DNA of 64,000 nt from Nemertoderma westbladi (GCA_032718475.1 JAUCBJ010000877.1:62001-126000); one strand, 5' to 3'; counted from the stretch's first letter, positions 1-64,000 are shown. A program made the numbers and translations. Notes: generated by a model from the sequence alone, not told the origin.

Positions 1-585
1 GATCTGTCGGCGTAAGCTCAATAGGAAGCTGTTGGTAGATAAATCGTTCACCATATCGAGATGGATAGCTCTACAAGTCATACAAACAAAGATGACATAC
101 CATCTCTTGACTATAGTCCTAGCACGATATACTTCAATAGGGCCAAATAAATCTACACCGGTATTAGTAAAGGGTGGTTCATAGAAGCTTACTCGTTCCC
201 TAGGTAATTCTGCCTCTCGCTGTGTTAAAGGCCTACTGAATGCTTTCCTACAGGATATGCAGTTCCTAAGAACTTGGTTCAGAGCTCTACGGGGTTTATA
301 AAAATAATAGCGATTTCGAATTTCGCTAAGAACTCGTTCTCTACCAGCATGATAAAGTTTGCTGTGAACATCTACAATCATCTTGATTTGTATTTCAAAA
401 TTTCTAATGAGTATGGGAAACTTAGTGTCAAAGGATAATGGAGCATTAGTTAATCTTCCTCCAACACGTATCAACCCATCTATCATTGTGCTAGAGAAAC
501 GATCCCTTAAGCGCATCTGTGGATTTCTCAACAACAGGAAATACTTATCGGAATCCTCATAGCATTGCAGGAGTCTCAGCATCTG
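1..585 (-). pseudogene. BEL/Pao integrase region (truncated by window edge)
   Basis: Manual translation: GLIRVGGRL...HSKLYHAG...CISC...PFTNTGVDLFGP...IFVCMTCRAIHLDMVNDLSTNSF. Frameshifted relative to the RT-RH ORF. Confidence 0.9.
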
Positions 586-2372
586 CTTATTGGTTTCTGA
601 TAACTGATCTTCTCCTTCAGAAACCTGTCGGATATCTTATATTTGGGAAGATCTTTAACAACATGGACCTGCACAGATGTCAGTGGAGCGGTATCACTAT
701 TGGTCTTCGTCCTGGAGTAGTGATGATGAAAACATCGCTTTAAATATGTAACGGCCTTACAGAGCCGATTCCAGGAACTGTAGTGATATATCGCTCTCTG
801 CAGGAGAGGTGAGAGTCCTTGCGAGACGTCTGGTATTACAGATTTCCAATCCTTCTCTCTGATTTCCACAACAGACTTATTTGTGGCTGTGGGTTTCGGA
901 TCCAAAGCGTCGTCTCCGGAAGTGTGTAGTACAGACAGATCTACCACGGGTTTAAATAACTTCGATTTACTCGCCCGAGTTTTAGGTTTGACTTTCTCCG
1001 CTCCCTTGGCCTGTCTAATCTCCGCCGTAGTAAGATGAGGAGGCCATTCATCTTCTTCTTTGCTTAGGAAGTCGGGTCCACCTAACCAGTCTGGAGTATC
1101 TATCAGTTCTTGTGGAGTTGCTCCCCTGGAGGCGATGTCTGCTGGATTAATCGTTCCGGGGCAATGTCTCCATTGATCCATCTTCGTGCGACTAAGTATA
1201 ATGGCTACTCTGTTGGTAACGAAGACACTGAACTGACAGACTTCATTGGTTATATACTCCAACACGAGTAAAGCATCGGTCCAATAGACAGTTTTCTCCA
1301 GTGGATATTCAATCTGTTCTGTTACATTCCGGCCGATGGCTGTAGCGTATAGAGCCGCTTTTAACTCCGCTCGAGGAACTTTCAACTTGTTGTTTATCAA
1401 TGCCTTAGAGGTAACCAAGGCGACTTTGATTCCATCCAGAGTTTCCACTCTCAGGTAGGCTACTATACCTATTCCCATATCGCTGGCGTCTCCAAACACA
1501 TGGAGTTGATAGGAATACGTAGGGAGAACATGACCAAAATATGAACGGGAAATTATAAAGTTCTCGATGGCTGGTAGAGAATCTTCCCATTTCATCCACT
1601 TCTTTAATAGTTCTCCCTTAAGTGGATCGTCCCATGAGTGGTTTTCAAGCCACATTTGTTGTACTAAACTCCGAGCAATCAATATAACTGGGCTAATAAA
1701 TCCCAATGGATCGAAATAAGTGCTCAGGATACTTAAACAAATCCGTTTAGTCCGAACTGGATTATCTCGCTGTTTGAGCTGGAAAAACAGGATATCTCTC
1801 TCTGTGTCCCATTTCAAACCAAGTGTTTTGGTTTCTGGAAGATCGTCTTTGATTAGGTCTAGATCTTTCGCTCCTCGATCTTCTACCGGGATCGATTCCA
1901 GAAATTCACGGGAGTTGCTGGTGAATTTAGTTAATCGAAATCCACCTCTTTTTAAGCACTCTACCGTTCCTTTGGCGACATCAATGGCTTCTTCCACCAA
2001 TGGAAGGGACTTTAAATTGTCGTCCATGTATATATCCCATTTGATGTTGTCGATCACCTCTTTAGAGAAGGCGTCCCGGTTGTCATTAGCAGTGGTGCGC
2101 ACCACTGAGCAGGCGTTCGAAGGGCTTGAGATAATCCCTAAAGCCTGGATGGTCATCCAATACTCCACCGGTTTCTGGTTGAGGTCTCCTTCAGGCCACC
2201 ACAGAAATCGTAGGCTGTCTCGATCCCTATCCAGCGCCTTGACTTGTAAGAACATGCCTTCTATATCGGAGGCGAAAGCGATTGAATATTGTCGTAATCT
2301 TAAGAGTATTCCCAACAAGGATTGGAGTAAGTTGGGTCCTGGTAACAACTCGGAATTAAGGGATTGGCCCAT
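576..2372 (-). CDS. BEL/Pao reverse transcriptase-RNase H segment of pol
   Basis: 598-aa ORF with GPNLL, SDIEGMFLQV, LRFLW, IYMDD, GGFRLTKF, LGLKWD, FDPLG, HVFGDAS, NPADIASRG. Confidence 0.92.
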   Translation of the reverse strand: MGQSLNSELLPGPNLLQSLLGILLRLRQYSIAFASDIEGMFLQVKALDRDRDSLRFLWWPEGDLNQKPVEYWMTIQALGIISSPSNACSVVRTTANDNRDAFSKEVIDNIKWDIYMDDNLKSLPLVEEAIDVAKGTVECLKRGGFRLTKFTSNSREFLESIPVEDRGAKDLDLIKDDLPETKTLGLKWDTERDILFFQLKQRDNPVRTKRICLSILSTYFDPLGFISPVILIARSLVQQMWLENHSWDDPLKGELLKKWMKWEDSLPAIENFIISRSYFGHVLPTYSYQLHVFGDASDMGIGIVAYLRVETLDGIKVALVTSKALINNKLKVPRAELKAALYATAIGRNVTEQIEYPLEKTVYWTDALLVLEYITNEVCQFSVFVTNRVAIILSRTKMDQWRHCPGTINPADIASRGATPQELIDTPDWLGGPDFLSKEEDEWPPHLTTAEIRQAKGAEKVKPKTRASKSKLFKPVVDLSVLHTSGDDALDPKPTATNKSVVEIREKDWKSVIPDVSQGLSPLLQRAIYHYSSWNRLCKAVTYLKRCFHHHYSRTKTNSDTAPLTSVQVHVVKDLPKYKISDRFLKEKISYQKPISRC

Positions 2373-2432
2373 GTAGAGGGCGGAGCCATCAAATACTACC
2401 CGAACTTCATTGGATTTACCGGGTTTGGGAAC

Positions 2433-4088
2433 TTAATGATGTGTTAGATAGTACGTTCTCTCAGTTATGGGTGTTTCTTCCGGTACTCGCTCCGCATATC
2501 CCTTGTTAATAAATTTATTAAACTGAGTCTGGTACATTTCTTTAGCTGAAGCATTTGCCGTAAGGCGTCGATGTAGTTGTGCAATTCTTTTCTCCGCCAA
2601 TGGTTGGTTGTTTGTGAATTTTGGTTCTCGCTTTCTGAATGGTAGACCGATTTCATATCTACCTTGATCTTTAAGAAAACGTGTAGTTGTCTCCTGGATC
2701 TGCTTGGCTCTTTCTTCTTCTACCGATAGGGCCTTATCGTAGGAATTGGGCTCTACAGCCTCTTGAGTAAAGAATCGTACGGCGTGTTCATCCCGAGTCT
2801 TCGCGTTATAGCGCTCTATTACGTCATTCAGTTCATCGTTATAGTCGACTTGTCCTGATGGACGAATGAGTTGACATAGGTTCACTTGGTTTTGCCAAGT
2901 CTCGTTTTCCGTAAGGAGGTCGATGGTATTCTCCTCGTCGAAGAGTTGGTGGATATCGTCATTATCTGAGGAGTATGGTGTTCCCTCAGTTGGGTCGTCT
3001 ACCTCACTGCTCTCCGCTTCCCATTCACCTACTTGGTATACCTGTTCTTTTGGTAACCTTTCCATGAGAGTTCTACGGGAAGGGCCAGTAAAGTACCAAC
3101 CTACTCTAGTTCTTCCCGCATAGGCTTGTAGTGGTTGCGGTTGAGCAGGCCGTTTCTCCAATGTCTCAAGCACCTCATGCGCATTTTGGCCGATGAGTAT
3201 TTGCACTCCAGGGTAGTCTGTGTTGAATCTAGGTATCTTAAGCCGCTGGGTGAAATCGTCCTCATCCCAGTTATAAGGTTCTACTTGGCTGGTAGCGAAG
3301 TTCTTTATCGCCACCATTTTTACTGACCTTATACTGTGTTCTCCTAGTTCATCCTGGGGGGTGGACAACGCACCTATATAATAATCTGCTATTACTGTAG
3401 ATTTCCAAACCTGCATAATTTCTGACATGTTTAACTTAGTTCAGAACTTGGGTTGTCCAGCAAAGATGTCTTCGGCTAGTTCTTTGTAGATGAATGTTCC
3501 TGTGCTACCGGAGTCAAGGAGGGCGATCACTATATAACTCCTTTCAGGTCCGTGGACCCTCAACTGCACTACGGGAAATTCTCGGATTCCTACATTGGAA
3601 GTTGGTGCTTTCCAAGATGGTTGTCGGTCAGAAGTAGTTAGGGGGAGCTCGCTGTCGGTGTCCTTTTAATACGTATGTGCTCGATACACTGCGGTATTTA
3701 TCAGGTAACAGGATTCATTTTCGTCGGAGAATTCGTCCGTATAGAATCCTTCCATCTCAGAACTTTGGTCAGTGTCGTTCACATCACTGAATTGGACATG
3801 TAGTTCGGACTCACTTACCTGACTCGAGCTGTTTCATTCGAATTCAGTGTGCAACAAGATATGATGTTTTGTGCCGCACTTCGCACACCTTGCGTCGGAG
3901 TAACAGGTTCGCCGTTGGTGTCCTTGTCTGAGGCAATTATAACACAACCGCTTATCCCACATGACTTCCCGTCTATCCATTAATGATTTCTTTAGGAATT
4001 CATCACACACATTCAAACGGTGGGGCCCATCACACAGCGCACATTTCGGTTTGATGTTATTTACCTTATTTTGAGTAACGTTGTGCAC
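2433..4088 (-). pseudogene. BEL/Pao zinc knuckles, aspartic protease and PR-RT linker
   Basis: CALCDGPHRLNVC, CYNCLRQGHQRRTC, CAKCGTKHHILLH in ORF 3834-4088; VIALLDSGSTGTFI near 3490-3530; GRYEIGLPF...GYAE...YYLTHH in ORF 2433-3428; broken by stops. Confidence 0.88.
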
Positions 4089-4187
4089 ACTCGTTCTTTC
4101 TTCGGGCTTTCTTACATGAATTCTCTTAGGAGACGTAGGAGGAGTTTTTCTTACCTGTTCTCTCCTGTCATTGGTTCGAGACTTGAA

Positions 4188-7100
4188 TTAACTTACGTCT
4201 TTAGGCGTTTTGTTGACATAATAAGATCTTTCAGTGTCTTTCCCGCTGTCCTCTTCTTGAGAAGCCTGGCTTTCGCCGTCGTCGGTATAACACACTGGTG
4301 TTACCTTTCTCCTAGAAACGGGTTTCTCACTTACCTTGTTTTCCGGTGTCTTCACTCTGGACTGCTTTAGGAGCTGTAATTTTACTTCTCCATCTAAGAA
4401 TGACATGAGATCAGCCATGGTAGGGTCTCGTCGTTGTTGTTCCATCATATATAACACTTTCTTATCCCAGCGTGTACCTACTCCACCCTTCGGTAAAGTA
4501 GAGGCCACGGCTCCAATAACCATAGAACTCTGATATTCATGAGACTTACCTAGCCAATCTAATTGTCTACAGATCTCCTGAATCTCATCGGAAAACTCTA
4601 TAATCCCGCTGCTAATGAACTTTCGGGGCGCTACCAATTTTGCATACAAATACCTAGCTATGTTATTCCTATTACCATACCTGATGTTTAGGGTATCCCA
4701 AACTTGTCTTAATCCATCTGATTGTCCAATAAACTTTAACGCCATTAACTTGGGAGATCCTTCCAAGCACTCGATGAGGAATCTAAGTTTCTCTCCGTTA
4801 GATAACACAGAGTTCTGTATGTTATCCTTGTAATATTCATTAAAAGGTAACCATTTCATCTCATCTCCATTAAACTTGACGATCTCTCCCACCTTTACCG
4901 CTTGACGGGCTTCGGTTCTAGCCATTTGATGCGTAAAACTTTCTTGGGCCATCGTATTATTTAATATCGAGTTATCGGTATATAAATTTCTCGGATTATG
5001 ATCAGGTCTATATGGAATATCATTGTCAACAGGTTTATAATTACCCTTAATAGGGTTTACTATAGGAGTTTCTACTTCACTAGCAGTATATATGCATGTA
5101 GGCTCCACACCTTGCGCATGAAATACTTCAGACCTAACAGGTTGACACATTGTTACCGGGGTTGGTGGTATACCTCTTTGGGTATTTACTAATTTATCGC
5201 GTTCTAACGCGATACTCTGCTGCACTTCTTGTAACTCTAACCTACTTTCTCTTACCGTGCCCTTGAACTGCTGAACAGTTCCTTCCATCTCCCGGACCTG
5301 CTGAGAGGAGCACTTACGGTGTTCCCTCAACTGCCCGAGCAGGAGACCCATCTCCCGTCGTCCCTCAGCTACCCACTCGACTGCCGAAGCGGGAGTTGCC
5401 AATGTAGTAGCGGGCGAGCGAGAGACGACGGGCGATAAGTTCTTGATATCTCGCTCGGCGTCCAGGACGGGTTCGGACTCGGGAACAGTCCTACTGGGCA
5501 CAGGTAGTTTAGTACTGTGCAAAGGGAATTTAGAGGTAGGTTCTGGGAGTACAGGTGTCTCTATCACCGAAGGGGTGGCTTCGAGAACAGGCCTAATTAT
5601 TTCAGGCTCATCTACTATAGTAGGGAGTCTTTCTATTTTAATAATTTGGTCTATGGGTTCTGTACTACCTAAGTCTGTGCTAGCTAATTGCCTTCTAACA
5701 GCTGGGGGCAAATCAGGCAATTTCTGACGGTGAGGCATTCTTCTACGTCTGCTTAGACGAGATCTATTTCCTCCGCCTTCAGGATCGGTGGTATCGCCTT
5801 CATCAGATGATGTAAATCCCTGTCTTTTGGGGGTAGATCGACTCATCATCTGCATTTGACTAGCTGTTAACTGTTTATTTATGCAGTCTTGATTCTCTTG
5901 AATAGTTTCCAACTCTAGTTGGGTGGTCTCTTCAGACGCTCTCCATTCTGCTTCTGCCACTGCCATCTTTCTTTCCGCTTCTGCCGCTTTTCTTTCCGCT
6001 TCTGCCGCTTTTCTTTCCACTTCTGCCGCTGCCTCTACCGCTTTTCTTTCCACTTCAGCCGCTTTTCTTTCCGCTTCCGCCGCTTTTCTTTCCGCTTCTG
6101 CCGCTGCCACTGCCGCTGCTGCTGTCTTTCTGTCTTCTATACGTTTTTTCTTTACTTGTTCTTCTTGGACCCTAGCGATGCGGAGACGTTCATCAAATTT
6201 AGCTTGGTTCGCAGCTAACATTTCCGCATCTATTGCGTCCAACACAAACTTGGCTCCTTCACTATTAGGACGAAGTCCAGCCAGCCTTCTCCTCAACTCT
6301 TCATCACCTAGAAATCGTTGATAGTCTGACAGATAGATGTCAATAGCGTCCCTCGTCTGCGGTTTCTCTGCTGTCGCTTCGCTTTCCACTTGAGACAAGG
6401 TAGCGTCTGTTGATTCTCCATGGGTTGAGCGCTCAGCCAGCTGAACTTTCCACTGGGCCATTCCTTGAACCTGGAGACTCACCCGCTGGAACCAAGTCTT
6501 TACAGCAACTTGCAACGACGTGTCTTGTCTTCTTTTCGAAGCTTCCTCAAAGGCCGATAGGATTAGTCTGATTCTTAGAATTCTTTCTCGAACTTGATAA
6601 AGCAGCTCTCCCTGCTCTTGAGGTCCTTGGGGTTGTCGAAACAGTTGTTCCTCTAATCGCTCCAAAGAGCCGAAGAATCCCTGTACGTATCCTGCTGCCG
6701 ACCTCTTTCATACAGCTGGATCACTGGTGTCTTTTGTAACTTCAATCCTGTGTATGTCTTCCCAGGCAGCTTCCGATAAGTCAAACGGGAGTCCGGGTCC
6801 GGGGAAGTTCCATTGCGACTCGACAATAGACTTCAGTTCCTCCCTTGTGTATCCCGCATAACTATCCTTGGTCGATCGCTTACTTCTCGCCCAATCAATT
6901 TGGTGTTCCTCCACCGCAATCAATACCCTAGTGAGTACGGCTGCAGGAAGGATGAGAAGGGGGTCTGAATAAACCGCATCTGCCATCTTAGCTCCGCGCT
7001 CGGGTGTCAGCTCTACAGTATCCGCACTACTGCAGCTGTCGGGTCGCTGAGAAATAAGTTCTCGGCTCGAGTGTTGCTGCTGTTCCGCTGCTTCTTGGTC

Positions 7101-7301
7101 TCATTTGACTTGAGCTCGAGTGCCTATGATAGACCTACGGTGTTGGACTACCCTAGGGTCTGATACTACTACTGGAGGGATGATCTTTCTTACAGTAGGA
7201 GGTGAGTTGAACTTCGGTCTCACACGTTCCACACTCCTATCTGGGTCACAGATGGTTGTATCTAGGAGACTGTCTGACAGGTTTTGCTTTGTGTCAGATA
7301 T
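4188..7301 (-). pseudogene. BEL/Pao gag with long coiled-coil/low-complexity N-terminus
   Basis: ORFs 4188-6665 and 6708-6986 are in frame across one stop. Coding-like frame extends to about 7301. Capsid-like region KFNGD..W.PF...EKLRFL...LNIRYG. AAEAERK repeats at about 5940-6125. Confidence 0.8.
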
Positions 7302-7437
7302 GTTTGTTTGTACAGTTGAATGCCTACTGCTATATTACAGTTAAAGCTAGTCTAGTAATTCAGTATCACTGTTAGCCTAGTAATTAATTACCGATATCGT
7401 TACTCTATGTAATGTGATATATATACAATATATTAGA

Positions 7438-7810
7438 GTACCGGTATATACTTATAGTATATATAAGTATTATTACAGACTAGGTTTGTCACAGAATACC
7501 GGTATATAATTCCAGCGCAAATATATAAATATATAATAAGCCTATCGTGAATACCGGTATACAGCTTACACTTATAGTATATATAAGTATAATTACAGAC
7601 TAGAATTAATTACAGAATACCGGTATATAATTTCAGCGCAAATATATAAATATATAATAAGCCTATCGTGAATACCGGTATACAGCTTACACTTATAGTA
7701 TATATATAAGTATAATTACAGACTAGAATTAATTACAGAATACCGGTATATAATTTCAGCTCAAATTTATAGAAATAAATATAATAAGCCTATTGTAAAT
7801 ACCGGTATGT
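7438..7810. repeat. ~120-bp AT-rich tandem repeat (about 3 copies) in the BEL 5' leader
   Basis: Unit taccggtatacagcttacacttatagtatatataagtataattacagactag...aagcctatcgtgaa recurs at about 7438, 7553 and 7673. Confidence 0.85.
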
Positions 7811-9390
7811 CAATTATTTTAGAATAATTGAATTTCTGAATTTTAGGGGTTACTTGGTTACTTTACTTTACCTTATTACCGTTATTTAAGCAGTAGTCCA
7901 ACTGATATTAAGACCTAATTGTTGTATGACAGGCCTAATATTTTATAAATCGGTTTGAGTTGATTTATAATATATATATACCCGTTTAATGGGTTTTGTC
8001 AATATTTGAAATAAATGTTATTATTTCTGGGAAGGAGTCACTGCACAGAAGCTGTAAGCTCTCAGTGAAGCTCTACTTGTTGGACACTAAAACAAATAAT
8101 TCTAATTTGCCTAAGTTACATAATACTACAAATTACGTACAATTCGGGGTGAGATTACAATCTCTAAATAAACACAAAAATTATACGTACGAATTTTTAG
8201 GGTAATTTTACAAGAAGTTTACAAACCAGCCTAACAAAGGGTTAGAATATCTGGTTATTACAAACAGACAGGATACTACGGTATTTGAAAATAACAAAGG
8301 AGTAGTAAATATACTGCGTTGTCCAGATAGGAAAAATACCACCGTCTGACGACTTATAGCCGTATCGCTATAAGTACTACGTTATGTATCACGGAGTGTT
8401 TCTACCTAGAAGTTAATTACCGCAGCCTACCAGAGCCAACGTGCCTATTAACCACTTTACAACACAAATATACTGCCTACACACTAATAAAGCACTGTAC
8501 ACTAAACCCTAAATTAGGTACAAGTACTTATACAACAAATAATCAGCAGTTAAAAATACTTGTACAGCTAAAAGAACCACGGTATCTGCCGGAGTGACCA
8601 AAGCATATAATCTCCAGTCTTTACCTACGCCAAACAGCCCTGATGTAGTACCGAGGTTAATTTAACTATAACGGTATGTATAACAAGTACAATTACTGTA
8701 GGAATAAACTTGGGGGTATGAATGTTGCGAATAATCTCATAAACTCTGAATAATAAATATTACGCTACTCTTACAGACTACACAAACAAAATCCAAACCA
8801 AATGCTGGCAGACTACTATCAAGCCTAAACAAATTACAGTATATGCAGACTCTGAAATGGTTAGTTAGTATGCGTTCTAACCGAGTAGTACAACTTATTC
8901 TTTCAGGGGGATTTACCTTACAGCACTGGATGCCACCCACTTTCCTAACTAGTACTTTATCGGACATACACTCTACACACACTGCAATCCCTTCAGACTT
9001 AACAACAGTCAGACAACAGTCTAGCCTACAAATTATCTGTACAATCTGAGCAGGCTTACACGCCTTCTGCTCAATATCAACTTACAAATAAATAAAACTG
9101 ACAGAAATAAGTAAAATCCCAATAAAAAACCAGGGCTGCAGTCCCCGATTAAATATCAAGACCTACCGGTATATAATTATCAAAAATCGAATAATACTGC
9201 TGTACCTGTACTGCTGTAAGTACCGGTCCGGGTGGTTAGGTAGTCAGGCCTACTGGTTACTGGTCGACTGGTACTTTTGCCCTTTATTGCCTACGTGCAA
9301 TAAAGAAGCTATAACTGTTATTGTTCTTACCAGAACAATAGTAAACTGTATTTATTGCCTACACTGCAATAAAGATCCGATAACTGTTAT

Positions 9391-10530
9391 TGTTCGCGCT
9401 TTCAGACCTTTAGCAGTTTAACCTGCCAAATTTAGGTGTCTTATAGGTTATAAAATCGACTTTAGCCTATGACGAGTATTTGATACACTACATTAGCCGA
9501 AGCCAGCCTATGCGCGACCATTCACCCGCTGGATATACACGGGAGACTGGATTCGGGAGCTCTGACCTTATTGCGATGTAGGCCTACTGTATTATTCGAT
9601 TGATCGTTAATATATAATCTCTGACCAATATTATTCACTTTCGGGAAATATTAACAGTTCCTTTAGGACGTGGCGCTCTAAATATGTAAACAGAGTTATG
9701 ACTTACACTAAACACAACGGGATGGCTATTGATTCACGTATAAAGCGCATTCTTTAGGAGATGCTTTGTTATCTATCACACTCATGCACAATACTGCACA
9801 ATGCTGCACACCAATCTGCCAACCTTCACTAATTTTAATCACATATAAAGAGAACAGCAACCGACACATGTAGTGCCTATGAAATAGCATTAGATTCACT
9901 CCAAAACCAATATAATGTAAGTCGCAATTGCTATATGTAACTGGTCTCTCTAACCTTCAGTATATCAAGAAGATTGGGGTTTTCTGATTATTTATCGATA
10001 TTATCCAAATATAACAATATTCCATCAACTGATATAATTAATAATCGACAGTAAATAGCAGTAAAATAATGCGGTGTTTGTATGTGACCAGGTTTGTTAT
10101 GAGTTCGTTAGATAGAATAACAGTTATACGTTTCTATGATCAAAGCCGATCTAATGTTTGGCTAAAGTCTGAAACATAGAATAATTCCACAGCCGGTGTT
10201 CTAGGCTTACGAAAAATACACACTGACTGAATTGCGTGAGTTTCTGTATACAATGTCCAACACAGAGTGAAAACCGCTCTGATTGGTCGACAGAACAAAG
10301 AACGAACAAAGAACAAAGAAAAAGTTACACGTGGACACAGCTGATAGATGTCGTCATCTGAGTTCCGATGTTTAGAGTATTTGAGCTTATTGCGGAGAAA
10401 AATGGCTTTTTATGTCCGCTAAAGCACACATGCAGACATAGCGGGCAAAATCGCTTGTTATGTCCGCTAAAATACCTACTCGGTATATTGCGGAGAAAAA
10501 TAGCTTGTTACATCCGCAAAAGCTTTTACA
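9391..10530 (-). repeat. 5' LTR of BEL family 1 copy A
   Basis: Minus strand reads TGTAAAAGC...GCGCGAACA. Homologous to 21659-22854, 27920-29106 and (inverted) 41923-43007. Contains ~41-bp internal repeats ttgcggagaaaatggcttgttatgtccgctaaa. Confidence 0.92.
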
Positions 10531-10859
10531 GTATACTAAGTACAGGAGTACTTGGATATACCTGTATTGACAATACTCAACTATATGAAGATAGGGTACG
10601 TTTTGACTAAAATACGGCATCTGATGTAACGTTTTGACTAGGCCTATCTGCCAAAAGAACCTCCACTATATATGCCATACATGTAGGCCTACAGTACCAT
10701 ACCTGCACCGGTGCTCACTACAGACTGTGGAGATAGCTACCGGCAAGAGGTGTTTGGTATATAGTTTTAGTCAGTAATGGCATACAGCAACTACTGACTT
10801 TATGATTTCATCAAGTTCATCAAACCAGGCTGACGACTCAGCTGTTTAATTAATTGCAG

Positions 10860-11522
10860 CCGGATAGGATAAATTATTAATTAATTTGGGGAACTTTACT
10901 AATTAGTAAAATCGTTAATTAGTTCGATTCAAAAGATTTTAGAGTAATTATCATTTGTAAAATAGTAAACCGCTTGGTACACCTTGTGAATAAGGATTTG
11001 GGGAGCGGGGGGGGGGGGGGCAAAGCCCCCCCGCCAATTAGGTAATTAAGTAATTAGTTAATTACTAATTAACGGTAGGAGATACGGCATCGGCGCCAGA
11101 GACTTTTTTGTGTAGAATAAAATTCCGAACAACTTTGTGATGTTACGTTTTTTCATAGCTCTTAGTGTTTTCGAGTTACGATGCTAATTAGTTTTCGGCT
11201 AATTAGTACTAATTAACAGTCCTAGGAGGGCCATAGCGATGACTGAACTTTTTTTAGATCTTGCCGAGATGAACAAAAAAAAACACCGTTGCTAGGGGAA
11301 AAACCACATACTTTTCGAGAAAAATCAATTAGAAATCTTTAATCGCTAATTACTAATTAATTAATTAACAGATTTTTGCCAAATATTTCTCTGCTGTGCG
11401 CGCTCGGGACATCTATAAGATCGCGCAAACAGAATCGTTCTAGCTTTCGCCATTCTCCTGGAAAAATCCTTTAAAAATCGACCTAAAAAAGATCAAAGGA
11501 GAGTGCCTACTTGACAAGGGGT
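10860..11522. mobile_element. Probable non-autonomous DNA transposon fragment
   Basis: Non-coding, rich in taattag repeats, poly-G tract, MITE-like composition. No matching TIR partner found in the window. Confidence 0.3.
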
Positions 11523-13290
11523 TCGATATAATGCTATCTTATGAGGTTTTACTTTGGTGTTTATTTTAGTTTGCTAAGTTCCGTTAAAAAGGCTGCATTA
11601 TTTATTCCTCATAAGACTCTGTCGAGCCTTTGGCTCTCCAGTGGCAGCCTATTGCTCCAGCTGATGCGTCCCTTACTGTGTGGTTCTATACTGTTATATT
11701 ATATTCCTGTCAGTTCTATCTTATTATATTAAACAGTTATTAGTTTATGAGACCTTTTACGTTTTATTATACTTGACAGTGTTGTACTGTTTCATGTTTG
11801 GGTATTTCCCTTACATATTCGGTTATTGTATTCGGTTCCATGAAATACATTCAATTCATCTAACCCCTATAGGAAAATGCCAAACCCAATCTGTATTGTT
11901 ACCTACTCATCAGCTGTTTTGAAACACCAATTATCCCCTTCTACCAGGCAGTACTGGTGCATCAACCATTAATGTAAGCTGGGGACAAGGAAACGACTTC
12001 CTATTGGATATTGGGGATTAAGTATTCTTACTGGGCTAATATTGGTAGCATAATACTTCATATATATTAAACATTCATTGGTTTTATTCATAGATAGAAG
12101 TTGTGCAGTTATATTACTTTGTTACTAAAACTAATGGTCTCCCCTAAGGAGCCATTAAATTCACGAGCTGTTGCAAGTTATATATTATTATATATTATTA
12201 TTATACTGTCCTTTTATAAACTCAAGTTATTTGCAACGCTCCGTTGGATAAGATTCCAAATTAGGGGAAAAGACCCCGGATTATGCCCGGTATAGCATAC
12301 AGTGAATTTAATGGGCTACTGGAACAGTGAATTTAACAGTCTCAGTTTTAACAGTTCTCAAGTTTCTCACAATCTGAAGTTCTCCAAGTTTTCAAAGTTC
12401 TCTGAAGTTAACAACATTCTCAAGTGTATCACGCTCTCAAAAGTCTCCAAATTCTCTGAAGTTCATAAAGTTCTCAAGTTTCTCAAGTTCTCAAACTCTC
12501 AAGTTTTCAAACTCTCATCTTCTATCGGAGGCGAAGGAAAACTAACGATAAGTATAACTTTCTGTTTTAATTGTGGTGCAATTATTACAACTGTAGGTTA
12601 TATTTTTCTATGCTTTCCTGACTCTCAACGTCTAGTCTTACCTTTTCCTTCTTTGTCGGTGGGCTCTATTTGAACATGAATCGGTCTCGGGGACCGATGA
12701 CTTGGTAGGGCAGGGACTCTCTCTTGGGCCAGGTTTGAGTTTGCAAGAAGATTTATCGCCACGCGACGTCGGAGGGTGAGAAGGTACTTCTACGTTCACC
12801 CCTGATTTGTAAAGTGTCTCCATTACAAACCAGGTGTATTTTGGGACCGGGGTCAGGTTTGAACCTCGTATTATAATTTATTTCTATTTTTTTTGGTTAT
12901 AATTTGATTTATATCACTTAACATATTATTAGTGAAGGCACCACTGAAGCTAATAAGTAACGTATAAATAGTGATCCATAGTTTTAAATATCCGCGTATA
13001 GCGCCCCATAGAGCCAAATCTAGACTGGTTTGGTTTGATGACTACTAACTTGGTGTCATCTCGATTTATAAGTTAATTATATTTTAATACTACAGGTTAT
13101 TTTTCCTTTATTTACTGTAGGTATTCATTTGTTCTACAGGTTGCCAATTGCAGTGTTAATTTTATACATTTTAGATACCACGGAATATAATTTAAATTTA
13201 ATTTTAAATTTAAATTCGAGAAACATCAAAGTGGACAAATTTTAAATAACTAAGTCAAACTAAGTAAAGAAATATAATTTCAATAAAATA

Positions 13291-16200
13291 ATGTCAAATC
13301 ATACACCCCCTAGACTAGATCCCATCCCTTCTACGGATGGTCAGCCTATCATGAATCTTCCTTTAAGCCCACAAAGGGAAATGGAGGAGTCAAGAAATGT
13401 GCCCAACATACCAAGCGATGACAATATATCGATCGGAGGGAGCATAATGTCTCTCAATGAAACTCTTATTCGTGAGCCGACTTCTAACCGGGAATCGCTA
13501 CGCCAAACCGCTGCTGCCGGGCCCGGGGACGGTCTCAATACTGAAAGAACTCGTCCGTCTCGACTCTCAAATCATCCTAGATCAGCTACGAACACCATCG
13601 ACATTGCGGCTATCAACCGTAGTCTGGGACAACTTTATCACAACATGAATGCCGATATATTGGAATTGGAGCAGCGAATTAGAACAACTAATCCAGGTGA
13701 GTGCAGTGAAGAATTTCTTAGAAAGCTGGATAGAATGAATACCAGATGGGACCAGGTTCTAAAACAATATCGGAAGCAGTCGCTTTATTATGAGACTGAA
13801 GGAGGAAATGCTAACGAATTCCAACAAGCTTATTCGAAACACGTAAGTTGTCGTGGTAGGTATCAAGAGTTAGTAAACTGGGCAAGTTCACACCATGTAG
13901 ATCCTGTAGTTGAGGTGTCGGAGGTGAGTACAGGAACAGCTAGGGTAATCCATAGTCCGGCACAATCATTAACATGGGATAAATTTCCAATGCCTTTCTC
14001 TTCCATTCCTCGTCCTACTCATATAAATCCAGTAACACGACAGCACGACACGACCTCAGACTTACTGTCTCCAAATTTAATTACCCAGAGGTCTAGACTA
14101 CACCGAACTGAAATTGAACCAGAGGGGGGCGGTAGTATCGGTAGACTGTCAGCTGTAACATCTAATATTTCTAGGACTAGTTCCACAAAATCAGCTAGAC
14201 TTAGAAGGCTAGCAGAGGGAAATATATCGATATTGGCAAATCGACAAGCTGAGGAGGCTTTGCGCCTGTTACATTCTGCAGAGAGAGAAAACAGACAACT
14301 GGAGAATGAGCTTCTGGTTTCCCAGGCGGCTGATCGTATCGAGCATGCCAAGGAAGCTGAACGCCAAGCTTTGCATGATGCAGGGGAAGACGAGCAGCAA
14401 AGAGTATGGCTAGCTAAGCAGAAGAGAAGTGAGATCGAACGGCGAAAGGAAGCTGAACGACAGGCTCTGCATGAGGCAGAGGAAGACGAGCAGCAAAGAG
14501 TATGGCAAGCTAAGCAGAAGATAAGAGAAATTGAGCGGCGGGCTCGGCAAAGGAAGGAAGAGGTGGAACGAGTCGAGAGGGAGCTTTTGAAGAAAGCTGA
14601 AATATCGGAACGAGCAAACAGACGCAAAGAAGAAATTGATTTGCAACATGCACGTTACCGGAGTCAGCACGATGACTACAGGCAGCGTCTGGAAACCAGT
14701 GTGCATAACGCCTTGGAAACAGATGCCTTTGTAGACCTGGAGGCACCACCAATGTCATTGGTGGAATTATCCACAAATTGTGAAATTCTGTATCCTGACA
14801 GCCGTATTCTGAATAACTCTAGACAGAGTTCTAACACTTTATTAGACTATGATATCCCATCTACAGTACGTATTCCTTCTACTGTAGATATTCCTTCCAC
14901 TGCAGATATTCCATCTACAGTACGTATTCCTTCTACTGTAGATATTCCTTCCACTACAGTACGTATTCCTTCTACTGTAGATATTCCTTCCACTACAGTA
15001 CGTATTCCTTCTACTGTAGATATTCCTTCTACTGCAGATATTCCATCTACAGTACGTATTCCTTCTACTGTAGATATTCCTTCTACTGCAGATATTCCAT
15101 CTACAGTACGTATTCCTTCTACTGTAGATATTCCTTCTACTGTAGATATTCCTTCCACTGCAGATATTCCATCTACAGGACGTATTCCTTCTACTGTAGA
15201 TATTCCTTCTACTGTAGATATTCCATCTACAGTACATATTCCTTCTACTGTAGATATCCCGCCCACGGTGAATTTACATCAAATAGCGAATAAATACACT
15301 CATTGTCATATAGAACCATTGGCCAGTACAAAATGTCCTACTTCCAGCAGGAGGTTTAATAAATTAGCTACTGACTCTGAGGAGGAGTGGTCGGATGAGA
15401 TGGAATCTCTCCATCCGTGCCTTTCTCAACCTCAAAATACAAGAATTTTTAAAAAGGGTGGGGGTAATTTTAAGACCAGCGGTTTTGAAAATAAAGCTAT
15501 GCCGTCGATCCCTGAAGATCGTCCAGTGACACATCAACAACTAACTGAAGTTCTTACTAGTATCAACACAGCTGTCGAACATCTGGTGCAGCATGCGAGT
15601 ACCCCAATCATGGAAACCCAGACTCGTACTGATTTTGCTACCGGGACCCAAAAAATTGATAAAGTAAGGGAGCGCATTGTTTCTAAAGCAGGCACAACAA
15701 CCCCGCGGTTTTCTATTGCACAGACACCGTTGCGAAACCAGTCATGTGTGCCTGGAGCATATAGAAAAATCGACTATTCCAATATACTCAACCCACCCAT
15801 TGAATCCCGGCATAGAAACCAGCCTATACACACTGAAGCATTCCAAGTGTCACGGGGACCACGAGGGGGGTCATTTTACGCCGAACCACACAGCACTCAC
15901 CAATGGGCAGATACTCAGCCCTTAGTGAATCCATCAGAACGGGAATCCTCAAATAACTATGGGTTTGGTGGCCGTGGCCCTAGCCGTTACCACGCTGAGA
16001 AATCACACCTACAGGTGCCATTAAATTCAGGCATGATGGGGAGACGCAGAGCTGTCGATCCTGAATATCCAGACAGAGACCCAGATGGGGATCGTAACTC
16101 AGGCAACAATGGTCGTCCTTACCGGGATCCTTATAACCCCCGAGATTCTCAACCCAATGGGCCTGACGATCCTGATGATGACCCCGACCCTGACCCCGAT

Positions 16201-16524
16201 GGTCCTTCAGACGATGACTCATTAAATAATAGCAGCAAAAACAGCAATAGATCCATAAATAAAGGGTGGCGACATAATCGAACACAACCCCATTGTGATC
16301 ATCCAACAGCGTATCAACAGCATGCATTATTTGAGAAATTAGCCTTATCATTGGAAGCCCCTAAATTTGACCCAACTCCATTCACGGGTGATCCCAAAAA
16401 ATTCTTGGGATTTAAGAACAGGTTTCGAACCCAGGTAGATATGAAAGATGTACCCGATGATGTGAAGCTTAGATACTTAATAACTTACGTCAGAGGGGAC
16501 CCTCTTGACTGTAGAGCATTATGA
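13291..16524 (+). CDS. BEL/Pao family 2 gag N-terminal part (frameshifted into 16505-16766, resuming at 17609)
   Basis: 1077-aa ORF: coiled coil, IPSTV repeats, Asp/Pro-rich tract, then the start of the capsid-like domain. Confidence 0.85.
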   Translation: MSNHTPPRLDPIPSTDGQPIMNLPLSPQREMEESRNVPNIPSDDNISIGGSIMSLNETLIREPTSNRESLRQTAAAGPGDGLNTERTRPSRLSNHPRSATNTIDIAAINRSLGQLYHNMNADILELEQRIRTTNPGECSEEFLRKLDRMNTRWDQVLKQYRKQSLYYETEGGNANEFQQAYSKHVSCRGRYQELVNWASSHHVDPVVEVSEVSTGTARVIHSPAQSLTWDKFPMPFSSIPRPTHINPVTRQHDTTSDLLSPNLITQRSRLHRTEIEPEGGGSIGRLSAVTSNISRTSSTKSARLRRLAEGNISILANRQAEEALRLLHSAERENRQLENELLVSQAADRIEHAKEAERQALHDAGEDEQQRVWLAKQKRSEIERRKEAERQALHEAEEDEQQRVWQAKQKIREIERRARQRKEEVERVERELLKKAEISERANRRKEEIDLQHARYRSQHDDYRQRLETSVHNALETDAFVDLEAPPMSLVELSTNCEILYPDSRILNNSRQSSNTLLDYDIPSTVRIPSTVDIPSTADIPSTVRIPSTVDIPSTTVRIPSTVDIPSTTVRIPSTVDIPSTADIPSTVRIPSTVDIPSTADIPSTVRIPSTVDIPSTVDIPSTADIPSTGRIPSTVDIPSTVDIPSTVHIPSTVDIPPTVNLHQIANKYTHCHIEPLASTKCPTSSRRFNKLATDSEEEWSDEMESLHPCLSQPQNTRIFKKGGGNFKTSGFENKAMPSIPEDRPVTHQQLTEVLTSINTAVEHLVQHASTPIMETQTRTDFATGTQKIDKVRERIVSKAGTTTPRFSIAQTPLRNQSCVPGAYRKIDYSNILNPPIESRHRNQPIHTEAFQVSRGPRGGSFYAEPHSTHQWADTQPLVNPSERESSNNYGFGGRGPSRYHAEKSHLQVPLNSGMMGRRRAVDPEYPDRDPDGDRNSGNNGRPYRDPYNPRDSQPNGPDDPDDDPDPDPDGPSDDDSLNNSSKNSNRSINKGWRHNRTQPHCDHPTAYQQHALFEKLALSLEAPKFDPTPFTGDPKKFLGFKNRFRTQVDMKDVPDDVKLRYLITYVRGDPLDCRAL
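14850..15260 (+). repeat. Coding minisatellite, 18/21-bp units encoding (IPSTVD/IPSTVR/IPSTAD)n
   Basis: attccttctactgtagat-type units, about 22 copies, reading frame preserved. Confidence 0.95.
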
Positions 16525-16766
16525 GGGCATGCCCAATGGATACGCCCAGGCATGGAACACCCTGGAAAGAAGATATGGGCAGCCGGCTACTGTAATGAAA
16601 GCCGCTGTGGCTGACGTTACCAGGTGCAGGTACCCCATAGCATCTCCCAAAGAGCTGTTAAAATATTCGCATGATGTGAGACGAACCATGGATATTTTGC
16701 AGAGCTTAAATTGTTATGCCTACGTAAACAACCCCGACTTCATTCAGCAAGTTGCAGCAAATTTGT

Positions 16767-17603
16767 GGATAGTTGGAAATTAAGCACACAATCAAACACA
16801 ACCAAACACACCCAAACACAATCAAACACAGTCCAAATGTTAACCAATTTTGTCAAACACAGTCCAAATCGGAAAGCCAAGGTAATTCTACATCAGTTTG
16901 TATAAAAATTATTTTCAAAATGTCCGCACAATGCCACTATTATTGCCAATTTGTATCTCAACGCACAGCTGGACTAGTTGCTAGGCACTAGTGAGTGACG
17001 TTGGCCTTATATCCCTTGCACACTGTACTGTACAGCCTACTCGGTAGGGGTAGGCAGGTAGGCATATTGCAGTATTGCGATCACATACCGGCTGACCGGT
17101 GCCGGTGATGTAGTGAGGTACCGTACCAATAGTTAGTTCTTTAAATCGTTGTATTTTATTCCGCTATTTGTTATGGTACCCGTATTCCAGTAGGCCTAAT
17201 CTATTCTGTCTGTCTGTAGGGCTAGGCAACTAGGGCTACTGCAGTACTGCAAATTTCGATTACCGCAAATTACCGGTCAGTCGGTATGTGATAGCAATAC
17301 TGAAATATGCCTTGCCTACCTCTACCAGAGGTTGTACTGTACGTACATCAGTGTACAGGGGATATAAGGCCAACGTCACTAGTGCCTAGCAACCAGTCCA
17401 GCTGTGCGTTGAGATATAAATTGGCAATAATAGTGACATTATACGGACATTTTGAAAATAATTTTTATACAAACTGACGTAGAATTACCTTGGCTTTCTG
17501 ATTTGGACTGTGTTTGACAAAATTGGTTAACATTTGGACTGTGTTTGATTGTGTTTGGGTGTGTTTGGTTGTGTTTGATTGTGTGCTTAATTTCCAACTA
17601 TCC
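16767..17603. mobile_element. Foldback MITE, Mutator-like, inserted in gag
   Basis: Termini GGATAGTTGGAAATTAAGCACAC...GTGTGCTTAATTTCCAACTATCC. Arms are inverted over about 300+ bp. 9-bp TSD caaatttgt at 16758-16766 and 17604-17612. Removal restores the gag frame (VAANL-SNSIRTKW). Confidence 0.93.
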
Positions 17604-18437
17604 CAAATTTGTCTAATTCTATACGGACTAAGTGGGCTGTATATGTGTATAAGTTCCGACTAAAACAAGGAATAGATCCGGGTATGCCTGAGTTAGTCCA
17701 ATTTTTGGACAAGGAAGCAAGTATCGCAACCTGTCCATTATATGGACCACAGGCTGCAGAACAAATTTTAAGGTGTAAAATGGGAGATAGGTTCAAAGGA
17801 TTCGCTTATAGACCTCCCATAGTACCCAAAGCCACCAGTACAATGGAAAATTTCCATGTGACAAATGCATTTGCCACAGAGGAGCGATCCCCTGAGGTTG
17901 GAGATTCAATCATCCACGAAATGGTTACTCACGTTCACGATGATTCTCTTATGGACTTTGACGACATACAGGTTGATGTTAATGGTCTGGCGTCTGAATC
18001 CTCATCTTACTGCATATGTTGTAAAGGGGCCCACCCCCTAACCCAATGCATAAAATTACAAAACCTTGGTAGAGATGACTGCTATGACCTTATCATTGAC
18101 CAAAAACTATGTACATTGTGTTTAAGAAAGGGACATTGGCGGAAAAAGTGTACGTCAAAGTACAGATGCACAATTAATGGGTGTGGTAGACGACATGCTA
18201 GAGTACTACACCCGGAACCAGGAAAGACAGATGATGAGACAGACAATCTTATTAAAAATTATTATGCATTACAGAGAGATAGCAAATCAGATTGATCAAT
18301 TAAATTTAGCCGATTTATAGGATCTACAACCACCCCAGATCATAAGTTGTACAAACAAGTAGCTACAATGACTATGAACCACGATATAGCACCGCTGACT
18401 CTTAGACATTAAAGCAGTCTTTCTACGAGTTATTCCT

Positions 18438-21139
18438 TTGGAGATCGAGAGTCCCACCACTGGGCAGAGACTCACCACCCTTGCACTAATGAATGAGGGA
18501 TCTACGGGGACCTTTATAGATAAGACTGTTGGACAGTATTTAAATATACAGACTCATTCTGTTGATGTGGCCCTCAATACTATATTGACAAAAGATCAAA
18601 ACAAGACAATTGGACAAGGCAACTGTATTGTCAGATCAATCCTTCAGGAAGGAAACATTGTTCTGTCCCTTAAGGATGTAATGTTGATGCCGGACCTTCA
18701 TTTAACTTATGCCAGACCTAGTAAGTTTTCTCTCAATGGTTTAACTTACTTAAGAAATATAAATCTCAATTATCCCATTGTCGACATTAATCGTATATCT
18801 ATATTAATTGGGATAAATAATCCTTTGGCCCATAAAGTTAGTAAGACTGTATGGGGACCTACTCCTTATGATGAGGAAAATAACCCTCATGCAATCAAGA
18901 CTCCCTTTGGTTGGACTCTCGTTGGGCCACTCACTACATGTGATATCAAATCAGAAACAACATTAGCTGCAGACAATTCCACCGCCATACCGCGTCCAAA
19001 TGTTGAAATTAATACTTGCTTACCAGAAAACAGTTCGAAATATGATTTTATTGAACAAGCAGAAGGTGCACCCCAACCATTTAAATGGGATTTACGGAAT
19101 GATCCAGGCGTTCCAGTAGACTACCTTTCCGATGACAGACAATCGACAAGTAGACAGACCTTTGACATTCATCATGTAGAATGCTGTCCGTGGAGATTAG
19201 ATAACTTTCCCGGGGATGAAACTATACATGATCAACTAAAAAAGTTTTTTGACTCAGAGGCATATTATTGCCCTATCCGTCTAGATAACAAATCAGTACA
19301 AGACCATAAATGTGAAAAGATTTTAAAGGAAAGCACAAAATTAATTGATGGTCATTATTATGTCGAAAAGTTGTGGCTAAATAGGGACAAATATCTTATT
19401 AACAACAAGCCATTGGCCTTAAGTCGACTCAGATGGATCAAAAGGAAACTGGCAAAGAGTCCCATAGAACATATTCAATATCAGGCAGTCTTCGATGACT
19501 ACGAAGTTAAAGGATATGCTAGGATACTCACTCTGGCTGAGAGATTATTACCAGAAGGTCCCAGGACATATTATGTTCCCACTCACCCCGTTTGGAATCC
19601 AAACAAACCCGATAGCATCCGTGTTGTAAATGATGCTGCAGCTTCCTAAAAGGGAATGAGTCTAAACAGCGAGCTTATGGAGGGACCCAATATTTATAAC
19701 AGTGTTGTTAAGGTTCTCTTAAATTTCAGACGACACAGGATTGCATTTGCATGCGACGTAAAAAGCATGTTCCATCAGGTAAGAACATACGACCGGGACT
19801 CACAATCACAAAATATTATCTGGTGGGAAGGAGACGCAGAACCCAAGAATCGGAAGAGCTTATTATTTATCGGATGTTGGTACATATGTTTGGTCCGAAG
19901 GATTCTCCTTGTGCAGCCACTTATGCCCTACGCCAAACAGCGCATGACAACAAAAATAAGTTTCCCCAGGATGTGACTGAAGCCATAATGGATGCCTTCT
20001 ATGTTGATGATGGAATGCTTGGAGCAGACTCTGTACAACGCGCTCCTCGCTTAGCTTTGGGGATTATTGACTGCCTTCAGCTAGGAGGATTTTTTTTAAC
20101 CAAGTTTATTTCCAATTCTAAAGAACTCCTCCAGCTCATACCAGATGATAGAAGAGCGCATTCTGAACTCAACTTAGCATTCGATAAGTTACCAGAAGCT
20201 AGAGCCTTAGGTATTAGTTGGTCTCCAGAAACAGACAACTTTACATTTAAGCCTATGACTAAGCTGCATCCTCCCACTAAACGCGGCTGTCTAGCAGCAG
20301 TTGCATCGGTTTATGATCCATTGGGATTAGTTTCACCTGTTGTCCTTCGAGGGAAGCAGTTTCTGCAAAAATTGTGGGGTCTAAAAGTAGGCTGGGATAG
20401 TATTCTAGAACCAATTTTGGTAGCCGAATGGGATCAGTGGTACGGTCAGCTAGAACATTTAAACAACTTGCATATTCCTAGACACTACTTTTATGATATG
20501 ACGTCGCACCCTGACGATATACTACAGTTGCATCATTTTTGTGACGCTAGCACCTCAGGATATGGCTGTATTTCTTACATACGAAAATCATCTCCTTTAG
20601 GACAAATATCTTGTGCCATGGTGTACTCTAAAACAAGGACTGCCCCCCTAAAGCGAGTATCTGTTCCCAGACTCGAACTGCAGGCTGCTATATTGTTAGT
20701 CCGCAGCCATCAACAAATCGTAAATTACATTACCTCGCCGATTCTGTCTGCAAATATAGTATGCTGGTCTGATTTTACAAGCGTATTATGTCAGTTGGCA
20801 AATGAATCGCGTAGATTCGAGACATATGAAGCAAATAGAATCGAAGAGATTCGACGTTACACTGTCCCAGAACAATGGCGTCACATACCTGGAAACAGAA
20901 ATCCAGCAGACATAGCTAGTCGTGGTAGCGAACCGATTGATTTCGTCAACAAATACCAAGACTGTTGGTATCGTGGACCACAATTCTTACGGCAACCTGA
21001 GCAGGAATGGACAGACGCACTTAAAAAGACTAATCCCATGCAGCATGCAGATATACCATTGGAAGCCGGTTTAAAATCAGTCAAGCCTGCAAAAACATAT
21101 AAATCTAAAGTAATTGCTACTGCAGAGTACTACAATTAA
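18438..21139 (+). pseudogene. BEL/Pao family 2 pol (protease, RT, RNase H), decayed
   Basis: ORFs 18438-19649, 19656-19976 and 19751-21139 are joined by a stop and a frameshift. No integrase follows. Confidence 0.9.
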
Positions 21140-21297
21140 CATGTTCAAGGGCGCCAGTCCCTAGTCGCTAGCCCATAGTATGTCATGGAGTTCCTGTAGT
21201 AGTTTCAGACGCTTTCACTCATTATCCTAGTGTCCAGGAAGTTGGGAGTTGAGTGTGGGTGGGTGGATTGGTGGCCCCCACGCAACACCGCAGTGTC

Positions 21298-21653
21298 AGG
21301 TGACTACAAAACAAAGACCGACGACCCAAATAACAAAGACCTGTACAAATACAAAACACATGTGTTAACTTTCGTTTATTGTTTTGGTTCCCCAACACAC
21401 CTCTGTAACCTGCTTCTTTACTAACCTGCTACTTTAAATGGCAATGTGACCTTACGCTCTCTGGCAATGGGACCTAAAGCTCTTTGGAACCTAACACTCT
21501 TTGGGACGTAGCGCGACTTTACCTCTTGTTTTGTACAGGTCACAATGAGCGTTTACAGAGGTGTAACGGGTATTCAAAACAATTAACGAAAGTTAACACA
21601 TGTAACAAGATTAAGCAGGTCTTTATAATTGGGTCTTTGTTTTGTAGTCACCC
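21298..21653. mobile_element. MITE with TIRs and 9-bp TSD (Mutator-like)
   Basis: TIR (a)ggtgactacaaaacaaagacc / ggtctttgttttgtagtcaccc. TSD cgcagtgtc at 21289-21297; the right copy is split as cgcag (21654-21658) plus tgtc (29112-29115) by the LTR element. Confidence 0.85.
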
Positions 21654-21658
21654 CGCAG

Positions 21659-22854
21659 TGTTCGCGCTTTCAGACCTTTAGCAGTTTAACCTGCCAATTT
21701 TAGGTGTCCTCTTGTTTATAAATCGACTTTAGCCTATAACAATTATTTAATACACATGAAGTAACATTAGCCGAAGCCAGTCTATGCGCGATCATTCACC
21801 CACAGTTAAGGGAGACTGGATTCGGGTGCTTTGAAGTTATTGCGTTGCAGACCTACTGTATTATTCGATTGATCGTTACTATATAATCTCTGACAATATT
21901 ATTCACTTTCGGGGAAATATTAACAGTTCCTTTGGGACGTGGCGCTTTAAGTATAAAACAGAGTTATGACTTATACTAAACACAACGAGATGGCTACTGA
22001 TTTTCGTAAATAGCGCATTCTTTAGGAGATGCTTTATTATCTGTCACACTGCTGCATACGACTTCACACTGCTGCACACTGATCTGCCGACTGTCACTGA
22101 ATTTGACCATATATAAGGAGGATAGCAACTGACACATGTAGGGATTATGAAATAGCATTTAATTCACACTAAAACCACTATAATGTAAGTCGCAATTGCT
22201 ACCGGTAACCGGTCCCGCTTACCTTCAGTAATCAAGAAGATTGGGGGTTTTATGATTATTTATATCATTTATATATATATGATTTATATCCATCAACATA
22301 TAACAATTAATAACGGACAGTAAACAGAAGTAAAATAATGCGGTGATATTCAGCCAGTACATTGAGTCAGTACAGCGGTAGCAGGTGATCGGTTGTTATG
22401 GTTAGTTGCACAGTTGCACAGTGCAGTTGACAAGATAATAGATTTACGTTCTTATAATCAAAGCCGTCTAATGTTGGCCAAAGTCTGAAACTTCTAACAC
22501 AGAAGTACAGAAGAATTTCCAAGCAGTTGTTCTCGCTCAGAAAGGTAAACAAAGACCGTAATGCATTGCGAGGTTTTCTGTAGGCCTCTGTGCAAGATAA
22601 AATGAAAATCGCTCTGATTGGCCGAGCCTGAACAAAGAGAGGCTCCACGTGCACAGTAAACCAGCTGACAGATTTCGTCATCGGAGTTCAGTCTTTTAGA
22701 GTATTAGGCGTATTGCGGCAGAAAATGGCTTGTTATGTCCACTAAAACACCTACAGGGTACATTGCGGAGAAAATGGCTTGTTATGTCCGCTAAAACAAC
22801 TAAACAGTTCATTGCGGAAAAAAATGACTGGTTATATCTGCAAAAGCTTTTACA
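21659..22854 (-). repeat. 3' LTR (complete, TG...CA)
   Basis: tgttcgcgctttcagacc...aaagcttttaca; same termini as 9391-10530. Confidence 0.93.
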
Positions 22855-22864
22855 CCGCTCCCAG
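22855..22864 (-). promoter_or_regulatory. Polypurine tract
   Basis: Minus strand ...ctGGGAGCGG|TGTAAAAG immediately 5' of the 3' LTR. Confidence 0.65.
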
Positions 22865-22932
22865 AAAATGGGATTTAATTCTATAAAATATAAAAAATCA
22901 CAGTTTCTAAAATATAAAAATACTCTAAACAG

Positions 22933-25900
22933 TTAGTCTTTCTTACGCGAACGGCGTTTACGCAGTTTTTTGAGGCTAATAAGAGTCCTTTTCTCTTTGG
23001 GGCGAGCCACTTTACTAGGAGGGCTATAACTCCTGGGTGAAGGGTGCAATACAATTGCATCAGAAGGTTTAGGATTACGGTCGGTGTATCCGCCGGTCGA
23101 GGTACCCGGTTGATCGATATCAACCTCAGTGGAGCGAGGTCGAACAACCTTCAGAGTGCGTTTCAGTACAGCAGCTCTTACTGGTCCCTGACGAGTCGTT
23201 TGCACGAGAGCGGTAGGTGGACCGTGAGTAGTGAGAAATTTCCTCGGTTTGATGGTTCTTTCTAACTCGCGTTCTTGGGCTCTATATTCATAGGGTCGTC
23301 TATGAACTTCCTGTAGCTCTGGATGCGAGTTGATGAACACATCGCCATATCTTGACGCGGATCTTGACGCGGATCTTGACGAATGAAGTTGATCAAGTTA
23401 TAGGAATTAAGATCGTTGGGATTAATGTTCCTGAGATATTTACGAACAAATTTGGTTGAAATACTCTCGCCAACACGCTTCATTAGTTCGTAACTCGGTG
23501 TGCGAGATTTTTGTTCAACGGACGCGAATAGATACGGGTGGAACGCATAAACTCCTTCTTAGGCACGTCCAGGGTAATAGCGATGACGTGACTCACAATG
23601 TAAATCCGCGTTCACTTCCCAGGCTCGGATGTAGCGTAGGGTAATCATTTCATCTACGCTTTCCAGATCGTGGTTGAAAGGGCAATCAAAACTTGCATGT
23701 CCTTTAAACTGACAATGATGGCATTGAGTCATAAATTGGGGGCAGACTGCGAAAATGTGCAAGTTATTGAGTCTACAATATGCACAATAGATCTCCATCG
23801 TAGGCTGTTCATGGAAGTAGGAGCAGGGTACGTTGGAGTCCACAGGGGTGAAATGGTCTCGAGATGCGCATAATCGGCAACGTTTCCTAGAGACATAATT
23901 GGCATGCCGATAATCGTATGCAGTGAGACATTGTGGACCCTGATACAATTCCAGGACGTAGTCGTTGTCACTGCTCCGGGGTGTTGTGGGCTGAATCTCC
24001 TCGGATTCTAAGCATATTGGTTCGTCTTCCAATTGCATAGCTGAGGTAGGTGTGGCTGTCTCCTCAAGCGAACCCAGTGTCTGAACTTCCACGATAGAAT
24101 AACCCGTTGGGATTCGAGGTCCTTGTATAACAGAGGAATGTAAGTTCTGTATACAAACGTCTTTGAAAATGGCGAATCCAGTGCTGTCTAACTTCTCAGC
24201 AGCTGAGTCTCTTAGGCTGAGCTTGGTCAGAGCGCGGTCCTTGAACTGACTATCAACGTTATGGAACGGAGTCAGAAAGCGCCTGAAGCATTCGAAGCGG
24301 ATGAATTTGTTGTGTTCATCTAGCTTGGCGAGTTTGTTCCAAGTATTAAGGGATGGGCGCGTATAGTATGACTGCACACATCGGCTAGTCAACCGGCAAG
24401 TGCGGCGTTTTCGAAGATAGTGTATATAGCTAAGGAGGAACGAAGTGGAACACTCATGAAGCTATACACGACGCCAGGTGCGGTCAATGGTCCGTCAAAG
24501 TATAATCGAGAATAATGATCTCCATATACTTGTTGATAGTTGATAGGGTTTCCGACTTTGAAATTCCATCCGTATTCTTGAAAGGCAAGATGTCCGATGG
24601 AAGTTCGTTGTACTTTATTGATGCCGCTGGGTGTATTGGCATACATAGTCTGGAAGAAACCTCAGCCTTCTGCCCAAGGTGCAATCAGCTGAGTATCTAC
24701 GAAAGGATAAGGGATATTCTCCATGTTCCTAAAGTCGTTTTGGAGATCTCCATAAACAGCTGAGCAGATTTTAAGGATTCTTTCGTTAAACAACATCTCG
24801 AGCACAGGCTGGGGTAACATCGATCCATCGATACCCATGGCCGGTTTGCGCTCGGTGTCGGTGACGTAACGCTGCGCGAGTTCGAATTATCCATGTCGGA
24901 GTTTCTTTTGTATCTCGGTGAGGGTCTCAAAAGAATAATCAATCACGTCGGAACATGCTTGAGTAAACACGTGGGTAGAACCAGCTAGTCCTCGTATATG
25001 TATCATGCGCGTAGTTCCCAGTTCTCCAACCGGAACGCTACCTTCGTTATCGTAAGTGACAACTCCATACATTTCGATAACGTTAAGAGTTTCGTTCCAC
25101 TCTTTAGTGGCGTTTTTTACTGGATGCCACAAGGTGGCGCATTCGCTAGCGTTAGGTAGATCCCTATACTTCAGATACTGTGTAGTATACGTCTCTACAT
25201 ATCCATATCGTTGTATTCTCTCCTCCTCGAATAACACGTCGAGATTCCAGTGGACTAATCGAGTTTTGATAAATCCATCGAGATTATACGGAGGTATTAT
25301 ATCCTTCTCTATTCTGGAAACATTGTAGGGTTTTTGGAATGAGTTTACTTTCACTAACTGATCCAGATGTTTCTGCAGTTGTTCGAGTTCGACAAGATCG
25401 AGTGGATTTATTAGTGGTAGAAACCTTAGACTATGTGTAGGATCTTCCGGTTTTACCATATAATATTGAGTTAGATTGACATAATAAGGGTGATCTTTGA
25501 TCCCATAAAACGAGTTCGGTAAAGGACTAGCGCGTATGTTGACCTCATGTACCATACGACGGACATGATCCGCTCGATTGTCCGGAGGTTCAATGAGTAT
25601 ACCGTTGACACAAGCGGCCTCGATTGGCGGACGCTGTAACATAGGAGCGTCAGCGATAAGATCTCGAGATCTTAGGTTGATATCAACCGGTTGGGGTTGT
25701 ACCGTTGCGAAGAGTTTGTCTCCGAAATGGGGAACCATCGATGGATGAATGATGGTTTTGGAGTAGAGATCAGTCATAAGGATTTGAGCTTCTGGTTGGG
25801 CTAAAGCTGCTTCTTCTCTTTCATCCATTTCGATGTGTTTCTCCTCGAGCTGATTTTCCTCCGCTTGTCGTTGTAAGCGTTCGTCTAAAAACTTTTGTAG

Positions 25901-27180
25901 AGAATAGGTTCGTCCAAGTTCGATGTCTTCCTCAAGGTTCTGGATTTCTCGATCGAACTGGGGTAAGGCCAACTCCTTCACCGCTTGGACTTGTTACTGC
26001 AATTTGCGTTTCTCCAAACAATCGTAAGTTCCTTTTCCGATCTTCTGCCGAATAGCATCTAACGCGTTTCGTACAACGCTCTCCTCGACTTCGGTGATGG
26101 GTTGTATCGGGGTTAACCCAGGACGATTGTATGGGTTGAACGGCGATATTAGATGTCCGCGTCCCAATCCGGCTAAGTAGGATAGGCGAATATCTAGCGA
26201 GCCCACTACCGGAGTGCCACCGATTAATTGTTCGGGTAACACAAGATCTTTGAACAGTGAATACAGTTCAGGAGGATCCGTTATACTATTAGGATCAAGA
26301 GTTTGAGGTCTCACTAGGGAATGAGGAGGTCTGACCGAGTATTCCGGAACTCTGATCATGGGTTTATTCAAGGATCGTTTGAGTCGAGCGATCGTAGGTG
26401 ATACGTCGAACAAGTTTCGCTCGAAACTCCCATAAGTATAGCGAGTAAAACTGTGTTTAGCGCAACATCTCTGCGGATGTTTATGTCTTTCCATTTGTTG
26501 GTTGGGTCTAGGGCATTCATCGCAATAATACCAAAGACGCACGTCCTGTAGAGGAAACGCGGGTGACCATTCTCCAGTTTTACAATATGTTCGAAGCTAT
26601 CCGGGACAACAGGTAGCGGTCGATCGGCGGTAAGATACATCATAGTGAAATAGAGCCGTTTGAGTTCTATCATAGGGTCATGATGTATACCTTGAGGATA
26701 TCGAGTTTCTAGATTTTGTTGGCTGGCAATATTGAGATATGTTTCTCTCAAGAATTCCAGATATTCGTTGAAGTCGCTGCGTTTATCCGGCTCTTCAACG
26801 TCTTCTCTTTCGAGTCGGTTTCGAATAGAATTCTCGTGTTCGTTTCTCAGTTTATCGTTCCGACTCCGCTGGGTATGATATTTAAAGAGAACCATTTCCC
26901 TTTCGGTGTCTACATCGTCCGTATCGTGTAAATCGATAGGATGGCCAGTAGTTAAGAAGTCCATATACGTACCATTACGATGCGTGTAGCGAGCGGTGAA
27001 TTTTCTATAGTCCAACTCACGCGTGAGTTGTTCCTTGGACATTGGCGGTTCGATATAACAGCCATCGTCCTCCGTAGTAGTGGGACTAGCGTCGCCGAGT
27101 ATTAGGCTATCAACAAACGCTTGCAACGGTAGGGAATATCGCTCCCTGATACCAAGATCATCTTCTATCAACTCAGTCAT
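22933..27180 (-). pseudogene. Decayed ~1400-aa ORF: unknown N-terminal half, DEDDy 3'-5' exonuclease (WRN/EXD/RNase D-like), three CCHC zinc fingers, basic C-terminus
   Basis: ORFs 26368-27180, 25994-26542, 24887-25981, 24389-24646, 23559-24392, 23262-23483 and 22933-23340 chain by in-frame stops and frameshifts. Motifs: VVTYDNEG (ExoI), LPQPVLEMLFNERILKICSAVYGD (ExoII, manually translated 24740-24820), FVDTQ, SIGHLA, PLTAPGVVYSFMSV (ExoIII position); CRLC-x4-H-x9-C, CAYC-x5-H-x4-C, CHHC-x4-H-x4-C; KKLRKRRSRKKD. Confidence 0.75.
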
Positions 27181-27800
27181 AGCTGCTATATGAGTTTATC
27201 AATATTATAATTAATTATAATTAGGCTAGCGGGCGTCGCTGCCTACCCCTCACTGCCCCCGGACAGCGCAAGATCCTCAGCGCCGATGTACTGTTGTCGC
27301 GGTGCTTATCGCCAACGTAGTAGCTACACAACGACAACAATAACCAGCGCGAGTCACTCCACTGTCCGTCCCAAGGGCTTAGATTTACTTCAGGTTCTTA
27401 CTGCAGAGGTAGGGCTACTTTCACAACTGCGACTAGCTACTGTAAACACACGTTAGTAGCAACATTCACCTATAAACGAACAAATTCCACACAACTGTCA
27501 CAAATTGTACACATTCGGGCCATTTGTCCGTTAGTCAAGTGCCTTCCAGAATGCCACGTTATTATTATGTATCCTTGGATACTAGCAGTGCGCTATTTAT
27601 TCCGTATGCTTTTCAATGGGGCAAGCTTTCTATTGTTCTTTTAACTCGCCTCTAATTTTAGCGTGGTTGTTGCTATGGTGACATTATGAAAAGCTAGCAG
27701 TAGAATTAGGGTAATTCTCATGCATACAGATCTGGGATGCTATTTAATAGTAATTCTTTAATTGTCAATATTCACTTTTATGATTTACATGATTTACATG

Positions 27801-27861
<61 letters not shown>

Positions 27862-27919
27862 ATTTTGTGAATTTTATCGGCTATTGACTATACATTGGAG
27901 AATCTCTCACACTAATATC

Positions 27920-29106
27920 TCAGACCTTTAGCAGTTTAACCTGCCAATTTTAGGTGTCCTCTTGTTTATAAATCGACTTTAGCCTATAACAATTATTTAA
28001 TACACATGAAGTAACATTAGCCGAAGCCAGTCTATGCGCGATCATTCACCCACAGTTAAGGGAGACTGGATTCGGGTGCTTTGAAGTTATTGCGTTGCAG
28101 ACCTACTGTATTATTCGATTGATCATTACTATATAATCTCTGACAATATTATTCACTTTCGGGGAAATATTAACAGTTCCTTTGGGACGTGGCGCTTTAA
28201 CTATAAAACAGAGTTATGACTTATACTAAACACAACGAGATGGCTACTGATTTTCGTAAATAGCGCATTGTTTAGGAGATGCTTTATTATCTTTCACACT
28301 GCTGCATACGACTTCACACTGCTGCACACTGATCTGCCGACCGTCACTGAATTTGACCATATATAAGGAGGATAGCAACTGACTCATGTAGGGATTATGA
28401 AATAGCATTTAATTCACACTAAAACCACTATAATGTAAGTCGCAATTGCTACCGGTAACCGGTCCCGCTTACCTTCAGTAATCAAGAAGATTGGGGGTTT
28501 TATGATTATTTATCGGTATTCTCCAAATATAACAACATATCCATCAACATATAACAATTAATAACGGACAGTAAACAGAAGTAAAATAATGCGGTGATAT
28601 TCAGCCAGTACATTGAGTCAGTACAGCAGTAGAAGGTGATCGGTTGTTATGGTTAGTTGCACAGTTGCACAGTGCAGTTGACAAGATAATAGATTTACGT
28701 TCTTATAATCAAAGCCGTCTAATGTTGGCCAAAGTCTGAAACTTCTAACACAGAAGTACAGAAGAATTTCCAAGCAGTTGTTCTCGCTCAGAAAGGTCAA
28801 CAAAGACCGTAATGCATTGCGAGGTTTTCCGTAGGCCTCTGTGCAAGATAAAATGAAAATCGCTCTGATTGGCCGAGTCTGAACAAAGAGAGGCTCCACG
28901 TGTACAGTAAACCAGCTGACAGATTTCGTCATTGGAGTTCCAGTCTTTTAGAGTATTAGGCGTATTGCGGCAGAAAATGGCTTGTTATGTCCGCTAAAAC
29001 ACCTACAGGGTACATTGCGGAGAAAATGGCTTGTTATGTCCGCTAAAACAACTAAACAGTTCATTGCGGAGAAAAATGACTGGTTATATCCGCAAAAGCT
29101 TTTACA
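27920..29106 (-). repeat. 5' LTR (missing its last ~11 bp)
   Basis: Near-identical to 21670-22854. Homology starts at tcagacc instead of tgttcgcgctttcagacc. Confidence 0.92.
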
Positions 29107-29171
29107 CGCAGTGTCCGCAAATTATACATTGTAAAAAAATATTTAAAAAAATTTAAAGATATTATTGAAAT

Positions 29172-29385
29172 TAATTTCCGAAATTAACATCCCGAAATTA
29201 ATTTATGGACGTCCATTAATTAGTTATTTCATTACGATTCTGATTGGTTGATAGATTAATTTCGGGACGTCCATAAATTAATTTCGGGACGTCCATAAGT
29301 TAAATTTGGGACGTCCATAAGTTAATTTCGGGATGTCCATATAGTTAATTTCGGGACGTCCATAAATTAATTTCGGGACGTTCAG
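29172..29385. repeat. ~21-bp tandem repeat (taatttcgggacgtccataaat), with inverted copies at the left
   Basis: About 6 direct units at 29257-29385; related reverse units at 29172-29220. Confidence 0.85.
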
Positions 29386-29769
29386 ATTATTATACATACT
29401 CCTCCTTTAAAGAAGCCCCATTCAACTCCTGTTATAACACTGTGTACTCTATTAATGCCTCAGTGGGCGGACTCCAGTACTGCAAGGCTCAGCGCCGGGT
29501 AAGTTAACAATCTGTCAATAATAAAAATGAAAGCGAGCCGACATTTAGTCAGATCCACCAAATGGATGCCCAAGGAGTCAGACTGTCTGGATTGAGCCGA
29601 TTCGAGTTAAATCGCTTCGCCAAAACGACCAAGTAGCCAATAGGAATACACTTCATTTTTTTGGTGATTTTGGTCATTTTGGCCGCCAAAACGACCAAGT
29701 TAATGTTTATTGGGATTGGGACTGTACAGTCTGAAGGGGCAAAGTTGAAGGAAGCGGTCCGGTGAGTCA

Positions 29770-30353
29770 GGCATATTGGGATTTTGTGAAGCCAGTTAAA
29801 ATCCCGGTGTCACAGGCGAAAATTTTGAAGGAATTTTGAAAAAAATCAATAAGGGCCGAGTTACTGTACGAAACTTTGAAGTATGCTTCGAGGGCCCAAG
29901 TGGACCCAAATACTGGGACTTTAAAAAGTCGTTTTTTGTGGAAAATAGTGTTAAGCGATTTAGTAGAGAATGAAGGGTTATTCCTTCCTAAATGCCAGAT
30001 GATTGGGTTTCTCGAGATATTTCGCTTCGAATATCGGGTTTTTTTTGTGAGTCGCAAATATTCGCCCTCACTTTTCAGGAGAAAAACTCTCTCGAATCAA
30101 AAACTAAATGAGTCGGAATAGTTACTACCCCTTAGATCTGTCTATTAAAAAAAGTTGCAAGATCGTAGCTCCGATTATAAAAATAGCGTGGAATGCCGTT
30201 TTTCCATTTTTGCGCATTTACGATATTTACAATTATTGCGACTTCGTTTATTGCAACTTCCCGACCGCTTTGGAAAAAAGTGGTTGATATTTCTGCCAGA
30301 GCTATCTTTCCTCTATCCAACAACGAAAAAATCGTAATAAAATCGGAATATAT
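29770..30353. mobile_element. Probable DNA-transposon/MITE remnant, target of the LINE insertion
   Basis: Non-coding repeat-like sequence whose last ~105 bp are duplicated at 33733-33838. Confidence 0.35.
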
Positions 30354-33300
30354 TTTTCATTCTCTATACACCTCCAACGAGGTAAAATAACACTATTATC
30401 ACATATAATTATAGCATAATATATATAGTCAGTCACATATAGTCATATAGTTACATACAATAACATAAAAATAGTTCAATTATATATTAATACAGCAAAT
30501 AAGCACAGGGAATAGGAGCACAAATAGTATTTAGTTCGGCATAAGTTATGTAGTTGCAAGTATGTGTATTGGCGGGCATGCGGCACATTGTAGAACATGA
30601 TATCGCTGTGTGAAATATCGCTGTGTGAAATATCGCTGTGTGAAATATCGCTGTTGCTGATATCGAGATATCGCTGTGTATCGCTATCGTGAAAGTGTGT
30701 GGAAAGGCTTTTCGTTTGTATAGAGTTTATGGTGAAAACCGTGGGCGGTCGTCCTGGCAATGATGTGTCGGTTTGTCTGTTTGGCCAGTTTCCATGTAGA
30801 TGTAGTAAATGCCGGTCCCATTTCGTAGAGTTCAGAAAGAAAATTGTTTTCTCGGTCCTGTCTAAATTCATGGAATTTTTCAAGTACACCAGTGTCAAAA
30901 ATGGTTGGATATTTTAGTAAAATGTCAGCAATGAATTTTTTTCTCCCTGAGTAGGTGCAGCGCCAACGTCGATGAAGGTGATATATGTAGACCCAGCATT
31001 ATCTTTATGTGTGTTGTATATGTGTGTATGTGTCGGTATATTACCTTTAGGTGTGATAGCTTAAGAAAACGAGCGAATATTGGAAAGGCATATAGGGCAA
31101 TGGGTGCAATTTTCATGTGAAATATTCGTAGACCTGTTTCAATGGAAACGAGCTGCAAGTTTGTTATTGATGCAATAATCCTATAGCACTTTTTCTTTTT
31201 CGATTTTATGTGTTCACTGAAGCTGAGTGAAGTTTGTACTATTACCCCCAGATATTCATACTGGTTGCAGATTGGTACGGTTTGACCCCTGTAAGTAAAG
31301 TTATCAGTGCAAGCTACTGTAGGTGCCCTCCTTTGCGAAATTTAATTATCTTTGTCTTGTCCATATTAACTTCCATATTTTTGTTTATACACCAGGTGTG
31401 AGTTATGTTTAGAGCGTTTTCAATTGCCTGTTTGTCTGTTGAATAAAAAACAAGATCGTCCGCATAGAACAAGAACTTTAAGTGTGTAATTGCCTGACGT
31501 AACATAGTTGCCAAGTCAGCGATAAATATAATAAAACACATGGGCGAAAAGCAGTCTCCCTGTAGTATGCCTTGGAACTGCATAATTTTGTCGGTGATGC
31601 AAAGCCCATCGAAAATATGAATATAGTTAAATTGTAATAAATCCTTGATCACGTCAAACAGTTTACCTTTGATGCCAAAGTCAAAGATTTTCGACAGCAG
31701 AATCGCTCGGTGTACAAAATCAAAGGTTTTACGAAAATCAATGAAGCAGACGTATACTTTCCTATCCTCTCAGTTAGCTGATTGTAAGGCTGTGGCTATG
31801 AATGTAAGTAAGATTTGTATGGCGTGGGAACAACATCTGCTAGGTCGAAATCCGAACTGCTCGTCAGGAAAAAGTTGTGAAACAAACAAACCTACACGAG
31901 TATTGATTATGGAAGTAAACGTTTTTAACAGAACTGAAATCAAGGCGATTCCCCTACAGTTATTGGGGTTGTTTATTGCTCCGTTCCCTTTGTAAAGAAT
32001 CATAATGAGGCTTTCTTTCCAAAGAAGCGGTATCCGTCCTAAGTTGAGGCACGCGTTGTATAAAGTCACTAGTATCGTTAGGGTAAACGGCATTGTTAAT
32101 TTAAGATGCTCGTAGTAAATCAAATCTAAACCATTGGCTTTCCCATTAGCGGAATTATTAATGCTGGCTGTAATTTCATCTTCTGTTATAGGCGAGTTAA
32201 ACCATTGTTCATCTTGTCGTTCCTCAACAGAGGTTGAGGGAATGGTTGGTGGGTTTGGGGGGTCAATGGTGGCTCCGACTAAGTTTTGAAAGGGTCAATG
32301 GGCGTGAATGTCTGTTGATGCTTCTTGAAAATTAGCCATGGCTTGGTCTCAGAACGATCTATCAGAGCCAGTAGCATTTCCTCGCTGTGCGCCTCGCGTT
32401 TTCCTTTTATTAATGATTTATATTGTTTCCTCCAGAAGGGTGTCAAGTGGTAAATAGAGAACAATAATAAAATATGCGATTAAAGTTTTGATAATGATGT
32501 ATGTAGCAGCTTGCTTGATGCTGGAAGGATTTAAATGCGATTTGCATAAATCCATAAGATCCCCCGATGGACATCCCTAGTTGGTTTGACAGCTGCCTCC
32601 GAGAAGCAGTAGTATAATTAGTGGCGTAATGTGAGACATCAGTGTATAGAGTTTCAGTCAGGAGCACAACATCTGCGTTGCCATAAAGTTCAGAGTCAGT
32701 CAGAGTGTCTGCTAAATATTGAAGTCCCTCCACATTCGAACACATACCTTTGTGCACCGATCCTAGTCCCTGTTGCTAATATCCGTATTCCTTCATGTAT
32801 TTCCTCCATACGTGTTACCGGAACTCTCGCGTTGTTGAAGACGCAACTCCTGCCGGTCTTGTTCACTGAGTCGATAGTTGCGGATAGTGATTCCGGTCAT
32901 CCACAACACCGGGTTCATGACTTCCTCGCGATTTTTCTGGTTACATATGATATGAAAGCTCTTGAACATCGAGGTGCCATCCTTCAGTGGTAGCTCGTTG
33001 ACATCCTCAAAAGTAATATTTTCACCCCTGAGGAAACCGGCAATCTTCCTTCGTTGTTTCATTGTGTAAGCGGCTGATGTGAATGTGAGCTCATCCACCA
33101 TTTGCGGGTTCCACTGGTGCTGCAGCGTGGAGAAGGCCATCCGCCCTACTTCCCCGAACTAAAGGCCGTGGTTGGTATACTGACTGGTGGATGTCGTTTG
33201 CGTGTGCGAATTGGTGGTGTTGTTTGGTGGAGTTTGACATGTAGTTGGAGTTTCCAACTGAACTTTGGCATCGATCCGAGTCCGAGGCAGCAGCAACGGA

Positions 33301-33732
33301 CGCAGGGGTGCACCATGCGGCGTCGCGGCCACGAGAGTTCGCCCCGGCGTTTCCACTTCCCCGAACAGCGTTGCTGTAAGGACGGCGAGTGGGATATACG
33401 GATGGCAGGTGTGCGTTTCCTTGTGGTTGGTGTCGGCTGTCACCATCCCTAAGAAACTCTAGCAGCTCGTTCTTTGCTGCCAGCGTTTCCTTGCGAGCAT
33501 CGGCAACATCCTTCCTCATTTCGGCCAGATCACCTAATGAGGCTGTGTACAATGAACCTAGCGCCATAAGCCAGTCCATTAACTGTTTCTCGTCATCGTT
33601 TGATGTACTTTTCTTGTGGCGGATTGTTCTAATAATAGACAGAATGTTGTTCTGGATTGCAGTAAAGCTGTCAGATTCAGCCATGTTAGACTAGCGGTAC
33701 TGCTGCAGTACAGCAGTAGTTGCGATCAGTTA
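30354..33732 (-). mobile_element. Decayed two-ORF non-LTR retrotransposon (APE + RT; CR1/RTEX-like group)
   Basis: ORF1 33684 to 32793 with C-terminal FKSFHI...VMNPVLWMTGITIRNY. ORF2: NVEGL...DVVLLTET (APE start), PNNCRGIAL, EQFGFR, FIDFRKTFD, GILQGDCFSP, FYADDLV, KTKIIKFRKGG, YEYLGV. Flanked by ~105-bp direct repeats. Confidence 0.9.
30598..30690. repeat. 15-bp tandem repeat atatcgctgtgtgaa inside the LINE 3' region
   Basis: About 5-6 units, decaying to the right. Confidence 0.85.
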
Positions 33733-34809
33733 TATTGCAACTTCCCCGACCGCTTTGTAAAAAAGTGGTTGCTATTTCTGCCAGAACTATCTTTCCTCTA
33801 TCCAACAACGAAAAAATCGTAATAAAATCGGAATATATAGACGTAAGTGCACGTCACAGATAATTTTCTTCTGGATATCATGTTGAAAAACCTATCAGTT
33901 TTGACAGTTTATGAGCTTGGAGACAAATCAATCTCATCTAATCTCATCTATAATGTCATGGGTCTTTGAGTATATTCATGTGAAAAACTGTTTAAATTTA
34001 AAAATTGCTCTACAGAGTGCTATCCTGGAAATTCATCGGTCTGGTTATCGGAGATGAAAGACCGGGTTTTATGTTTCGTAGTGCGTTATTTTCATGGCGT
34101 TATTTATCGGTAGAGGCAATCAATACATAACCAATGCTAAAAGCTCAACGCCTAACTGGTAAATGCAGGTTGTACTGTAATTGGGCAAGTGTAATTGTAA
34201 ATTAACAATTATTAGTTCTCTGAAAGACATTGAAAGTGCGGATTATCTCATAAAAGTAATGAATGATGCATGCTGCAGCAATGCAGCATGATGCCGATTG
34301 TAGATAGATTATTTATTATCATACTGAAATACACAAATGCACAAAGTCCAGAGGAACGCATCTGGATCTGATAATAACTACACACAATAATAAATAGTAT
34401 GTAAAAAAAAAAACTAGATAGATTTACATATTTTAATAATAATTATTATATATTCAGACAATTTTTAATGATGAGTCGAAAAGTGATACTGATTTGTGTT
34501 ACAATTATTATTACCATCGTAATCTTAAACTTTTCACATGATGTAATGGTGATAGTTGATGACAGTGCACCTCTTCGAAGTAGGATAATTAAACTTTCAA
34601 TGGAGAAAAACCAAACCTTATTAAACAATGAAAAAGTGTACACTACAAATTCTACGAAACAACCAGTTGATAGATTTATTATAGAGAATCCCAGGGCGTG
34701 CCATAATATTACAAACGGTAACCCAAGTTTTATTATCCTTCAACTTATAAAAACGCGACCGTCATCTACAGAAAAACGACTCGCTATTCGCGAAACATAT
34801 GCAACGAGA

Positions 34810-37800
34810 GAAAGCCGCCCCAATATTAGATTATTACAACAACATATCCATTGGGTAAGAAAGTGGAGGAGAGCCAGCCCGTCTCTTAATTTTTTACTTT
34901 ATATTACGCGATCAATTTTCACTCATCTCGTCATGAACCCAACATGTATGTAACCTTTTGTTAAATTTGTTGGCTATGCGTTTGCGGTTGTTTGGGCGGA
35001 GTGTGGTAGGCCTACACTTTTCACACTTAAATATTTTGGTTGTCAAATGTTACAGGGCATAGCTATCTGAGATATTTCATTTATATTTTATTATGAGAGG
35101 AAGAAGAACATACAACGTTATTTACTATATATGTAACAAAATAATTGTTTTCGGGTTTAACTTGGAAGCCTCCCCAAATAGTTGATATACAATTATATTT
35201 AAAATTATTTCCATGGTCATGGTCATTCACCCGTCTTTAGTTAGAAATTTGTTTGCATGAAAGACAGTTTAGTTTAGTTTTTACTGATTTATTATCTCTT
35301 ATCTGACTGGGGTAATAATAAAGGATAGGATAAATGGAAGCAAAGTGTGACAGTAACAAATATTTCCCCGTCACCCTAGCATGTCTTAAGAATATGATAT
35401 ATCAAAGGGGGAAGTTTGGATTCACTGCATAAATGCAGTTCACCAAACTTCCCCCGAATGCACACTGTAACTTCCCCCTTCCCACAAATATCCACTGTTG
35501 AATTAATTTGAAGCGATATAATAAGTACAAAATTGTGCGAATTTTTAATTGTGTGGTCCAATTGTTATTTGATTTCTATTTATTATTTAAAGTGCATTTA
35601 ATATCACACTGGTTTTTAGAATATTATACTATACAACCTTATGTTTTATTAATTTACCCAATCGAAGCCTCATAAGGGCCGGTTATTTGTACGCATATCC
35701 CCTAATGCGCTCAGTAAGGTCCAAACAACATATTAATATGAAAATAAAGTATCTGCAAAGAAAAGAACCCAATACTATATAATTTTTTGACCTTATTAAA
35801 AAATTTGTACTTTTGCACACTTATTTGTACAAATTCACTTTAGCAGATCGTAATGGTGGCTCTTATTTAACAAACTTATGTTTATCCTCTACCGATCTAC
35901 GATGGTGTATGATCAAGTGTCAGTCGCTAAAAGTGTCAAAAATCCAATTTAATAAATCTGGATTTGCGATTTTGGACCATATTCATGGACATTTTTAAGT
36001 CACTTTATAGACATAAAAAGTTAAACAAATGTTACGATTATAGTTAGAAATCATTCCAAACTACATTTTAATCCAAAAAATAACATTCTACGATGAATAG
36101 AACTGGAAATAACAGTGTTTGAAATATCGAAAAAATGTTCACTATTTAAGTGCATTTTGCACTAAGTGCACATAAGTCTTTTCCCAAGTTTTATCCTATT
36201 TCACACACTACAATCTATCCTCTATCCAATGAAAAAAGTTTCAGATTAAACGGCCCTGTAGAACCGAAGTTATTGATGTTTAAAAATAGTCACTCGAAAA
36301 TTTCAAATTCTCTTGGTCACATAGTCTAGTGGTTATCAATTACGTTAATGAAACCTAAGTTCGCGGGTTCGAAATCCAATATTGACCTGACCATTCTTAA
36401 TTTTTTTGCAAAAAAAATTATTTTTATTTTTTCACTAAAATCGCTCTAACTTCGGTTCTGGTGGTCCAAATTCAATAAAATTGGTATATTCTTTGCCGTA
36501 ATTTTTTTCTTAATCTTTTGAGAAGGGGTTATTTTTGGCCCCAAAAAAATTAAAAAAAAGGGCTAAAATAACGCGATATTTTTCGACCCTTAGAATTCGT
36601 AATTTTAATTATATATGTTAAGATAAAAGATAGCGGAGTTAATTTGATACTTTTTACAGGTACTTTTGGCGCAATACGCTAAATTATAATGGAATAGCGA
36701 TTTGTTAAAAAAAAAAATTTTTCGTCCCTTTTTATAAATATTATATTTCACACGATCGCCTGCCGCTCCAGTTTTATAATACCTCCGGCGCTGTGATTAA
36801 CGCTGTTAGATAGATAATTTAACGCACTATAAGTCTGTGTAAACAAATCTCCCGTAAATTAAGTAGTTTTCGAGCTAGACGATTTCCCGCGAAGCAAGTT
36901 TGAAGCGCGAAATTATAATTTTGGCCCTCATTTTTTTAATATCATCCTTGGAGCAAAACCGATAGCATATTTGAATTCCCCGTATGGATATTGACTGTAT
37001 AGAATGTACCTTAACCAACTAAAGTTAAAAATAAAAAATTATTCGATAAAAACTACTTTACAAATTCGGGCCCTTTTTGGCCCCTATTGCCGACATATTT
37101 TTTGTACCCCCATTCGATAGGAACGTAGCCCCAATGGTCTTCTACGAGTTTCATAAAAGAATTAGTGGATTCCTACCCGCGTTGTCGAATTAAACATTTC
37201 GGAAATAAGTTTTACAAAAAAAGACGGACAAAAACGTACAAATTTACAGCCCCTTTTTCCACCCGAAATTTTAATAAATATCTTACCCCCATTCGATACG
37301 AAGGTAGTACCAGTACGAAGTTAGTTACTTTCGTCCCCGTACGATTAATATTAGCCGAGTTATAGCGGATCCCGCAAAGTCATTTTGTCCGTTTTTTCAA
37401 CTTCGACGGACATTTTCGGAAAAAAGGCGTGGTAATCTTTTTAGAAAAAAAAAACGAATTCACTAATTAATCCCTTCTATCGTATCCCGGCGTCGGCTAA
37501 GCAATAACCTAGGGTTTTTTCGAGCCACTGTAGAGCGCCTTTTAAAATTTTAAAATTGTCGAAAAAATGACGGATTTTTGTCCGCCGTGTCCGTCGAAGG
37601 GTTAGATTTAATAATGTTAGAGTTGCTAATATCTTAGAATTCCGAGCCGCTCCCCTGGTGAGAAAATAAAAAAATTTGGTCTGTTCCTTCATCGAAAAGT
37701 CCCCCAGAATCCCAAGTTAACCTATATAGTTAGGGATGGCCTGCGGCTTTAGGAGCGGCCGCGGTATTCACCTCCCTCATAGCGGCCGCGGCGGTGTTGC

Positions 37801-37830
37801 GTCAAATGGAGAAATATTTATCCCACCAAG
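34810..37830. mobile_element. Composite non-coding insertion (probable DNA transposon remnants) disrupting the glycosyltransferase
   Basis: Its removal rejoins RETYATR-KVINGT. Interior is non-coding and MITE-like; no clear TSD. Confidence 0.6.
36316..36378 (+). other. Degenerate tRNA-like (SINE-head-like) remnant
   Basis: A-box-like tagtctagtggtt and B-box-like gggttcgaaatcc at tRNA spacing. No complete cloverleaf. Confidence 0.35.
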
Positions 37831-39504
37831 AAAAGTAATCAATGGGACCAACATAAAGCACTTGTTTGTATTGGGTTATCAGCCAGAATTTCAACAAAAA
37901 ATTATAAATGAAAATTCAATATATGGTGATATAGTGCAGGGAAATTTTATAGATAGCTACAGAAATTTAACTCTTAAACTAATAATGGCTTGGAATTAGG
38001 CTGATCGCTATTGTAGAATGGCAACATTTATTGGTTCTGGAGATGACGATATGTTCATTAACCCGTTCACGTTGGTTCAATCTCTCTCTGGAGTGCCACA
38101 AAAACGTTTTTATGTAGGGATATGTGGACCTAATGTTGTTCTAAGGGACCCTAAATCCCCGTGGTACGTAGACCCTAAGGATTTCCCACCCGAATACTAC
38201 AGTATCCAGCTTACTGCAGTGGTGGACTATATTTCATTTCGAGTGATCTCATTTTTCCTCTACTAATTATCGTCCCATTTCATCCATTAATATCTGTGGA
38301 CGACGCTTATACTGGGATTCTAATGGCTTCCATTCTGATTGAACCCACATACATACGTAACATAGACGTTTTTGGTGAAATGAGTCATACATTTAATGCC
38401 TCAGTTTGGGATAGAGTTATTGCGACCCATAGCTACTCAACCCAAAACTTTACATTATATTGGAAGTGGTTGTTGGAGGGTTACGCTAAGGACTGATTAA
38501 TGCAAATCACCAACAAAGATCTTTGGGATCGCGATTATCATCAGTAATGAGCAATGGATGATCAGTGATCATTTAAATTGAAAGAGTACATCATTATCTT
38601 ACAGTATTTTCAGGATGTATGAATGTATAGCCTGAGATAAATAACTGATCTCTTCATACTACAAAATAAAACAGTATGGTTTTGCAGTGCTTTTCCAACA
38701 ATTCCTACAGTGGCCTATGGTACTATATACCAATCGATAACTGTAGTTATCATTAAGGTATTAATAACAATTAATATTCATTATCATTAATTAATAATTA
38801 AGGTACCTTGAAATGTACGGTTGAGGCTATTGTAATCTATTTCTGTGAAGGGAATTCAATAACACAACAATTAAATATGGATTGAAAATAACTTGTCGTT
38901 GAAAATAATAATCAATATTCCACTCTTGATTTAGGCTTTTCAATGGAGGAATGCAAGTTCTCAACCAGTTCCACAGGTTGATCTTCTACAGCACATCCTT
39001 CCATCCAGTTTCCCAAGTTCCATTATTCGTTTTATACCACATGTCACCACTACACAGATTTTTCAGATTTAGTGGAGAAAACACGGGACCGGAGGCGACC
39101 CAAAGCTGATCCCTTAGCTGTTACCAATGAGGAATGGGTGGGGGGGGGGGGGGGGGGAGTGAACACTAACTCCCAAGGATAAACACTCCATAGCCATCCA
39201 ACCATTTCGTTACTCCCCAATCCTCAGGCCGAAGCCGGAATGTCTAAAATGCAGTGCCTATTCTAAGGAAGGGGGGGGGGGGGGGGGGGGGATGGGCGTA
39301 GCCAGTAATTCTTCGTGGAGGGGTGGAAAATCCCTATCATGTGGGGGAAAATTTTTAGTGATCCTACAGTAAGGTTATACATAACAAATTTAACTTATTT
39401 AATTCCAAAACTCTGCAAACCATAGCAACATTAAATAATTTTTCTAGTGACGGGCCTAGCGGCCCGATAAGGAACCAACTTTCTATTTAAAATAAAAGAG
39501 ACAA

Positions 39505-40105
39505 CGAGCTCGGCTCGGTCTGGCACGATTGTGCTCGATTCAGTTCGACTTGTCTTGATCGGCTCGACTCGGTCCAGCTCAATTTGGCGTGACACAGATC
39601 GAATCGGCTCGATTGGGCTCGTCTCGGCTCGGCTCGGTCTGACTCGACTCAGCTCGATTCGGCTCAACGGCTCGATTGGACTCGGCTCGGTCCGGCTCGA
39701 CTTGGCTCAATTGGGCTCGATTCAGCTCAATCTGCTCGACTCGGCTCGAATCGGCTCAATTGGGATTGATTGGGCTTGAGTCGGCTCGACTTGGCTTAAC
39801 TTGGCTCAGTCCGGCTCGATTGGCCTCGACTTGGCTCGGTCCGGCTCAATTGGGCTCGACTAGGCTTGATTGGGCTCGACTCGGCTCTATTGGGCTCGAC
39901 TCGACTCGATTGGGCTTGACTCGGCTTAGTCTGGCTCGACTCTGCTTGATTGGGCTCAACTTGGCTCCGCCCGGCTCGACTCGGCTCGATTGGACTCGAC
40001 TCGGCTTGATTGGGCTCGACTCGACTCAGTCCGGCTCAATTTGGCGTGACACGGTTCGACTCGGCTCGATTGAGCTCGGCTCGGCTCGGTCTGACTCGAC
40101 TCAGC
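39505..40105. repeat. Degenerate pentamer satellite (GCTCG/ACTCG/ATTGG)n
   Basis: About 600 bp of 5-bp periodicity. Explains the spurious ORFs 39431-40309. Confidence 0.92.
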
Positions 40106-40621
40106 TGAGTCTGGTGGTGCAACTGTTGTACTGTAATACAGTAATAAAGCCTGTTGACCAGCAATTTGGCCAAAAACGACTACAGAATAGCCCAATTTGA
40201 CCACAAATATGCATCCACAAAGAGCATATACAGGCATCTGGGCTGAGCATATGCGTAAAAGTATTATATATAAAAATATAGCTTCGAGATAATGACGGTT
40301 CACGTTCACACGTGCTTAGAACGATATGCATCGTACGTAGACGTACAAGATAAGCCCCAATGGGTAGTGCAGTAGTGCAGTAGCGCAGCTGCAGACTGAA
40401 CTGCTAGGCCTACTACGAGCCCCACATCAGCGACCATGAATTAAGCTTTTACGCAAACAAACGTGTAAAATATAACCCTGAGACAGTGACAACTGTTTGC
40501 ATCGTGTTAATACGCATCGAATGAGCCATAAAGCAAGGAATGAGAGCGAAATCTGACGACGTGTATCGATGGACATACATATGTACAAACTGAGCAGATT
40601 TATATATATTACAGTAGATAG

Positions 40622-40661
40622 ACTAGAAAGCCAGTGGCCCTTCGGGCCACGGCTTTCTAGT
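40622..40661. other. Strong hairpin bounded by CTAG, Helitron/Helentron-like terminus
   Basis: actagaaagcc-a-gtggccc-ttc-gggccac-ggctttctagt: 18-bp stem with one bulge, ending CTAG|T. Confidence 0.55.
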
Positions 40662-40824
40662 TCACAAACCTATTAAGCATTCCAAACATTAATTAATTAA
40701 TTAATCACTTCCAAAGGATTACAAATTGTAAAAATATGGAAGAAGGTTAAACTGTAGAACTGCAGGTCGTTACCATCCTCGTACAGTAAACACAACCTAC
40801 TGTATAGTTTAGGGACTGCCAATA

Positions 40825-41815
40825 ATCAAAATGGGAGAAGGATTTCACTTTCAGACAATTCGTCCCCTATAGTCGCGGAATGGAGAACTGTGGACTGGTC
40901 AACGTTCTTCACAAAGATGTAGCCTTATGATGTACATACATTAGTACAGTAGACCTCTGACAATTAGCAGCCTAAAAGCATTTTTAATAAATAAATGTGC
41001 GAATGTTTGCACTTTTCAGATATTTAGCACCCTGGCAGTAGATTGGAGAACTGCAGACTGGTTAGCATCCTCCCCAAACACACAGCCTATGGTCAAGTAT
41101 ACCTTTCCCAAGTATAAGCAAAAAAGCATTAGAAACAACAAAATGGGAGAAGGATTTCACTTGAGAGATTTCACCCTCTAGCGGCAGACTGAGAAATTGC
41201 AGATTGATCAGAGTTCTCCACAAACACGCAGTCTATGGTGTAGTAGACCTCTGCCAAGTATCAGCCTAAAAGCATTGTAAACATATAAATTGGAGAGGGA
41301 TTTCTCTTTAAGACATTTCGCCCCCCTAGCGGCCGAATGGAGAACTGCAGCTTGTTCGTCGCCTACCCCAAACACACACCCTATGGTGTAATACACATCT
41401 CCCAAGTGTCAGCCTAAAAGCATTATTAATAACGAAATGGGATAACGTTTACACTTTCAGAAATTTGGCCCCCTAGCGGTAGACTGGAGAAATGCAAACT
41501 GGTTCTAGCTCCTCCCCAAACACTCAGTCTTGGTGTAGCAGACCTCTGCCAAGTATCAGCGAAAAAGCATTGGGAACAATGAAATGGGATAAGGTTTTCA
41601 CTTTCGGATATATTGGTCAGCATCCTCCGCAAACACACAGCCTATGGTGTTAGTAGACCTCTTCCACGTATCAGCTAAAAGGCATTAATAATAACGAAAT
41701 GGGAAAAGGTTTTCAGTTTCGGACATTTCACCCCCTAGCGGCAGACTGGAGAACTGCAGCTTGATCAGTGTCCTCCCAAACACATAGTCTATGGCCAGGA
41801 ACATATCTGCAAAGT
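40825..41815. repeat. Diverged ~140-bp tandem repeat, about 6-7 units
   Basis: Recurring aaatgggagaaggatttcactt...ccccctagcggcagactggagaactgcag...ccccaaacacacagcctatggt...cctaaaagcatt. Confidence 0.85.
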
Positions 41816-41922
41816 ACAGTATGTATCATTTAGAACAGATTGAGTCTGATGGTGCAACTGCCTGTTTATAGAGTTTCCTGCCAGCTGACAAGTAATTTGA
41901 CCGAAAATGGTTATGGAATAGA

Positions 41923-43007
41923 TGTAAAAGCTTTTGCGGACAAAATTAGTCATTTTGCGCAATGCGCTAAATACTCTAAAAGGCCTATAACTTATGCAAC
42001 TACGTGTCTGTCAAAAATCTCAGAGTTGGGATGACAAAATCTACCAGCTTTTTCTTTGTCTGAAGAATCTAGCTTTGTTGACATATATTTCAGCCAATCA
42101 GAGCGATCTCTCTTCCCTGTGCGCGCACAGTGGCCTATAAGAAATGACGCAATGCGGCAAATTCGGAGAATTCCTTCATTCAGAATTCATTCATTCCGAC
42201 ATTCTGACTGTTCTGACTTTTGCCCTAACATCAGTGGCCTAAGAGAGTCATAAGAACGCAAATCTATTAACTCGTAACACATAACACATTGCACATCTCA
42301 ATTCATACATTCTGACTCATTGCACATTTTGCAACATTTTACACCGCTGCCCTACATTCTGATATACTGTTTTTATACTATTGTTAATTGCTGTTATATA
42401 TTAATGGATGTTATATTTGGAGAATACTGATGAATAATCGTTAAATCCCCCTTAACTTTCTTAATGACTGAGGTAAGCAGAAGGGTGTATCAGTAGCAAT
42501 TGTGGCTCAATTTATAGTGGTCTGTGTGAATTTAATGCTATTTCATAACCCCCAACGTATGTGAGTCGCAATCCTCCTTATATATGATTAAAATCAGTGA
42601 CAGACGGAAAACCAGTGTGCGTTAGTGTGAATGTTAGTGCAGAAAGTTAGTGTGAAGGTTAATAAAGCATTCCTAAAGAATGCGCCATTTGCGTTATCTT
42701 ATTGCCACTAGTTGTAATTAGTGTCAGTCATAACTCTGCTTGATACTTAAAGCGCCGCATCCCAAAGGAACTGTTAATATTTCCCCGAAAGTAAATATAG
42801 TTGTCGGAGATTATATAGTAGTGATCAATAGAATAATTCAAAGTAGCCTACTGCTCTCTCTTTATAACCGAATCCAGTCTCCCACACCCGTGGGTCATAC
42901 GCCGCGCTAGACTGGCTTCAGCTGATGTCAAGTAGTACAGGCAATAGTCAATTCCGAAGACACTTAAATTAGCAGGTTAAACTGTTAAAGGTCTAAAACG
43001 GCGAATA
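41923..43007 (+). repeat. Diverged 5' LTR of copy B
   Basis: Starts tgtaaaagcttttgcgga and ends aaggtctaaaacggcgaata, matching the family LTR termini. Confidence 0.8.
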
Positions 43008-46000
43008 TTAATAGATTTTTCTTTTTATTGCTCAATAGGCAAAACCCTAACGTACCGGTCGGACGGTAAACTGTAAGCTTAACAGTGCCAGACTGGTACC
43101 GTATATCAGTATTAATTCGATTGTGATAATTATATACCAGTAGGTCTAAGTATTTAATCGGGGACTGCAGCCCTGGTTTTTTATTGAGATTTTACTTATT
43201 TCTGTTGGCTTTATTTATCTGTAAGTGTAGTATTGAGCAGAAAGTGTGTCGCTCCGAATTACACCCGCTCGAGAATTAAAGCCTATTGTGGAAACTCAAT
43301 GGAACTTTCCCGGACCCGGACTACCGTTTAACTTCTCAGAAGCTGCCTGGGAAGACCTACATCAGATGGGCGTAGTTAGAGATACCAGAGATTCCGCTGT
43401 ATCGAAGAGGTCGGCAGCCAGATATGTCCAGGGATTCTTCAACTCCTTAGGACGCATAGAAATGCAGTTATTCCGAGGTCAACTGGAACCTCCCGAGCAG
43501 GGAGAACTGCTATACCAAGTAAGAAAACGGATACTAAGGATCAGGTTAATCTTGTCAGCATTCGAAGAAGCCTCAAAGATAAGTAAAGATACATCACTGT
43601 AGGTGGCAGTAAAGACTTGGTTCCAACGAGTGAATGTTAAAGTCCAGGGAACAACCAAATGGAAGGCTCAGTTGGCAGAACAACTAGCCTACAGAGAATC
43701 CACAGATGCAGTCTTCTCTCAGGGGGAAAGCGAGGCGGTATCTGAAAAACCCCCGAAGAAAGATGCTATTGACATCTATTTATCTGATAACCAAGGATTC
43801 ATAGGCGACAAAGAGCTAAGGCGACGTCTAGCCAGACTTCACCCCAACAGTGAGGCAGCCAACTTAATTTTAGACTCATTGGATGCCCAGATGCAAGCGG
43901 CTGAGCAGGCTAAAATAGACGAAGACATTCTCATCGCTTTGGACAAGGATGAACAAATAAAGAAAGGATTAATAGAAGATAGGAAAAGATCTGCAGCCGC
44001 TGAGGCCGAACTTAAAGCTGCAGCGGCGGAAGTTGAATGGAAAGCTGCAGCAACAGCTGCGGAAGTCGAATGGAAAGCTGCAGTGGCAGCGGCAGAAGTC
44101 GAACTTAAAGCTGCAGCGGCGGCGGCTGAAGTCGAAATTAAAGCTGCCACAGTAGAAGTTGAAAGAAAGGCAGCTGAAGCCATAGCACAACTAGAGTTAG
44201 AGAGCATTCAAGCCAGACAAGATTTCTTAAGTAAACAAAGGGCAGTGACTCAGATGCAATACCTAAGTCGACCTACTCCTAAAAGACATGGATTTACTAC
44301 ATCCTCGGACGAGGGTACTACCACTGATTCCGAGTGTTGAATCAATAAATCCCATTCAAATGGACGTAGAAGAGCGCCCATAGGACATAAGTTACCTAAC
44401 TTGCCCCTCCCCCCAGACCCCCCCCCCCCACCCGGTGAGAAGGGAATTAGCTAATGCAGACTTAAGAATTAGAGAGTCAATAACTCAAGTTGTATGATCA
44501 GATAGACTCCCTACTATAGTTGATGAACCAGAAATAATTAGGCCTGCTATCAAAACTACTCCTTTAATGGAGACCCTTTTGCTACCTGAACACAACTCTG
44601 AGTTCCCTTTATACAGTACCAAACTTCCCTTGGCCAGTAGACAAATACCAGAGTCTCAGACTGGTATTGATACGGAACAAAAATTGTTTTTAAAAGGACT
44701 GTCTCCTGTAGCCCTGATGCGCCATCCAGGTTACCATGTTGGTGGCTCCCGCACCTGCGGTTGAGTGGATGGAGGAAGGGCGGCAGGAGATGAGAGAGTT
44801 GCTTGGGCACTTAGCCTAAACAAAGGCTCGATCTACTGAGCAAGTCCGAGATTTGGAAGGAACTGTTAAATTATTAAAGGGAACAGTACGAGACAGAAAA
44901 TTCAGTTGCAAGAAGTACAGCAACACATCGCTCTCGAACGGGATAAATTAGTCAATATACAAATGGGTATACCACCACCCCCTGTAATAGTGTGTAGCCC
45001 TTTAGGCCTGAAGTACCTCATGCACAAGGTGTGGAGCCTACACGCATCTATACTGCTAGTGAAGTAGAAACTCCTATAGTAAACCATGTTAATAATATTA
45101 ATAAACCTGTTGATTAATGATATCCCATACCGATCTGATAATAATCTGAGAAATTTATATACGGATAATTCAATATTAAATAGTACGATGGCTCAAGACA
45201 GTTTCACGCGTCAGATGGCTAGGATGGAAGCTCGTCAAGCTGTAAAGGTGGGAGAGGTTGTCAAGTTTAATGGGGATGAGATGAAGTGGTTACCTTTTAA
45301 TGAATATTACAAAGCTAACATACAAAACTCTGTACTATCCAACGGAGAAAAACTACGATTCCTCATCGAGTGCTTAGAAGGTCCTCCTAAGTTAATAGCG
45401 TTAAAGTTTATTGGACATCCTGACGGATTAAAAGACAAGTCTGGGATACACTTAACATCAGGTATGGAAATAGGACTAACATAGCTAGATATCTTTATGC
45501 GAAATTAGTAGCGCCCAGGAAGTTTCCTAGCAATGGGATTATAGAGTTTTCCGATGAGATTCAGGAGATTTGTAGACAGTTAGACTGGTTGGGTAAGTCT
45601 CATGAATACCAAAGTTCTATGGTGGTAGGAGCTGTAGCATCAACTTTGCCAAAGGGTGGAGTAGGCACTCCTTGGGACAAAAAGGTTCTATACTTAATGG
45701 ACCAACATCAGAGAGATCCAACCATGGTGGACCTTATGTCGTTCTCAAATGGAGAGGAAAGATTACAGCTAATAAAACAGTCTAGAGAGAAGACTCCAGA
45801 GACCAAGGTGAGTGAAAAACCTGTTGCCAGGAGAAAGATAACACCAGTATGTTATGCTGAATATGAGAGTCAAACATCCTATGATGAAGACAGTGGCAAG
45901 GACACTGAAAAGACTTATTATACAAGTAAAGGTAAGGACATAGGTAAACCCAAGGTTCGACCTAGTAATAAGGGAAAACAACTTAGAACTCCTCCTATGT

Positions 46001-46071
46001 CTCCCAAGAGAATTCCTGGTAGGAAGCCCGAAGAAAGAACTCACGTACAAAACACCATGCAAACCAAGGTA

Positions 46072-46432
46072 CATTGTGTCAAGTACAATGCACACATCTC
46101 CAACCAGACACTATATAACATTGGAGGTGTCTCATTGGTACCCCCAAGCTTGACACTAGAACAAAATCGCCTCCGCTTTGCAGGACATTGCTTTCGCCGT
46201 GAGGACCAGCCAGTGCATAATCTTGTACTTTGGCAGCCTCATGGAGTGAATAAGCATGGTGGACAGCCCATGACTTTCTTGAGACGCATCTTAAAGGACA
46301 CTGGCCTTGAAGATGCGGATGATCTAGCAAATGTCATGGGTGATAGGGAGTTGTGGTGGTGCAATTTTGTTGATAAGCCGGCACAGCATTCTTAAAAATG
46401 CAGCTGCAATGCAGCATGCCAATCCTAGTAGT
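46072..46432 (+). mobile_element. 5'-truncated RTE-clade LINE fragment inserted in BEL gag
   Basis: RLRFAGHCFRR...LVLWQP...ILKDTG...MGDRELW (RTE C-terminus); (TAG)n-like tail; 11-bp TSD aaaccaaggta at 46061-46071 and 46433-46443; absent from copy A. Confidence 0.9.
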
Positions 46433-49400
46433 AAACCAAGGTAAGCAACATCAAACCTAAGTGTGTATTGTGCGAAGGGCCCCATCACTTGAGTAGGTGT
46501 GAGGAATTCTTAAAGAAAGAACTAAAAGATAGACGTAGTGTAACTTGGGATAAAAGGTTATGTTACAATTGCCTCAGGAGAGGACATCAAAGGAAAACCT
46601 GTTACTCAGATGTGAGGTGCGCTAAGTGTGGAGCGAAACATCATATCCTACTGCACACTGAGTTCGATAAGGTAAGTGAACCAGAACTGCATATGCAGTT
46701 CAGTGATGTAAATGACACAGATCAGAGTTCGGAGATGGAAGGATTCTATACGGATGAGTTTTCTGATGAAAATGAATCCTGCTATATGATCAACACAGCC
46801 ATATGTCGAGCCCTTACCTATGAGGCAACAACTGACGGAGAGGAATCCCAACTACGCATTCCGGATCGACAGCCCTCATGGAAGGTTTCGCAACCATCTG
46901 TCGGCATCAGAGAATTCCCGGTGGTGCAGCTTAGAGTACATGGACAACGTAAGAGCCTTATTATTAATGCCCTCCTTGACTCAGGTAGTACAGGCACCTT
47001 CATTGATAAAGATTTGGCTGAGGACATATTCGCTGGTCAAGAGAGATTCCAAACCAAACTGAATCATTCTGTGATCATGCAAGTATGGAAATTCTACTTA
47101 GGATCATTGTCAACTCCTCAGGACAAATCAGGTGAGGACAGTATAGGGTCAGTTAAAATGGTGGCCAATAAGAACTTTGCTGCTAGTCAAGTAGAGCCTT
47201 ATAACTGGGACAAGGACAGCTTTGCCCAGCAACATAATGTTCCCAGATTTAGAACAGATTACCCAGGGGTACAAATATTACTCAGTCAGAACATGACTGA
47301 AGCGCTAGAAACCATTGAGAAACGGCCTGCTCGACCGCTACCCTTACAAACGTATGCGGGACGAACTAGAGTAGGTTGGTATATCACGGGACCATCCAGA
47401 AGGACTTTGAAGGAAAGATTGGAAAGCGAACAGATCAATCAGGTAAGAGAGAGTGTGGAAACCGTGAAAGAAGAGGACATCATAGCTGAGGGAACTTCAT
47501 GCTCCTCAGACAATGACAATATACAGACGCTATACGACGAGGATAACACTATCAAACTCCTCACTGAGACTCAAACCTGGACTAATCAATCAACTTTGTG
47601 TAATCTCATACAGCAGAATAACGAACTATTAGCTTATGACGATGACAAACTTAATGAGGTAGTAGAGCGATATAACACCAAATTACGCGATGAACACACA
47701 GTGCGATTCTTTACCCAGGAAGCTGTGGAACCCAACTCTTACGATAAAGCGTTATCAGTAGAGGAAGAGAGAGCTAAACAAATCCAGGCAACGACTACTT
47801 GTTACATTAAGGAGGAGGGTCATTACGAGATTGGTTTGCCCTTCAGATGGAGAGAACCCAGCTTTATTAATAACCGATCTTTAGCCATCAAAAGATTCGA
47901 ACAACTGCACCGGCGCTTATCATCCAACGATCGAGCTAAAGAGATGTATAAGATGCAATTAAAGAAATATATAGATAAGGGATATGCGGAGCGAGTTCCA
48001 GTGGAAACACCCATAACAGAGACAATGTATTACTTAACCCATCATTACGTTCCTAAACCCGGTAAACCAGACGAAGTCCGGGTAATATTCGACAGCTCCG
48101 CCCTTTATAAGGGACAATCCCATAATTCTGAACTGTTGCCAGGACCCAACTTACTCCAATCTTTATTGGGAATATTATTACAACTCTGGCAATATTCTAT
48201 CGCCTTCGCCTCAGACATTGAAGGCATGTTTCTGCAAGTTAAAGCGTTACCGCGGGATCGAGATAGCCTATGATTTCTGTGGTGGCCTGAAGGAAACCTC
48301 AACTGAGAACCAGTGGAGTACTGGATGACCATCCAGGCTTTCAGGATCATATCTAGCCCCTCGAAGGCTTGTTCGGTAGTGCGCACCACTGCCGACGATA
48401 ATAGAGACGCCTTCTCTAAAGAGGTTATCGACAACATCAAACGAGATATTTACATGGATGACAACTTTAAGTCCCTCCCCTCAGTGGAAGAAGCAATTGA
48501 GGTTGCCAAGGGAATGGTAAAGTGCCTACAACGAGGTGGATTTCGCCTAACCAAATTCACTAGTAACTCCCGTGAGTTCCTGGGATCTATCCCAGTGGAA
48601 GACCGAGGTGTTAAAGATCTTGACCTTATTAAGGACGATCTCCCAGAAACCAAAACCCTTGGACTGAAATGGGACACAGAGAGAGACATTTTATTCTTCC
48701 AACTGAAACAACGCAAAAATCCTGTTCAAACTAAACGAATTTGCCTGAGTATTCTGTGCACTTATTTCGATCCATTGGGATTCATTAGTCCTGTAATCCT
48801 GGTCGCTCGGAGTCTGGTGCAACAAATGTGGCTCGAAAACCACTCTTGGGATGATCCATTCCGGGGGAGAACTGCTAAAGAAGTGGATGAAGTGGGAGGA
48901 TTCTTTACGAGCTATCGTGAACTTTAAGATTTCCCGCTCGTATTTCGGTCACGTTCTCCCTACGTATCCCCACGGACCAACTCCATGTTTTTGGAGACGC
49001 CAGCGATATCGGAATAGGTATAGTAGCCTACCTGAGGGTTGAAACTCCCGATGGAATTAAAGTTTAATTAGTCGCCTCAAAGGCTCTAATAAACAACAAA
49101 CTGCAAGTCCCTAGAGCGGAGTTAAAAGCGGCACTATACGCTACAGCCATCGGCCGGAATGTAACTGAACAGATCGAATATCCATTAGAGGAAACTGTTT
49201 ATTGGACTGACGCATTACTCGTTCTGGAATATATCACTAATGAAGCCTGTCAGTTCAGCGTCTTTGTTTCCAACCGAGTAGCTATTATACTCAGTCCATC
49301 TAATTTAGACCAATGGAGACATTGCCCTGGGACGATTAACCCCACCAACATCGCCTCCAGAGGAGCAACTCCTCAAGAACTGATAGATACTCCGGATTGG

Positions 49401-51637
49401 TTAGGTGGCTCCGACTTCCTAAGTAAAGAAGATGAGGAATGGCCCCTTCATCTCACCACAGCTGAGATCAGACAAGCCAAGGGAGTGGAAAAGGTCAAAC
49501 CAAAAACCTGGACGAATAAATCCAAACTGTTCAAACCAGCGATTGATCTGTCTGTGCTACTTACCGCCGGTGACCCCACTATGGATCCTAACCAACCAAA
49601 ATCCATGGGCATTACCCGAGCCCTGAATAAATAGGTTGTTGAAATGAGGGAAAGAGATTGGAAGTCTGGAACATCAGATGTCTCAAAGGTACTCTCTCCC
49701 CTCATCCTGAGAGTGATGGCTCATTATATCTCCTGGAATAGACTTTGCAAAGCCATTGTGTATTTAAAGCGATGTTTTCATCATCATTATTCCAGGACGA
49801 AGATCGCTAATGACGCCACCTCTGAAGTAGCTGAAAGGGTCCACACTACCAAAGACCTTCCACTTTTCGGTTACCTACTAAGTTTCTAACTGATAAAATT
49901 AGTTACCAAGAATATGACTATACCAACAAGCAAATACTGAGACTCCTGCAATGTTATGAGAATTCCGAAAAGTATTTCCTGCTGTTAAGAAATCCACAGA
50001 TGCGCTTAAGGGATTCTTTTTCTAGCACAATGATAGATGGGCTAATACGTGTCGGAGGGAGATTAACCAATGCTCCATTGTCCTTTGACACTAAGTTTCC
50101 CATACTCATTAGAAATCTTGAAATACAAATCAAGATGATTGTAGATATTCACAGTAAGCTTTACCATGCTGGTAGAGAATGAGTTCTTAGCGAAATTCGA
50201 ACCCGTTATTATTTCCAAAAGCCGCATAGAGTGCTAAACCAAGTTCTTAGGAACTGTATACCATGTAGGAAAGCCTTTAGTAGGCCTTTAACACAGCGAG
50301 AGGCAAATTACATAGGGAAAGAGTAAGCTGTTATGAACCACCCTTTACCAATACCGGTGTGGATTTATTTGGCCCTATTGAAGTGTATCGCGCTAGGACT
50401 ATAGTCAAGCGATGGTGCATCATCTTTGTTTGTATGACTTGTAGATCGATCCATCTTGATATGGTGAACGATCTATCTACCAATAGTTTCATACTGAGTT
50501 TACACCGACAAATCGCTCGTTTTGGGACTAGCAATACTATGAGATCTGACAAAGGTACTAATTTCATCGGAGCCAACAATGAGATCAAAGCTTACGTAAA
50601 CGATTGGAACCAAATACTGGTGGACGATCAGCTGAGAGTAACAGCATCTAGCTAGACCTTCAACACCAGTATACTCAATCCCTGAATCATGAATCCTGCA
50701 TCAGACAATACTGCAATACTGCAATACCATACTGAATTCGGTGTTTTATGGTACTGGCTGACTGGTACCGCGGTACCGGTGCAGTGATTATAGATCACGT
50801 ATACCAGTATACTGGTAAAGGACAGGCCAAATTCTGTAGGCCCTAATTAGCCATGCACTGTAGTGCGGACTGCTGGACTGTGGTCCTGAATTAGTTTAGA
50901 GGGTCCGTTCTGCCATTGGCGCCGTCCGCCGTACCGCCCTACCTGCCTACTCCTACTACTGTCAGACTGTAGAACCGGACTGGTAGCAACTGCCAGCTAC
51001 AGAACTACAGGTACGGTACTGAACAACGACAGCACTATACCGCATTTCTACGCTCCTGTCAGCGATGAAAGAAAATTAATTTCTTCGTTTACAGTTTCTG
51101 AAATTGTTAACGGATTAATATGTTAATTAAAGACTATGTACCGGTATTACGTACTATGTACGTTGGCACCGGCCAACGTATACTACGACGGCACGGGCAA
51201 CTGGTATAATCAGATGTAGATGTACCGGTACATACCAATCTGCCAATAAGACAATAGCAATAGCAGAATAGGCCTACCCCTACAAACCATCCATCGACCC
51301 TGGACTCGGCAACTGCAACCATGGAAGTTATGCGGACTAACCAGCTGACTGGCATTCTTAGTTCAGGTACCCACAACCACCAGAGTCTACCCAGGTGCCC
51401 AGAAAAGTGTTGGAATTGAAATCAAACAACTCCTGAACTCACCACCAAGGCCGCCTTTGTCTGTTACCTCGACTTTCGGTATCGCTGCCGCTACGGGCAA
51501 ACTGGACTAACCATAACCGAGGATGAAATAATTCGGTTTTTTAATCTCACTCTGCCATCACCCAGTGCCCGGCGGTGTTGAAATTGACACGCATTGTACA
51601 AGCAGTCGGCCTATTGCTCCGAGTTTCCGGCTGGCAG

Positions 51638-51943
51638 TAATGAAGACGAGTACTGCGTTGACTATACTCATATAAAACACCTGGCTTCGCATATTGAACA
51701 CATCGATAGTTATAAAGATCGCCAGTCTGCGTTTAGGAAATATATTTAAATACAAATCAGGACGAGCACAACGAGGATTATAATGAAGACGAGTACTGCG
51801 TTGACTATACTCATATAAAACACCTGGCTTCGCATATTGAACGCATCGATAGTTATAAAGATCGCAAGTCTGCGTTTAGGAAAAAAATTTAAATACAAAT
51901 AAGGACGAGCACAACAAGGCTTATAATGAAGACGAGTACTGCT
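51638..51943. repeat. 143-bp tandem duplication (2 units plus start of a third)
   Basis: taatgaagacgagtactgc begins at 51638, 51781 and 51924. Confidence 0.9.
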
Positions 51944-52435
51944 TTTATTATATTCTAAATTTTAATTTGTGTCTCATAACTGAGCCTCGTGCTGCGCGAA
52001 GTCCCCACGAACGTGTATATACTGTATAATGTGAGGTAATAGTGATAGGGTAATGGTGATAGGGAAAATACACCGAGTTAGTTGTAAGCTGTCAATCTAA
52101 AGTGTTGGGAGAAGCTGATAGGGAAATCCCAGGAGTGGTCATGTGTCTACATACTGAATGGTATAATTGGATTCGGTAGGTTACATAGGATTATAAGGTG
52201 TCTGTCTACTTAAAGCGCATGGTTAGGTAGAATACGACATAATGATAACTGTCTACATATTGGTTAAGGTGATTGGTTGCCGGATAATTTTTACAGATTA
52301 AGAAAAATACAAGAAACAAAAAACCGAAGACAAAAACAAAAACAAAAAAGAAGATAGGAAAAGCACATAAATACCCCGGAAAATCACTATAGAGGGCACT
52401 GTAGTTGGTTACATACGCATCTTGTGTACATTATA

Positions 52436-52856
52436 CACCATGACCCGTAATATAGTGTCAATTTTCTGATGACACGGACCCCCCCCCCCCCCCCCCCCCA
52501 AATTTTTCTACAAATCGTTATCATATTGCTTGAAATTTGAAACACAACTAGTTCAACTCACTGTGGTTTTTTAACATGAAGACGGAATTTTCGATTTCGC
52601 CTTTAAATTTTATTTATAAGCGTTTTAAAAAAGTGTCTTGCGAAATCGCACCCACCGTATCAACGCCATTCTTCACATTATTCGTAATTTAATTTCATAT
52701 CAATAGAAAGAAAGCTTGCGTTGCAAGGATTCGAAATATGTAACAATATCTGAATTTCGTTGAGAAACAGCTGAGAAATAGGCATTCAACGATTGCAAGA
52801 ATTATTGTTCGCTGCAAGCCATTTATTCTATTTAATAAATACACAAAATTCTAGAA
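52436..52856 (+). repeat. Left long inverted repeat (TA-flanked DNA transposon/MITE arm)
   Basis: TA|caccatgacccgtaatatagtgtc, then a poly-C tract. Reverse complement matches 57936-58276 closely and 59090-59500 more distantly. Confidence 0.85.
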
Positions 52857-53232
52857 TGTGTTATTTATTTTATAAGTATATTCTAATATAAAGTGTATAA
52901 TTCTAGTATTCAAGTATAATTCTATGATTACTATTTATTAATATATAAATAAAATAAATTGTGTAGACAACACAAACACACATCCAAATAAATACTTAGC
53001 TTTATGTATAATTAGAAGAATAGGAAAGTATATATATGATAATAATTAAAGTATTAATATATCGGAATAATTAAATAACCATGTGCTTACTGTATATGCT
53101 CGGGTGTAGAGTTTATAACTACTTTGTAAAAAATGTAAACATTAACTCAAAACAACATTAATAGTTTAAGGTGAAATAAAGTAAAGATAACAATGAATTA
53201 TGGTAACAGTGAATGTATAAATTAAAGGGGAG

Positions 53233-56200
53233 TTAGGGTGAGGGGTACATCTCCCTGTCCAAATCCCTGACTCCCGCCCCATCCCCGAACCCCAGACCCC
53301 TCCAGGGCCTCCTTCCACCGCGGAGGCACAGAGAGTTTGCCCTTAATAAGGCGAACTGCAGTCGCCTTCTCACAGCCCCCAGGACTGCTCCCAACCCCCG
53401 CTGCCTCATCCCCACCCTCCTCACCACCAGTGCGTCCGCGAGGTGGCGGATGAATTTCTCGCCCTCGGCGCCCCAGACTCCGTCGGTGGAGCACACGAGG
53501 GGGGTGAAGTTCATCCGCCTCGACTCACAGGGCTCCTGGTAGTGGGCCTTCTTCTCGCGTTCTTTCTGTGAGAGAAGGGTCTCCACAGAGCGGTTTGAAC
53601 GAACGTAGGAGGTGGCGTCGACATTAATTACAGCGATATCGAAAGACGCCACCACCTGATTCGTCCAAACCCCCCTGGTGACCAGGTCAGCCCGAACCCC
53701 CCCAACCGTCGTCCCCTCCGAGTCCAGGTGCCCATTCCGCAGCACCACCTCCCGCTCTACGTTCGAGTTCCCGTACGCCTCTGCGAGGAGGTCCCCAAAC
53801 ACGTCACGGATCTCGTTGTGACGGCGGGTGATCAACCCTCCAACCTTGCAACTGAGGGCGTGTGACGTGTCGAATGGTGCGCCGCAGCCCTCGCAGGTCA
53901 GTGGAAGGTCAGGGGGGCTCAACCCATACCGTAGCGCGAGGTTGTCGCGAAAGGACTGGGGGTCGAGGTCCGTCTGGTCCAATGGGGAAGGCTGAGCTGA
54001 CAGCCACCCACCGGTCTTGAACTGGGCGGCCCGGCTTATGGGGCGATGGCGTTCACGTGGGAGTCCCGCGATGGTCTCCTCGAACGTTTCTTTGAAGTTC
54101 TCGTTTGATTCGTTGCGGCTTTCCTTCAAAGCCTCAGCTAGGCAGGACGCGTGGTCAGCAACATGCAGTCGAACGCCAGTTTTGATTGCCTCAACGACTT
54201 TCGCGGTCCCGGCAGTAGAGGCGATGTGGGCGGGCCCAGTGCGCATGATGGGGTCTCGGATTCCTAACCCACCATGTCGGACCGGGAGCAGCAGTATTGG
54301 ATCGATGGTTGGTCCGGGGGTGGATCCAAACAACGCCGGAATGTAGCGGTTGATCAGCGCGGAAAGGATGGGTGCTAAGTCATTCTCGTCCGGGTTGCAG
54401 ACTCGCATGACGTAGTCCCACTCAGACTGGAGGCATCGGCTCATCGCGGCGTGAGCAGTTTGAGGGAACTGTTCAGCTACTTCTGCCAACGCCTCGATGC
54501 TGCGTGTCCAGCCGGCGACCTTCTCGGCGATGAATTTTCGTCTTCCCACCTGGTCGCCAACGTATCCTCCCAGAAAGCGGTGTCCGGTGACCACCTTGAC
54601 TCCTGACTCTCCAAATAGATGGCGGGCTTGTTCTTCATAGCCAGGTTTCACTACTAGTTGGCTCTTCCTTGGTTCCGGGAAGTATCCAATGGAAGGACCG
54701 ACTCGTTGCAGCTCTTTCCACCACCGGTGAACTGCGTCCATCTTGCCAATAGCTGAGGCATCATCTGCATACCAACATTGGCATCGATCTGGAGGAACCA
54801 TGGGTTCGTTTGCCACTTCTGGAGGAACCGTGGGTTCTGTCACCACATCCGGAGGAATCTTGGGTTCTGTCACCACGTCCGGGGGAACTGTGGGGACAAA
54901 CTGCGGGACCTGTGAAACCGTGGGGTCAAATTCCACACCCGGGACAGACATGGGGACATCAGGCGAGAGCTCGAGAACCGTGGGGACATCAACCGCACCC
55001 GGGACAACCGTGGAAAGAACCTGCGGGATCGGGGGAACCGTGGAGACAACCTGCCGGACCGGAGAAACCATGGGGACATCAACTGCACCCATTGCAACTG
55101 TGGGGACAAACTGCGGGACCGGAGGAACCGTGGGGACAACCTGCGGGACCTGTGAAACCTTGGGGTCAAAATCAGCACCCGGGACAACTGTGGGGACATT
55201 CGGCGGGACCTGAAGAACCGTGAGGACATCAACTGCACCCGGGGCAACCGTGGAGAGAACCTGCAGGACCGGGGGAACCGTGGGGACAACCTGCCGGACC
55301 TGAGGAACCGTGGAGACATCAAATGCACCCATGACTACCGTGGGGACAACCTGCGGGACCGGAGGAACCGTGGGGACAAAAAGTGGGGCTTGAGGAACCG
55401 CGGAAACGTCGACTGCACCCGGGACAACCTTGTGGACAACCTGCGGGACCGGAGGAACACTGAGGACAGCTTGTGGGACCTGAAGAACTGTGGGGGCGAC
55501 AACTCTACCCGGGACAACCGTGGGGACAGCCTGCGGGACCGGAGGAGCCGTGGGGACATCCGGCAGGACCTGAGGAGCCGTGGGTGCCTCTGGTGGGACC
55601 TGAAGAACCGTGTGGACATCAACCACACCCGGGGCAACCGTGGAGAGAACCTGCAGGACCGGGGGAACCGTGGGGACATCAACTGCACCCATGAGGACTG
55701 TGGGGACAACCTGCGGGACTGGAGGAACCATGGGGACAAATAGTGGGACCAGAGGAACCATGGGGACGTCAGCTGTACCCGGGACAACCGTGGGGACTTC
55801 GGGAACCACGGGGACATCAAATGCACCCGGGACAAAAGTGGGGGCAATGGGGACCGGAGATGCCAACTCTGGGTCACCAGGGACTACTCGCAGTCCTCGG
55901 ATCATAGGTATCGTGGTACACCCATATCCAAAGGTCGCGGCGGGATCCCCTTGTGTGTAGCCTTCCTTGCTGTATAGGGGTGGGCCGCCTCCCGGGAGGT
56001 AAAGGGCCGCGTGTCCATTGTAAGAGTTAAAGAGGAAACGAGAGCTCCTATGCCAGTTGATCCGGCAGTACCAGAGGGAGGCAGATCGGCTTATGGAATT
56101 GAAAGCGTTCTGTGCGTCAACAAGAAGCATGCATTCAGTGTTAACGTCATCAAAGATGTCGGTCATGGCATGGACTGCTCCCTCGATGCCCGCTTTTACG

Positions 56201-57696
56201 CCGGCACACAGTTGGTCTGCGGCACATACCTGTGTTATGTCGGACTTAGTGACTGACAACATACAGTTCACAAGCAGTCTGTAGGGGACCTCCCCAACAC
56301 CAATCGGCCGCACCCCAGGCTGCTTGTCCAGGGCCACCATACGACATGCGCGGAGACCACGGATCTCCCCCCAAGGAACAATCGAGTTGGCTAGTCGACG
56401 AGCGAGGGTGGCAAAAGCCTCGCGTAGGCGCGCGCTGTGGTTGTCATAGCGGGTTAGCAGAGAGTACCAGAACTCGGCATCACCCCCCACCGGTCCGGCG
56501 CTACCCCGTAGATACTGCGCCATCTTCAAGACGACCTGGGCTGTTATGTCCAGGTCTTCGAATGGGGGAATGCCGTCATCAGGGACATCGAACACTTCTC
56601 GGGGAGGGGTGATGGGATCGGGATGCTTCAGCTCCAGAACCTGGCGCACTGTAACACCGGCTGGTTGGCCTTCCGCCTGCGAGTTTGGATCGAGGACGCC
56701 ACCCTGGCTCCGGTTGGTGACGCCGCGGAGCGCAGCACGATTCTGGCGGGCCAGAATCTTCCTGTTGAAGACTCGAGCCGCGTCGTCGGTAGATCGTTTG
56801 GCGCCGCCTCGCGTCCTTCTCGATGCTGATACAAAGTTAGTATTGCATCTTTGGGCTTCCAGAATTAGCTGTTCGAACTCCATCCTTTCCCACATCCCCA
56901 GGCGACGCAACACCGTTCTCCGTATGTCGAACCCTTTAAAAACTTCAGGGTCCCGTTGAAAGATAACTGCGGTGTAACAAAGAAAACGTTCAGATGGGTG
57001 GATGCCACGGGTGAGGAAATCGACCTCGTCCGCGAGGATGCTGGCTGCCTTCCTCCCAACGTTACCACCAGGGACGGTGTAACGTCTGGAAGGGAGAGCT
57101 GCGAGACGCTCGTAACGGTCCGCCCAAGTTGGATCCGTGGACTCGCCGTGACTGTTTAGCCATACTCCCCCATACGCTGTCTCTATGCGTTCGGTGGGTG
57201 AGAATGGGTCTGACCCATCGGTAGAGACACTGAGAGGGGGGGAGATAAACTCAGAACTTCTAAGGAAATCTGTTGGCTCTACCAGTAGGGCGGTAGGAGG
57301 TTCAGAAGGAACGAGGGTATCATCCAGTTGGCTCGAGCCCGAGCTGGCTGTGTGGTCGAAGTCGAGTTCAGGGATAAGGGTATCGTCTAGGCTGGAGGGA
57401 TGGTCTCTGTCGTATGTCATCCTGGAGCTGGAAGGCAGTGAGACGTTGGCGGCTGCAACGGGGCTCCTGTTTCTGCTGGTAGGCCGTATTGGTTGTGAGA
57501 AGGAAAGTCCTCGGGGTTGCGTTTTAGCATGATTGCTGGAGTCTGGGCGACCGAACGGGTTGCCACAACGCCGGTCGCGACCGGGAACACACCCGGTACA
57601 GCCGGTCCTCGCCTTGGCACAGGAGCACCGCACACAGCGTTGTCCCGACTCGCCTCCAGCGCTACAATTGCAGCATGATCTAATCTTGGGAGGCAT
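53233..57696 (-). CDS. Intact CRE-clade non-LTR retrotransposon protein: Cys-rich N-terminus, RT, CCHC and restriction-like endonuclease
   Basis: RPIGVGE, QLCAGVKAGIEGAVH, LLVDAQNAFNS, EGYTQGDP, WYADD, GYFPEPRKS, RFLGGYVG, LPVRHGGLGI, CEGC...HALSCKVGG..RRHNEIRD, RADL, FDIAV, EREKKAHY, FTPLVCSTDG. 1487 aa with no stop. Confidence 0.92.
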   Translation of the reverse strand: MPPKIRSCCNCSAGGESGQRCVRCSCAKARTGCTGCVPGRDRRCGNPFGRPDSSNHAKTQPRGLSFSQPIRPTSRNRSPVAAANVSLPSSSRMTYDRDHPSSLDDTLIPELDFDHTASSGSSQLDDTLVPSEPPTALLVEPTDFLRSSEFISPPLSVSTDGSDPFSPTERIETAYGGVWLNSHGESTDPTWADRYERLAALPSRRYTVPGGNVGRKAASILADEVDFLTRGIHPSERFLCYTAVIFQRDPEVFKGFDIRRTVLRRLGMWERMEFEQLILEAQRCNTNFVSASRRTRGGAKRSTDDAARVFNRKILARQNRAALRGVTNRSQGGVLDPNSQAEGQPAGVTVRQVLELKHPDPITPPREVFDVPDDGIPPFEDLDITAQVVLKMAQYLRGSAGPVGGDAEFWYSLLTRYDNHSARLREAFATLARRLANSIVPWGEIRGLRACRMVALDKQPGVRPIGVGEVPYRLLVNCMLSVTKSDITQVCAADQLCAGVKAGIEGAVHAMTDIFDDVNTECMLLVDAQNAFNSISRSASLWYCRINWHRSSRFLFNSYNGHAALYLPGGGPPLYSKEGYTQGDPAATFGYGCTTIPMIRGLRVVPGDPELASPVPIAPTFVPGAFDVPVVPEVPTVVPGTADVPMVPLVPLFVPMVPPVPQVVPTVLMGAVDVPTVPPVLQVLSTVAPGVVDVHTVLQVPPEAPTAPQVLPDVPTAPPVPQAVPTVVPGRVVAPTVLQVPQAVLSVPPVPQVVHKVVPGAVDVSAVPQAPLFVPTVPPVPQVVPTVVMGAFDVSTVPQVRQVVPTVPPVLQVLSTVAPGAVDVLTVLQVPPNVPTVVPGADFDPKVSQVPQVVPTVPPVPQFVPTVAMGAVDVPMVSPVRQVVSTVPPIPQVLSTVVPGAVDVPTVLELSPDVPMSVPGVEFDPTVSQVPQFVPTVPPDVVTEPKIPPDVVTEPTVPPEVANEPMVPPDRCQCWYADDASAIGKMDAVHRWWKELQRVGPSIGYFPEPRKSQLVVKPGYEEQARHLFGESGVKVVTGHRFLGGYVGDQVGRRKFIAEKVAGWTRSIEALAEVAEQFPQTAHAAMSRCLQSEWDYVMRVCNPDENDLAPILSALINRYIPALFGSTPGPTIDPILLLPVRHGGLGIRDPIMRTGPAHIASTAGTAKVVEAIKTGVRLHVADHASCLAEALKESRNESNENFKETFEETIAGLPRERHRPISRAAQFKTGGWLSAQPSPLDQTDLDPQSFRDNLALRYGLSPPDLPLTCEGCGAPFDTSHALSCKVGGLITRRHNEIRDVFGDLLAEAYGNSNVEREVVLRNGHLDSEGTTVGGVRADLVTRGVWTNQVVASFDIAVINVDATSYVRSNRSVETLLSQKEREKKAHYQEPCESRRMNFTPLVCSTDGVWGAEGEKFIRHLADALVVRRVGMRQRGLGAVLGAVRRRLQFALLRANSLCLRGGRRPWRGLGFGDGAGVRDLDREMYPSP
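54790..55885 (-). repeat. In-frame GC-rich coding minisatellite (VPTVPPVPQV/VPGAVD-type) inside the RT domain
   Basis: Units such as gtccccacggttcctccggtcccgcaggtt, about 365 codons, between QGDP (~55945) and YADD (~54765). Confidence 0.95.
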
Positions 57697-57935
57697 TCAA
57701 TTAATTAGTTTAATATTATTCCATTCCATATAATAAATATGATATTATATCAAGATTAGGGTGTTATATTTTTTTTTTAATGTTCAATGACAAGTTGTGG
57801 GCGTGCAGAGTTGCCCTTATTTTAGTAGAGTGAATCAATCACTATTTTTTAAAGACTATTTTATAAGTTGGTGGGCAACAGCGGTATACCTATATAATAT
57901 CTATATTGCGTAGCTAATCATACATAAACAAATTG

Positions 57936-58276
57936 TTCCAGAATATTGTGTATTATTATTAACTAGAATAAATAGCCTGCTGCGAACGATAATTCTTGCA
58001 ATCTTTGAATGCCTATTTCTCAGTTGTTTCTCAACGAAATTCAGATATTGCTACATATTTCGAATCCTTGCAACGCAAGCTTTCTTCTATTGATATGAAA
58101 AAATTACGATTAATGTGAAGAATGTCCACGATACGGAAGGTGCGATTTCGCAAAAGACACTTTTTTAAAACGATTATAAAAAACATTTAAAAGCGAAATC
58201 GAAAATTCCGGCTTCATGGTAACAACCACGGTGAATGGAACCAGTTGTGTTTCAAATTACAAGCAACATGATAAAG
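57936..58276 (-). repeat. Right long inverted repeat (outer end truncated)
   Basis: Reverse complement of about 52515-52856 (e.g. ttcgaatccttgcaacgcaagctttc vs gaaagcttgcgttgcaaggattcgaa). Confidence 0.88.
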
Positions 58277-58309
58277 GTTTAAATCACTCATGATGTCCTT
58301 TTTTTGACT

Positions 58310-58497
58310 TTTATGTCCTCCAGAAATTTGCCGTTAGGTTCCATGCTACCAGTTTCTCTACTGCTCTTCTCTCAGGCTATCAGTACCGGTATTAGTTTTT
58401 TTTGAATTTGTATGTCCTCCAGAAATTTACCGTTAGGTTCCATTCTACCGGTTTCTCTACTGCTGTTCTCGCAGGCTATCAGTACCGGTATATTAGT
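58310..58497. repeat. ~100-bp tandem duplication
   Basis: tatgtcctccagaaattt.ccgttaggttccat...caggctatcagtaccggtat occurs twice. Confidence 0.8.
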
Positions 58498-58649
58498 ATA
58501 TAGAACACTATTTTGCAGTATTGCTGTATTGTATGTACAGATGTAGGTATAAAGCAGGTATTTTAGTACCGGTTCCGGCACCGGTACTGCTGTAGGCCTA
58601 TTGTGTAGCCTACCATTTAAATACGGTAATGGTAGGCCTAACGGCTGAC

Positions 58650-59066
58650 CGGTTGTTTTGGTTAGAAAATCCCGCCTCTGTAACCTGCTCCTTTCCCTGA
58701 TTTGGTAAAGTGACCGTTTATTGTTTTGGTTAGAAAGGCCCGCCTCTGTAACCTGCTCCTTTCTTTCATTTAGTAAAGTGACTGTTTATTGTTTTGGTTA
58801 TAGTTAAGTGATCGTTTATTGTTTTGGTTAGAAAATCCCGCCTCTGTAACCTGCTCCTTTCCCTCAATTAGTTCAGTGATCGTTATTGTTTTGGTTAGGA
58901 AATCCCGCCTCTGTAACCTGCTCCTTTCTCTCAATTGGTAATGTTATCGTTTATTGTTTTGGTTAGAAAATACCATCTATGTAACCTGCTCCTTTCCTTC
59001 ATTTGGTAAAGTGATTGTTTATTGTTTTGGTTAGAAAATCCCGCCTCTGTAACCTGCTCCTTTCCC
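58650..59066. repeat. ~60-bp tandem array (about 6-7 units)
   Basis: tttattgttttggttagaaaatcccgcctctgtaacctgctcctttccct units. Confidence 0.9.
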
Positions 59067-59089
59067 TTTATTTATTTTAAATTTTATTT

Positions 59090-59500
59090 ATTAATACAGT
59101 AGAATAAAATAGCCTCGCGTCAAAAAACCAAAAAACCATGCAACATTTGGACGCTCATATCTCAGCTATTTTTCAACGAAATTCAAATTGTGTTACATAT
59201 TTTGAATCCTTGCATGGCCAGCTTTCCATTGGTACCAACAAACAGCTATAAGGTAGAAAAATAACTGCGGTGTAACTGGTGTAATATCGCTGGAGACACT
59301 TTTTTTAAACGCTTGTAGCTAAAGATTGAAAGCAAAAATAAAAATTCTGGCTCACCCAGTCTGTGGTCGGGTGGTGAAACTATCTCTGTTTCAAATTTCA
59401 TGCAATCTCATTACGATTTGTAGAAAAATTAGGGGGTGGGGCGGGGTGGGGGGGGGGGGGGGTGTCACTGAATTACGACGCTATATTCTGGGACATGGAG
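59090..59500 (-). repeat. Second, more diverged right-type arm with intact terminus
   Basis: Ends poly-G...gtgtcactgaattacgacgctatattctgggacatggag|TA, an inverted homologue of the 52436 terminus. Confidence 0.7.
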
Positions 59501-61136
59501 TAATAGTTATTATATAATATTCTAAGTATCATTGCACTAAATTCAAAAACATTCAACCATAATAAATATAGTTATTCCCCATTACAAACTGTTTAAAATA
59601 ACAATACAATGGTGGGCTATGTAAAAAAATATCCGAATTCGCCCTAGGGAAAATAACCAGTTATCTTCACCACAATATCCCGCTTTTGGTAGCTTAGTTA
59701 CCGCCAATCAATTTGAATATAATAATAAAATATAAAATATTCGCATATTAATAGGTTCCATCCACTAGCTACCATGGTTACAATTCACAACCACTTTGTT
59801 TAGAACTTATTACAGAATTGTTGCCGAGGGTATGATTCCGTAAGACAGAAAATTAGGGGCTTTGCAGCAGTTTGGCGGGTCGTATCTATAGTACTGTAGG
59901 TCATGGGTCTAGCACGTCGAAAGAACTTGGCCCTAACTAAAATGATGTCCTCTTTCAGATGAGAGAAATAATTTGAATAGTAAATTAATAATAAATTGAA
60001 TAGCTCCAGTTGTTTTCGAGACATGGGGGAGTTCCTGGCACCCATACCATATCAGCCCCTTTCAAAATTGATAAAATTACACAAAATACATCACCCTTCA
60101 AAGACTTTGGTATAACCATTAAACCATAACTATGCTTTCGATTTCGAGTCGAATTCATTATTAGTAATCGAAAGCGAAATTAGAATAAAATCTTCATTGT
60201 TTATTTATTTAATAGACACTAAAAAAAGAGCACATACTAACAAGTAGCTCGAAATTTTCGAATAGCCAAAAGTGGTAAATTTGGCAGAATAGTTTGACTA
60301 CTGAGGTTTTAGAATGTGCTGATTTCATTGGCAAGGTTTATAAAATTGTGCTATTTTCAAAAATGGCAAATTTGTCAGTCGAAAATTCTAAGTGCCAGCC
60401 AGTGCATTTCTATTTCAGTAGTACAGTACTCCGGTACTGGTCCGGAAATGTAGAATGTAGTATATTATTATGTAGGCCTATGTATGTATGTATGTATGTA
60501 TATTATCGACTTCTATGTACAATAATAATTGCACAGAGAAATTGTTTACAGATGATTTACAAATTTACAGTAGTATGTTAAGCAAATTGCACGAAAATAA
60601 TACTTTATAAATGTAGTAGTCCGATCGAAGAGAATAGTATTTGAAGCAAATATAGTAACTGAATATATAAAACGGATTTATTAGTTTTGTGAATGTATAG
60701 TGAATTACTGAAAAATATAAATATAAATACGAATGAAAAAAAGAACTTAGAATTTAAAGCAAAATATAGTGACTGGATATATAAAAACGGGTGTATAAAT
60801 TTCGTAATTAATGTAAATATAATGACTGAATGTATAAAGTGGATGCAAGATTATATCGCTTGAATGACCTGTTGAATGCATGACCTATAAATATGCTGTA
60901 CTGTACGCATTATGATATAATAATAATAATATTGTATATTAAAGATGTATTATATAGGGTAGGTCTAATCGAACGTAATGTATTATATATATAATAATAA
61001 ATAGATAGTGTTACTAATATATAATATAATTTTATGTAATAAATAGTTAATACATAAATATAGTTAATATTGAATTGTTTTGTTACTAATATAGTAAATA
61101 ATAATAAATAGATACGGTAATATAATGTATAGTTTC

Positions 61137-61490
61137 TTAGGGGTTAGCCTGCCGTCGCTCATTAATAATAGTCTTTCTTGTCTGGAATAGTTGGGATATA
61201 TAACATGGGGCGTTCGGTAGATCAAGTAGGTCGGTCAGAGAGTCGACCGATGCGGGATCCTCAATGGCGCCACATATGCAAGTACGTTGATCACGTGGTG
61301 TGCGGTTATACCGTCCCTTTTCTATTGCGAGTTCGTGGGAACTGGTGCGAATACGAGCAAATGAGTGGATGTCCGGGTTGGAGTAGATCCCGTTATATGC
61401 CTGTGGGCGTTTGAGATCAGGGTTAATGGTCAAATAAGTCACATAACGACTCTTTCGTAGGGCTGCTTTTCTGATTACGGCGTTTTTCAT
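61137..61490 (-). mobile_element. 3' fragment of a CR1-group/RTEX-like LINE ORF2
   Basis: FARIRTSSHELAIEKGRYNRTPRDQRTCICGAIED is a typical LINE C-terminal motif. Confidence 0.8.
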
Positions 61491-62306
61491 TTGTTGAGAG
61501 GGATTTCTCCAATATAATTTCTGGGCTGTCGGAGGTCAGACACGCTTTGAGGGATCGGCACATTGGGGAGTAAGGATAAGAACTCCGCCGCTACAGTATG
61601 TGTTATGTACATTGCACTGCTGCACTCGCATTGTGGTGGTACTACTGCGTCACTTGTACATTTGTCATTCCATTACTGCTGACTGTATTATGCTGTTAGG
61701 CATCAATGCCTTATCATTATTACATTACCTAATTACGTCCGTACGTGTGTTTATTTGAAAAGTTATTATCACCTCTACATGGACTGGCAGATGGCAGCTG
61801 GCAGCTAATCTTGGTCTGGACATACAGTACTGTAGTATCTGAATCTGTATGCAGGCCGTAACAGTTATAGTTGGGAAGTGCTGTGTGTATAGATGCCGCT
61901 CGCGCGCTCGGTCTACAGTGGCACTTACTTACTTAGTTCGACTCGTCAGGGCTCTTCTACAGAATAGATGACACAAGGGCCTTTCACTAACATTTGTACA
62001 TTTCGACGGGCGATATATTCTTTAACTAACTTCAGTGTGCGTGCAGATTGCCTCAAACTCCTCGAAGACCGCCAGTAAAAAGACTAATACCCGCCAATAC
62101 CGACCTGAATACCGTCCATCGTCCATTGAAATTCATTAAGGGCTACTGCTGGACTTGGGGTTGGAGGGGCCGGTTATTCTTTAAGAACCATGACGCTAGT
62201 GTAATTCTCCTACTTAAACCAGCGGGACTCCTATCTGAATTCCCCGAGGACATATCGACCCTTAGTAAGACAATGCGTGACCACCTTAACAGCGTTCACT
62301 TCTTAG

Positions 62307-63310
62307 ACTGGACGCAATAAAAATTCATCCCTCTCCAAGGGGAATTCGACGCAAATAACAGCTGATTATTCTAAAAAAAAATAAAACTGTAACCTGTTCT
62401 ATTGTGCATAGTTTATTGTTTTGGTTAAAATAACGTGCCACTGTAACCTGCTCCCTTCCCCAAATTGAGAATTTAACATTGAGGCGGGATATTAATTCGC
62501 CAATGCGGGTTTTGGGTCCAGTTTTCCCCCCTGTCTCGCTTCTGATACGATATGGAAACCACTATCTTGCTTGTTTTTAAGACCACTTGCATAGATTTTA
62601 ATAAATTAATAAACATCCCGTCATGAAAATCTACTAAATTCGCTTTTACAGAACTTTATCTTTAACATTAACGATACCAAGATAATTAATTACATCTTGA
62701 AAATCTGTACATCTGTGACGCTCCAAAGAAGGTAGGAAGATTAGAATTCCTAAAGAGAAATCCTCCTTGGATAAGAATAAATGTTTTATTAAATATTTTA
62801 TTAAAATTATTGATATGCCGGCTGTTACATTTTTTTACCATTATAAACAATTCTCGTGTTTGTGCAATTCATTCAAGTCGTGTTCTATTCCGAATTCGAA
62901 TTAATTTTTCGTGCAGTTTTTTTTAATCTCTAAAGAAATTCTAATATCTAATCTGAGCGTTTATTAAATAAGAAGGTCATCTACAGGTACATAAGCAACA
63001 AGGTACATTTATTATAAATGATAGAAACTGCAGAAATTAAATTAGTTTCCGTATAAATAAATGTAAAAAATGACATAAATTATGAGACAGGGGGGAAACT
63101 GGACCCAAAACCCACCTTGGCGAATTAATATCCCGCCTCAATGTTAAATTTTCAATTTAGGGAAAGGAGCAGGTTACAGTGGCACGTTATTTTAACCAAA
63201 ACAATAAACTAAATACAATCGAATAGGTTACAGTTTTATTTTTGAGAGTAATCAGCAGTTATTTGCGTCCAAGTTCCCCTGGAAAGGGATGAATTTTTAT
63301 TGCGTCCAGT
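62307..63310. mobile_element. MITE with ~230-bp TIRs
   Basis: actggacgcaataaaaattcatccc...ccccctgtctc (62307-62537) is inverted at 63084-63310. Confidence 0.88.
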
Positions 63311-63679
63311 TCCGCCCCCCCCCCCCCCCCCCGCCCCTGCTCATATCTCGAAAACTACTGGAGCTATTAAATTTTTATTTGTTTCATCTGAAAGAGGACA
63401 TAATTTTAGTTAGAGACAAGTACTTTCGACGCTCTAGACATATTTTTTCAGGGATTCTATCTAAGAGAAATAACTGGCCCACTAAATTTGGATGCTTTGC
63501 AGCAGCTTGGCGGGTTGTATCTATAGTAGGTCATGATAGGCCTACTGTATTTTTTGCCACGCCAATATATTTCCATTTTTCTCTGTATCGAATGACGACA
63601 CCGATATTTTCTCTACTAATGATTCAGATTGTGGTGAACAGACCATGGGTACTGACAGCAATATTAATATTTTTCAAAA

Positions 63680-64000
63680 TATTGACCCCGATAATAATCT
63701 GAATATGGCAAATAAGCACAATGGATGGGTATTACAACGAACAGCAACTGAGTGGTGTTCTTGACAATAAAGCAACCTTTTCGGTTTTTCACTTAAATTG
63801 TCGTAGCATCAGGGTAAATTACATTCATGCCGTGGATTACCTGCAGTTAATTAAAAATAAATTTGACATTATCTGCTTTACCGAAACATTAGATAGCACA
63901 GATAACTTTGAGGGTTAATTGAGGTCAGGGTCCATATTGACAATCGTAAGTATGGTTGGTTGCGCGGTGGAGTTGCTATTTATGTACGGAATAATGAAAT
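63680..64000 (+). mobile_element. Start of CR1/L2/Crack-like LINE ORF2 (APE endonuclease), decayed, runs off the window
   Basis: NIDPDNN, FSVFHLNCRSI, FDIICFTET, GGVAIYV motifs. Confidence 0.82.

Follow-up and report, generated by a model that had tools for sequence, protein, structure and literature searches.

Bdelloid rotifers carry a DEDDy exonuclease gene as ORF3 of the Juno and Vesta LTR retrotransposons and of the Athena/Terminon elements, and its putative activity has been proposed to process the 3′-ends of element RNA (PMC5408684; this source, PMC3118150, PMC3706591, PMC6431247 and PMC9587614 are cited throughout for the portions consulted). A preliminary description of the locus studied here had already referred to the rotifer genes. 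Among DNA transposons, Dada has a DEDDy domain inside its transposase, where its suggested task is the trimming of cut DNA ends (PMC3706591), and KolobokD has a DEDDh domain (PMC9587614). The BEL/Pao retrotransposons (Belpaoviridae) have LTRs of 0.2–1.2 kb and a total size of 4.2–10 kb (PMC8742986), and some possess an env-like third gene (PMC8742986; PMC3118150). The open literature text that we searched, which did not extend to Repbase, subscription journals or figures, described no BEL/Pao element with a DEDDy gene; the word "exonuclease" occurs 0 times in one BEL/Pao paper (PMC3118150). Here, we describe an LTR unit with BEL-related LTRs whose interior holds a large, decayed gene with a predicted RNase D/DEDDy-like core, and we consider how this copy came to lack gag and pol.

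Results

The element lies at 21659–29106 of the window, by which we mean the whole 64,000-nt stretch analyzed, and its features are all on the minus strand. Its LTRs form the near-identical pair first described (97.4% identity by blastn, 97–98% overall), with 16 substitutions over 1139 nt when a microsatellite block is excluded, and the 5-bp target-site duplication CGCAG is indeed found on both sides (21654–21658 and 29107–29111, strand not applicable). The 3′ LTR (21659–22854, 1196 nt) is complete, with intact TGT…ACA ends. The 5′ LTR (27920–29106, 1187 nt) lacks its final 11 nt and is followed by no primer-binding site, which the junction at 27919/27920 removes; the preliminary description had overlooked both losses. 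A candidate polypurine tract, GGGAGCGG (22855–22862), adjoins the 3′ LTR, and its role is assigned from this position; the earlier claim of such a tract stands as to location, for a sequence of only 8 nt with 7/8 purines, short relative to the roughly 10 nt of BEL/Pao tracts. Behind the 5′ LTR lies a non-coding leader of 739 nt (27181–27919), deeply covered by the family contigs considered below, with a (TA)n microsatellite at about 27796–27867 and, judged by eye, a candidate branch point and AG just 5′ of the ATG of the gene. Neither Pfam nor tblastn matched gag or pol in the interior, as had been described. We rejected the idea that another transposon is nested inside the unit, as neither internal repeats nor similarity turned up.

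LTR length within 0.2–1.2 kb, TG…CA ends and a short target-site duplication are all as in BEL/Pao, save for the deleted 5′ LTR tip, and the absence of a BEL-type gag-pol from the same unit makes this copy a derivative rather than a complete member of the group. The LTRs match the LTR at 9391–10530 at 84% over aligned columns and that at 41923–43010 at 77%, and the neighboring element at 1–10530 gives Pfam matches to DUF1759, Peptidase_A17 and Integrase_H2C2. Judged by sequence, the LTRs of the element are BEL-related; the preliminary description had assigned them to the same family as the two neighboring gag-pol elements, and the values fit a related lineage, not an identical family. Both neighbors stop within integrase inside the window, and in neither is an LTR followed directly by a TGG-type site. 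The interior of our element showed no similarity to either. We also rejected a displaced BEL gag as the interior gene, which has no DUF1759 match and a knuckle spacing that, by eye, is unlike that of the gag at 17591–18295.

The interior gene (22933–27180, about 1,410 codons) runs from an ATG at 27180 to a stop at 22933 and ends 78 nt from the LTR. Frame changes near 26400, 24460 and 23390 divide it into four segments, and internal stops occur at 25994, 24887, 24662 and 23559. The segments contain 0 stops in 252 codons, 3 in 654, 1 in 354 and the terminal stop only in 154, whereas reading these segments in their other frames gives 4–37 stops. The gene is thus the one decayed, sense-oriented gene of about 1400 codons first described, spread over four frame segments rather than forming a single ORF. 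The 4 internal stops against the 1.2 expected from LTR divergence (Poisson P about 0.03) suggest that the gene was already decaying when the element inserted here or that the LTR pair has been homogenized. Among the variable sites listed within the gene, a small and biased sample, 13/30 fall at third positions, which is no significant excess (P = 0.17).

The N-terminal ~640 codons (25250–27180) belong to no known family and include a charged stretch that looks helical by eye. Toward the other end, the three CCHC-type zinc-finger motifs (23682–23879) and the basic tail (22933–22975, predicted to be NLS-like) noted at the outset are present; the motifs have the spacings CX2CX4HX9C, CX2CX5HX4C and CX2CX4HX4C, and Pfam places only zf-CCHC_3 in the region (E = 0.7). 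No clear transmembrane segment was found in a crude hydropathy scan, the best 19-residue value being 1.57, internal, with none C-terminal, and an env-like fusion glycoprotein, for which a signal peptide and a membrane anchor would be expected, was ruled out on this basis.

Between these parts lies the segment that ties the gene to exonucleases. Two RNase D models were the only NCBIfam matches of the gene (E = 7e-4 and 8e-3), and 46 residues score, corresponding to an Exo II/DTQ core at 24674–24811. All 15 of the best matches fetched (from 201 bacterial genomes) were PF01612-type RNase D-family genes, 13 typed by their own identifiers and two, L119 and L125, by their coincidence with PF01612 matches that underlie L102 and L085. 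An independently trained HMM placed the core at the top of 852 window tiles (E = 1e-3), with a score reached by 0/2000 shuffles, and an invariant K and the Exo II aspartate are common to the core and to 43/43 bacterial fragments. The statistical support for an RNase D/DEDDy-like core, as read from sequence, is limited to this segment. On either side of it, a candidate Exo I motif, VVTYDNEG (25040–25065), and a candidate Exo III region, PLT…Y (24450–24490), were recognized by eye, the former against Fig. S1 of PMC3706591 and the latter with a frame change falling within it. The order of the motifs agrees, by eye, with the WRN/MUT-7/Dada alignment in that paper. For the Exo I region there is also a weak PHROG exonuclease match (E = 0.41). 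Split HMMs built on the bacterial sequences gave no score for Exo I or Exo III, MAFFT did not place either in register, and fitting them requires insertions of 44 and 28 residues relative to RNase D; hhalign gave a probability of 64% locally and 6% globally. Of the WRN/EXD/RNase D-like signature first proposed, the Exo II/DTQ core is therefore scored, and the Exo I and Exo III parts are seen by eye only. We nevertheless consider it highly probable that the predicted domain has the full DEDDy fold.

The NCBIfam RNase D models match, but Pfam PF01612 finds no match in the gene. A single-sequence fold was unusable (pLDDT 31), and an AlphaFold model seeded with the core recovered only the seeded 50 residues, with the Exo I strand unpacked against the core and the candidate Exo I modeled after a strand at a pLDDT of about 50. 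Foldseek with the seeded model returned EXD2, RNase D and WRN at a best E of 0.6, which is circular because the core was seeded, and a wide structure search with it gave nothing at Z ≥ 5. A phmmer search with the 664-aa middle segment gave 0 matches at E ≤ 1e-3 among 1.84 billion representative proteins. No homologue was found in word-seeded searches with three gene regions, in viral contigs or in phage sequences by tblastn; nothing was returned from metagenomes scanned for the middle segment and for the integrase part of the neighbor, and PDB sequence searches and PADLOC gave no match for the gene. Such results, with Pfam silent, 46 residues alone scoring and only the seeded core recovered, are what a chance local match in an orphan gene of another fold could produce. 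That reading is very unlikely in view of the shuffle control, the consistency with which the best genome matches fall in one enzyme family, and the Exo I- and Exo III-like motifs that, by eye, flank the core in the right order.

If the domain is of the DEDDy type, it may yet have lost catalysis. The residue four places past the Exo III tyrosine is non-acidic in the upstream frame, the domain is split by long insertions, and inactive DEDD derivatives take part in piRNA biogenesis (PMC5408684). A catalytically dead protein acting as an RNA-binding adaptor, comparable to EXD1 or Maelstrom and perhaps imitating or blocking small-RNA factors of the host, would fit either position of the gene relative to pol. 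The candidate Exo I D-x-E and the Exo II aspartate are both present, however, and the frame change falls at the same point in Exo III, leaving the fourth acid uncallable, so that its apparent loss may reflect decay of this copy. We regard a dead derivative as somewhat doubtful.

The gene is not confined to this copy. We aligned public contigs from four runs (X1–X4) of three studies, all of the same organism's DNA, to 21400–29400 and obtained 38,626, 26,345, 13,389 and 656 contig records, respectively. Every run covered 30/30 bins of this interval, with thousands of contigs 80–99% alike and most 90–99%, and single contigs reached depths of 3,000–13,000 compared with 20–60 for the lowest listed, copy number being inferred from depth. 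In 18 records of X1 and 5 of X2, the end of the interior and the first 15 nt of the LTR are followed by heterogeneous sequence (agreement about 0.65); the interior is attached to different LTR variants. Because thousands of diverged contigs cover the whole interior with several LTR variants, the gene belongs natively to a repeated LTR lineage, as had been proposed, and was not captured just once from the host. A processed mRNA of a host exonuclease, caught between two LTRs in a single event, would account for the intronless sense reading and for the absence of gag and pol from this copy, but this origin is almost certainly wrong given the diverged family versions in three studies, the multiple LTR partners, the deletion subfamilies and the failure of the searches above to find a conserved host-type homologue. 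Deletions inside the gene were seen among the contigs at 23087/23095–25824/25828 and, at depths of 5,000–13,000 in three runs, at 26943–27153. That deep contigs carry deletions within the gene suggests that copies without it still spread.

The junction behind the 5′ LTR bears on the absence of pol. Depth dips at 27906–27928 in 4/4 runs, and two contigs, both from X4 and hence from one run only, depart from the window at 27917 and continue for a median of 89 nt in sequence unlike the LTR. Had the template already been without this LTR end and the primer site, it could not have yielded a 3′ LTR whose end is intact, and a deletion after insertion is therefore very probable. The exonuclease gene had first been described as the only cargo of the unit; the truncated 5′ LTR and missing primer site opposite a whole 3′ LTR, together with the non-LTR run-on contigs, make a post-insertion loss the probable explanation of that appearance. 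No contig or window sequence joining the gene to integrase was found, and this, with the dissimilarity of the interior to both gag-pol neighbors and the abundance of leader plus gene with several LTR variants attached, would also be expected of a non-autonomous parent family of the LARD type, a known class (PMC6431247), having leader and gene alone between BEL LTRs, mobilized in trans and never behind pol. We consider this parentage unlikely. The retention of a long coding gene in subfamilies 80–99% alike would be more readily understood with a link in cis to an autonomous element, and extra ORFs of LTR elements are mostly downstream of pol (PMC6431247). In full-length relatives the gene probably follows integrase and precedes the 3′ LTR, as ORF3/env.

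Discussion

We lean toward an account in which a retrotransposon copy flanked by BEL/Pao-related LTRs inserted and then lost its 5′ LTR tip, its primer site and an upstream, probably gag-pol, region, leaving a 3′ accessory gene that belongs to the family itself and is broken in this copy. The product of the gene would have been a protein of ~1,400 aa that combined a DEDDy-like domain of the RNase D/WRN type with three predicted zinc knuckles. We tentatively propose that the knuckles would bind RNA and that the protein could trim or cap, in trans, the 3′-ends of element RNA or of the small RNAs that target the element. A more elaborate scenario, in which a high-copy BEL/Pao lineage of ~17 kb replaced env with this ~1,400-aa orphan (DEDDy nuclease, three knuckles and a 640-aa N-terminus), which trims or sequesters host small RNAs in trans and so shelters gene-deleted derivatives, is a long shot.

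DEDDy cargo of LTR elements is already known from rotifers, and what is likely new here is the BEL lineage and the large orphan multidomain protein. If the assignment is right, it would be a second, apparently independent recruitment of a DEDDy gene by LTR elements, pointing to repeated uptake of this nuclease family by retroelements. A high-copy family that exists with and without the gene allows element housekeeping and counter-silencing to be told apart by comparing copies: how selection acts on the catalytic residues, how far subfamilies that bear the gene have expanded relative to those that have deleted it, and what small-RNA profiles they show.

The DEDDy-bearing LTR lineages of rotifers are gypsy-like, as the mention of GPY/F in connection with them also suggests. 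Compared by description rather than by sequence, the LTRs here are BEL/Pao-related whereas those of the rotifer lineages are not. What rotifer ORF3 and the present gene would share is an RNase D-like DEDDy domain in a family-specific extra gene of an LTR element, without transmembrane segments (PMC5408684). The gene here is distinguished by its ~1,410 codons, with ~640 unassigned at the N terminus and three CCHC motifs, the term "CCHC" occurring 0 times in the rotifer paper, and by an Exo II residue that is D where the rotifer motif is given as DEED (PMC5408684). Like BEL/Pao elements, the element has LTRs near the top of the 0.2- to 1.2-kb range, TG…CA ends, a short candidate polypurine tract and an extra gene beside the 3′ LTR; unlike BEL/Pao env, that gene is not env-like and has no clear transmembrane segment, and if joined to the gag-pol layout of its neighbor the element would measure about 17 kb compared with 4.2–10 kb. 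Dada and KolobokD resemble it in bearing a DnaQ-family exonuclease on a transposon but are DNA transposons, and the Dada/WRN motif LP..L....ILK....DL is similar, by eye, to the motif found here (PMC3706591). The giant Burro elements of planarians are likewise high-copy LTR elements enlarged by odd accessory domains, but they are gypsy-like, carry those domains mostly in one polyprotein, and have no DEDDy domain named in the consulted portion of their description (PMC6431247).

Results

The unit is an LTR retrotransposon copy on the minus strand (29106 to 21659), with LTRs at 27920-29106 (5′) and 21659-22854 (3′) that are 97.4% alike by blastn and carry 16 substitutions per 1139 nt, microsatellite block excluded. 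CGCAG lies on either side, an 8-nt purine tract adjoins the 3′ LTR, and Pfam matched no gag or pol in the interior, in agreement with the preliminary description of near-identical LTRs, a 5-bp target-site duplication (TSD) and no gag-pol. The LTRs had also been assigned to the same family as those of two neighboring elements; a BEL/Pao relationship stands, but they are 84% alike to the LTR at 9391-10530 and 77% to that at 41923-43010 (aligned columns), and the interior has no significant sequence in common with either element. The element behind the first of these LTRs (1-10530) matches DUF1759, Peptidase_A17 and Integrase_H2C2 in Pfam and is 77% alike across 4.1 kb to the element at 41923-50660, which places both in BEL/Pao.

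At the 5′ LTR the final 11 nt are missing and the leader follows directly, without an intervening primer-binding site; the 3′ LTR end, in contrast, is intact and common to the LTR at 9391. Because LTR reverse transcription copies the 3′ U5 from the 5′ U5 and requires a primer site for priming, the unit was very probably longer at insertion and suffered a deletion afterwards. In agreement with this, contig depth dips at 27906-27928 in all four DNA sequencing runs compared (X1-X4), and two X4 contigs depart from the window at 27917, running on for a median of 89 nt unlike the LTR. "Only cargo" therefore describes this copy and most likely not the makeup of its family.

A single reading of the gene starts with ATG 27180 and terminates at the 22933 stop codon (about 1,410 codons, ending 78 nt short of the LTR). 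The decayed sense ORF of about 1400 codons was therefore recovered, but it is spread over four frame segments, with no stop in the first, 3 in the second, 1 in the third and just the terminal one in the fourth (4-37 per segment in other frames). Base composition by codon position is similar to that of the neighboring gag and pol. Four stops are observed against about 1.2 predicted by neutral decay since insertion (Poisson P about 0.03), so decay may be older than this insertion, or the LTRs may have been homogenized. Three CCHC-type motifs (23879-23682) and a basic C-terminal tail were found as described, and a hydropathy scan gave no clear transmembrane segment. The N-terminal 640 codons matched no known family in Pfam or PDB, and 1.84 billion protein representatives yielded nothing at E<=1e-3 for a 664-aa middle segment. 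Homologs were found neither by word-seeded searches of three regions nor in metagenome, viral, phage and PDB searches.

The domain is very probably DEDDy-derived. Pfam gave no exonuclease match on the rebuilt ORF, and the sole NCBIfam matches are two RNase D models (E 7e-4 and 8e-3), which cover 46 residues at 24811-24674 and score far under the family cut-offs. Of 201 bacterial genomes, 62 matched the query at E<=1, and the best 15 of these, fetched as loci, were all RNase D-family genes; being mutually homologous, they count as one signal. With an independent HMM, trained on 30 domains picked without the query, the exonuclease core ranked first of 852 six-frame window tiles (E 1e-3), a score attained by 0 of 2000 shuffled sequences; hhalign probability was 64% local and 6% global. 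The query and 43 fragments all share the Exo II lysine and aspartate.

The proposed WRN/EXD/RNase D-like signature thus scores in its Exo II core, but Exo I and Exo III were read by eye: VVTYDNEG, the two next strands, LP..L....ILK....DL, R.S...L and PLT...Y come in the correct order against a WRN/MUT-7/Dada alignment (PMC3706591, Fig. S1, part of that source). This register requires 44- and 28-residue insertions relative to RNase D; neither candidate motif scored with split HMMs or was aligned with RNase D by MAFFT. A frame change inside Exo III leaves the fourth acid not callable. The single-sequence fold reached pLDDT 31, and a fold seeded with core fragments was confident in the seeded part only; the best-ranked Foldseek matches to this second model (EXD2, RNase D and WRN; E 0.6-1) are circular, the model being seeded. 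Membership of the protein in the active DEDDy nucleases thus has support from Exo II only, and a main rival is a catalytically dead adaptor.

The contig survey drew on four runs from one organism (3 studies), and one of these runs may be the source of the window itself; 38,626, 26,345, 13,389 and 656 records (X1-X4) aligned to 21400-29400, covering 30 of 30 bins in every run. X1 records were 99%+ alike in 6,630 cases, 95-99% in 12,445, 90-95% in 14,866 and <90% in 4,685. Some single contigs reach a depth of 3,000-13,000, against 20-60 for the lowest listed, which suggests hundreds of copies, although depth is no copy number. In 18 (X1) and 5 (X2) records the interior end and first 15 LTR nt are followed by heterogeneous letters, so the interior is joined to several LTR variants. 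The gene is accordingly native to the element family, as proposed, and not a one-off capture. Deep joints omitting 26943-27153 and about 23090-25825 (3 runs each) suggest that derivatives in which the gene is damaged have been amplified, and hence that the element probably does not require the gene product in cis. Third positions held 13 of 30 listed variable sites in the gene (P=0.17), no sign of selection, in a count from 40 of 1,604 variable sites, many private to this copy. Coverage within the element is deepest (X1-X3) over the non-coding leader at 27420-27770, which may contain a conserved cis-signal or occur in further short derivatives.

Other features share the window. In the BEL element at 1-10530, 121-bp tandem repeats occur in a leader of 2.5 kb (6840-9390); about 2.2 kb of this leader is missing at 43249-43273 from the element at 41923-50660, which stops inside integrase near 50660, and neither has a TGG-type primer site directly behind its LTR. 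A third, distinct BEL/Pao gag-pol remnant (13264-21139, plus strand; Peptidase_A17 by Pfam), whose gag contains an 18-bp tandem repeat and for which neither integrase nor paired LTRs were seen, ends about 150 nt short of a MITE with terminal inverted repeats (21296-21653). The MITE, presumably hAT-like by TSD length, directly adjoins the unit's 3′ LTR, its 8-bp flanking duplication overlapping the unit's TSD and first LTR bases. An open non-LTR ORF (53233-57696, minus strand, 1487 aa, no Pfam match) carries motifs resembling RT and, at the C-terminus, a restriction-like endonuclease (CRE/NeSL-like by eye); Pro/Val-rich repeats of 10 aa, about 370 aa in all, interrupt the RT region without breaking the frame. 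A fragmented LINE (30476-33690, minus strand) with RT-like pieces by eye lies between 94-106-nt direct repeats at 30249 and 33733. A host-like exon at 34405-34953 (plus strand) encodes, by eye, an N-terminal membrane anchor, presumably with a glycosyltransferase-like stretch.

Discussion

The likely order in full-length relatives is LTR, leader, gag-pol, a spacer of about 740 nt, gene, PPT and LTR; such relatives would be about 17 kb if laid out like the element at 1-10530; the Belpaoviridae ICTV profile gives gag, pol and an env-like gene within 4.2-10 kb (PMC8742986). We think it fairly probable that the gene lies behind pol in these relatives, the main rival being a LARD-like parent family. 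The gene would be expressed through a subgenomic RNA; immediately ahead of its ATG are a branch-point-like CTAAT and an AG (by eye), and ORF3s are typically expressed via spliced messages (PMC5408684, in part). The product would bind RNA through its predicted knuckles, trim or cap 3′ ends, either on element RNA or on small RNAs directed against the element, and act in trans. An active-nuclease mechanism is possible, and we hold it tentatively.

The word "exonuclease" is absent from the available portion of the BEL/Pao survey PMC3118150, and no report of a DEDDy gene in BEL/Pao was found in the literature outside Repbase and subscription journals. DnaQ-type domains occur in Dada (PMC3706591) and KolobokD (PMC9587614) DNA transposons, and DEDDy ORF3s in the rotifer Juno and Vesta LTR elements and Athena/Terminons (PMC5408684), a case restated in PMC5718144 and PMC6338049, as excerpts of these sources have it. 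Compared with a complete BEL member, this copy is without gag-pol and without a primer site. Judged by its motifs, the gene would be a variant of the already known DEDDy ORF3 cargo, in a BEL/Pao setting not found reported before, and would work like the rotifer-type ORF3.
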